DNA of 44,526 nt from the IMG/VR virus record IMGVR_UViG_3300030095_002546, positions 1-44,526 of that record; one strand, written 5' to 3'. Position numbers and translations under genes: made by a program. The stretch is from a virus (lineage: Duplodnaviria; Caudoviricetes). Of the stretch, positions 1-44,526 are shown piece after piece; position 1 is the stretch's first letter; each line of letters begins with the position of its first letter. Below the pieces are notes generated by a model that ran no database searches, had not been told where the DNA came from, and saw only the letters and a program-made list of their open reading frames with translations.

Positions 1-3000
1 ATTGGTAGAATTAAATTAAAAACTGGTTCTATACAACCAACAGGAAGATTATTAATTACTTTTGATTTCTTTTCACATGGTACTGGTGATTTCTTTGATG
101 TAGATAGTTATTCAGGTGTTGTTACATATGAAAACATTCCAAGTTATGTTTCTGATACAACAGGAGAAGAGTTTGAGTTGCGTGATGTTTTAGACTTTAG
201 ACCAAGAGTAGATGACGCTTCTACTATTGACGGTGGTGTTGACGATAGAAGTTATGATGGTACTGGTGCTTCAGTTGTAGATGTAATTAAATTTGATACA
301 GATGTTACAAACGACCATGAATATTATCTAGGAAGAATAGATAAAGTATTTTTAGATAAAGACGGTGGGTTTAAAGTTCAAGGAGGTTCTCCTGCTATTG
401 AGCCACAAATACCGGCAAATCTTGACGGTGCAATGCACATGTTCACATTAAATATTCCTGCTTACACATTATCTCCAGAAGATGTTGGTATTACTGTTAT
501 TGATAACAGAAGATACACAATGAGAGATATTGGTAAGTTAGAAAAAAGAATTGAGAATGTTGAATACTATACTCAATTATCTTTATTAGAAAATTCTGCT
601 CAAACTTTACAAATTCAAGACTCAAATGGTTTTGATAGATTTAAAAATGGATTTATCGTAGATAACTTTACAGGTCATGGTATTGGTAATGTAGGAAATA
701 AAGATTACAAAGTTTCAATGGACATGGCAAAAGGTGAATTAAGACCTATGTTTAACGAGGACGCCGTTTCACTTATAGAAATTGATGATGACGGAACAGC
801 ATTAGTTCCTGCTGACAGAGCAGTTAATGGTTATCAAAAAACTGGTGACTTACTAACTTTGCCTTATTCAGCTACAACATTAATTTCACAACCGTTCGCA
901 AGTAAAACTCAAAATGTAAACCCATTTGATATTTTCAACTGGTCAGGTTCAGTTGCATTAACTCCAGATTCAGATGAATGGAAAGAAACAGAAAGAAGTC
1001 CAGAGCTAGTTATTAATAACACAGGTGGTTTTGATACTTTAGTTTCAGGTTTAGGTAATGAAGCATTAAATGGTGTTGAGATTGGAACAGTTTGGAATGA
1101 ATGGCAAGATTCTTGGTCAGGTCAACCAATAGACCAACAAAGTCGTGATGTTTCAGGTAACCAAAGAAGTGGTAGAAGAGTCTTTAGAAGAACAGAAGTT
1201 ACTACAGTTCAACAAGTAAATCAAACTCGTTCAGGTATTAGACAAAGATTAGTTCCTCAAGTTGTAAGAAACAGTATTGGCGATAGAGTTATTTCAGTTG
1301 CATTTGTTCCATTTATTAGAAGTAGAACAATTACATTTACTGGTACAAGAATGAAACCTTTTACAAGAGTTTATCCTTTCTTTGATGAACAAGCAATTAC
1401 AGCTTATTGTACTCCTACAGGTGGTTCACTTGGTGGTAATTTAGTTACAGACGCTAACGGTTCTGTATCAGGTACTTTTGCAATTCCTGACCCAACTAAT
1501 AACGCAAATCCAAGATGGCGTACAGGTGAAAGAGTATTCAGATTAACAGACAGTTCAACAAATTCGCAACTAGACGGTTCAGTTCAAACTTCAGCAGAAG
1601 CAGATTATGTTGCTAGAGGTATTTTAGAAACTGTACAAAATACAATTATTTCAACTAGACAGCCTAGACTTGTTAGAGAAACAGTAACAGGCGATACTAG
1701 AACAATTGCTAGAACATCAACTAGAGATTCTACGAGAACGATTGGTTGGGTTGACCCATTAGCACAAACATTCTTAATTGATGATGTTGGTGGTGTTTTC
1801 TTAACTGATATAGATTTATATTTCTCAACTAAAGATGATAATGTTCCGATAACTGTACAAATTAGAGAAGTTGTAAATGGTTATCCTGGAAAAACAATAT
1901 TACCTTTTTCAGAAAAAACTTTAAATCCTAGTTCAGTAAGTACAAGTTCACTAGGTGATGTTGCAACTAAATTTACTTTTGATAGTCCAGTTTACATACA
2001 AGAAAATGTTGAGTATTGTTTTGTTGTATTAGCAAACTCAAATAACTATAACATGTATGTTGGTAGACTTGGAGAAAAAGTATTAGGTTCTGATAGAACA
2101 ATCTCTCAACAACCTTATACTGGTGTTTTATTTAAATCACAAAACGGTTCAACATGGGTTGCTGAACAAAACGAAGACGCTAAGTTTATTTTAAATAGAG
2201 CTGAGTTCAGTCAAACTACTGGTACAGTTTCATTAGCTAATGACGCATTACCAACAAGAACATTAAGAGCAAATCCATTTAGAACAATAAGTGGTTCAGG
2301 TGTAGTTAGAGTTTTCCATCCAAACCATGGTATGCACGGCACATCAAACAATGTTACAATTTCAGGTGTAGCAAGTGGCACTTACAATGGTCTTGCACAT
2401 TCACTATTCAATACTACACATACAAGTATTTCAAATATAACTTTAGATAGTTATGATATTACATTAGGTTCAAATGCAACAGCTTCAGGTGATGTTGGTG
2501 GTGCAGTAGTAGCTGCTACACAAAATAGAATGATGGATGTTTCTCAAATTGCAGTACAAACTATGGAAGTTCCTGGTACATCAATTGGTTATACAATGAG
2601 ACCAACAAGTGGTAAAGCATTACACGGAACACAATCAGAATTTGCTTTAACAACAGCTGCTAATGCAATTAGTGTAAACGCAAATGATAATATTTACTTT
2701 ACTGCTCCTCAAATGGTCGCAAGTACAATAAATGAAACAAATGAAATGTCAAGTGCTAAATCATTAATGATTAACTGTACATTTACAACTACAAACACTA
2801 AATTGTCTCCTGCTATTGATACTCAAAGAATGAGTGTATATGCAATTCAAAATAGATTAAATCAACCAACAAGTGGTAATACACCAGACTTTGTTGATGA
2901 TACTAAAAATACAGGAACATCATCAAGTGCTGTTTACTGTACTCGTTCAGTTACATTAGAAAATCCAGCAACTGCTTTAGATGTTAGATTAACTTCAAAT

Positions 3001-3279
3001 GTAAGAACAACATCAAGCGTTGAAGTTTACTTTAGAGCAACTTCAGCCGCTGAATCTAGAGATATTGAAAATGTTGCATGGACACCTTTCAATCTTGCTG
3101 GCGAAGAAGATACAGCAGTAGCACCAGCAGAAGATAACCTTACATTTAGAGAATATAAATATTCAAAATCAGATATTGAATCTTTTAGTGCTTTTCAAAT
3201 TAAGATTGTACTAAAAGGAACAAATTCATCTTATCCACCAGTAATTAAGGATATGAGAGGAATAGCATTGGCGGTATAA
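1..3279 (+). CDS. Large virion structural protein, VrlC/DUF4815-like (5'-truncated by the window)
   Basis: Frame 1 is open from base 1, so the TTG at 178 is not the true start. Motifs RRYTMRDIGKLEKRIENVEYYT, DRFKNGFIVDNF and DPLAQTF are characteristic of VrlC-like baseplate-region proteins of marine T4-like phages. Confidence 0.85.
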   Translation: MGRIKLKTGSIQPTGRLLITFDFFSHGTGDFFDVDSYSGVVTYENIPSYVSDTTGEEFELRDVLDFRPRVDDASTIDGGVDDRSYDGTGASVVDVIKFDTDVTNDHEYYLGRIDKVFLDKDGGFKVQGGSPAIEPQIPANLDGAMHMFTLNIPAYTLSPEDVGITVIDNRRYTMRDIGKLEKRIENVEYYTQLSLLENSAQTLQIQDSNGFDRFKNGFIVDNFTGHGIGNVGNKDYKVSMDMAKGELRPMFNEDAVSLIEIDDDGTALVPADRAVNGYQKTGDLLTLPYSATTLISQPFASKTQNVNPFDIFNWSGSVALTPDSDEWKETERSPELVINNTGGFDTLVSGLGNEALNGVEIGTVWNEWQDSWSGQPIDQQSRDVSGNQRSGRRVFRRTEVTTVQQVNQTRSGIRQRLVPQVVRNSIGDRVISVAFVPFIRSRTITFTGTRMKPFTRVYPFFDEQAITAYCTPTGGSLGGNLVTDANGSVSGTFAIPDPTNNANPRWRTGERVFRLTDSSTNSQLDGSVQTSAEADYVARGILETVQNTIISTRQPRLVRETVTGDTRTIARTSTRDSTRTIGWVDPLAQTFLIDDVGGVFLTDIDLYFSTKDDNVPITVQIREVVNGYPGKTILPFSEKTLNPSSVSTSSLGDVATKFTFDSPVYIQENVEYCFVVLANSNNYNMYVGRLGEKVLGSDRTISQQPYTGVLFKSQNGSTWVAEQNEDAKFILNRAEFSQTTGTVSLANDALPTRTLRANPFRTISGSGVVRVFHPNHGMHGTSNNVTISGVASGTYNGLAHSLFNTTHTSISNITLDSYDITLGSNATASGDVGGAVVAATQNRMMDVSQIAVQTMEVPGTSIGYTMRPTSGKALHGTQSEFALTTAANAISVNANDNIYFTAPQMVASTINETNEMSSAKSLMINCTFTTTNTKLSPAIDTQRMSVYAIQNRLNQPTSGNTPDFVDDTKNTGTSSSAVYCTRSVTLENPATALDVRLTSNVRTTSSVEVYFRATSAAESRDIENVAWTPFNLAGEEDTAVAPAEDNLTFREYKYSKSDIESFSAFQIKIVLKGTNSSYPPVIKDMRGIALAV

Positions 3280-3280
3280 T

Positions 3281-3499
3281 ATGGCAAAACTTCGTGTTGA
3301 AAATTTTAATGATTTAGTAAGAGATACAGAAACAAATGCTATTATTAACACAAATAAGTCAGAATATGAATTATACATGTTCAGACATAGAGAAAGACAA
3401 GAACAAAGTAATCAAATAAGGCGTACATGCCGAGAGATAAATAGTCTAAAGAAAGAATTATTTGAAATTAAAAAGATGATAAAGGACATGGTAAAATAA
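3281..3499 (+). CDS. Small hypothetical protein with C-terminal coiled coil
   Basis: Starts 1 nt after the VrlC-like gene. The LVRD..TNAIIN motif is typical of the small gene that follows VrlC in marine T4-like phages. Confidence 0.7.
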   Translation: MAKLRVENFNDLVRDTETNAIINTNKSEYELYMFRHRERQEQSNQIRRTCREINSLKKELFEIKKMIKDMVK

Positions 3500-3500
3500 T

Positions 3501-4319
3501 ATGGCTGTAACAAGTATAGAAAAAACAGATACACTTGAACAAATGCGTGTCAAAATCAATAGCTTAGCGGCTAATGATTTTGGAGATATTGCAACACTAG
3601 ACAATTCATTATCAGCAACCTCGGTTATTGGTGCAGTTAATGAGATTAACGCTGTTGTAACGGCTGCTCAAGGTTTCATAATTGAAGATGACGCTTCTGC
3701 TACACAGGCAGTTGGTTCTGGTCAAACAATTAAATTTGCAAGTACATCAAATCAAATTACAGCTACAGTAAGTTCACCTGATACAGTTACAATGTCATTT
3801 GGTAGTCAGGTTACAGTACCAAGTGCTTTAACAGTTCCAGGTGTTTTTAATGCAGGTACTTTAAGAATAGAAAACAATCAATTATCTTCAAGCGATTCAA
3901 CAGTAGTTAATATCAATGACGCTTTACAAGTTTCAAGCACAATAACTGCCGGTAGTACGGCAACTTTTGGTGTTACATCAATCAATCCATCAGGTAATAA
4001 TAACATTGAATCATCATCAGGATTTACTGTATTTGGTTCTACTCTTGTATTAGCACAGAATAAATTTATTGCCTTTGAAGGTTCAGCTGATGACGCAAAC
4101 GAAACAACTTTAAATGTAGTTAACCCTACAGCAGATAGAACAATCTTATTACCAAACGAAGATGGAACGGTCATTACAACTGGTTCAACTAATGTTGTAA
4201 CACTTACTCATATGGCAGATGATTCAGTAGGTTCAGCAGAATTAAATAATCTACAAACATTAATCATTTACAATTCAGCCGGTACAGCAGTAAAGACTTT
4301 GTATGCCGCTGGAACATAG
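3501..4319 (+). CDS. Tail fibre/baseplate-associated structural protein
   Basis: Thr/Ser/Gly-rich. N-terminus DTLEQMRVKIN is a fibre-attachment-like motif. Contains the FEG...ETTL...PTADRTI.LP module shared with 20382-20801. Confidence 0.7.
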   Translation: MAVTSIEKTDTLEQMRVKINSLAANDFGDIATLDNSLSATSVIGAVNEINAVVTAAQGFIIEDDASATQAVGSGQTIKFASTSNQITATVSSPDTVTMSFGSQVTVPSALTVPGVFNAGTLRIENNQLSSSDSTVVNINDALQVSSTITAGSTATFGVTSINPSGNNNIESSSGFTVFGSTLVLAQNKFIAFEGSADDANETTLNVVNPTADRTILLPNEDGTVITTGSTNVVTLTHMADDSVGSAELNNLQTLIIYNSAGTAVKTLYAAGT

Positions 4320-4328
4320 GAGTAAACT

Positions 4329-5252
4329 ATGGCAGTTCGTACTCCACTATATTATGACAACGGCAACATAAGAGAAATTTCAGCCGCTCAAAAACAAACA
4401 ATCTTGGATGAATGTGCTTACCAATATGGTACGGCACCGTCTGTAACTTTAAGTAGAGTTTCAAGTGGTGGTAATTTAGGTACTCAAACAGATACTAGAT
4501 TACAGGCCGGTTCTTATTCAAGTAACAGTACATCATTTCCTGGTTCAGGTACAACAGCAAACCCAACAACTGTTTCTGTAAACTATGCTTGTATAAATTT
4601 AAATACAACAGGCAGTTTATCTAATGAAGCAGATACAAATAATATAAAATTTCCTATTTACTATGACGGTGGTAATTTTAAAGCAATGACACAAACAGAT
4701 ATGATGGATACTTTTATTTTTCCTGCTATTGACCAGATTACAACTGGTTCTACAACTTATCAACAAGGTGGTGCTTATTTCTTAGCAACATCAAATAGTG
4801 TTTCAGGTGCAACTTTGGTAGACGGCAATCCAGTTTTTATTGACACTAGAGCAAATACAGGTGCTTATACGGCAGCTGGTATTCCAGAGGCGTTAGACCA
4901 ACCTTTTACTGTTACTTCTTTTTACATACATAAACAAAATGGTAACGCACAATCTTATCCAGAAATGTTAACAGTTAGAAGTGATAATGATTTACAACAA
5001 ATTTCAAATTCATCATTTAGTGCTTATTTAAAAACTATGATGAGATATGCAGCTGTTAACTCTACTAGTTCCAGAATTACTTACAACATAAACGGAACAG
5101 GAAATACAATTGGTACTGCTATAGCAAATACTGTATTAAACGGTTCAACATATACAACAAACCAAGTTGGTGATGACTACAGAGCTCAAGAGTTTCCTGG
5201 TGGTTCAGTAACTACAGGTACAACATGGTATTTGAAAATAACTCAATACTAA
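4329..5252 (+). CDS. Virion structural protein with about 3 internal repeats
   Basis: SD AGGAG upstream. Repeats PLYYDNGNIREI / PIYYDGGNFKAM / VRSDNDLQQI and DTRLQAGSY / DTRANTGAY. Confidence 0.65.
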   Translation: MAVRTPLYYDNGNIREISAAQKQTILDECAYQYGTAPSVTLSRVSSGGNLGTQTDTRLQAGSYSSNSTSFPGSGTTANPTTVSVNYACINLNTTGSLSNEADTNNIKFPIYYDGGNFKAMTQTDMMDTFIFPAIDQITTGSTTYQQGGAYFLATSNSVSGATLVDGNPVFIDTRANTGAYTAAGIPEALDQPFTVTSFYIHKQNGNAQSYPEMLTVRSDNDLQQISNSSFSAYLKTMMRYAAVNSTSSRITYNINGTGNTIGTAIANTVLNGSTYTTNQVGDDYRAQEFPGGSVTTGTTWYLKITQY

Positions 5253-5268
5253 AAGGATAAATAATTTT

Positions 5269-5571
5269 ATGAATATTACAAAAAACAATTATGTATCTGC
5301 TCATTACCTAGATGGAGAACATTCGCAAGTTGAAGTTCTTTTAAGAGAAGGAAAACAAATTATTCCTTTTATTATGCCAGCTGATTGGGAAAGTGATGTA
5401 GGTAAACAACTGTTAACTATTGTTACTACAGAAGATTTAAAAGCAAATACATACTCTTTTCATAAAGCACAAAGAAAATCATTTGAAAGAAATGTTATTG
5501 AAATTGCTGAAAGAGAAGGATTAGTTCTTACAAAAAAAGGCGAAGAAGTAAAAAAGAATTTAGACAAGTAA
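5269..5571 (+). CDS. Hypothetical protein, paralog of 5593-6066 (possible fibre assembly chaperone)
   Basis: N-terminus MNITKNNYVSAHYLD aligns with MQITKDNYINAHFLD. A GATAAATA box lies at 5256-5263. Confidence 0.6.
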   Translation: MNITKNNYVSAHYLDGEHSQVEVLLREGKQIIPFIMPADWESDVGKQLLTIVTTEDLKANTYSFHKAQRKSFERNVIEIAEREGLVLTKKGEEVKKNLDK

Positions 5572-5592
5572 TACATTATAAAGGTTTATATT

Positions 5593-6066
5593 ATGCAGAT
5601 TACGAAAGACAATTATATCAACGCACACTTTTTGGATGCCAATAGAACATTAATAGAGGTAACCACAAAAGAAGGTGTACAAGCAATTCATTTTAATCCC
5701 GAACATCCTGTTTATCAAGATTTATCTAAAGTAGTTGATATAGAAACTATACACTCAAACACAAAAAGATATTTAAAAGAACAAAAGAAAGCCTTTAATC
5801 AAGGTATAATGAGAGCTGCTAAAGAAGAAGAGTTAGCACAAAAAGTTATTAGTGATTTGAGTAAAGAATACTTTAAAGAAATGTATGAGTTCTTTGTGGA
5901 GTTTGACGAAGATAATTTAGAAAAGTTATTTAATTTAAAGTTGTATTGTTTTGAACAAGATTTTATCAAACAATCTAAAGATACTGAATTGAAAAAACAA
6001 TTAAGATTAGCTAAAACACCATTTGAGGCATTAAGTATAGTTTATAAAATTAAAAATTCTCAATAA
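5593..6066 (+). CDS. Hypothetical protein, paralog of 5269-5571
   Basis: Shares its N-terminal ~80 aa with the upstream ORF and has an extra C-terminal helical region (LFNLKL..FE). Confidence 0.6.
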   Translation: MQITKDNYINAHFLDANRTLIEVTTKEGVQAIHFNPEHPVYQDLSKVVDIETIHSNTKRYLKEQKKAFNQGIMRAAKEEELAQKVISDLSKEYFKEMYEFFVEFDEDNLEKLFNLKLYCFEQDFIKQSKDTELKKQLRLAKTPFEALSIVYKIKNSQ

Positions 6067-6628
6067 AGTATTTTTTCCACCAACCTGACCATCCATCTTC
6101 CATTAATATTTTTCTTTGATTAAAAATACAAATACTGTAGTTTGTATCTTCTTCATCATACTCACGACCTTTTATAGAATAGTAAGTTGAATCTGGATAA
6201 GTTTTCATATCAAAGTTCTCATGTAAAAATTGGTCTATACCTCTATTATACTTAACTTGATAATAGTCAGGATTTTCCATAAACTTTTTATAGATGTATG
6301 ATTGGTCTCCTGTCCAAGATATAATAGAAGAGTTTAATGGTGTATGTTCTTGTTCTCTCCACCAGGCATTCAATACAGTTACATCTTTTCTAATTAAATC
6401 AGGTACTTTATTTTTTATAACAATGTCTAAATCAAAGTATAGGTTTTCTCCGTCTCTAAACTTATCAAACATTTGAAGTTTATTAAAAACGCCCTCGTAC
6501 AGTTCTTCCGTAATAACTTCAAAACTATCATACTTTAAACCAGAGTATGTATCTATCATATGTTTTAGATTGTCAACATACCATTGACCAAATCTTTCGC
6601 CTGTATTACAACAAATTAATCTCATCAA
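6050..6628 (-). CDS. GT-A-fold glycosyltransferase-like protein
   Basis: YVDNLKHMI, FNKLQMF, YFDLD (DxD), NSSIISW and GIDQ motifs, as in GT8-like phage glycosyltransferases. Confidence 0.65.
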   Translation of the reverse strand: MMRLICCNTGERFGQWYVDNLKHMIDTYSGLKYDSFEVITEELYEGVFNKLQMFDKFRDGENLYFDLDIVIKNKVPDLIRKDVTVLNAWWREQEHTPLNSSIISWTGDQSYIYKKFMENPDYYQVKYNRGIDQFLHENFDMKTYPDSTYYSIKGREYDEEDTNYSICIFNQRKILMEDGWSGWWKKYFIENF

Positions 6629-6989
6629 TTATTTCCTTTATGTTATATTTCCAATTTTTAATTTCTAGGTTAGGTTCACCTGATTCGAATATTAAGTTTG
6701 TATTTTCATATTTTGATTTTTCTATAGTGTTCATAAAGATGGTGTAATCATAATATTTTCTATAGTGATTTAAAGGACAAATAAAATCAACAATACAATC
6801 TTCAACCATATTAGATAAAGTTCTCATTCTCATTGCTTGTATTTTTCTGCCGTTTATTTCAAAGTGCCAATCATTAAACATTTTTCTTACATCATCACCA
6901 TTAAAGTTTGGTATCTTATAATGTTCAGCAAGTTGTTTTGCTAATGTGGTTTTACCGGAACCACTATGTCCGTAAATTAATATTTTCAT
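6606..6989 (-). CDS. Adenylylsulfate (APS) kinase-like P-loop kinase
   Basis: Walker A GHSGSGKTT, NGDDVRKMFNDWHF..GR, VDFICP and FE motifs of short CysC-like phage proteins. Only 127 aa. Confidence 0.65.
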   Translation of the reverse strand: MKILIYGHSGSGKTTLAKQLAEHYKIPNFNGDDVRKMFNDWHFEINGRKIQAMRMRTLSNMVEDCIVDFICPLNHYRKYYDYTIFMNTIEKSKYENTNLIFESGEPNLEIKNWKYNIKEIIDEINLL

Positions 6990-7694
6990 CTAATAAGTTC
7001 CAAATGCCCAAAGTCTCTCTTTACACCAAACACATACTTTACAAGGTAGTGTTACTTTATCTGGCCAACCAATACAACTGGCAGTTAAAGGAAATAATGT
7101 ATCTAAAACACCATACTTAACATACATATCTTTAACATGACTTTTATCTTTTTGCATAAAAGGACTATAGTAGTGAACATGTTTACCACTAGGTGTCATA
7201 TTTTGCCCCCAAGGACTTCTTGTTTTTTGTCTTCTTTTTTCTAATATTCCATGGCCTTCATCAACATCTAATTTAAATTCTTTAATTGCTTCTTCTGGTG
7301 GATGTGAAGTCATACCGTTTAAACATAAATCTGGTTCGTGAACAATTTTTAATTTTAATTCTTCTTGTCTATGAAAGATTGATTTAGGGTCTTTTTTAGG
7401 ATCCCATTCAGTTTTTGTTTGGTCTATAGTTTTTGGATATTTTCTAACACTATACTCAAATGTATGATGAGGTAATATATTTACTTTTGGATATTTTTCT
7501 TTAACAAAATTATATACTGCCTTGGCCTCTTTTAAATTAGGTCTACCAATATCTGAACCTGACCAAACTAAAAATGTTTTATCAGGCATAACATCACAGG
7601 CATGATAGAATAGAATTGCCGAATCAGCACCACCTGATAACGACATGAATACCATTTCTGCTTTTTTTATTCTATAGTCTTCTACATCAATCAT
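6990..7694 (-). CDS. QueC-like PP-loop ATP pyrophosphatase (paralog A)
   Basis: PP-loop SLSGGADS and C-terminal TASC..PCKVCVWCKER metal-binding motif. Start revised to ATG 7694, which overlaps the upstream stop (ATGATTGA). Confidence 0.75.
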   Translation of the reverse strand: MIDVEDYRIKKAEMVFMSLSGGADSAILFYHACDVMPDKTFLVWSGSDIGRPNLKEAKAVYNFVKEKYPKVNILPHHTFEYSVRKYPKTIDQTKTEWDPKKDPKSIFHRQEELKLKIVHEPDLCLNGMTSHPPEEAIKEFKLDVDEGHGILEKRRQKTRSPWGQNMTPSGKHVHYYSPFMQKDKSHVKDMYVKYGVLDTLFPLTASCIGWPDKVTLPCKVCVWCKERLWAFGTY

Positions 7695-8343
7695 AACCAA
7701 ATGCCCATTTTTTCTCTTTACACCATTCACATTTACCACAAGGTTTGGAAAAGAAGTTTGTAGCGTCAGCAAAACCAATACAACTCCATGTTAAAGGTGC
7801 TAATGTTTCTAATAAATTAAACTTTACATATAAGTCATAGATAAACTTTTTATCTACATTAACCCAAGGTCTTATTAAATAACCACCTCTAATTCTTTCA
7901 GAAATATCTTTGTCGTTATTGTGTATTCTTTCAGATTGCATAGCTTTCATTCCAATTTGGTGCATAACATCTGGTGGTGGATTTGCAGTTCTTCCACCAT
8001 AGATATGAGTTATATTATTTTCTACACAATGTTTAGTTAAACCTGCTGAGTCTTTTTTAGTTTTAGGAACAATCCAATCTTTAGTATTATCCCATGTAAG
8101 CATATCGTGTATTTTTACTTTAGGAAATTGTTCTCTTAAAAAATTAATAATGTTTTGTACATTTTCTGGAGATGTTGGTCTTGTATTGTCAATACCGTGC
8201 ATAGGATAAACTTCGACATTTAAATTATTATCAGTTATATATTTACATAATAGATAAGTCATTAAAGAAGAATCTAAACCACCAGAATTACTAATAGCTA
8301 TTTTGTTAACATCTTTATCTATGAAGATTTGTTCAGGTATCAT
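7687..8343 (-). CDS. QueC-like PP-loop ATP pyrophosphatase (paralog B)
   Basis: PP-loop SNSGGLDS and TWSC..PCGKCEWCKEK motif. Start revised to 8343 (ATGA overlap with the upstream gene). Confidence 0.75.
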   Translation of the reverse strand: MIPEQIFIDKDVNKIAISNSGGLDSSLMTYLLCKYITDNNLNVEVYPMHGIDNTRPTSPENVQNIINFLREQFPKVKIHDMLTWDNTKDWIVPKTKKDSAGLTKHCVENNITHIYGGRTANPPPDVMHQIGMKAMQSERIHNNDKDISERIRGGYLIRPWVNVDKKFIYDLYVKFNLLETLAPLTWSCIGFADATNFFSKPCGKCEWCKEKKWAFGYD

Positions 8344-9116
8344 TTCCAATAATCCTTTATCCAATCAAAATCACAATCATGTATTGTATCTAATTTTTCA
8401 GCACCAGCAAAATGTACTATTTTAATATCATCATGTGGTTTATCAAGTATCATATATTCTTTACCAAACTCTTTCATATACTTTAATTGATGATAGTGGT
8501 TTCTATCTTTTTCACTATTGACTTTAACAATCCATTCGCCAGGCATGTGAGTTATTTTTACACCATTCTCTAGGCAAGTATCTTCAACAAAGTTTTGTTC
8601 TCCATAATATTTATAGTGTACTGTACCATTCTTAAAATAGTGTAAACACCACTTGTCAATACTCTTTGATGATTTGGTAAATTTCTCCCAAACAAATTTT
8701 AAAGAACCTGATTTAAATTTGTACCAACCACCATTTAATCTAACTGTATTGCCTGAATTGGGGTCGCCTTTCTTCCACCATTTTCTGTAAGTAACTATTT
8801 CGTTTTCTCCTACAGGATAGTTAATCATTTCTGTAACATCATTAACTATAATTTGGTCAATATCTAATACTATGATATCATCACCAGGTTTTTGGTCTCC
8901 AAATAAAGGGCTAAAGAATTTTAGTTTATGCCAATGCAGTTTTATATTAGACCATTTTGGCAACATAATAACTCTATCAGCTTCAACTTCTTTTGTATCA
9001 GACAAACAAATAAATTCAAAAGGTACTTTACAATTTGCTTTTAGTCCTCTATAGAGTTTAGATACATACTCTGGTTTATATTTGCCTTCAAAATATACTG
9101 TAAATATTTTTATCAT
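8340..9116 (-). CDS. GT-A-fold glycosyltransferase-like protein
   Basis: KYKPEYVSKL, WHKLKFF, LDID (DxD), GEQNFV and KIVHFAG motifs. Paralog of 6050-6628. Confidence 0.7.
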   Translation of the reverse strand: MIKIFTVYFEGKYKPEYVSKLYRGLKANCKVPFEFICLSDTKEVEADRVIMLPKWSNIKLHWHKLKFFSPLFGDQKPGDDIIVLDIDQIIVNDVTEMINYPVGENEIVTYRKWWKKGDPNSGNTVRLNGGWYKFKSGSLKFVWEKFTKSSKSIDKWCLHYFKNGTVHYKYYGEQNFVEDTCLENGVKITHMPGEWIVKVNSEKDRNHYHQLKYMKEFGKEYMILDKPHDDIKIVHFAGAEKLDTIHDCDFDWIKDYWK

Positions 9117-9475
9117 TTAACTAACTTTCCGTCTGCTCCATATTTAAATTCTTTTTTCCATAATTTTTGTGTACCATCATCATTAACTGTACAATATCTT
9201 TTACATACTTTTGGCGCCTTATCATAGTTTTCTGGTGTCGTAATATTTGTATAAAACTCATTCCATTCTGGAGAGTCTATAATATCTTCTATTGAGTTAT
9301 TGTTTTCTAACAACAATTCTTCTTTCATTAACTTCATTAATTGAGTGTCGGTTTCTGGATTAACTGTATCACACCAACAACAAGGTAAAATAAAACCTTT
9401 AGCACTATGACCATATGTTTTTGAATGGTCTTGTTTATCGTGTTTATATAAACATTGAGGTTTTAATTTGTTCAT
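9113..9475 (-). CDS. Stand-alone SPASM/twitch-like Cys-rich Fe-S protein
   Basis: C...GFILPCCWC...SIEDII.S.EW..F...CKRYC pattern of SPASM/twitch domains. ATGA-coupled to the upstream radical SAM gene. Confidence 0.6.
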   Translation of the reverse strand: MNKLKPQCLYKHDKQDHSKTYGHSAKGFILPCCWCDTVNPETDTQLMKLMKEELLLENNNSIEDIIDSPEWNEFYTNITTPENYDKAPKVCKRYCTVNDDGTQKLWKKEFKYGADGKLVK

Positions 9476-10089
9476 TGTCCCGCCTTATGTTTATGAGTAT
9501 CTAATCTTAAATCAGAATTTTTAGGTTTTAATGATTGTTCAATACTAAACCTAGATGATAAAGTTGTCTTAAACATTATCTCTTTAAATTCTGCCATTTG
9601 CCTACAAGCGTCTATGTCATTTTCATTATAATCAAAGACAAGATATTGCCAAACTATTTTAAGACCTTTTTCTCTACCAGCACACATTAAATCCCATATT
9701 TTAGAACCATCTTGATTTACTCTATATTTGTGGCTTTCTTCTGGTACGCCATCAAGACCAAACTCCCACCTTGCGTGTTTACAGGCGTCAAAGGCTTTCA
9801 TATACCAGTCCCAAGGTTTATGCGAAGCCGCCGTATGTATATTAACTTTTCTATCATGGCACATTTTTAACATGTCAATAAAATTTGGATTAAAGATAGG
9901 GTCTGATACTTGACCACAAAAAGTTATTTCATCAAAATAATCATATATCTTTTTAAACTCTTCCATAGACATATCATGGCCTGGTACTTTTTGTCCTCTT
10001 TGTCTAAAGATTTCTCTATTACACTTTGAACATTGTAAAGTACATCTATAAGTTATATCTAAATTAATACATTTTCGTCTAGTTATCAT
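9472..10089 (-). CDS. Radical SAM enzyme (short core)
   Basis: CTLQCSKC (CxxxCxxC), CGQVSDP (GGEP-like), FGLDG...YRVN and WQYLVF.YNE. Confidence 0.85.
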   Translation of the reverse strand: MITRRKCINLDITYRCTLQCSKCNREIFRQRGQKVPGHDMSMEEFKKIYDYFDEITFCGQVSDPIFNPNFIDMLKMCHDRKVNIHTAASHKPWDWYMKAFDACKHARWEFGLDGVPEESHKYRVNQDGSKIWDLMCAGREKGLKIVWQYLVFDYNENDIDACRQMAEFKEIMFKTTLSSRFSIEQSLKPKNSDLRLDTHKHKAGQ

Positions 10090-11212
10090 ATTGTGGCCAT
10101 AGTTCAGCGTGGTTCATATTTCTTTGTTTAGAAAGTTTTTTCATATACTCTATACCTGCTTTTAAGTCTGTAGAGTTTCCTCCTTTTTTCAATTCACTTA
10201 ATACATAAGCAAACTCTGGTATATGTTCGTATCTATTAATAAGTTGTTGTTTTTTCTCCTCTGGTAGATTTCTTATTGATAATATTTTTGGTGTCATAAC
10301 AACACTAGTAAATTTTACTTCTATATTAAAGTTTTGTTTGTAGTAATCTTTAATTGATGTCAAGTCTTCCACATTTAATAATGAGGTTGTACAATTTAGA
10401 TTTCTTGTTTGAAAGTCTTTAGTCTCTCGTAAATTAGCTTCAAATTTTTTAATGTCAATAGGATATCTGATATATTCTAATTTTTTACCATAATGGTCAC
10501 ATGATATACCCCAATGTATTTTTTTAAACTTGTTTTCTATATCCCATACTGAATGGTTTTTATATCTAAGCTCTGTAAAATTCGTGTCATATTGCAACTC
10601 TATATTTTTGGCATGTTCTTCTGGTATTAAGTCTAACATTTCCCAATGTTTAGGTAACTGTAAAGGTTCGCCACCTGTAATATGAATAGTGTCAACTCTT
10701 TCAATGTTATCAATTATGTCATTTACAATCAAATACCATTCTTTACTTTTTACTGATACATAATCACTTTCAGAAAAGAAGTCCCAGCCTTCTGGATATA
10801 TTTTATTCATTTCATTTCTTCTTGTAGAAGAGTTGTAAGGTATACACATATAACAACTTAAATTACAAAAGGTACCATTAATTCTTAATTTGAGTGTAAC
10901 TTTATCTACACTTAATGGTGGCATTTTGTTTTTTAATCTTTTTAATGCTTTTGTCCTGTATGATGTACCAGTAGATTCTTCCATTGTATAACATTTTATA
11001 CATTCTGGCAACTTTTCTCCACAAAGCACAGCGTTCCTTTTCTCTTCCATTTCTGGTGAGTTAAAGTATTCAAAAGGTTTGTGTGTTTGCGATTTGTATT
11101 TCCTAGAAACTGGTGTAGTTCTAGCATGACAACATAATCTATATTCGCCAGAGCTGTCGGCATAGATTTCGTTGAATATCAAAGGGCAATAAGTTCCATT
11201 ATCTTTCATCAT
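10079..11212 (-). CDS. Radical SAM enzyme with N-terminal twitch-like domain
   Basis: N-terminal CPLIF...GEYRLCC...CIKCY; core CNLSCYMC, ITGGEP, YDTN and ISCD..G...EYIRYP. Confidence 0.85.
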   Translation of the reverse strand: MMKDNGTYCPLIFNEIYADSSGEYRLCCHARTTPVSRKYKSQTHKPFEYFNSPEMEEKRNAVLCGEKLPECIKCYTMEESTGTSYRTKALKRLKNKMPPLSVDKVTLKLRINGTFCNLSCYMCIPYNSSTRRNEMNKIYPEGWDFFSESDYVSVKSKEWYLIVNDIIDNIERVDTIHITGGEPLQLPKHWEMLDLIPEEHAKNIELQYDTNFTELRYKNHSVWDIENKFKKIHWGISCDHYGKKLEYIRYPIDIKKFEANLRETKDFQTRNLNCTTSLLNVEDLTSIKDYYKQNFNIEVKFTSVVMTPKILSIRNLPEEKKQQLINRYEHIPEFAYVLSELKKGGNSTDLKAGIEYMKKLSKQRNMNHAELWPQYDN

Positions 11213-11220
11213 CTAATCCA

Positions 11221-11228
11221 TATTTAGG
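11221..11228 (-). promoter_or_regulatory. Putative T4-type late promoter box (CCTAAATA on the minus strand)
   Basis: TAAATA core lies 8 nt before the ATG of the minus-strand operon and mirrors the plus-strand box. Confidence 0.55.
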
Positions 11229-11244
11229 CAGCTCCTAGGAGAGG

Positions 11245-11252
11245 TATAAATA
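11245..11252 (+). promoter_or_regulatory. T4-type late promoter TATAAATA
   Basis: Exact gp55-dependent late consensus in intergenic DNA, 8 nt before ATG 11261. Confidence 0.75.
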
Positions 11253-11260
11253 GTATTGTT

Positions 11261-11908
11261 ATGATGAATATATTTAAAGTGATTAGTGAATTTACTAATG
11301 ATGATTTTGTTAAAAAATTGAGTAAGGCATATTATAATAATAATGACCTATTACAGGCTCTAGGTAAATCTAGCGAAGATGAGATTGTTAAATCTATTGC
11401 AAACTCATATAACGATAATCAACAGAAAAGTAAAGACTGGTTAATTGAAAATGCCAGCAATTTCTTTAGTGCATATGAAGTACCAAATATTTTGGTGGCT
11501 GCTGGTTGGTATGGTTTACTTGCTTCAAAGATACAAGAGGAAACTAAATTTCAAGTTACTAGTTTTGATATGGATCCAAAATGTCAAGAGATAGGCCAAC
11601 ATCTACATAAAAATGTAAAATTCAAAACTGCTAATATAAGTGATTTTGAATACACACATAATTATAATATTATTATTTGTACCTCATGTGAACACATAGA
11701 ACAAAAAGTATTAGATGAATGGTTATCTAAAAGAAAGAAAAGAGCTTTGGTTATTTTACAATCTAATAATTATAACGAGTTAACGGAACATATAAATTGT
11801 AATAGAGACTTAAAAGAATTTGAAGAGAAGTGTGGTCTAAAAACAATTCATTGGAGTGGAGAATTAGACCTTGGAAAATTTAAAAGATTTATGGTGGTAG
11901 GAATATAA
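11261..11908 (+). CDS. Class I SAM-dependent methyltransferase
   Basis: Motif I-like LVAAGWYG, acidic SFDMD, IICTSCEH and LQSNNY...HINC. Confidence 0.75.
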   Translation: MMNIFKVISEFTNDDFVKKLSKAYYNNNDLLQALGKSSEDEIVKSIANSYNDNQQKSKDWLIENASNFFSAYEVPNILVAAGWYGLLASKIQEETKFQVTSFDMDPKCQEIGQHLHKNVKFKTANISDFEYTHNYNIIICTSCEHIEQKVLDEWLSKRKKRALVILQSNNYNELTEHINCNRDLKEFEEKCGLKTIHWSGELDLGKFKRFMVVGI

Positions 11909-12519
11909 TGTACGAAAAATTATTAAGATATGGTGATATTATACCTTTGAAGTTTAAATGTCATATTAAAAAACTAGAAGAGGAAATAAAAGACTTTGAT
12001 TGGCACAAATACAATCCAAGAACACCAAACAATAGATACGGATTAAGTGTTACAAGTTTAGATGGCAAACTAGGTGGTATTGATTTAGATTCATTTTATC
12101 AGTATAATAAATTACACGGTACTCAATATAAAGAATCTAGTTTTAAAACTTTTACAGATGTTTACTATAAGAGTGAAGAGACACAAAAATTAGTAGAACC
12201 TTGGGGAAAACATTTAGAAAGAACACACTTTATAAACATAAGAAAAGGTGGTTTCTTTCCACCACATAGAGACCAAATAAGTTTAGAACAAAAAAACTTT
12301 AGAATTCTGGTGCCTATTAAAAACTTTAATTTTCCTTACCATGTGTTTATGTTAGATAATCATTTACAAATGTTAGATGAGGGTAGAGCTTATTTTATTA
12401 ACACAAACAAAGTACATAGTTTATTTGGTTTTGATGATGATACAACTATGTTAGTAATGAATATAAATTGTAATGAAGAAAGTATGAGGATAGTATGTCA
12501 AAATTTTCAGCAGAAGTAA
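11908..12519 (+). CDS. Fe(II)/2OG oxygenase, Asp/Asn beta-hydroxylase-like
   Basis: GGFFPPHRD (HxD) and YFINTNKVHS (distal His) in a cupin fold. Confidence 0.7.
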   Translation: MYEKLLRYGDIIPLKFKCHIKKLEEEIKDFDWHKYNPRTPNNRYGLSVTSLDGKLGGIDLDSFYQYNKLHGTQYKESSFKTFTDVYYKSEETQKLVEPWGKHLERTHFINIRKGGFFPPHRDQISLEQKNFRILVPIKNFNFPYHVFMLDNHLQMLDEGRAYFINTNKVHSLFGFDDDTTMLVMNINCNEESMRIVCQNFQQK

Positions 12520-13190
12520 TATATAAAGAAAGAATAGTAGCAACAAAATTAGGCCTTGATGTAAGTCCAGAAGACCAAATGAAAATTGCAGAAGATATTG
12601 GTCCTGTTTTTAAACCAGATGATGATAGACATAGTGTAATGAGAATTATTCCTGGTATGCAAAGAGTTACCAGAGGTGCATTATTCGGAACAGACGAAAC
12701 ACTAGATTGGCATGCTAATAAACCTAGCGACCCCGATAGAGCAGGTATTGTTTGGATTTATGCGAAAGAAGGAACAAAAGGAAGTAGAACAAGTTGGATT
12801 GACAACTATAAGGCATATCAAGACTTGTCAGATGATGTTAAAGAACAAATTAAAGATATAACTTTTACATGTGGATTTAAGAAAGGATTATATACACCAG
12901 ACCCTTTTTTTAAAGAACATCATAATAAGAAACTAATACACAATCTAATACATACAAATAAGGCAGGACTTACTGGAATGTTCTTTCCATTCTATCAAAT
13001 AATGGCCTGGAATGGCGACCAAGAATTATTTGATATGTTACAAAGCCATTGTATGCAAGAGAAATACCAGTACCACCATGATTGGGAGGATGGCGATTTA
13101 GTATTAAGTGACCAATGGTTGACTTTACATAAAAGGTGGGCTTTTGATAAAATGGATAAAAGAGTGATGAATAGGATACCAATTGATTAA
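12495..13190 (+). CDS. TauD/TfdA-family dioxygenase-like protein
   Basis: DWHAN, T.WID...AY..L and HDWEDGDLVLSDQWLTLHKR...RVMNR match the TauD layout. The first motif is HxN rather than HxD. Confidence 0.75.
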   Translation: MSKFSAEVIYKERIVATKLGLDVSPEDQMKIAEDIGPVFKPDDDRHSVMRIIPGMQRVTRGALFGTDETLDWHANKPSDPDRAGIVWIYAKEGTKGSRTSWIDNYKAYQDLSDDVKEQIKDITFTCGFKKGLYTPDPFFKEHHNKKLIHNLIHTNKAGLTGMFFPFYQIMAWNGDQELFDMLQSHCMQEKYQYHHDWEDGDLVLSDQWLTLHKRWAFDKMDKRVMNRIPID

Positions 13191-13608
13191 AGAAATTACT
13201 ACTGCTCAAGCCCTTACATTTAACTTTCAAGACGAATGGCACCAAGACTTTTATAAGTGGAAAAAACATTTGTTAATTGGTAGTAAGTATTGGCCTCAAC
13301 TTAAAAAATTCTATACTAGTCCTGAGCAATGGTTAGGACATTTTGGACATAGTGGATTAGAAGCAGTATATTTTTATACTATTTGCGAGAATGAAATGTA
13401 TGATGGTTTTTTAGAATCATCTAAACATGGTGCAGGTATAAAATTAGGAAGATATCTTCCTGAATACACAAAAGATTTATGGTCTGTAAACTGGAGTTGT
13501 TGTAACAGAAAGCATGTAGATTTTAATAGGCGTTTAGGTTATGAGGTTGCAAGTATGGCAGATTTAACACCAGACTATAGGGGGTATCTATTATGTCGAA
13601 AGAAATAA
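13183..13608 (+). CDS. Putative GNAT-fold protein
   Basis: SKHGAGIKL resembles the acyl-CoA binding loop and VDFNRRLGY resembles GNAT motif B. Weak match. Confidence 0.4.
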   Translation: MIKEITTAQALTFNFQDEWHQDFYKWKKHLLIGSKYWPQLKKFYTSPEQWLGHFGHSGLEAVYFYTICENEMYDGFLESSKHGAGIKLGRYLPEYTKDLWSVNWSCCNRKHVDFNRRLGYEVASMADLTPDYRGYLLCRKK

Positions 13609-14711
13609 TGTCGTTTGCTAAACTTAATTCTCACACGGATAGGGTGGTCTCAGCTAAAGATTATACACTTACTCTGGAGAATGGCAAGCTTTTAACAGAT
13701 ACAATGTCAGGATTATGGACAACACCTTTAGGTTATAGTAATGACATTATGAAAGCTGCAATGACAAATCAACTTAATAAACTTCCTTATGCAAGTAATT
13801 TTTCAGGCAATCAAAGTGAGACTACAGAAAGATATGCCGAAGCATTATGTAAAAAAACAAATATGAATAGAGTTTACTTTACAAACTCTGGTTCGACTGC
13901 CGTAGAAACTGCTATAAAACTTACAGGTAAAAATGTTGCAATATGTGGCGAACATAGTTACCATGGTTCTACTATATTAAGTGCCAATGTTTCAGACCAA
14001 GGTATTAATAAGTTTTGGGGTATTCAAAACCCTATGAGTATTTACAAGTTTGAAAGAGCAGATGATTTATATGCTAACTGTAAAGGTCTTTTTGATTTAT
14101 CATTTGTAATTATAGAACCAGTTGTTGGTGCAGGTGGTGTTTATGAATGGGAACACTCATGCTGGGATATTTTAGAAGAATATCAAGAATCTGGTGGTTA
14201 TGTTATACTTGATGAAACAGTTACAGGTTTTGGAAAGTTAGGACCTTTGTTTGGTTTTGAAAAATATAATTTTAAACCTGACATATTAGTATTAGGCAAA
14301 GCAATAACAAACGGATACTTTCCAATGGGTGCTTGTTTAATAAATGAAAGAATTGAGAAACAAAATAAAATGTTTAATCACGGTTTTACTTTTTCAGGTC
14401 ATCCAGTTGGTTCTAGTGCAGGTTTTGTAATGTTAAAAGAATTAGAACAAAGAAACGAATGGTTGCTTAACCATGATAGATTTAGTATTAGATTAGAAAA
14501 TGTAAAAGAACATAGACAGATTGGTTGTATGGGTGCAATAGACTTTGAAACACCAAAACAATCATTAACATTTATAAAGAAGATGAGAGAAAGAGGTTAC
14601 ATATTAGAAGACGGCTCAGAAAATATGACAACAGCTGTATATTGTTTGCCTTATATAATGACGCAAGAAGATTATCACAAATTTATGGAGAATATTAAAG
14701 AATGTATTTAA
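13593..14711 (+). CDS. Class III PLP-dependent aminotransferase (BioA/omega-transaminase-like)
   Basis: DTMSGLWT.PLGY, FTNSGS.AVE.AIK, SYHG, IEPVVGAGG, DETVTGFGKLG, PDILVLGKAITNGYFP and HGFTFSGHP. Confidence 0.9.
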   Translation: MSKEIMSFAKLNSHTDRVVSAKDYTLTLENGKLLTDTMSGLWTTPLGYSNDIMKAAMTNQLNKLPYASNFSGNQSETTERYAEALCKKTNMNRVYFTNSGSTAVETAIKLTGKNVAICGEHSYHGSTILSANVSDQGINKFWGIQNPMSIYKFERADDLYANCKGLFDLSFVIIEPVVGAGGVYEWEHSCWDILEEYQESGGYVILDETVTGFGKLGPLFGFEKYNFKPDILVLGKAITNGYFPMGACLINERIEKQNKMFNHGFTFSGHPVGSSAGFVMLKELEQRNEWLLNHDRFSIRLENVKEHRQIGCMGAIDFETPKQSLTFIKKMRERGYILEDGSENMTTAVYCLPYIMTQEDYHKFMENIKECI

Positions 14712-15508
14712 CAGCAACATACCCTATTCAATTTCCTGAAGTTACAGATACCATTAAAAGATATTTTAATGATGTTTATGACCATGATTATATAACTCAA
14801 AATAAAGAAGAAATGGTCAAATCATTTATTAGGTCTTTTCCTGAATGGTTTAATAAAGGCAAGTTTAAAGTAAAAGGACTTAAAAATTTTCCTTATGTGT
14901 ATATTACAAATGGCATAACAGAAGCTATACATGTAACTATGCTTGAACATGGTTTAAGACCTGTTGTTGCAGACAAAGAATATAAATCGTATCTTGCTCA
15001 TGCAAGAATATATGCTGAGAGTGGAAATACATTAAGAAATAGAACACCATTTTTAAGTTTACCTTTCTATGATACGGCAGAAGAACACCCTACTACACAA
15101 ACTATATTAAAAGGACCTGCTTTCATAGACCTTGCGTGGGCAGGTAATTGTGGTTTACAAGGTACATATGATTTAAGTAATGTCAGTTATGCTTCTTTTA
15201 GTTTTAGTAAGATGTTTGGTATACAATACCATAGAATAGGCATATTATACTCTAAAACACCAATCAAACATTTTGAAATGTATAAAGATGTATCATATAA
15301 CAATTTAGTTGGTCTTGGTATGATAAATCAGTTGACTGGATTTAAGCCTGATTACTTCTATGATAAATATAGACATGTGGCAGACTCATTCTGTACAAAA
15401 TTAGACTTACAACCAACAAAGAGTCTATGGATGGGTCGAAGTAAAAAGGACACAAAAGTGCCCTTATTTTATGAATGGTTAGAATGGAAAAATGAGAACG
15501 GAAAATAA
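14702..15508 (+). CDS. Short fold-type I PLP-dependent enzyme (class I/II aminotransferase-like)
   Basis: ITNGITEAI, FIDLAW (DxA) and SFSKMFG...RIG (PLP lysine motif). Confidence 0.7.
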   Translation: MYLTATYPIQFPEVTDTIKRYFNDVYDHDYITQNKEEMVKSFIRSFPEWFNKGKFKVKGLKNFPYVYITNGITEAIHVTMLEHGLRPVVADKEYKSYLAHARIYAESGNTLRNRTPFLSLPFYDTAEEHPTTQTILKGPAFIDLAWAGNCGLQGTYDLSNVSYASFSFSKMFGIQYHRIGILYSKTPIKHFEMYKDVSYNNLVGLGMINQLTGFKPDYFYDKYRHVADSFCTKLDLQPTKSLWMGRSKKDTKVPLFYEWLEWKNENGK

Positions 15509-16262
15509 AGAGTTTTATCACATTGCTCAAAATAATGATTGGGTAGATATAAGTAAGTTTTGGAGTTGGCCAACACAGGAGATTCTTGAAGATGTGAAGA
15601 ATATACCTGATAAATATTGGAGTAAACCTTTTGATGGTGGTAATAAAGACAATCAAAAGGGTTATGATGATTATGAAAGTAATCGTTCTTTACCTGGTAC
15701 CGAAGAGGGTAGTCAGTTAATTGAAGCGAGAGGTTGGAGAACGGCCATGTTTCTTAATGAGACAGGCTTTAGTAAAGACCAAATATTGAAATTTAAACCT
15801 GTTTACAAAGACGAATGGGAATATAAAGACAGATGGAATTATATTAAGAATGAAAGAAAGTGGACAGACATTGCAGAATTCAGTCCTACTTTAAAGAAGT
15901 TTTTTGAAAGTGCGATATTTCCATATTTACATGTTGGTTATATTTTTGTAACTGCTTTAGAACCAGGTGGAATAGTAACTAAACATGATGATATACCAGA
16001 CGGCAGTATACCGTTATTAGGTGGTGAAAAATTACATGCTTTTGATATGTGTAATGTTTTTAACTTATGTTTAAATCATGTAGATTCATGTGAGGCAGTT
16101 TTTAACAATAAGGTTATGCCTTCATATGAGGGTTGCTTAATGTGGACAAACACAGGAAAGAAACATTGGGTCGTTAACATGAATAGAGAGACACAATATA
16201 AAATTATATTTCAAGCTCTATTTAAAAAAGAGTTTAGAAAAAAGGTAGTAAAAGAATTATGA
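15492..16262 (+). CDS. Fe(II)/2OG oxygenase, Asp/Asn beta-hydroxylase-like
   Basis: LEPGGIVTKHDD (HxD), NLCLNH and NTGKKHWVVN (distal His). Confidence 0.7.
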   Translation: MRTENKEFYHIAQNNDWVDISKFWSWPTQEILEDVKNIPDKYWSKPFDGGNKDNQKGYDDYESNRSLPGTEEGSQLIEARGWRTAMFLNETGFSKDQILKFKPVYKDEWEYKDRWNYIKNERKWTDIAEFSPTLKKFFESAIFPYLHVGYIFVTALEPGGIVTKHDDIPDGSIPLLGGEKLHAFDMCNVFNLCLNHVDSCEAVFNNKVMPSYEGCLMWTNTGKKHWVVNMNRETQYKIIFQALFKKEFRKKVVKEL

Positions 16263-16993
16263 TTATAGACAATCACAAAGAGTTCCAATTAGATGGAACA
16301 CAATTTACAAATATACATAAAGAGCTAATGAAATATTTTAGTGATAACGGTATTGATGTAGAAATTTCAGACGATTTAGTTGGACTGAAAAAACACCTTA
16401 TGTCTCAAAGTAAAGATGACTACCCTTATGGTATGGATACTTTTTTTGATGACGAAGAGTTAGCAACAAAAGGAGAATTTTTTGGTTTAATTAGACAAAT
16501 GAAATCTTTTGTTTTACTTTTAAAGAAAGATGACGAAGTTATAGCTACATATGCAGCTAGACAAATGCCAGTAGAATATTTTATTGATGTTTGCGCTAGC
16601 AAGAAAGAGGGTGTTCGAAGAGGAACAGATGTAGTCAAACCTCAAAAATTATTAGGTTTAAAAAATTCTTGGTATAGTTCTTGTCAATGGACTTCTAAAA
16701 ATCATAGAGGTAAAAAATTTGGTGTATTTCTTGACCACTTAAAAAAGAATATTTTGTTTGATATGATGAATGAAGAAAATAATCCTGTACAACTTAATTA
16801 CGCATTGCAAAGAGAAGCATTGAATGATTATCATGTCAAACATTTAGGTTATGAAGCTTCAGAATATTTTATGACTTATGACAATGGTATTGGTGGTGCA
16901 GGTACGGCTGATGATAAAAAGTATAGTATTGCTTATGTTATGGCCGAAACTTGGAAGAACAAACAAGATGAAATTAAAAAGTTATACAGCTAG
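16259..16993 (+). CDS. Putative GNAT-fold protein
   Basis: WTSKNHRGKKFG resembles GNAT motif A (V.P.YRGKG.G), and LGYE resembles motif B. Confidence 0.45.
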   Translation: MIIDNHKEFQLDGTQFTNIHKELMKYFSDNGIDVEISDDLVGLKKHLMSQSKDDYPYGMDTFFDDEELATKGEFFGLIRQMKSFVLLLKKDDEVIATYAARQMPVEYFIDVCASKKEGVRRGTDVVKPQKLLGLKNSWYSSCQWTSKNHRGKKFGVFLDHLKKNILFDMMNEENNPVQLNYALQREALNDYHVKHLGYEASEYFMTYDNGIGGAGTADDKKYSIAYVMAETWKNKQDEIKKLYS

Positions 16994-17534
16994 ACCTGAC
17001 CAATTAACGCCAGAATACAGAATACAGTTTGAAAAAATAATAGATGATATCTTAAAGCAACAATCTGACCCATTGTGGAAGAATTGGGGCAATTTTCATT
17101 TAGATGACCAATTAGCTTTGACAGTAGGTGTCGAAGACCATAAGGTTAAGGTTATATCAAGTATCTATAATAGAGAGACTTGGAAACCAAATGTGTTTAG
17201 AGTTTTAAATAGATTTTATTACACTAAAGATATTAGAGAAAAAGGTGGTACAAAGAAGTATGACGGCGAATATCATTTAGCTCAAATATTTCTACATCAA
17301 CAAATTCAGTTTATAAAAGAGAATTATGATTATGAGTTCTACTTTGTAAGCAGACAAAGAGGTCATAAGTTTTTAAAACTATGGGCTCAACATTATAATG
17401 AAGATTATGGTGGTAATTTAACAGTAAGTGAGGACAGATATTGGGTAACGCCATCAAAGAAAGACTATTATGGTGGTTGTCAAAGACTAATTTATCCAAA
17501 GGACCTTGAAATACCCTTTGAAAAAGGAGTATAA
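16968..17534 (+). CDS. Hypothetical protein, possibly GNAT-like
   Basis: Start revised to ATG 16968. RVLNRFYY..DIR and FVSRQ motifs; last gene of the plus-strand island operon. Confidence 0.45.
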   Translation: MKLKSYTARPDQLTPEYRIQFEKIIDDILKQQSDPLWKNWGNFHLDDQLALTVGVEDHKVKVISSIYNRETWKPNVFRVLNRFYYTKDIREKGGTKKYDGEYHLAQIFLHQQIQFIKENYDYEFYFVSRQRGHKFLKLWAQHYNEDYGGNLTVSEDRYWVTPSKKDYYGGCQRLIYPKDLEIPFEKGV

Positions 17535-17537
17535 ATA
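17530..17537 (+). promoter_or_regulatory. T4-type late promoter TATAAATA
   Basis: Exact consensus overlapping the island's last stop codon, upstream of the fibre genes. Confidence 0.7.
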
Positions 17538-17568
17538 GTAATATTGATAATACAATGAAGGAGAAAAC

Positions 17569-17784
17569 ATGAGTATCAAGATTGATGGAAAAGACTATGA
17601 TGAGAATTTGTTACCAGAACCGGTAAAAAGACACATTATGGCAAGACAAGAAGTTCAACAAAATAGAGTAAGAATTGAAATGGAGATGGAAAAAATTGAT
17701 GTTTTGACTAACTATTACAATGGTAAAATTGTTGAAGGTTTAAAAGATTATAAAGAACCAGAAGTTAAAAAAGACAAGGAATAG
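17569..17784 (+). CDS. Small coiled-coil protein
   Basis: Strong SD AAGGAG. IKIDGKDYDE followed by a coiled coil, typical of fibre-associated small proteins. Confidence 0.65.
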   Translation: MSIKIDGKDYDENLLPEPVKRHIMARQEVQQNRVRIEMEMEKIDVLTNYYNGKIVEGLKDYKEPEVKKDKE

Positions 17785-17787
17785 TAA

Positions 17788-18129
17788 ATGGCTGCTAGAG
17801 CAAATTTAGTTATAGACCAAGGGACAAATTTCTCTTCGGATGTAACAGTCAAAGACCTGAACGCAAATGCTTTTGACCTCACAGGTTATACAGCAACTGC
17901 CAAGATGGCAAAAGGTTACGAATCAACAAAAACTAGAAGTACAATCACGGCTACAGTATCAAGTACGCCTTCAAGTGGTCTAGTTGCCTTAACTATGACA
18001 GCCGCTCAAACGGCAGCTCTATCTCCTGGTCGTTATGTTTATGACTTGGAAATCACACAAACCTCTAGTGGAAATATAACTAGAGTGATTGAAGGCATTA
18101 TTACCGTTACTCCTCAAGTTTCTTTATAA
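17788..18129 (+). CDS. Baseplate/fibre attachment protein (BppU-N-like Ig fold)
   Basis: NLVIDQGT.F, DLTGYTA, LT..QTAAL.PGRYVYDL and RVIEGIITVTP, conserved in marine T4-like phages. Confidence 0.7.
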   Translation: MAARANLVIDQGTNFSSDVTVKDLNANAFDLTGYTATAKMAKGYESTKTRSTITATVSSTPSSGLVALTMTAAQTAALSPGRYVYDLEITQTSSGNITRVIEGIITVTPQVSL

Positions 18130-18146
18130 TTAAACTACCTATTTCT

Positions 18147-18154
18147 TATAAATA
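18147..18154 (+). promoter_or_regulatory. T4-type late promoter TATAAATA
   Basis: Exact consensus, intergenic, 21 nt before ATG 18176. Confidence 0.75.
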
Positions 18155-18175
18155 TAGTAAAGAGAGAGAAAATTA

Positions 18176-18421
18176 ATGGCAGATATAACAGCAAAGATTA
18201 ATACTAGTAGCACAGGACCTCAACAAGTTTCAGTAACGCTACCATCTGGTGCAGCTGCTGATAATTCTTCTTTACAATTAAAATTATTAGGTGATGTTGA
18301 TACGACAGATTTAAATGATGGTGCATTAATACAGTATCGTTCTTCGGATGCTAAATGGGTCGCTAGAACCGAAATAGTAACGACAACAGGAACATTAACA
18401 TTTAACGGCGGAAGTTTTTAA
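18176..18421 (+). CDS. Small fibre connector protein ending in NGGSF
   Basis: L..LGDVD...L.DGALIQY...KW fibre module and a C-terminal NGGSF. Confidence 0.65.
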   Translation: MADITAKINTSSTGPQQVSVTLPSGAAADNSSLQLKLLGDVDTTDLNDGALIQYRSSDAKWVARTEIVTTTGTLTFNGGSF

Positions 18422-18424
18422 TCT

Positions 18425-20140
18425 ATGGCAACAGTAATACAACTCAAAAGAAGTTCGGCAACTTCAGCACCTAGTACACTAAAATTAGGTGAAGCAGCTT
18501 ATACATACGGAACAGGAACACAGGCCAATAACGGTGATAGATTTTTCATTGGTACTGGTGGTGTTGACGGAAACGGTGACGCAAACTCGATTGATGTAAT
18601 CGGTGGTAAATATTTTACAGCGTTATTAGACCATGTTACCGGAACATTAACAGCAAATTCAGCAATATTAGTTGACAGCAACAAAGCTGTTGACGAGGTA
18701 ATCGTTGGTAACCACGCAAGTAATGGTGGTACTTTAAAATTAAACGAAGGTACTAACAATGGTACGGCGTTTATAGGACTTAAAGCACCTAATCAAGTTA
18801 CTTCAACAACAACATTCGTACTACCTGACGGAGATGGTTCTGCCGGCCAATTCCTTAAAACAGACGGTTCAGGTAATTTAGATTTCGCTACAGTTGACCA
18901 GATTTTAACTTTTCAAGATGACAGTAATGCTACAGAAGATTATGCTACTAACGAAATTTTTGATTTCGAAGGTGGTTCAGGTATTACAACTGCTTTATCA
19001 GCAAACAAATTAACAATATCAGCAACCAATATTACTAACTCTAACTTATCTGGTTCTGCTGCTATTTCAAACGCAAACATAGCAAATCCAAATGTTACAA
19101 TAGGTTCAACGCAAGTTAACCTAGGTGCTACGGTAACAGCATTTGCAGGTTTAACAAGTTTAGTAGTTGACGATTTAACACTTAACGGTCAAGATGTATC
19201 TACAACTGCTTCAAATAAAGATATTACTTTAACTCCTCACGGAACAGGTACAGTTACAGTTCCTAGTGGTTACGAAGATAGAAGTGGTTTTACAACTAAC
19301 TCATTAGCAAACAAAGCTTATGTTGACCAAGTTGCTCAAGGTTTAGATACTAAACCATCTTGTAGAGTTGGTACAACTGCTAACTTAACAGCAACTTATT
19401 CAAACGGAAGTTCAGGTGTAGGTGCAACTTTAACAAACTCTGGTACACAGGCAACATTATCACTTGATGGTGTTTCGCCAAGTGTTGCAGATAGGGTTTT
19501 AGTTAAAGACCAATCAACAGCTGCTCAAAACGGTATCTATGTTGTAACTAATGTAGGTTCAAACTCATCAAATTGGGTTTTAACAAGAGCAACTCCTGAA
19601 GACCAACCAGCAGAATTAACAGGTGGTTCTTTCGTATTCGTTGAAGAAGGTACTGCTAACGCCAATAACGGTTATACATTTACACACACAGGCGCTCCAA
19701 CATTTGGTTCAACTGCTTTAGATGTATCACAATTCTCTGGTGCAGGTCAAATTACAGCAGGTGCAGCTTTAAGTAAAACTGGTAACCAAATGGATGTTGA
19801 AGTAGATGATTCTTCAATTGAAGTTAGTTCAGACGCATTAAGAGTTAAAGCTTCAGGTATTACAGACGCAATGTTAGCTGGTTCAATTTCAAGTGCTAAA
19901 CTTACTGACCCATTATACTTTGCAGATGAATCATCAACACAAGGTCAAGTTAGACTTGGTCAAGTATTAGAATTTTTAGCAGGAGAAGGATTAAACACTA
20001 CTGCTACTGGTAATAAATTAACAATCGCTGGTGAATTAGCAACTACATCAAATATTGGTGTGGCTTCTTTTCATTCGGACAACTTTGCAGTTGCTTCGGG
20101 TGCAGTTACAGTTACAACGATTGATGGAGGAACATATTAA
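18425..20140 (+). CDS. Tail fibre protein
   Basis: N-terminal IQLKRS...LKLGE.AY (Mtd/hyaluronidase-N-like), LPDGDGSAGQFLKTDGSGNL, ANKAYVD, DRVLVKDQ...QNGIY and C-terminal IDGGTY. Confidence 0.85.
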   Translation: MATVIQLKRSSATSAPSTLKLGEAAYTYGTGTQANNGDRFFIGTGGVDGNGDANSIDVIGGKYFTALLDHVTGTLTANSAILVDSNKAVDEVIVGNHASNGGTLKLNEGTNNGTAFIGLKAPNQVTSTTTFVLPDGDGSAGQFLKTDGSGNLDFATVDQILTFQDDSNATEDYATNEIFDFEGGSGITTALSANKLTISATNITNSNLSGSAAISNANIANPNVTIGSTQVNLGATVTAFAGLTSLVVDDLTLNGQDVSTTASNKDITLTPHGTGTVTVPSGYEDRSGFTTNSLANKAYVDQVAQGLDTKPSCRVGTTANLTATYSNGSSGVGATLTNSGTQATLSLDGVSPSVADRVLVKDQSTAAQNGIYVVTNVGSNSSNWVLTRATPEDQPAELTGGSFVFVEEGTANANNGYTFTHTGAPTFGSTALDVSQFSGAGQITAGAALSKTGNQMDVEVDDSSIEVSSDALRVKASGITDAMLAGSISSAKLTDPLYFADESSTQGQVRLGQVLEFLAGEGLNTTATGNKLTIAGELATTSNIGVASFHSDNFAVASGAVTVTTIDGGTY

Positions 20141-20376
20141 TGTGGAGTAGAATTATAGATTTTTTTGTTAAAGGAGCCCCTGGTTTTAACTTTAAAACTT
20201 ATGCAAAAAAGAAACCATTGATGTTAAAAAAATCAATGGAAGTTAATACTAAAGACTTAAATAAAAAAACAAAAGTAGAATTAGAAAAACTAGGTAGAAA
20301 GTTAGGTATAGAATTAGATAGAAGACTGACAAAAGCTAAGTTAGTATCAAGAATTAAGAAACAATTGAAGAAGTAA
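20140..20376 (+). CDS. Small basic protein with Rho-N/HeH-like helix-extension-helix motif
   Basis: LNKKTKVELEKLGRKLGIELDRRLTKAKLV; Lys-rich, unlike the neighbouring fibre genes. Confidence 0.55.
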   Translation: MWSRIIDFFVKGAPGFNFKTYAKKKPLMLKKSMEVNTKDLNKKTKVELEKLGRKLGIELDRRLTKAKLVSRIKKQLKK

Positions 20377-20381
20377 ACTAA

Positions 20382-20801
20382 ATGGCTACAGTTCTTAAAC
20401 CTAAAAGAAGTTTCACAGCTACCTCGGTACCAGCAACAGGAGATTTGGTACAAGGTGAGATTGCAGTTAACTTTGCTGATAAGAAATTTTACGGTAAAGA
20501 TAGTAACAATGCAATCGTAGAAATTGGTGGTGCCGCTGCTATTACTTTGCAACAGGTAACTGCTAGTGGATTTGAAACTACAAACCCTATTAAATTAAAT
20601 AATAGTGATTTAGTTTTTGAAGGGACTTCCGACGCTTACGAAACATATGTAAGAGCGGTCAATCCGACTAGTGATAACACGGTATTGATACCAAATGTAT
20701 CTGGTACCATTGTTACTACTGGAAATTTAACAAACGCAACAGGTGAGGCATTATCAACAGAAGGTGATAGTCTTGCTTTTGCAATAGTATTTGGTGGATA
20801 A
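20382..20801 (+). CDS. Short tail fibre segment
   Basis: N-terminal LKPKRS...LVQGEIAVN..DKKFY, then FEG...YET...PTSDNT..IP, and C-terminal LAFAIVFGG. Confidence 0.7.
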   Translation: MATVLKPKRSFTATSVPATGDLVQGEIAVNFADKKFYGKDSNNAIVEIGGAAAITLQQVTASGFETTNPIKLNNSDLVFEGTSDAYETYVRAVNPTSDNTVLIPNVSGTIVTTGNLTNATGEALSTEGDSLAFAIVFGG

Positions 20802-20804
20802 AGA

Positions 20805-21152
20805 ATGGCAAGTGCATTTAAAAACGCAGGATTAACAGTACCAACAGTAAACGGCGCAGGTGCGAATTTGTACACGGCTGGAACGAGTGGTGGTGGAGTT
20901 ATTCATGCTTTATATGTAACTAACAAGTCAGCAGTTAATACTGCTAATGTAGATGTATTGTGTACAACAGACGGTGGCAGTACATTTAAATACTTGGCCA
21001 AGTCTGTATCAATTGCTCAAGGTGATACTCTAATGATGGATAAACCTATCAATTTAGAACAAAACGATATTATAAGAGTGGTTGCAGAAGTAAGTATGGA
21101 TTCATCAGCACCAGATGTAGAAGCATTTGCTTCTATTTTGGAAGTGAGTTAA
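20805..21152 (+). CDS. Fibre adaptor-like beta-sandwich protein (paralog of 24968-25327)
   Basis: LYT, LYVTN, YLAKSVSI..GDTL...KPINLE..D.I and ASILE motifs. Confidence 0.6.
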   Translation: MASAFKNAGLTVPTVNGAGANLYTAGTSGGGVIHALYVTNKSAVNTANVDVLCTTDGGSTFKYLAKSVSIAQGDTLMMDKPINLEQNDIIRVVAEVSMDSSAPDVEAFASILEVS

Positions 21153-21159
21153 AAAAAGG

Positions 21160-21167
21160 TATAAATA
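21160..21167 (+). promoter_or_regulatory. T4-type late promoter TATAAATA
   Basis: Exact consensus, intergenic. Confidence 0.75.
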
Positions 21168-21189
21168 GTACAAAGAGAAGGTTTTTTAT

Positions 21190-21594
21190 ATGTCATTTTT
21201 AGTAAATAAACAACAAAGCACAGCAGCTAAAACAGACAATGAAGAGTACGCTTTTCATGGTTTAAGAAAAGACGCTGACGGTTTATTGTATTATACTAAA
21301 GCACATTTCGCCGGTTCTGATAGTGTAGATTTGACAGATGGTTCAGATATTGCATTTGGTGGAATAGAAGATGTTGACGCAGGAACCAAAAACGCTTCTC
21401 AAAAAGGAACAACAGACTCGGGCATAAGTGAACATGAGAATAATGGTGGTGCGAAATATTATGATGGTTCGAGATTTGATAATAACAAATTAACATATTA
21501 CTTAAATAGTAATGGTTTTTTAGTTGCAAGATACATGAACAACTATACTTACAATGATGGTCAAGATGGCGCAACTGAAAACTGGAAAGCATAA
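21190..21594 (+). CDS. Hypothetical structural protein
   Basis: FHGLRKDADGLLYYTK and YYLNSNGFLVAR motifs; lies between fibre genes. Confidence 0.6.
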   Translation: MSFLVNKQQSTAAKTDNEEYAFHGLRKDADGLLYYTKAHFAGSDSVDLTDGSDIAFGGIEDVDAGTKNASQKGTTDSGISEHENNGGAKYYDGSRFDNNKLTYYLNSNGFLVARYMNNYTYNDGQDGATENWKA

Positions 21595-21603
21595 GGATAA
21601 CAA

Positions 21604-24600
21604 ATGGCAGATTTTGTTTTAGGTAGACTAAAATTTACATACAAAAGTAATTGGGCGACTTCGACTGCCTATATTAAAGATGACATTGTTTCGTATGGTG
21701 GTAATGCCTTTGCCTGTTTGCTCAACCATACATCAGGAACATTCGAAACAGATTTAGCAGCTAGTAAATGGAATAAATTAACAGCAGGTCAAGAATGGAA
21801 AGGCACATATGCCAATTCAACTGCTTACAAAGTAGATGACCTTGTTAAATACGGTTCAAGTGTTTACATTTGTACTTCAGCACATACTAGTTCATCAACA
21901 GTTTTAGATGTCAATAAATTCAGTTTATATGTTGGCGGTGTAGAATTTGAAGACAGTTGGTCAAACTCAACTGCTTATCAAATTGGAGATATCGTAACTT
22001 ACGGTGGTTATTCTTATATCGCCGAAGCGGCTGCAACTGGCCAAACACCATATAACAACGCAAGTTATTGGAAAGTTTTAACAACAGGTTTTAAAGTAGA
22101 GGGTACATGGGCTTCAGGAACAGTTTATGAAACTGGAGATGTTGTAAACTACGGTGGTAATGTTTATGTATTTAAAGTTACTACATCAGCAGGTCAATTA
22201 CCAACTAATACATCTTACGCTGATTTATTAGTAGAAGGTGTATCACTACAAGGTGATTATTCAGGTGGTACTGCTTACTTAATTGGTCAAACAGTAATAT
22301 ATCAAAATTCAACTTATAGAGCAAAACGAGATAACCAAAATGTTCTACCAACTGCTTTAGGTTCTGATTGGGCATTATATACCCAAGGTGACCCAGCAGG
22401 TGTTATGTCTGCTGAAGGTGATTTAATCACTAGAGACGGAACACAAGCACAAAGATTACCAATAGGTCGTGCTGGTGATAGATTAGTTGTTGGTGCAGAT
22501 GGTCTTACATTAAAATATGCTTCGCCAAATCATGGTCAACAATTATATGTAAGTGCTCAAGGTTCAGATTCAAATCCAGGTACAGAAGAATTACCTTTTG
22601 CAAGTATTAAGAAAGCTTGTCAAATGGCTACTTACAATGGTATTTCTCAAATGGGTGCAATTTCAGGTGGTACAGGCGGAACACCAGGAACATATAGAGG
22701 TGTTTCAGTAACAGGTGGTTCAAGTACAGGTACTCTTGCAGATGTAACTACAGACGGTTCATCAGCACCAATAATTACAATCGTTAAAAACGGACAAGGT
22801 TGGGCAGAAGGAAATACTGCTACAATCGCAGCCAATGTGGTTGGAAGTCCAAGTGCAGCTATCACATTTACTGTAGAAACAATTACAGGTGGTGATACTA
22901 TTAGAGTTAACGGTGGTACTTACGAAGAAACTTTCCCAATTAGAGTTCCACCTAATGTAACAATTTTCGGTGACTCTTTAAGAGGAACAAAAGTAGAACC
23001 AGCAGCTGGTAACTCAACAGAATGTTTAACTATCGGTACAGTTGGAGCTAATGACGCTTCAAGAACACCAGGAACATATACTAACATTGCAGTTACAACA
23101 GCAAGTGGTTCAGGTGTAGGTTTAAAAGCAACAGTAGTAATTGATGGTTCATCTACAATTACGGTAACACCAACTTTTGGTGGTTGTTACTTTGCAGTTG
23201 GTGATGACTTAACTATTGCAGACGGTTTATTAGGAGGTGGCGGTGGCGCTACTTTAACTATGAAAGTTGCAAGTGTTAAAGCAAACAATGTAACTTCAAT
23301 GTTCTTAACGAACAATGCAAACTACATTTCATTTATGACTATGCAAGGTATGACAACAGGTGCTAATGTAGTATCTCTTGACCCTAGTGGTGCAATTACA
23401 ACTGCTTCGCCATATATTCATAACTGTACTTCTGTTAATACAGGTACTACAGGTATAATGATTGATGGTAATGCTCAAGCGACTGGTAACAAGTCAATGA
23501 TTTCAAATGACTTTACTCAAATTAATACAGATGGTAAAGGTGTTTCAGTTGTCAATGGTGGTCGTGCTGAGTTAGTATCAGTCTTCACATACTATTGTGA
23601 TAAAGGTTTAAATACAGAATCAGGTGGTACAATTCGTGCCCTTAACTGTTCAAACGCATACGGAGAATACGGTGCTTATTCAACAGGAGTTTTAAGTGGA
23701 GAAAGTCCTGACGAAGTACAATTAAGAGGTCAACAATTTATCTATCAAGCTGCTCAAGGTACAGGTCCTGCCGGTTATACTGCTGGCGAAGGCGATACTA
23801 TGGTCGGTGGAACATCAGGTGTAACTGCTACACTTGTTAATCAAGTAAGTTCTACTAGAAAATTACAGATAGAAAGTGTATCTAACTCTCACGGATTTAT
23901 TCCTGGAGAAACAGTTACAATTACAGACTTAACAGATAGTTCAACTAAAACTTTCAAAGTTACAGAAACAGCTGCTGATATGATAGATGGTGCAACTAAA
24001 ACTATTACAGGTGTTACCGCTGCTAACCCAGGTGTCGTAACATCAAATGGTCACGGTATGCCAAACGGTACAAAAATCGTGATTTCAGGTGTTGTAGGTA
24101 TGACTGAATTAAATGGTAATACTTACTATGTTGCCAACACAGCAACTAACACATTTAGTTTATCATCAACATCAACTAGTGTAACAAATGTTAACACATC
24201 AGGTTTCACAGCATACGGTTCTGCTGGAACAATTACACCAAAACAACCATTAACAGGTCAAACAGGTTACTTATTCAATGTAGATAGTACATCAACATTG
24301 TTATCAAGTGCAACTGCTGTTAAAGTTGGTTCTAACTTCCAGTTTGCAGGTGACTCTACATACTATAGGGTTACTGCCGTATCTGAAACAGATACAACGA
24401 ACAAACAAGCTTTGATTGCAATTACGCCAGAGCGTACTGCTTCAGCGGCTGATAATACAGAAGTTGATATAACTAAAAACTTCTCGAACATTCGTTTAAC
24501 AGGACATGATTTCTTGTCAATTGGTACTGGTTCATTTGCCGACACTAATTATCCAAATAGTGTAGGTGCAACGCAACCTTATGACCAATCAAGAGAAACT

Positions 24601-24942
24601 ACTGAATTGCTAGGTGGTCGTGTGTACTACACTTCTACTGACCAACTTGGTAACTTTAGAGTTGGTTCGCAGTTTAAGATTAACCAGGCAACAGGTTCGG
24701 CAACTCTAAACGCAGATAGTTTTGACCTTTCGGGTCTAACACAATTACAACTTGGTTCTATTGGTGCTCAACTTGGTGCAACAATTAATGAGTTCAGTAC
24801 AGACGGAACACTCGGCGGAAATAGTGATACTGCCGTTCCAACTGAACAGGCCGTGAAAACTTATGTTACCACTCAAATAGGTGGTATCTCATCCGGTATA
24901 TCAATGGGTAAAGCGATTGCAGCTGCCATTGTTTTTGGATAA
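21604..24942 (+). CDS. Large multidomain tail fibre/adhesin
   Basis: N-terminal aromatic W...Y...D.V.YGG repeats (CBM5/12-like), YVS..GSDSNPGT...PFASIKKA beta-helix start, FCCH-like ITGVTAANPGVVT..HG domain, STDQLGNFRVG, AVPTEQAVKTYV and C-terminal KAIAAAIVFG. Confidence 0.85.
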   Translation: MADFVLGRLKFTYKSNWATSTAYIKDDIVSYGGNAFACLLNHTSGTFETDLAASKWNKLTAGQEWKGTYANSTAYKVDDLVKYGSSVYICTSAHTSSSTVLDVNKFSLYVGGVEFEDSWSNSTAYQIGDIVTYGGYSYIAEAAATGQTPYNNASYWKVLTTGFKVEGTWASGTVYETGDVVNYGGNVYVFKVTTSAGQLPTNTSYADLLVEGVSLQGDYSGGTAYLIGQTVIYQNSTYRAKRDNQNVLPTALGSDWALYTQGDPAGVMSAEGDLITRDGTQAQRLPIGRAGDRLVVGADGLTLKYASPNHGQQLYVSAQGSDSNPGTEELPFASIKKACQMATYNGISQMGAISGGTGGTPGTYRGVSVTGGSSTGTLADVTTDGSSAPIITIVKNGQGWAEGNTATIAANVVGSPSAAITFTVETITGGDTIRVNGGTYEETFPIRVPPNVTIFGDSLRGTKVEPAAGNSTECLTIGTVGANDASRTPGTYTNIAVTTASGSGVGLKATVVIDGSSTITVTPTFGGCYFAVGDDLTIADGLLGGGGGATLTMKVASVKANNVTSMFLTNNANYISFMTMQGMTTGANVVSLDPSGAITTASPYIHNCTSVNTGTTGIMIDGNAQATGNKSMISNDFTQINTDGKGVSVVNGGRAELVSVFTYYCDKGLNTESGGTIRALNCSNAYGEYGAYSTGVLSGESPDEVQLRGQQFIYQAAQGTGPAGYTAGEGDTMVGGTSGVTATLVNQVSSTRKLQIESVSNSHGFIPGETVTITDLTDSSTKTFKVTETAADMIDGATKTITGVTAANPGVVTSNGHGMPNGTKIVISGVVGMTELNGNTYYVANTATNTFSLSSTSTSVTNVNTSGFTAYGSAGTITPKQPLTGQTGYLFNVDSTSTLLSSATAVKVGSNFQFAGDSTYYRVTAVSETDTTNKQALIAITPERTASAADNTEVDITKNFSNIRLTGHDFLSIGTGSFADTNYPNSVGATQPYDQSRETTELLGGRVYYTSTDQLGNFRVGSQFKINQATGSATLNADSFDLSGLTQLQLGSIGAQLGATINEFSTDGTLGGNSDTAVPTEQAVKTYVTTQIGGISSGISMGKAIAAAIVFG
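21640..22380 (+). repeat. About 5 tandem ~47-aa repeats in the fibre N-terminus
   Basis: WATSTAYIKDDIVSYGG / YANSTAYKVDDLVKYGS / WSNSTAYQIGDIVTYGG / WASGTVYETGDVVNYGG / YSGGTAYLIGQTVIYQN. Confidence 0.85.
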
Positions 24943-24967
24943 ATAATTAAAAGGAGAATAGAAAAAT

Positions 24968-25327
24968 ATGTCAGCACCAAATATAGTCAATGTAGCAACG
25001 ATTACAGGTAAATCCGTTGGCGCAGCTTTGGGAACAACTACTACTACTGCTTTACTTACAAACGCTTCTTCATCAAACAAAGTGTTTAAAGTAAACTGTA
25101 TTATTGTTTCTAATATTCAAGGTACAGATACAACTACAACTATCTCGTATTATGACGGTTCAACTGATTGGAATTTAGCAAGTACAATCAATGTTCCTGG
25201 TAATACAGCTCTTGTAGTTTCTGATAAAAACTCAGCAATATATCTTGAAGAAGGCGACTCAATTCGAGGTGGAGCTTCAACAGCTTCAAGACTTGAAGCG
25301 GTTATTTCTTACGAAGAATTATCTTAA
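24968..25327 (+). CDS. Fibre adaptor-like beta-sandwich protein (paralog of 20805-21152)
   Basis: SD AAGGAG; PNIVNV.TI.GK, IIVSNI, LAST.NVP....L...K...IYLEEGDSI and ISYEE. Confidence 0.65.
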   Translation: MSAPNIVNVATITGKSVGAALGTTTTTALLTNASSSNKVFKVNCIIVSNIQGTDTTTTISYYDGSTDWNLASTINVPGNTALVVSDKNSAIYLEEGDSIRGGASTASRLEAVISYEELS

Positions 25328-25365
25328 TCGTAATTAACAGTTTTTTTTAACAGGAGTTTTAGCTA

Positions 25366-26748
25366 ATGAGTTTACCAGGTCCAATTTTCGGAAGAGCGCA
25401 AGGTAGGAGGAATAATAGGTCCTTAATAGGAGTTACAACACCTCATACTAATAGCACAGATGTATTCGAAGGAAATTATAATCCTTTCGGACAGTCTGGC
25501 GCCTATGATGGTAAAGCTCAAATAGGTATAACTACTTTAACTCAACACCATTCAGATTCAATGAGGGCAAAATATCGTCCTCTTACAAGTTATTGTGATA
25601 CTGCCGGTCCAACAGGTAACTGGTCAAGTGATGAAAGATTTGGTGGTGGTGCAACAGGTCAGGCCAAAGGTTCTGTACCTAATGTTTCAGGTTTATATAC
25701 AAGACCAGGAACATCTACAAGAACATATCCACAATCATCATGGCCCCCAGTTTATCATAAAAGAAGTGTTGGCGATAATGATACCGTTAATGAATACATG
25801 GCTCAAATGCAAGGTTGGTACGGTGGAGGTCAACAAGGTTATAAAGATAGAACAGGTACAGCTTCTTGGTGGATGTTCAGACAAATTATTAATGTATGTT
25901 ATACTTTCGGAGGATATAAAGATGGTTCTCCTTGGAAAGCAGTTCATAGAACATACTCACATAACGACCAAACTGCCAATCTAGGTGATAACATGGATTA
26001 TGCTGGTTCTTATACTTCTGGTGGTTGTAATACTACAACATATTTTCTATTCTCTACACCAACTGATAACGCTCACTCAACATCTTCAACAAGAACAAGT
26101 GCGTTTCATATGTATTCTGAAACTAGTAAATCACACAATAGTGTATTTGATATGTACAACTCTCGTATGGATTTAGGTGCAGTACAAAAAGAACAAGAGT
26201 TCATATATCTTTTTGGTGGTGGACCAGGTTCTTCAAATACAGATAAATTTTGTTTAACTACAGAATGCCGAGTTTCTAACTTGAGCTCTGGAGGTTTAAC
26301 AACGCAGGCAGGTGGATTTTTCAGTAAAGATAATGGTTACGGCTGGGATAACAGTAATGGAAGAAAAATAAACTTCTACAACGATACTTCAGCGTCATTC
26401 AGTCATCAAGGTAACCATGGTCAACAAAAAGGTATTCCTTCAAAACAACAACAAGGTTATGCTGGTAATGAGGGAACATATAACGGTGGTTATAACTATC
26501 GTAGATGGAATTTAAGTAACGATACACAAAACGGTACTGTCGGTAAACCAAGACAAAACATGGGTGAAGAAAATTACTCACTAGGTCAAGATTGGCAATA
26601 CATGATAGGAGAATATAATGGTGGTGGCCAGAATAATGGTTGTCATAAATTCTATTATCAAACAGATACAGGTACTGCTGACCCAAGTGGTTTGGCGCCT
26701 ACGGCTCACGCAGGACAAAGTTCAGGTCATTGCGGCTGGAGAACATAA
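25366..26748 (+). CDS. Putative fibre-tip protein with Kelch-like beta-propeller repeats
   Basis: Gly/aromatic blades CYTFGGY, IYLFGGG, GYGWD, GYAGNEG and YMIGEYNGG; SD AGGAG. Confidence 0.6.
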   Translation: MSLPGPIFGRAQGRRNNRSLIGVTTPHTNSTDVFEGNYNPFGQSGAYDGKAQIGITTLTQHHSDSMRAKYRPLTSYCDTAGPTGNWSSDERFGGGATGQAKGSVPNVSGLYTRPGTSTRTYPQSSWPPVYHKRSVGDNDTVNEYMAQMQGWYGGGQQGYKDRTGTASWWMFRQIINVCYTFGGYKDGSPWKAVHRTYSHNDQTANLGDNMDYAGSYTSGGCNTTTYFLFSTPTDNAHSTSSTRTSAFHMYSETSKSHNSVFDMYNSRMDLGAVQKEQEFIYLFGGGPGSSNTDKFCLTTECRVSNLSSGGLTTQAGGFFSKDNGYGWDNSNGRKINFYNDTSASFSHQGNHGQQKGIPSKQQQGYAGNEGTYNGGYNYRRWNLSNDTQNGTVGKPRQNMGEENYSLGQDWQYMIGEYNGGGQNNGCHKFYYQTDTGTADPSGLAPTAHAGQSSGHCGWRT

Positions 26749-26791
26749 TAACAACTCAACTAAATAATATTATATTATGAAGGAGAAAAAA

Positions 26792-27664
26792 ATGAAAATG
26801 ACTGAAAATGAGGTGATTGCTTTCGCCCACGACAAAGCTGTAAGTTCATCAAATCCATATTTTAAGATTAAGCATTTCCAAGGTAAGTCTATGTTGACGC
26901 CTTATCATATGCTTAAACAAATGTTTCTGGAAATGAGAAACAAAGAAGATTCATTTAGACATATTAGTTGGTCTAAACAGAAAAAAGCAATTGAATTAGC
27001 TAGAGAAAAAGCAAAACTTGAAGCAACTGATTCAAAGTATGAACAAGAATATATTAGAGTAGATATTTTAAATATTGAAAAAGATTTAAAACTTTTTGAC
27101 CAAAATGAAAAGGCTGCTTTAAAAGAAAAAGATAGAATTGTAGAAGTGATTAATGAGGTACTTGAAGGTCCAGAAGGCAAGTTACCAGACGGCAGACCTT
27201 TAACAGCTGCATTTGGTGATGAAGAGTTAGAAAGACAATTTGAACAAGAATATTGGACAGTTCGATTAGCTAAACAAGCTGCTACAGAAATGATGGCATA
27301 TGGTAGAATTGGTACAGGTAATTTAGATTCTATCGCAATGTTACCTCCTCCTCAACAAGACGAGGTCTTGAAACTTGCTACAGATGTTACAACTAAAATG
27401 ACAGGCAAGATGATAGAGTATAGTGAGGAATCATATAACCAGTTGAGACTTGGTCACTTTGACCCAATCAATGAAAAAAGGTTGAAACATCTAGGTGTTC
27501 CAGAGTCTTTAACAGAAGAGAAATTAAAATTGACAATACAAGGGGCAAATAAACAAGAAAAAGAGTTCCAAGAGAATAACTCCATTATAAATAGTAAGTA
27601 TAAGGATGTTAAAGAGGCTACTAAACCAGAGCCCTTGGTATACAAAACCGAAGATAAGGAATAA
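26792..27664 (+). CDS. Hypothetical alpha-helical/coiled-coil protein
   Basis: Start revised to ATG 26792 (SD AAGGAG at 26780-26785). TPYHMLKQ..LE and EYW..RLAKQA..EM..YGRIGTGNLDSI motifs; CTAAATA box at 26760-26766. Confidence 0.65.
   Translation: MKMTENEVIAFAHDKAVSSSNPYFKIKHFQGKSMLTPYHMLKQMFLEMRNKEDSFRHISWSKQKKAIELAREKAKLEATDSKYEQEYIRVDILNIEKDLKLFDQNEKAALKEKDRIVEVINEVLEGPEGKLPDGRPLTAAFGDEELERQFEQEYWTVRLAKQAATEMMAYGRIGTGNLDSIAMLPPPQQDEVLKLATDVTTKMTGKMIEYSEESYNQLRLGHFDPINEKRLKHLGVPESLTEEKLKLTIQGANKQEKEFQENNSIINSKYKDVKEATKPEPLVYKTEDKE
27586..27593 (+). promoter_or_regulatory. Possible late promoter TATAAATA
   Basis: Exact consensus in the 3' end of the upstream gene, about 75 nt before ATG 27667. 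Confidence 0.45.
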
Positions 27665-27666
27665 AA

Positions 27667-28443
27667 ATGGCAAGACAATATGTACTTTACAAAACAGGTA
27701 ACCTAGAATCTAAACCAGGTTGGATGGACGATTTCTATGAAATCTACAATTACAAAATCTGTTCGGTTCAAGATGATTACCAAGATTTAAGAATTCAATA
27801 CGACCATTTAAATGCTGAAGTATTAGCAACAGATTTAGCTAGAGGTTGCATTTATGCAGACCCTAAATTTATCTATGATGGTGGTAGTTTACAAAACAAT
27901 ACAATTTCAATTAAAAAAGGCACTACAGTTGAAGATGAGTTTCCTCAATTATTAGATTCAGGTGAAGACGCAGGTAATAAAACAGTAGTAACTTTAGATG
28001 ACGCACAAAAAACTGCTGGTGTTAATTTCAATAAAGCTATCTTTAAAAAGATGGTGAAAGATAGATACAACCAACACTTTAGAGCTTTGAATGTTTATTC
28101 AGATGTTGAAAGAGCTTCATTCGCTGGACAACTTGCAGAAGCAAATGCTCATAAAGCAGACAACTCAGCAAGTACACCAATGTTAACAGCAATTTCTACT
28201 GCTAGAAGTATTACAGTTGCGGCTTTAAGAGATAAAGTTATTGCTAAAGCAGCTGCTTACGATTTAACTGTTGCAAATCTTGTTAAAGAACAACAAAAAC
28301 ACGAAGATAGAATTGACGCTTTAGATACATTAGAGAAGTGTGCTACTTACAGACACACATACCTAGGTATCAGTATGAGTGAAGCACAAAGACAAAATGA
28401 GTCTTTGGATACTACACCACTTACTACAAAAATTACTTTTTAA
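27667..28443 (+). CDS. Putative tail fibre assembly/chaperone protein
   Basis: YS..ERASF..Q..EA......TPML.AI..AR.IT...L...V..KA motif of phage fibre-assembly-type proteins. Confidence 0.55.
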   Translation: MARQYVLYKTGNLESKPGWMDDFYEIYNYKICSVQDDYQDLRIQYDHLNAEVLATDLARGCIYADPKFIYDGGSLQNNTISIKKGTTVEDEFPQLLDSGEDAGNKTVVTLDDAQKTAGVNFNKAIFKKMVKDRYNQHFRALNVYSDVERASFAGQLAEANAHKADNSASTPMLTAISTARSITVAALRDKVIAKAAAYDLTVANLVKEQQKHEDRIDALDTLEKCATYRHTYLGISMSEAQRQNESLDTTPLTTKITF

Positions 28444-28472
28444 TTTCGGCCGTTTAAGGCCTTGTTTATATT

Positions 28473-30146
28473 ATGTTTAGTGTACCTTTAAATCCCAAGC
28501 TCAATCCGAGTCAGTTCGATTCATTTTTAAAATTTCTAAAAGAACATAGAGATTTAATTTATGATGTCTATTTTACATCAAGAATACCACCCTTTGAGTT
28601 TGACGCAATGGGTGATGTATATAAAGAAAGTCAGTTTGACTTACTTACAGAAAATGCTTTAATCATAACAAAGCAAACAGGTATTCCACTTTCAGCTACG
28701 CTTAACAATATCGAGGTTCCACCGACTATGGAGAACCTCGATTTACTTATCAAAAATTATAAAAAACTATATGACGCTGGCGTTAAGATAGTTACCATAC
28801 CTCATACTTTATGGATGCTAACTGGTAAATTTCAGAAAGCATATCCAGATGTTCTCATAAAAAATACCATATTAAGAAATGTACAACGACCTAATGAGGT
28901 TGTTAAGTGCGTTGAGGCAGGCTTTCATTATATTAATTTCGATAGAGATTTAATGAGAGACGAAGATATGTTAAAGCGTATGCAAGACGCAAAAAAACAT
29001 TGTAAAGAAAAATTAGGTGTAGATGTCAAGTTTAGTTTACTTGCAAATGAAGGTTGTTGGGGTAATTGTCCTGTACAAGACGAACACTTTTTATATAACA
29101 ATACTAGAAAGAGTATGTTAGACCCTACTTACTTCATGCAACCAATTAGTTATTTTTCTTGTCCATCATGGGAAGAAAAAGACCCAGCAAGTATGTGGAG
29201 AATTGCAAACTTTCCACCATGGAAAGAAGAATGGGATAGACTACTTACTTATATTGATGTAATTAAAATGCACGGAAGAGAAAGTGTTAGTAGATTATTT
29301 GAGACAATGAATATTATATCTCGTTATAAAAAAGGCGAAGAGATACTATTTCCAGAGTATGAAGAACATATTAAACTTAATAAATTTCCACAAAAACGAA
29401 TAGATGTTTGGCGAAAAACAATAAGAAACTGTAAGTTTGATTGTTGGGATTGTAATGTTTGTGATAAGATAGTACAAGCAAATACTAAATTGAATTTAGT
29501 TAGTTCTACACAAAAAGCATTGGCAAGCGCCAGAGCAGGAGAAAGTAAATTATCAAAGACGGTTTTAGATATACCAGGTCTAACTTCTCCTAAAGTTAAG
29601 AATTTTATCAATAAATTATGTGAAATGCCAGAGGCAAAATACTTGGAATTAGGTGTATTTCAAGGTAGTATTTTTGCAGCTGCTTTGGAGAATAACAATA
29701 TCTTTGCCACGGCTGTTGATAATTGGGTAGGAAATAAACCTGCTAGAAATGATGTAGATATAGGTTTAAAAGAAACAGACCACCACCATGCCTTTACAAC
29801 GAATGTAAAAGAGTTAGTACAGAAAAGTAAAGTACAAGTTATTAATGGTGATATGTGGAATTTAGAATTAAGAAAATTACAATACAAACATAATATATTA
29901 TTTTATGATGGACCACATGATGAACAATCACACTATAAGGTTCTACATAAATATTTGCCAGTATTAGATAATCAATTTGTTTTGGTTATTGATGATTGGA
30001 ATTGGCCAAATGTTTCTTTGCCTACAAAAAAAGCAATTAAAGATTTGGATTTAAAAGTATTGTATAAAGAAGAAATTAAATGTAAAGTTGAAGATATTAA
30101 TGATTTTTGGAATGGTTTAGGAATATATGTTTTGGAAAAAAGATAA
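28473..30146 (+). CDS. U32 peptidase-family (Fe-S) domain fused to a class I SAM methyltransferase
   Basis: N-terminal TIM-barrel-like region with INFDRDLMR, NEGCWGNCP, IKMHGRE (U32 KIEGR-like) and CKFDCWDCNVC. C-terminal YLELGVFQGS, VDNW, FYDGPH and VIDDWNW (Methyltransf_24-like). Confidence 0.75.
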   Translation: MFSVPLNPKLNPSQFDSFLKFLKEHRDLIYDVYFTSRIPPFEFDAMGDVYKESQFDLLTENALIITKQTGIPLSATLNNIEVPPTMENLDLLIKNYKKLYDAGVKIVTIPHTLWMLTGKFQKAYPDVLIKNTILRNVQRPNEVVKCVEAGFHYINFDRDLMRDEDMLKRMQDAKKHCKEKLGVDVKFSLLANEGCWGNCPVQDEHFLYNNTRKSMLDPTYFMQPISYFSCPSWEEKDPASMWRIANFPPWKEEWDRLLTYIDVIKMHGRESVSRLFETMNIISRYKKGEEILFPEYEEHIKLNKFPQKRIDVWRKTIRNCKFDCWDCNVCDKIVQANTKLNLVSSTQKALASARAGESKLSKTVLDIPGLTSPKVKNFINKLCEMPEAKYLELGVFQGSIFAAALENNNIFATAVDNWVGNKPARNDVDIGLKETDHHHAFTTNVKELVQKSKVQVINGDMWNLELRKLQYKHNILFYDGPHDEQSHYKVLHKYLPVLDNQFVLVIDDWNWPNVSLPTKKAIKDLDLKVLYKEEIKCKVEDINDFWNGLGIYVLEKR

Positions 30147-30864
30147 AATTGAATTTGTAAGTACCTTGGCAGGTGTTTCAGATATGTTTCCCATATTGCC
30201 GTCAAGTAAGTATTGGCCAAAATGGATTGCAAAAGCAATGGCAGATTATAAAGCTAATATGAATAAGACTAAAAAAGTCCAACACATAGCACAATGTCCT
30301 GGTATATTTGCAATGTTTAAAACAGGTTATGTAGTTACTTCTTGGTTTGATGTAGTTATAGAAACTAAAAAAGGTCAAGATGGTTTCAGTTGGAGAGTGG
30401 CAGACGCCGACCTTATGAACAATGCAGAAATGAATGTTATTGATACGCATGGTGACCAAATTACTAAACACATACCTAAAAGAAGTGGTCAGATAGAAAA
30501 CATAGTTAAGATTAATACACCTTATCATATCATAGCACCAAAGGGTGTTAAGTTTATGTTTATGCCTTTACCTTATCCTGACTCTTTTGATTATGAAAGT
30601 GTATCTGGTATTTTAGACCCAGCAGAATCTAGTGAATTAAATATACAATTAAATTGGTATAAAGAAGAGGGCGAAGTTTTAATAAAGGCAGGTACTCCTT
30701 TAATGTACATACTACCTATATCAGAAAAAGAATATAATGTAGTAAGTAGAGACGCAACAGACAAAGAAAAAAATTGGATGAAAAAAAGAAGATACTTTAA
30801 TAGTTTTTCTTTTACACCAATACGAAGTAAAGTTAAAACTTTATATGAAAGGTATTTCCAATGA
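30127..30864 (+). CDS. Hypothetical protein (DUF6065/dUTPase-like fold)
   Basis: CPGI...GY, KINTPY.I.AP.G, VSGILD and IKAGTPLM.ILP motifs. Confidence 0.5.
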   Translation: MFWKKDKIEFVSTLAGVSDMFPILPSSKYWPKWIAKAMADYKANMNKTKKVQHIAQCPGIFAMFKTGYVVTSWFDVVIETKKGQDGFSWRVADADLMNNAEMNVIDTHGDQITKHIPKRSGQIENIVKINTPYHIIAPKGVKFMFMPLPYPDSFDYESVSGILDPAESSELNIQLNWYKEEGEVLIKAGTPLMYILPISEKEYNVVSRDATDKEKNWMKKRRYFNSFSFTPIRSKVKTLYERYFQ

Positions 30865-31478
30865 TAGAATCAATATTTGCAACGCCTTTGTATAGGTCAG
30901 ATGACTTATATAATTTTACAGACCAACAAAAATCAGTATTAGAAAACATAGATGTACATAGTAATAACGGTGGCAATTTAACTACAAAAAATAAAGAAAT
31001 GTTAGATTTGCCAGACTTTGATGATTGTAAGATTTGGTGTCAAAAACATATAGATAAATTTTGTAAAGAATTAAATGTAGCCAAAGGTGCTGAAGTTTAT
31101 ATAACTCAATCTTGGTTTAATATTAATAGAAAACATACAAGACACCATTCACATTACCACCCTAATAGTTTAATAAGTGGTATCTTATACACACATGGCA
31201 ACTCAAATGAAGGCAAAGCAAAAGGTACAGTTTTTTTTAATCAATCAGGTCAAGGTGTGTTTGGTAATCTACAGGCCTTTTCAAATGGCAACGAATGGAC
31301 TGCTCAAAAGATTGTAACTAATTTTGAACCTGGTAGACTAGTATTATTTCCGTCAACACTACTACATGAGGTTGCTGAAACAGAAATAGATACACCTAGA
31401 GTTACATTGTCATTTAATACTTTCTTTAGAGGTGAGATAGGTGATGTACCGAATTTAACATTATTAAAAATTAAATGA
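30861..31478 (+). CDS. Fe(II)/2OG oxygenase (TIGR02466-like)
   Basis: SWFN, HSHYHPNSLISGILY, GRLVLFPSTLLHEV and RVTLSFN. Confidence 0.85.
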   Translation: MIESIFATPLYRSDDLYNFTDQQKSVLENIDVHSNNGGNLTTKNKEMLDLPDFDDCKIWCQKHIDKFCKELNVAKGAEVYITQSWFNINRKHTRHHSHYHPNSLISGILYTHGNSNEGKAKGTVFFNQSGQGVFGNLQAFSNGNEWTAQKIVTNFEPGRLVLFPSTLLHEVAETEIDTPRVTLSFNTFFRGEIGDVPNLTLLKIK

Positions 31479-32149
31479 AAAACTACTTACTAATATCTCC
31501 TAACAGAGCAGGTGGAACCATGTTTTTTCATAAGTACGAAAAGGATAATGGTTTAGAACATAAAGAAATTAATGAGCCATTTCATGGTAGTGAACGAAGT
31601 GGTAATCCTAAATGGAAAAAATATCAAGATGAAACTAAACTAATTGTAAATGATTTATTAAACAATCAACCTTTTAGAGTTAAGTTGGCACCAGATAGTT
31701 ATTTTGAATTTATGTCTAAAGAAGACTTTTTTATTTTAACTGAACCAGAAATAACAACTGTTCATGCAGTATTAAGACCTAATTTAAAAGAATGGTTTTT
31801 AAGTTATGTTGTTGCACATGAATTTGATTATTGGAGAAGAAGACGAAATGGTCCAACACCACCAAAACTAGAACCTAAAAATGTGGTTCGATTAAGTATC
31901 ATAAGAGATTTTATATATATGGTCAAAGAATACGCCGTATTTCTTGATATGTATGAGGCAAGAATACAAGACTATTTAATATACAAAGAACAAAACGATA
32001 AAAAAAATTACTTGGTTAAACAACATCAGCCGGGAGAAAAAGAAAAACTAATAATAAATTCTGGTCATTTGTTAGAAACATTTGAAAAAGTTGCTAATGG
32101 GTACGGATTAGATATCAATAACACGGATTTAAGGAGATGGTATGATTGA
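31475..32149 (+). CDS. Sulfotransferase-like P-loop protein
   Basis: ISPNRAGGT (5'-PSB-like), NEPF and LRPNLKEWFLS (3'-PB-like R...S). Confidence 0.5.
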   Translation: MKNYLLISPNRAGGTMFFHKYEKDNGLEHKEINEPFHGSERSGNPKWKKYQDETKLIVNDLLNNQPFRVKLAPDSYFEFMSKEDFFILTEPEITTVHAVLRPNLKEWFLSYVVAHEFDYWRRRRNGPTPPKLEPKNVVRLSIIRDFIYMVKEYAVFLDMYEARIQDYLIYKEQNDKKNYLVKQHQPGEKEKLIINSGHLLETFEKVANGYGLDINNTDLRRWYD

Positions 32150-33173
32150 TTTGATGATTAAGGGACAGATATATTTGTTTCTAATTGTTTTTGTGATGAT
32201 GATTGCAGGAATGATAAAAGATAATAATTTGTTTAGTGATGTATTTGCATTCCTAAAAAGAAATATAAAAAGTAATAGAGCAGTAGTAGCTTTGTTTAGT
32301 GCCATAACAGGAGTTTTACCTATTAAAGGCCGTGTAACTGTATCTGCTGGACTGTTAGATACTATAGCACCAACTAAACCAGAGAGTAGAGCAAAGTTTG
32401 GTCCTATAGATTTCATGTCAACACACCATTATTACTTTTGGTCTCCTTTAGAAAAAACAGTTATTCTTCCAATGGCAGCTTTCAGTTTAAGTTATGTGGC
32501 ATTTATGCAGATAATATGGCCATTGATAATAATGACTTTTGGATATATTTTATGGTATCTTATTTTCATGGTAAAAGATAGTGATATACAATTAAAAGAT
32601 ACAAAAGAAAAGATTAAAGTTAGTAGAATTACAAGATATGTTTTACCTTATGTTTTTGGTGTTGGTTGTGTCATTGCAGGTTATGATTGGTTATTTGTAT
32701 TTGGCGCTTTAACATTTTATTATATGATAGTTACTCAAACATTTAATCTAAAAAAATTAATTAAATATGTTGACTGGAAAATCGTGGCGTGGGTCGCAGG
32801 TATTATTTTTGTGTCAAACTTAATTAGGTCAGAAACGGAAACCATTAATACCTTTCTAGGACAAACAGGACTAGACATTAATACGGTATTTGGGTTTGTT
32901 ACAATTACACTATTGAGTTTTCTGGGGGCCTTTGCATTAGGTTCTTCTAGTAGATTCGGAGCAATAACGGTAATATTAACTTCTATATATGGTATAGAAT
33001 ATTTACCATGGTTCTTTGCTGTTGATTTTGCAGGTTATATTTTATCACCTATGCACAAATGCGTGGCAATTGGTAAGATGTATTTTGGAACCAAGTTATC
33101 CGATTATGCTAAGTTGTTGGCAGGTTGGGCTTTAATATTAGTAACAACTTCAGGAGTTATGTTATATGTCTGA
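32142..33173 (+). CDS. Polytopic membrane protein, DUF401/ion-transporter-superfamily-like
   Basis: About 9-10 hydrophobic segments; GVLPIKGRVTVSAG and GYILSPMHKC re-entrant-like motifs. Confidence 0.6.
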   Translation: MIDLMIKGQIYLFLIVFVMMIAGMIKDNNLFSDVFAFLKRNIKSNRAVVALFSAITGVLPIKGRVTVSAGLLDTIAPTKPESRAKFGPIDFMSTHHYYFWSPLEKTVILPMAAFSLSYVAFMQIIWPLIIMTFGYILWYLIFMVKDSDIQLKDTKEKIKVSRITRYVLPYVFGVGCVIAGYDWLFVFGALTFYYMIVTQTFNLKKLIKYVDWKIVAWVAGIIFVSNLIRSETETINTFLGQTGLDINTVFGFVTITLLSFLGAFALGSSSRFGAITVILTSIYGIEYLPWFFAVDFAGYILSPMHKCVAIGKMYFGTKLSDYAKLLAGWALILVTTSGVMLYV

Positions 33174-33759
33174 TAGTAAAGAAGATTATAAAGGTATAAA
33201 AGAGGCAACATGGGAACACCATAAGAATGCCGAAAGACAAGAGTTTGTAAAAGTATTAATGAGTGGTGAAATACCAAAAGATTTGTACGCTACATATTTG
33301 TACAATCAACAAAAAATGTACACTACTTTAGAATATCATGCTAGAGTGAATGGTCTATTTGAACATTTACCTGGTGTAGAGAGAAATGAAGCAATCTATA
33401 AAGATTTTGTAGAGTTATGGGATAAAGAAGAAAAACCTATACTTACAGAATCAACATTAGCTTACTGTTCACATATCGAAAATATTAAAGATGACCCGGA
33501 GAAGTTGATGGCACATATCTATGTTCGCCACATGGGAGACTTATCTGGTGGACAAATGATTAGTAAAAAAGTACCTGGCGCTGGTATGATGTATAGATTT
33601 AGAAACCCTAATGAGTGTAAACGCACCATTAGGGAACAAATTAAAAGATACTATGACAGTTATCAATCAAACATAGTTATGGAAGCACGATTGTGTTTTG
33701 ACTATGCAACTAAACTATTTGGAGAATTACATGAGCTCAGTATGGCCAAGACTGATTAA
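33166..33759 (+). CDS. hemO: Heme oxygenase
   Basis: KEATWEHHKNAE (proximal His) and AHIYVRHMGDLSGGQM (distal helix signature). Confidence 0.92.
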   Translation: MSDSKEDYKGIKEATWEHHKNAERQEFVKVLMSGEIPKDLYATYLYNQQKMYTTLEYHARVNGLFEHLPGVERNEAIYKDFVELWDKEEKPILTESTLAYCSHIENIKDDPEKLMAHIYVRHMGDLSGGQMISKKVPGAGMMYRFRNPNECKRTIREQIKRYYDSYQSNIVMEARLCFDYATKLFGELHELSMAKTD

Positions 33760-34417
33760 ATTATCAGAAGAAATAATCGAAGTAATAGATAAAAATATGA
33801 CCGAGTACCAAGAACCTGGTATGGATAGATTTAATAATGATACATGGACAAATAGAACATGGAAGAGTAATAGTATCAGACGAGCTCATGTGGATATAGT
33901 TGATGTAAGGGAACAAAAGAAAATGTGGATGGCTCACATATGTTTATTTCCTGAATTGACAAATGGTGGACCAATTTATGGTTTCGATATAATAGCGGGA
34001 GAGAATAAAGTAACAGGCGCTTTTCACGATTTCAGTCCATTGTTAAACAAAGAACACCCTTTAACTAATTGGTTTGTAGAGGAAAACAAGTGGTTTAAAC
34101 CAAGCAAAGAAAGAGAATTACCTGATTGGGCAAAGAGAATTTTTAGTCCAGGAATGATAGCTGCTGGTAATGTAAAGGCAGGTGAAGAGTTAGAACAAAT
34201 ATGTACTTTAGCAGTCAGTAACCTAAATAATTACATAGATAAGATAGGCAACCATACAGGAGAGGCCAAAAGAGAAGATGTAATAGAAGCACAAAACTTC
34301 TATTGCGACAATCAACAGAAAAATCCACATACTCCGAGAGTGATGTTATCACTAGGTTTAGAAGAAAAAGATGTAAAATTGTTCTGTTCCGATAACCTCT
34401 TTCCATTAATCTTATAA
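33731..34417 (+). CDS. pcyX: Ferredoxin-dependent bilin reductase, PcyX/PcyA-like
   Basis: RRAHVD, H.C.FP.....PIYGFDIIAG..VTGAFHDFSP, RELPDWA..IFS and QN.YC..Q.KNPHT. Start revised to 33731 (GGAG upstream); directly follows hemO. Confidence 0.8.
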   Translation: MSSVWPRLIKLSEEIIEVIDKNMTEYQEPGMDRFNNDTWTNRTWKSNSIRRAHVDIVDVREQKKMWMAHICLFPELTNGGPIYGFDIIAGENKVTGAFHDFSPLLNKEHPLTNWFVEENKWFKPSKERELPDWAKRIFSPGMIAAGNVKAGEELEQICTLAVSNLNNYIDKIGNHTGEAKREDVIEAQNFYCDNQQKNPHTPRVMLSLGLEEKDVKLFCSDNLFPLIL

Positions 34418-34420
34418 ATA
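34413..34420 (+). promoter_or_regulatory. T4-type late promoter TATAAATA for the neck operon
   Basis: Exact consensus 20 nt before the gp13 ATG. Confidence 0.8.
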
Positions 34421-34440
34421 TAGGGTAGAAGGAAACAATT

Positions 34441-35250
34441 ATGGCCACACCAGCAAGTAGAGACAACTTAAAAGAGTATGCTTTAAGAGCATTGGGTAAA
34501 CCTGTCATTGAGATAAATGTAGATGACGACCAAGTAGATGATAGAATAGACGAAGGATTACAATACTTTGCTCAATTCCACTATGACGCTATTAGAAGAA
34601 CATACTTAAAATACAAGTACACACAGGCAGACAAAGACCGTATGACGGTGGATGGTTCGGCTGAAAGTGTTACCAAAAATTCAGTAACAACAAGCTGGAC
34701 AGAAGGACAAAATTTTCTTGTAGTTCCAGAGAGTATTGTATCAGTTATTAATATCTTTCCATTTTCTAACAAAGGAAACTTAAACCTTTTTGATGTTAGA
34801 TATCAATTAAGATTAAATGACTTGTATGATTTCTCATCAACATCTATTATCAACTATGATGTAGTATTAAGACATTTAGATTTCCTTGACCACATTTTAG
34901 TTGGTGAAAAACCTTACAGATTTAATCAACATGACAATAGACTTTATATTGACATGGATTGGAAAAATGATTTAGCAGTTGACGAATACCTAGTAATAGA
35001 ATGTTATAGAAAATTAGACCCTACAGTTTATACAGATGTATATAATGACATACACTTAAAAAGATATGTTACAGCATTAATTAAAAAACAATGGGGAGCA
35101 AACCTATCTAAATTTAACGGAGTAGCAATGATTGGTGGAGTATCTCTAAATGGACAACAGATATTTTCTGAAGCTCTAACAGATTTAGAAAAATTAGAAA
35201 ACGATATCAGAAGTACATTTGAGCTCAACCCAGCAATGATGATAGGATAA
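34441..35250 (+). CDS. gp13: Neck protein gp13
   Basis: LKEYALRALGKPVIEINVDDDQ and KKQWG.NL.KF...GGV.LNG. Confidence 0.93.
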   Translation: MATPASRDNLKEYALRALGKPVIEINVDDDQVDDRIDEGLQYFAQFHYDAIRRTYLKYKYTQADKDRMTVDGSAESVTKNSVTTSWTEGQNFLVVPESIVSVINIFPFSNKGNLNLFDVRYQLRLNDLYDFSSTSIINYDVVLRHLDFLDHILVGEKPYRFNQHDNRLYIDMDWKNDLAVDEYLVIECYRKLDPTVYTDVYNDIHLKRYVTALIKKQWGANLSKFNGVAMIGGVSLNGQQIFSEALTDLEKLENDIRSTFELNPAMMIG

Positions 35251-35256
35251 AAAACC

Positions 35257-36075
35257 ATGCCGGTTAATCATTACTTTCAAGCAGGCAATGGAATAGGCGA
35301 AACCTCCGAAAAAAGATTACATGAAGATTTAATCATTGAAGGTTTAAAAATATACGGACATGATGTATATTACCTGCCTAGAACACTTGTCAATAGAGAC
35401 CTAGTATTAGGGGAAGATACCTCTAGTAGGTTTGATGACTCTTATATGTTAGAGGGTTATTTTGAAAGTACAGAAGGATTTTCAGGTCAACAAGAATTAA
35501 TTAATAAGTTTGGTTTAGAGATAAGAGACGATATTACTTTTACTATTGCTAAACGAAGATGGCAAGACCAAGTTGATTCTCGCCACACAATGATAGTTGA
35601 AGGCCGTCCAAACGAGGGCGATATTATCTTTGTACCTTTTATGAATAGTTTTTTTGAAATACTATTTGTTGAAGACCAAGAGCCATTCTATCAATTAGGT
35701 AACTTACCAGTTTACAAATTAAAACTAACTAGATTTGAATATTCTAGTGAAGAGATTAATACAGGTCAAGAAGAGATTGATAAGGCTGAGGATAAGTATT
35801 CATTAGATACTTTAAACTACCAATTCCAATTAGAATTTGGTACTGAAGCTGAAACAGGAAGAGGTAACTTGCAACTAGAAGATTATCACAATGACGCAAC
35901 TAATAAACCATCATTCCTTATTAATGAAAGCTTTACAGCGGCTGTATTACAAACACAATCTACATATGCAGAAAATTTAGATTTAGATACGGCAGCCGGT
36001 TTTGATACATCTTCTGTAAGTGATGACATATTAGACTTTACAGAAACAAATCCTTTTGGGGAGGTTAATACATAA
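35257..36075 (+). CDS. gp14: Neck protein gp14
   Basis: YGHDVYYLPR, KFGLEIRD, RPNEGDII, PFYQLG and DFTETNPFG. Confidence 0.93.
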   Translation: MPVNHYFQAGNGIGETSEKRLHEDLIIEGLKIYGHDVYYLPRTLVNRDLVLGEDTSSRFDDSYMLEGYFESTEGFSGQQELINKFGLEIRDDITFTIAKRRWQDQVDSRHTMIVEGRPNEGDIIFVPFMNSFFEILFVEDQEPFYQLGNLPVYKLKLTRFEYSSEEINTGQEEIDKAEDKYSLDTLNYQFQLEFGTEAETGRGNLQLEDYHNDATNKPSFLINESFTAAVLQTQSTYAENLDLDTAAGFDTSSVSDDILDFTETNPFGEVNT

Positions 36076-36887
36076 TGTTTGGAAATCATTTCTATAATGA
36101 GGGTATGAGAAGATTGACCATTGCATTTGGTCAGATTTTTAATAATATCATAGTACAAAATACTTCCTCTACAGGTGCTGTTACTAAAAGAATTAGAGTG
36201 CCATTAGCATATGCACCTAAAGAAAAGTTTTTAGTTAGATTAGACCAACAACCAGATTTAGATGATAGAGAATTTGCAATTGTATTACCTAGAATGGGAT
36301 TTGAAATTGCAGGTCTACAATATGACCCTACTAGAAAATTAGCTAGAGTAAACAAATTTAAAAAAGTACATACAAGAACAGGTGCTACAGGTAAACAAAT
36401 GGACTTTAACTATACACCAGTACCTTACAATATTAGTTACAATCTTTTTATCTTTACTGCTACTGCTGAAAATGGTTTACAGATTACTGAACAAATATTA
36501 CCATTCTTTCAACCAGATTATACGGTAACAGTTAACATGATACCTGATTTAAATATCAAGCGTGATGTACCTATCATTTTAAATAGTATAAATTACGAAG
36601 ACAGTTATAGTGGAGATTTCAATACTAGAAGAGCAGTTATCTATAGTTTAAACTTTACTGCTAAAACATATCTGTACGGACCTAGTAATACGCAAGGTAT
36701 TATTAAAGAAACGCAAGCTGATTTATATTCTGATACAGATACAGTAAACAAAGCAAGAGAAGAAAGAATTACAGTCGTACCAAATCCTACAAGTGCTGAC
36801 GCTGATGATGATTTTGGTTTTACAACAACGATTAGTTTCTTTACTGATACAAAGAAATATAATCCAACTACAGATTCGGATAGTTAA
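36075..36887 (+). CDS. gp15: Tail sheath stabilizer/tail terminator gp15
   Basis: AFG.IFN, VPLAYAPKEKF, LPRMGFE, PVPYN and QI.EQILPFFQP. Confidence 0.93.
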   Translation: MFGNHFYNEGMRRLTIAFGQIFNNIIVQNTSSTGAVTKRIRVPLAYAPKEKFLVRLDQQPDLDDREFAIVLPRMGFEIAGLQYDPTRKLARVNKFKKVHTRTGATGKQMDFNYTPVPYNISYNLFIFTATAENGLQITEQILPFFQPDYTVTVNMIPDLNIKRDVPIILNSINYEDSYSGDFNTRRAVIYSLNFTAKTYLYGPSNTQGIIKETQADLYSDTDTVNKAREERITVVPNPTSADADDDFGFTTTISFFTDTKKYNPTTDSDS

Positions 36888-36889
36888 AC

Positions 36890-37372
36890 ATGAGTGAATT
36901 AGATAATAAAGTGAATGAAATTTTAGGTGTAAAAGTTGAAACAAAAGATATGGATATTACATCTTTACCAATGACAGACGATAAACCTTTGGTAGAAAGA
37001 AAAGACGACCCTAAAAAAGACGATATAGATAATGATTATGAATATAGTAGAGATAACTATAATGCTTTGATTGAAAAAGGTCAAGCAGCTATAGATGGCA
37101 TACTAGAAATAGCAAGGGAAGGGCAACACCCGAGAGCATATGAAGTAGTTGGTCAATTAATTGGTAGCGTTGGTAATACTGTAGATAAACTACAAGACTT
37201 ACAAAAAAAATTAAAACAACTTAAAGAAGTGCCGAATAAAACTAACGCAAATATTAAAAACGCATTGTTTGTAGGTTCTACAGCAGAATTACAAAAGATG
37301 TTGAAAGGTGATAAGAATGAAAATATTAAAAGCGCAACAACCACACCCGAAAAAGATAGTAGTAGCGATTGA
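36890..37372 (+). CDS. gp16: Terminase small subunit gp16
   Basis: DYEYSR, HPRAYEV and NALFVGSTAELQKML. Confidence 0.92.
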   Translation: MSELDNKVNEILGVKVETKDMDITSLPMTDDKPLVERKDDPKKDDIDNDYEYSRDNYNALIEKGQAAIDGILEIAREGQHPRAYEVVGQLIGSVGNTVDKLQDLQKKLKQLKEVPNKTNANIKNALFVGSTAELQKMLKGDKNENIKSATTTPEKDSSSD

Positions 37373-37610
37373 AGATTTAACTTTCATTAAGACAATGACG
37401 GCCTTACGAGAAATTATGCAAGGCGATAAGTTACTACACCCAATACAAATTAATAAACATACAATTAGCGACCAGAAAAGATTGGGTGCTGGCGGAGCTG
37501 AGTATGTTGAAAAGAAATTTAGTGTATGGAAAGGTAGTCAAAGAGTACAGGCTGCCAAGAGTTTAGGTTATACACATATAGAGGCAATAATATTAAATGA
37601 CACTAACTAA
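37317..37610 (+). CDS. Small ParB/Srx-N-like protein
   Basis: LLHPI.I...VWKGSQRVQAAKSLGYTHIEAII resembles the ParB box II (GxRR..A...LG). Start revised to 37317. Confidence 0.5.
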   Translation: MKILKAQQPHPKKIVVAIEDLTFIKTMTALREIMQGDKLLHPIQINKHTISDQKRLGAGGAEYVEKKFSVWKGSQRVQAAKSLGYTHIEAIILNDTN

Positions 37611-37791
37611 ACAAGAAAGAACCATTATTACAATGGGCGAAAATAAACAAAAGATGACTCGTAAGGTTGATACTTACGAATACGAATCTTTGGCAGAATG
37701 TATAAGGAGCGACCAAGTACCAGCAAGTGAAGTAGCAGAAATTTTTACTGATAAAGAATATTATAAATGGTATAAAAAGAAGTATCTATGA
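37597..37791 (+). CDS. Small hypothetical protein
   Basis: Overlaps both neighbours; YESLAECIRSDQVP motif. Confidence 0.55.
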   Translation: MTLTKQERTIITMGENKQKMTRKVDTYEYESLAECIRSDQVPASEVAEIFTDKEYYKWYKKKYL

Positions 37792-39413
37792 CAGACGCAT
37801 ATCTAGGTAATCCAAATTTAAAAAAGGTTAACACACCTGTTGAATATTCTAAAGAACAAATTATAGAATATGAGAAGTGTGCTAATGACCCTATCTATTT
37901 TATGGAAGAGTATGTAAGAATTGTATCGCTTGATGAAGGTCTTGTACCTTTTAAAATGTATCCTTTTCAAAGACACATAGTTAAAACTATACACGATAAT
38001 AGATTTACCATATGTAAACTACCTAGACAATCAGGTAAATCAACAACAACTATTTCTTATCTATTGCATTATGCTTTATTTAATCCTAATTCTAATGTTG
38101 CTATACTTGCCAACAAATCATCAACTGCTAGAGATATACTAGGAAGATTGCAACTTGCATATGAAAACTTACCAAAATGGTTACAACAAGGTGTTATAAA
38201 CTGGAACAAAGGTAATATAGAATTAGAAAACAAATCAACTATTGTGGCGGCTGCAACATCTTCAAGTGCAATTCGAGGTGGTTCTTTTAATATTATTTTC
38301 CTTGACGAGTTTGCTTTCGTACCGGCTAATATTGCCGAACAGTTTTTCTCTTCTGTTTATCCTACAATTTCCTCTGGTAAAAGTACAAAGATGATTATTG
38401 TATCTACACCTCACGGAATGAATATGTATTATAAACTATGGTCAGACGCAGAAAATGGTAACAATGATTATGTACCTATAGAAGTGCATTGGTCAGAAGT
38501 ACCAGGCCGTGATGAGAAATGGAAAGAAACTACTATTAGAAACACCAGTCCGGAACAGTTTGCTTCGGAGTTTGAGTGTGAGTTTCTTGGTTCTATTGAT
38601 ACATTAATTAATCCATCTAAAATTAAAGCAACAGCACATAAGACACCAATAGAAAGTAGAGGTGGTTTATCTGTATTTGAAAAACCAATTAAAGAACACC
38701 AATATGTTTGTACAATTGATGTTGCTCGTGGTGTTGTAAAAGATTATTCTGCCTTTGTTGTATTTGATGTAACAAGAGTACCTTATAAGGTTGTTGCAAC
38801 TTATAAAAACAATGAAATAAAACCTTTCGTATTTCCTAGTATAATTGAGAAGACTTGTAAGGCATACAATACGGCACATGTATTAACCGAGGTCAATGAT
38901 TTAGGTCAACAAATTGCCGAGACTTTACATTTAGAAATGGAATACGATAACATGTTAATGACTACACAAAGAGGAAGAGCAGGTCAAATTTTAGGTATTG
39001 GCTTTAGTGCTAGAGGTTCTTCTACAGGTGTAAGAATGACAAAACAAGTTAAGAAGATTGGTTGTTCTAACTTTAAAGATATTATAGAATCAGACAAGAT
39101 ATTCATTAATGACTTTCAGATTATTGAAGAAATGTCCACTTTTTCCAGAAGAGGTAATAGTTGGATGGCTGAAGAAGGATGTAATGATGACCTTATGACT
39201 TGTCTAATACTATTTGGTTGGTTATCTAATCAACAATACTTTAAAGAAATGACTGATTTAAACATAAGAGCTCAATTACACGAAGAACAAAAGAACTTAA
39301 TTGAGCAAGACATGGCACCATTTGGCTTCGTGGACAATGGTGTGGACGAAGTTGAACCGGATATTGACGAGTATGGTACAGTTTGGCACCCGGTAACAAG
39401 AAAAGGTCTATAA
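37788..39413 (+). CDS. gp17: Terminase large subunit gp17
   Basis: YLGNPNLK, Walker A PRQSGKSTT, Walker B IFLDEFAF, IVSTPHG, nuclease DVARG...DYS and NDDL. Confidence 0.96.
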   Translation: MTDAYLGNPNLKKVNTPVEYSKEQIIEYEKCANDPIYFMEEYVRIVSLDEGLVPFKMYPFQRHIVKTIHDNRFTICKLPRQSGKSTTTISYLLHYALFNPNSNVAILANKSSTARDILGRLQLAYENLPKWLQQGVINWNKGNIELENKSTIVAAATSSSAIRGGSFNIIFLDEFAFVPANIAEQFFSSVYPTISSGKSTKMIIVSTPHGMNMYYKLWSDAENGNNDYVPIEVHWSEVPGRDEKWKETTIRNTSPEQFASEFECEFLGSIDTLINPSKIKATAHKTPIESRGGLSVFEKPIKEHQYVCTIDVARGVVKDYSAFVVFDVTRVPYKVVATYKNNEIKPFVFPSIIEKTCKAYNTAHVLTEVNDLGQQIAETLHLEMEYDNMLMTTQRGRAGQILGIGFSARGSSTGVRMTKQVKKIGCSNFKDIIESDKIFINDFQIIEEMSTFSRRGNSWMAEEGCNDDLMTCLILFGWLSNQQYFKEMTDLNIRAQLHEEQKNLIEQDMAPFGFVDNGVDEVEPDIDEYGTVWHPVTRKGL

Positions 39414-39424
39414 AACTCGCATAT

Positions 39425-39432
39425 CATAAATA
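39425..39432 (+). promoter_or_regulatory. Late promoter variant CATAAATA upstream of gp18
   Basis: 7/8 match to the consensus at the start of the gp17-gp18 spacer. Confidence 0.65.
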
Positions 39433-39537
39433 GATATACGAATACAATTTGAATATGGGCTTATGAATAATAAGAAATTTGAGTTAAAATGTATTCAATA
39501 ACAATGTTAAAATTAGCTAATTAAGGAGAAACACAAA

Positions 39538-41442
39538 ATGGCATTTCAAGTATCACCAGGTGTTCTCGTACAGGAAAGAGATTTAACAAGAATCATTCCA
39601 GCTGTTTCAACATCAATTGGCGCCTTTGCTGGAGATTTCAGACAAGGACCTTTAGATGAAGTAACATCTGTATCAAGCGAACAAGAGCTTGTTACGATTT
39701 TTGGTAAACCAGACAGCAATAACTTTGAAGACTTTTTTAGTGCTGCTGCTTTTTTACAATACTCAAACTCATTGAGAGTTGTACGAGCTCAAAATACTAG
39801 TATATCAAATGCAACTGCTTCAGGTAGTACATTTGTTATAAAAAATGTTACTCATTATCAAGATAACTACTCAACTGGACAAGCTTCAGTAGGTGAGTGG
39901 GCGGCTAGAACTGCTGGCGCTTGGGGAAATTCAATCCAAGTTTCAGTTTGTCCTTCAGCTACTGCTTACGAGCAAACTTCTGTAACTACTGTCAATGACG
40001 CTTCAACAGCTGTCGGAGATACAACGGTTACGGTAACTAGTGGTACACCAATTAATGTTGGTGACATTATAAACTTTGCTGAGACAGGTGGTTACGAATA
40101 TAGAGTAACAGCAAAATCAACTAACGATATAACTTTTGTAAGAAAAGAAACAGGCACAGGCGGATTACATTCTGCTTTAACTAATGGTGCAAATGTAAGA
40201 AGAAGATGGAGATATTATGACCTAGTGTCAGCTGCTCCAGGAACTTCTCCATATGTATCAGCAAGAAGTGGTGCCAATGACGAATTACATATAGTTGTAA
40301 TTGATGAAGATGGAGATATCACAGGAACTCCAGGAGAAATCCTAGAAACTTATGATTCTGTATCTAAAGCTTCAGACGCAAAAAATCCACAAGGAGACAC
40401 GAACTATTATCCAACAGTAGTATTGAATAGAAGTCAATACATTTTCTGGATGGACCATAATGCTTCAGGTTCCAACTGGGGTAATGCGGCTGCTAACTCA
40501 ACTTACACGGATGTAACTACAAATACATACACATCACTATCAAATGGTAGTAATGGTTCAAATGTTTCTGTAGGTCAAAAGAAAACTGCTTACGAAAAAT
40601 TTGAAGACGCAGATACAGTAGATGTAGGATTAATAATCGCTGGACCTGGAGACGCAACACATGTTGACAATCTTATCACAATTGCTGAGAAGAGAAAAGA
40701 CGCTGTGGTTTTTGCTTCACCAGAGAGAAGTGATGTAGTTAATGTTGCAGACGCAGTAACGCAAACTTCAAATGTTATCGGCTTTTTCAATGGTATATCA
40801 TCTTCAAGTTACATTACATTTGACTCTGGATACAAATACATGTATGACAGATACAATGATGTAAATAGATTTATCCCATTAAACGGCGACATGGCAGGTT
40901 TATCAGCAAGAACTGATTTGATTGCAGACTCATGGTTTTCACCAGCAGGTCTAAATAGAGGTCAAATTAGAGGCGCTATTAAACTAGCATATAATCCAAC
41001 TAAAACGCAACGAGACGAACTTTACAGAGCTAGAGTAAATCCTGTTGTAACTTTCCCTGGACAAGGAACATTATTGTTCGGAGATAAAACTGGTTTATCT
41101 GCTCCATCAGCATTTGATAGAATCAATGTAAGAAGACTTTTCATAACTTTAGAGAAGGCGATTGCTACTGCTTCTAAATTCCAATTGTTTGAATTCAATG
41201 ATGAATTCAGCAGAGCGAACTTTAGAAACATAGTAGAACCTTTTTTAAGAGAAGTGCAAGGTCGAAGAGGTATCACGGACTTTTTAGTAGTGTGTGATGA
41301 AACTAACAATACTGGCGAAGTAATAGACAGAAATGAATTCGTTGCAGAAATCTTTGTGAAGCCTGCAAGAAGCATTAACTTTATTACTCTTTCATTTGTT
41401 GCGACAAGAACAGGCGTAGCATTTGAAGAAGTGGCTGGGTAA
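39538..41442 (+). CDS. gp18: Contractile tail sheath protein gp18
   Basis: SPGV...E.D, WFSPAG.NRG, LFGDKT, FDRINVRRLF and KPARSINFI.L.F.ATRTG. Confidence 0.97.
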   Translation: MAFQVSPGVLVQERDLTRIIPAVSTSIGAFAGDFRQGPLDEVTSVSSEQELVTIFGKPDSNNFEDFFSAAAFLQYSNSLRVVRAQNTSISNATASGSTFVIKNVTHYQDNYSTGQASVGEWAARTAGAWGNSIQVSVCPSATAYEQTSVTTVNDASTAVGDTTVTVTSGTPINVGDIINFAETGGYEYRVTAKSTNDITFVRKETGTGGLHSALTNGANVRRRWRYYDLVSAAPGTSPYVSARSGANDELHIVVIDEDGDITGTPGEILETYDSVSKASDAKNPQGDTNYYPTVVLNRSQYIFWMDHNASGSNWGNAAANSTYTDVTTNTYTSLSNGSNGSNVSVGQKKTAYEKFEDADTVDVGLIIAGPGDATHVDNLITIAEKRKDAVVFASPERSDVVNVADAVTQTSNVIGFFNGISSSSYITFDSGYKYMYDRYNDVNRFIPLNGDMAGLSARTDLIADSWFSPAGLNRGQIRGAIKLAYNPTKTQRDELYRARVNPVVTFPGQGTLLFGDKTGLSAPSAFDRINVRRLFITLEKAIATASKFQLFEFNDEFSRANFRNIVEPFLREVQGRRGITDFLVVCDETNNTGEVIDRNEFVAEIFVKPARSINFITLSFVATRTGVAFEEVAG

Positions 41443-41463
41443 GGATAGAAAAGGAGAATAACA

Positions 41464-41991
41464 ATGGCAAACATTAATGACTTCAAAGCTAAACTTGCTG
41501 GCGGTGGCGCTAGAGCGAATCAGTATAAGGTAACTATGCCTTTTCCTGGTTACGCACAGTTAGGCGGAGAAATAGAAGAACTAGCATTTTTATGTCGTTC
41601 TACAAGTTTACCTGGTATGACCGTAGGGAATATACCTGTAAGTTTTAGAGGAAGACAAGTTAAAATTGCTGGTGATAGAACCGTAGAACCTTGGACTATA
41701 ATTGTCTATAACGATACATCATTCAAATTAAGAAACGCATTTGAAAGATGGCAAAACGGAATCAACAACATGACAGATAACGAAGGATTAACAAATCCTG
41801 CCGACTATCAAGTTGACGCTTTCGTTGACCAGTTAGACAGAAATGGTGCAACAATCAAAAGTTATACTTTAAGAGGGGCGTTCCCAACAACGATTGCTCC
41901 AATTGCGTTAACTTATGACCAAGCGGATGCTATCGAAGAGTTTGAAGTAACATTTGAATACCAATACTTTGAATCAAATACTACTACTTAA
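41464..41991 (+). CDS. gp19: Tail tube protein gp19
   Basis: GGGARAN.Y, FRGRQVKIAGDRT, W....YND..F and QLDRNG. Confidence 0.96.
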   Translation: MANINDFKAKLAGGGARANQYKVTMPFPGYAQLGGEIEELAFLCRSTSLPGMTVGNIPVSFRGRQVKIAGDRTVEPWTIIVYNDTSFKLRNAFERWQNGINNMTDNEGLTNPADYQVDAFVDQLDRNGATIKSYTLRGAFPTTIAPIALTYDQADAIEEFEVTFEYQYFESNTTT

Positions 41992-42037
41992 TAGGTAGTA
42001 TAAGTATATACAAGTAAGTATAAAGGAAAATTAAATT

Positions 42038-43555
42038 ATGGCAGATTTATTCGGATTTTCGATAACTAGGCAAAAACCTAAACAGGACCCGAAGCAAAGC
42101 TTTAATACACCTCAAGCGGATGATGGTACACAAACCATCGCCGCTGGGGGTTATTTTGGCCAGTACCTCGACATGGAGGGAAATGCTAAGAGTGAAGCCG
42201 ACCTTATTAGAAGATATAGAGAAATTGCTCTCCACCCGGAGTGCGATATGGCAATCGAAGATGTGGTAAACGAAGCAATCGTTTCCAATGAATTGAAAGC
42301 GGCCGTACGATTGAATTTAGATAACATACCATTTGGTGATGATGTCAGAAGAAAAGTTGAAGATGAATTTAAAGAAATCTTGAACATGATGGCATTTAAT
42401 ACTAAAGGGCATGATATCTTTAGAAGATGGTATGTAGATGGTAGAATGTACTATCAAAAAATTATTGATAGAGACGCTACTTATAAAGGCATAACAGAAT
42501 TAAGATATATTGACCCACGAAAGATTAAAAAAATTCGTGAAGTCAGAAAGAAAAGACCAGACGGACCTACTCCATATGGTCTATCAGTTGTTGATGAGTT
42601 TGAAGAGTATTTCCTTTTCAATGAAAAAGGAGTTACAAACTCTACATCTGGTGGAATTAAAATCGCTGTTGATACAGTAGCGTTTACACCATCAGGACTT
42701 ATTGACCAAAACAAAAATCAAGTATTATCTTATTTGCATAAGGCAATTAAACCAGTCAATCAATTAAGAATGATTGAGGACGCAGTTGTAATTTACAGAA
42801 TCGCAAGAGCGCCTGAAAGAAGAATATTTAAAATTGATGTTGGTAATTTGCCGAAGATAAAAGCTGAACAATATTTGCGTGATGTCATGGCAAGATATAG
42901 AAACAAACTTGTTTATGACGCAAGTACAGGAGAAATCCGAGACGATAGAAACTATATGTCTATGTTGGAAGACTTCTGGTTACCAAGTAGAGAAGGCGGA
43001 AGAGGTACAAGTATAGAAACTTTACCTGGTGGTCAAAATCTAGGAGAAATCGGAGATTTAGATTACTTTCAAAGAAAGCTTTACAGAGCATTAAATGTAC
43101 CTGTTAGCAGACTTGAAGCAAGTCAAGGTTTCAATATGGGTCGAAGTGCGGAGATTAGTAGAGACGAAGTTAAATTTACTAAATTTGTACAAAGATTAAG
43201 AAACAAGTTTACTGAATTGTTTAACGATATTTTAAGAACTCAATTGGTTCTTAAAGCAGTTATAGCCGAGGAAGATTGGCATACAATTAGAGAACATTTA
43301 CAATACGATTTCTTACAAGATGGTTACTTTGCAGAATTAAAACAATCTGAAATTTTAAGAGAGAGAATTCAGTTAGCAAATGAAATGCAAGGTTACATTG
43401 GTAAATTCTATTCAGTAGAATATTTAAGAAAGAATGTATTAAAACAAAATGAAAGAGAAATGGAAGATATTGACCGTCAGATTAAGAAAGAAGTTAAAGA
43501 TGGTATAATTGATTCCCCTCAAGGTCAAATTCAAAATGATGATGAGGCATTATAG
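42038..43555 (+). CDS. gp20: Portal vertex protein gp20
   Basis: RRWYVDGR, SYLHKAIKP.NQLRMIED, YRIARAPERRIF.IDVGNLP and EDFWLP.REGGRGT. Confidence 0.97.
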   Translation: MADLFGFSITRQKPKQDPKQSFNTPQADDGTQTIAAGGYFGQYLDMEGNAKSEADLIRRYREIALHPECDMAIEDVVNEAIVSNELKAAVRLNLDNIPFGDDVRRKVEDEFKEILNMMAFNTKGHDIFRRWYVDGRMYYQKIIDRDATYKGITELRYIDPRKIKKIREVRKKRPDGPTPYGLSVVDEFEEYFLFNEKGVTNSTSGGIKIAVDTVAFTPSGLIDQNKNQVLSYLHKAIKPVNQLRMIEDAVVIYRIARAPERRIFKIDVGNLPKIKAEQYLRDVMARYRNKLVYDASTGEIRDDRNYMSMLEDFWLPSREGGRGTSIETLPGGQNLGEIGDLDYFQRKLYRALNVPVSRLEASQGFNMGRSAEISRDEVKFTKFVQRLRNKFTELFNDILRTQLVLKAVIAEEDWHTIREHLQYDFLQDGYFAELKQSEILRERIQLANEMQGYIGKFYSVEYLRKNVLKQNEREMEDIDRQIKKEVKDGIIDSPQGQIQNDDEAL

Positions 43556-43563
43556 GAGAAAAT

Positions 43564-43953
43564 ATGAGTGAAGATGTAAAAAATTTCGTTGACGCATTAG
43601 CAACAGGTGATAACGCCGAGGCTGGTGAGGCATTTAAAACTGCTTTAAGAGATAAAGTAGGTGCTCAGTTAGACGATAGAAGAAAAGAATTAGCAAGTAA
43701 TTTGTTTACCGGTGAAGCAGAAGCGCATAGTGAACCAAAACCACATGTTGCCGACCCTAGCGCCGAGACAGAAACTATGTTGAATACAGACGGACAACCA
43801 ATTCAATTCGCAAATGCTCAAGGTGAGTTAGAAACTCCGGCAGCTCCAGAAGGTGAAGTAGTTGAACCTGCAACACCAGAGGTTGCTGAACCGGCACCTG
43901 AAGTTGCGGCTGAACCAGCACCCGAGGCGCCAGCTGATGTTGAAAGTAAGTAA
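43564..43953 (+). CDS. Prohead core/scaffold-like protein (gp67-like) with acidic Pro/Ala/Glu tail
   Basis: Immediately follows the portal gene; helical N-terminus and EPAPEVA repeats. Confidence 0.55.
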   Translation: MSEDVKNFVDALATGDNAEAGEAFKTALRDKVGAQLDDRRKELASNLFTGEAEAHSEPKPHVADPSAETETMLNTDGQPIQFANAQGELETPAAPEGEVVEPATPEVAEPAPEVAAEPAPEAPADVESK

Positions 43954-44182
43954 CATAGTAGAAAACAAAAAACCGATTCAATCGGACTTGTACAACGGCC
44001 TTTCGCCGAAGATGAAAGAAGCTGTTACAAAAGTTTTTGATAATGTTAATGATGTTGAAGTTACCGAGTTAGTTAATAAGTTTGACAATTCGGTTTCAAC
44101 GGTTGCAAAAGAAATGAATATTAATCAAAGTGATTTGGTAGATTACTTTGAAAGAGAAACAAATAACCAATTAGGAGTATAA
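43937..44182 (+). CDS. Hypothetical protein
   Basis: Start revised to ATG 43937; YNGLSPKMKEAV motif. Confidence 0.55.
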   Translation: MLKVSNIVENKKPIQSDLYNGLSPKMKEAVTKVFDNVNDVEVTELVNKFDNSVSTVAKEMNINQSDLVDYFERETNNQLGV

Positions 44183-44185
44183 AAA

Positions 44186-44434
44186 ATGGCAACATTTAAA
44201 ATATTAGGTGATGTAGTAAATGACCCTAGCGCAAACAATATAGGTGGTGCAAAATTTGTGAGAATTGTTGCAACTGGTGGTACCGTAACAGGTACAGTTA
44301 ATCTTGCAGACAACACAAAGATTGGTGAATTTTATTTACATGCGGCTGGAGATGAGATTGTTATTATGAAAGACCCAACAGATAAGATTACATCAGCTAC
44401 TAGTCATGCACATGCAGTATCAGTAGGCGGCTAA
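44186..44434 (+). CDS. Hypothetical small structural protein
   Basis: SD AGGAG; beta-rich, with VRIV and GDEIVIMKDPTD motifs. Confidence 0.6.
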   Translation: MATFKILGDVVNDPSANNIGGAKFVRIVATGGTVTGTVNLADNTKIGEFYLHAAGDEIVIMKDPTDKITSATSHAHAVSVGG

Positions 44435-44526
44435 TGACAATAGTATCTACTCAATTAGTTGATGATGGTTTTAAAGTAATTAATAAAATTACTGGTGCTC
44501 GTAATGAGAATGAGAAACTAATAGAA
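44434..44526 (+). CDS. Hypothetical protein (3'-truncated by the window)
   Basis: TAATG overlap; open to the window end (MTIVSTQLVDDGFKVINKITGARNENEKLIE). Confidence 0.5.
   Translation, partial: MTIVSTQLVDDGFKVINKITGARNENEKLIE

Follow-up and report, generated by a model that had tools for sequence, protein, structure and literature searches.

The window, by which we mean the whole 44.5-kb stretch of DNA analysed, is a virus-record fragment of a T4-like marine myophage and carries T4-type portal, sheath, tube and terminase genes. Its gene cluster matches that of Pelagibacter phage Mosig gene for gene, which makes a SAR11-type host plausible. Metabolic-looking ORFs lie on both strands between the VrlC-like and the fibre genes (5593-17534) and were judged by eye to be aminotransferase-like and dioxygenase/hydroxylase-like; Mosig has annotated genes of aminotransferase- and dioxygenase-like kinds at the same place. 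Next to them is a run of small and large fibre genes in which a short C-terminal motif (here "plug") is twice followed by a gene with a particular N-terminal domain (here "socket"). The features are as follows:

17788..18129 (+): small adaptor, 113 aa, 5' of the chain; PHROG 3304 'L-shaped tail fiber protein assembly', E 8e-19
18176..18421 (+): anchor protein, 81 aa, the first segment, with plug 1 at its end; from the sequence
18404..18418 (+): plug 1, NGGSF, C-terminal, N-type; from the sequence
18425..20140 (+): fibre segment, 571 aa, that opens with a socket and closes with a plug; PHROG matches (tail fibre, virion structural)
18425..18616 (+): socket 1, a gp37-N/Mtd_N-like domain that contains a loop insertion (571-aa protein, residues 1-64); A1 alignment and A2 profile match
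20123..20137 (+): plug 2, DGGTY, C-terminal, D-type; from the sequence
20140..20376 (+): basic ORF, 78 aa, between plug 2 and socket 2; weak PHROG 3281 match, E 9e-4
20382..20801 (+): third segment, 139 aa; from the sequence
20382..20537 (+): socket 2, homologue of the T4 gp37 N-terminal domain, residues 1-52; PHROG long tail fibre distal subunit

The anchor protein, which has 291 relatives of 44-142 aa, ends TFNGGSF. The 571-aa protein begins MATVIQLKRSSATSAPSTLKLGEAAY and ends TIDGGTY, and the 139-aa protein begins MATVLKPKRSFTATSVPATGDLVQGEIAV. All motifs and coordinates quoted for the plugs and sockets in the original prediction were correct. Of the 56 non-nested ORFs of the window, just 2 have an end that fits [DNE]xGx[FY], namely those of the 81-aa and the 571-aa protein, and the only socket-profile matches in the window were the 571-aa and 139-aa proteins. 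The 78-aa basic ORF is not part of the joint; it is missing from several relatives, and there plug 2 abuts socket 2 (e.g. L092 and L097). The 113-aa adaptor had no match in a PDB sequence search. A gene of 111-118 aa stands at its place in Mosig, P-HM2, Melnitz and DC31 and is absent there in P-SSM2, and the adaptor is a possible virion attachment point of the chain.

The same arrangement of short anchor, socket-plus-plug fibre and second socket was present in the cultured phages Mosig EXVC030M, P-HM2, Melnitz, P-SSM2 and Limnohabitans DC31, where the orthologues are annotated as hypothetical, tail fibre, YadA, peptidase S74 or gp7. In Mosig, the orthologue of the 571-aa protein is 81% identical across the first 70 aa. 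The third segment differs among these phages (118-2,423 aa) and is remote in P-SSM2. In the window, it ends in another terminal motif, AIVFGG, 5' of a 115-aa gene. Such a second motif pair occurs at 20778-21152 and at 24910-25327, with proteins ending A(I/F/Y)xIVFG(G/S) followed by proteins of 109-123 aa (MAS[AST]FKN... or MSAPNIVNV...), and was seen again in relatives. Between these positions, 21604-24942 encodes a 1,112-aa fibre with five CBM_5_12 stretches in its N-terminal part.

A profile of 28 second-type sockets (A2) matched socket 1 of the window at E 5.6e-8, indicating that the two N-terminal domains are homologous, and aligned with residues 1-53 of T4 gp37 at E 2.2e-13 (hhalign). The 139-aa N-terminus was found by tblastn in 704 phage records, mostly T-even gp37, and matched PHROG families of the long-tail-fibre distal subunit. 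The AF2 monomer model of socket 2 (pLDDT 86) has four short strands, and a BFVD fold search with the socket gave 63 matches below E 0.001, with Gp37- and Mtd_N-annotated proteins among them. By hhalign, tblastn and BFVD fold alike, the downstream subunit begins with a gp37 N-terminal domain, as it does in the T4-type joint.

The original prediction had called this domain Mtd-N-like. At superfamily level the label stands, via intermediates, but the window domains have no Pfam match and the T4 gp37 N-terminus is their closest relative. Neither window socket protein matched Pfam Mtd_N (PF18454) at E 0.01, and the sockets did not reach its gathering threshold of 26.3. Close relatives reach PF18454 at E 4e-5, and 5 of the 23 members of profile A1 match Mtd_N; there was also an ESM Atlas lead at 0.90. 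Of 21 sequences chosen by hand in addition to Mtd and T4 gp37, 7 plug-downstream genes exceed the Pfam Mtd_N cut-off. By sequence, the window sockets are related to Mtd_N and are not strict members. A2 gave no direct alignment with BPP-1 Mtd (E 0.28). PDB profile searches for a solved joint returned only free Mtd, a match that is partly circular because Mtd was in the query, or noise, including a designed beta-propeller. Foldseek found nothing in the PDB below E 0.001; the streptococcal phage hyaluronidase fibre 2c3f (E 1.8) was not counted as a match.

The plugs have in common the form hydrophobic-[DN]-x-G-x-[FY]-end. The (N/D)GG(S/T)(F/Y) motif originally proposed is real in both window proteins but too narrow, in that the residue after D/N (G, C, A, F or Y) and the penultimate residue vary. 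T4 gp36 ends SVQDFGYY, directly 5' of gp37 (MATLKQIQFKRS), and the motif fits 6 of the 6 further Straboviridae gp36 ends examined (DYGEF, DFGYY, DFGEF, DFGAY, DFGYYS and DYGTF). On the upstream side, NGGSF and DGGTY of the window thus share with the gp36 ends DFGYY, DFGEF, DFGAY, DYGTF and DYGEF a five-residue pattern that was defined within this analysis. In plug 2, D44, G45 and G46 were invariant among 47 orthologue ends, which had been chosen by the plug motif itself. A DNA scan for IDGGT[FY]-TAA found at least 126 loci in 2 of 64 IMG/VR parts, from which about 4,800 such stretches were estimated for IMG/VR, compared with 29 for a same-letter scramble counted in the entire collection. The codon-matched terminal form was estimated at about 1,200, compared with 29 for an internal form in which a GAN codon comes next. 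These counts showed that the motif exceeds chance and is confined to C-terminal ends. By eye, none of the 29 internal IDGGTY-[DE] matches ran in frame into a socket as a natural plug-socket fusion.

For T4, PMC3004832 describes gp36 as a trimer that binds gp37 in its N-terminal region, and PMC9603124 states that the C-terminal end of gp36 binds the N-terminal end of gp37. The window resembles this pair in its D-x-G-x-aromatic upstream end, its homologous downstream domain of ~50 aa, the adjacency of the genes and the T4-like myophage in which they lie. Together with the DFGYY end of gp36, the statement in PMC9603124 suggests that the window has the T4 gp36-gp37 joint and uses it twice. At the motif level, the predicted joint of the window is this joint, repeated in series, whereas in T4 the pair is used once among the gp34-gp38 genes examined; also unlike the T4 pair, one window protein bears both plug and socket. 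The likeness to the gp36-gp37 junction supports the pairing of plug and socket that had been proposed from the window. It does not extend to the bodies of the whole T4 long tail fibre (gp34-35-36-37): among the 24 proteins of the 44.5-kb fragment scanned with PHROG and Pfam, no body had a gp36-named PHROG match and none matched gp34 or gp35.

Because the window shares its tag with T4 gp36 and, in the fibre genes that follow, its N-terminal domain with gp37, we consider it highly probable that each terminal tag in the window docks on the gp37-N domain of the next segment, and that three segments would be chained head to tail. Alternatively, the segments might join via wider surfaces of the trimer ends, with the pentapeptide mainly capping or trimerising its own fibre and forming part of the interface. 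Conservation in the 571-aa family does reach well beyond the pentapeptide, with 13 invariant columns among the final 48 residues, and in its accessible part PMC9603124 names only the 'C-terminal end' of gp36. Against this, the plug proteins with a socket behind them, which range in length from 50 to more than 500 aa, share only their last six residues, and we regard the wider surface as unlikely.

The adjacency of plug and socket genes across genomes, as originally proposed, was strongly supported by the statistics, with a socket next to about two thirds of the sampled plugs. After exclusion of 8 of 126 plug matches with less than 250 nt downstream, a socket lay within 300 nt downstream of 77/118 plugs with profiles A1 or A4, a figure that is partly circular because A4 includes some of these downstream genes, and of 72/118 with A1 alone at 15 bits. 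A1 had been built ahead of the plug scan; by A1 alone, 68/110 plugs were followed by a socket compared with 11/418 other gene ends (odds ratio 60, p 2e-44, a p value that is overstated because only identical sequences were removed as redundant). With A1 or A4, 16/418 other ORF ends in the same loci preceded a socket, several of these being degenerate plugs or small ORFs inserted 3' of a plug. The scramble control gave 0/19 after removal of duplicates. Furthermore, a socket followed 57/89 held-out viral plug matches, 7/10 unseeded relaxed plugs, and 63/96 GTDB plug matches inside ORFs, compared with 0/23 GTDB matches without an upstream ORF. Starting from the sockets, a plug was found within 320 nt upstream in 92/92 distinct sockets (loci L008-L107); these loci are close kin, and this tally, like that of the subtypes below, comes mostly from one phage clade and is not independent.

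The pair was present, with unrelated bodies, in T-even myophages, cyanophages and podovirus-like contigs, and also in genomes of Bacillota, Acholeplasmatales, Bacteroidota and Verrucomicrobiota. In GTDB, L500 and its related loci (Acholeplasmatales/Tenericutes records) have a conserved 283-aa gene with both socket and plug, and a socket gene of 226 aa comes after it. This arrangement, present 2-3 times in each genome, is probably a prophage or mobile element.

The claim that gene order encodes physical order describes the usual tendency but does not hold throughout: 41/118 plugs had no adjacent socket, and in P-SSM2 one socket lies 112 kb off. Adjacency is thus the usual, not an obligatory, arrangement of plug and socket. 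In P-SSM2, with 326 ORFs, 2 plugs and 2 sockets were counted, and the genes of the first pair are neighbours. After the second plug, which ends at 102,569, come a small gene and gp13; the other socket opens a 617-aa fibre at 214,874 (L005; W01:C1:214874-216727), at that 112-kb distance. This remote socket gene sits beside psbA-like and small genes and ends ILALGGE before a 113-aa gene, a comparable second motif pair. Counts of plugs and sockets were also 2/2 in DC31, P-HM2 and the window, with the pairs in P-HM2 and DC31 adjacent or nearly so. Mosig has 3 motif matches and 2 sockets, and its third motif match is probably due to chance.

Among the 41 socket-less plugs, 17 belonged to proteins of 67-101 aa with a common N-terminus, encoded 5' of Gly-rich genes in podovirus-like contigs (including L112, L145, L154, L165 and L179) and all ending IDGGT[FY]. 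The Gly-rich genes resemble those for ejection proteins. The plug protein at G001:C1:29916-30149 had no Pfam or PHROG match. Podovirus G001 has 2 plugs and 1 detected socket, the socket gene being 26 kb away, and no socket was found in four other podovirus-like fragments with a plug. The socket partner of these podoviral plug proteins is probably encoded elsewhere.

It could be argued that motif and domain were inherited together as a single ancestral gene cassette, with no physical link between them, given that many sampled loci are kin and that fibre genes tend to cluster in any case. We find this very improbable: the pair is spread over phages and several prokaryotic phyla with unrelated bodies, a socket seldom comes after the other gene ends of these fibre loci (16/418), and in P-SSM2 the counts balance across 112 kb. 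Least credible of all is that the GG of the motif was selected as DNA, to give the next gene a GGAGG ribosome-binding site. The first Gly codon is GGA in 25/37 viral cases with the next start no more than 5 nt away compared with 14/87 otherwise, and the GGAGGA codons of window plug 2 (20126-20140) are spaced from the ATG at 20140 as a ribosome-binding site would be. However, the next start is more than 5 nt away in 87/124 viral plugs, 73 of these 87 have non-GGA codons, and the D/N, the terminal F/Y and the link to the socket would be left unexplained. By the codon test, a ribosome-binding site was rejected as the main cause of the GG and retained as a secondary use only.

In line with the suggestion that segments could be exchanged as cassettes, the conserved second socket was followed by bodies that differ in their C-terminal ends and range from 118 to 2,423 aa. 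These bodies measured about 122, 126-143, 148-151, 183 and 312-394 aa in relatives, and 118, 517 and 2,423 aa in cultured phages. Socket subtype was tallied over 196 distinct plug-socket pairs. N-type plugs preceded loop-insertion sockets in 49/49 distinct pairs, and D-type plugs on long proteins preceded short sockets in 102/104, the two exceptions (L148 and L135) being regex misclassifications. A universal N/D code for socket choice was ruled out by 7 D-type plugs that precede insertion-type sockets. In this clade-heavy sample, socket subtype tracks chain position, so that the 571-aa protein could be kept from chaining with itself; the two subtypes, with and without the loop insertion, could hold the two joints apart.

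In the docking model that we prefer, separately made segments, probably trimers, would be joined in the order 81 aa, 571 aa, 139 aa. The pentapeptide itself may form the binding core. With three tags per trimer, the last residue, an aromatic, would come to lie with its free carboxylate on the small beta-domain, perhaps near the conserved K/R and GE residues of the socket.

We lean slightly towards the broader view that the tag and the gp37-N/Mtd_N domain form a general docking system in tailed phages, one in which orthogonal subtypes would set the order, which would work between distant genes, as in P-SSM2 and for the podoviral anchors of 70-100 aa, and which would explain both the T4 joint and the attachment of Mtd-type adhesins. 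BPP-1 Mtd trimers sit at the ends of tail fibres (PMC2408619), and the Mtd N-terminal domain (PF18454 Mtd_N) belongs to the same domain superfamily as the window sockets. The fibre gene bbp9 (L263:4599-6125), 5' of mtd, encodes a protein whose C-terminus, ADLGGIA, resembles a plug in degenerate form but fails the motif. If such a general system is real, fibre wiring would be predictable genome-wide and segments would be exchangeable by their tags.

The T4 joint was already known as a C-terminal end binding an N-terminal end; new here are its predicted double use in series and a terminal tag that can be generalised. A literature search conducted mainly outside subscription papers (older T-even gene 36/37 work among them) and supplements found no paper naming the terminal motif or setting out a rule at motif level. 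In a 2026 T4 cryo-EM preprint (bioRxiv 10.64898/2026.03.06.709160), the distal rod was fitted at low resolution in a map filtered to about 8 A, and the accessible part of that preprint contains no description of the gp36-gp37 joint that we could find. A defined minimal tag makes this joint directly testable, and the window locus is well suited to this, as both ends sit on a single protein and specificity can be tested with four cognate and non-cognate pairs. The tag would also assign thousands of hypothetical phage genes to fibre chains. For marine T4-like phages, it may offer a route by which distal segments are exchanged while attachment is kept.
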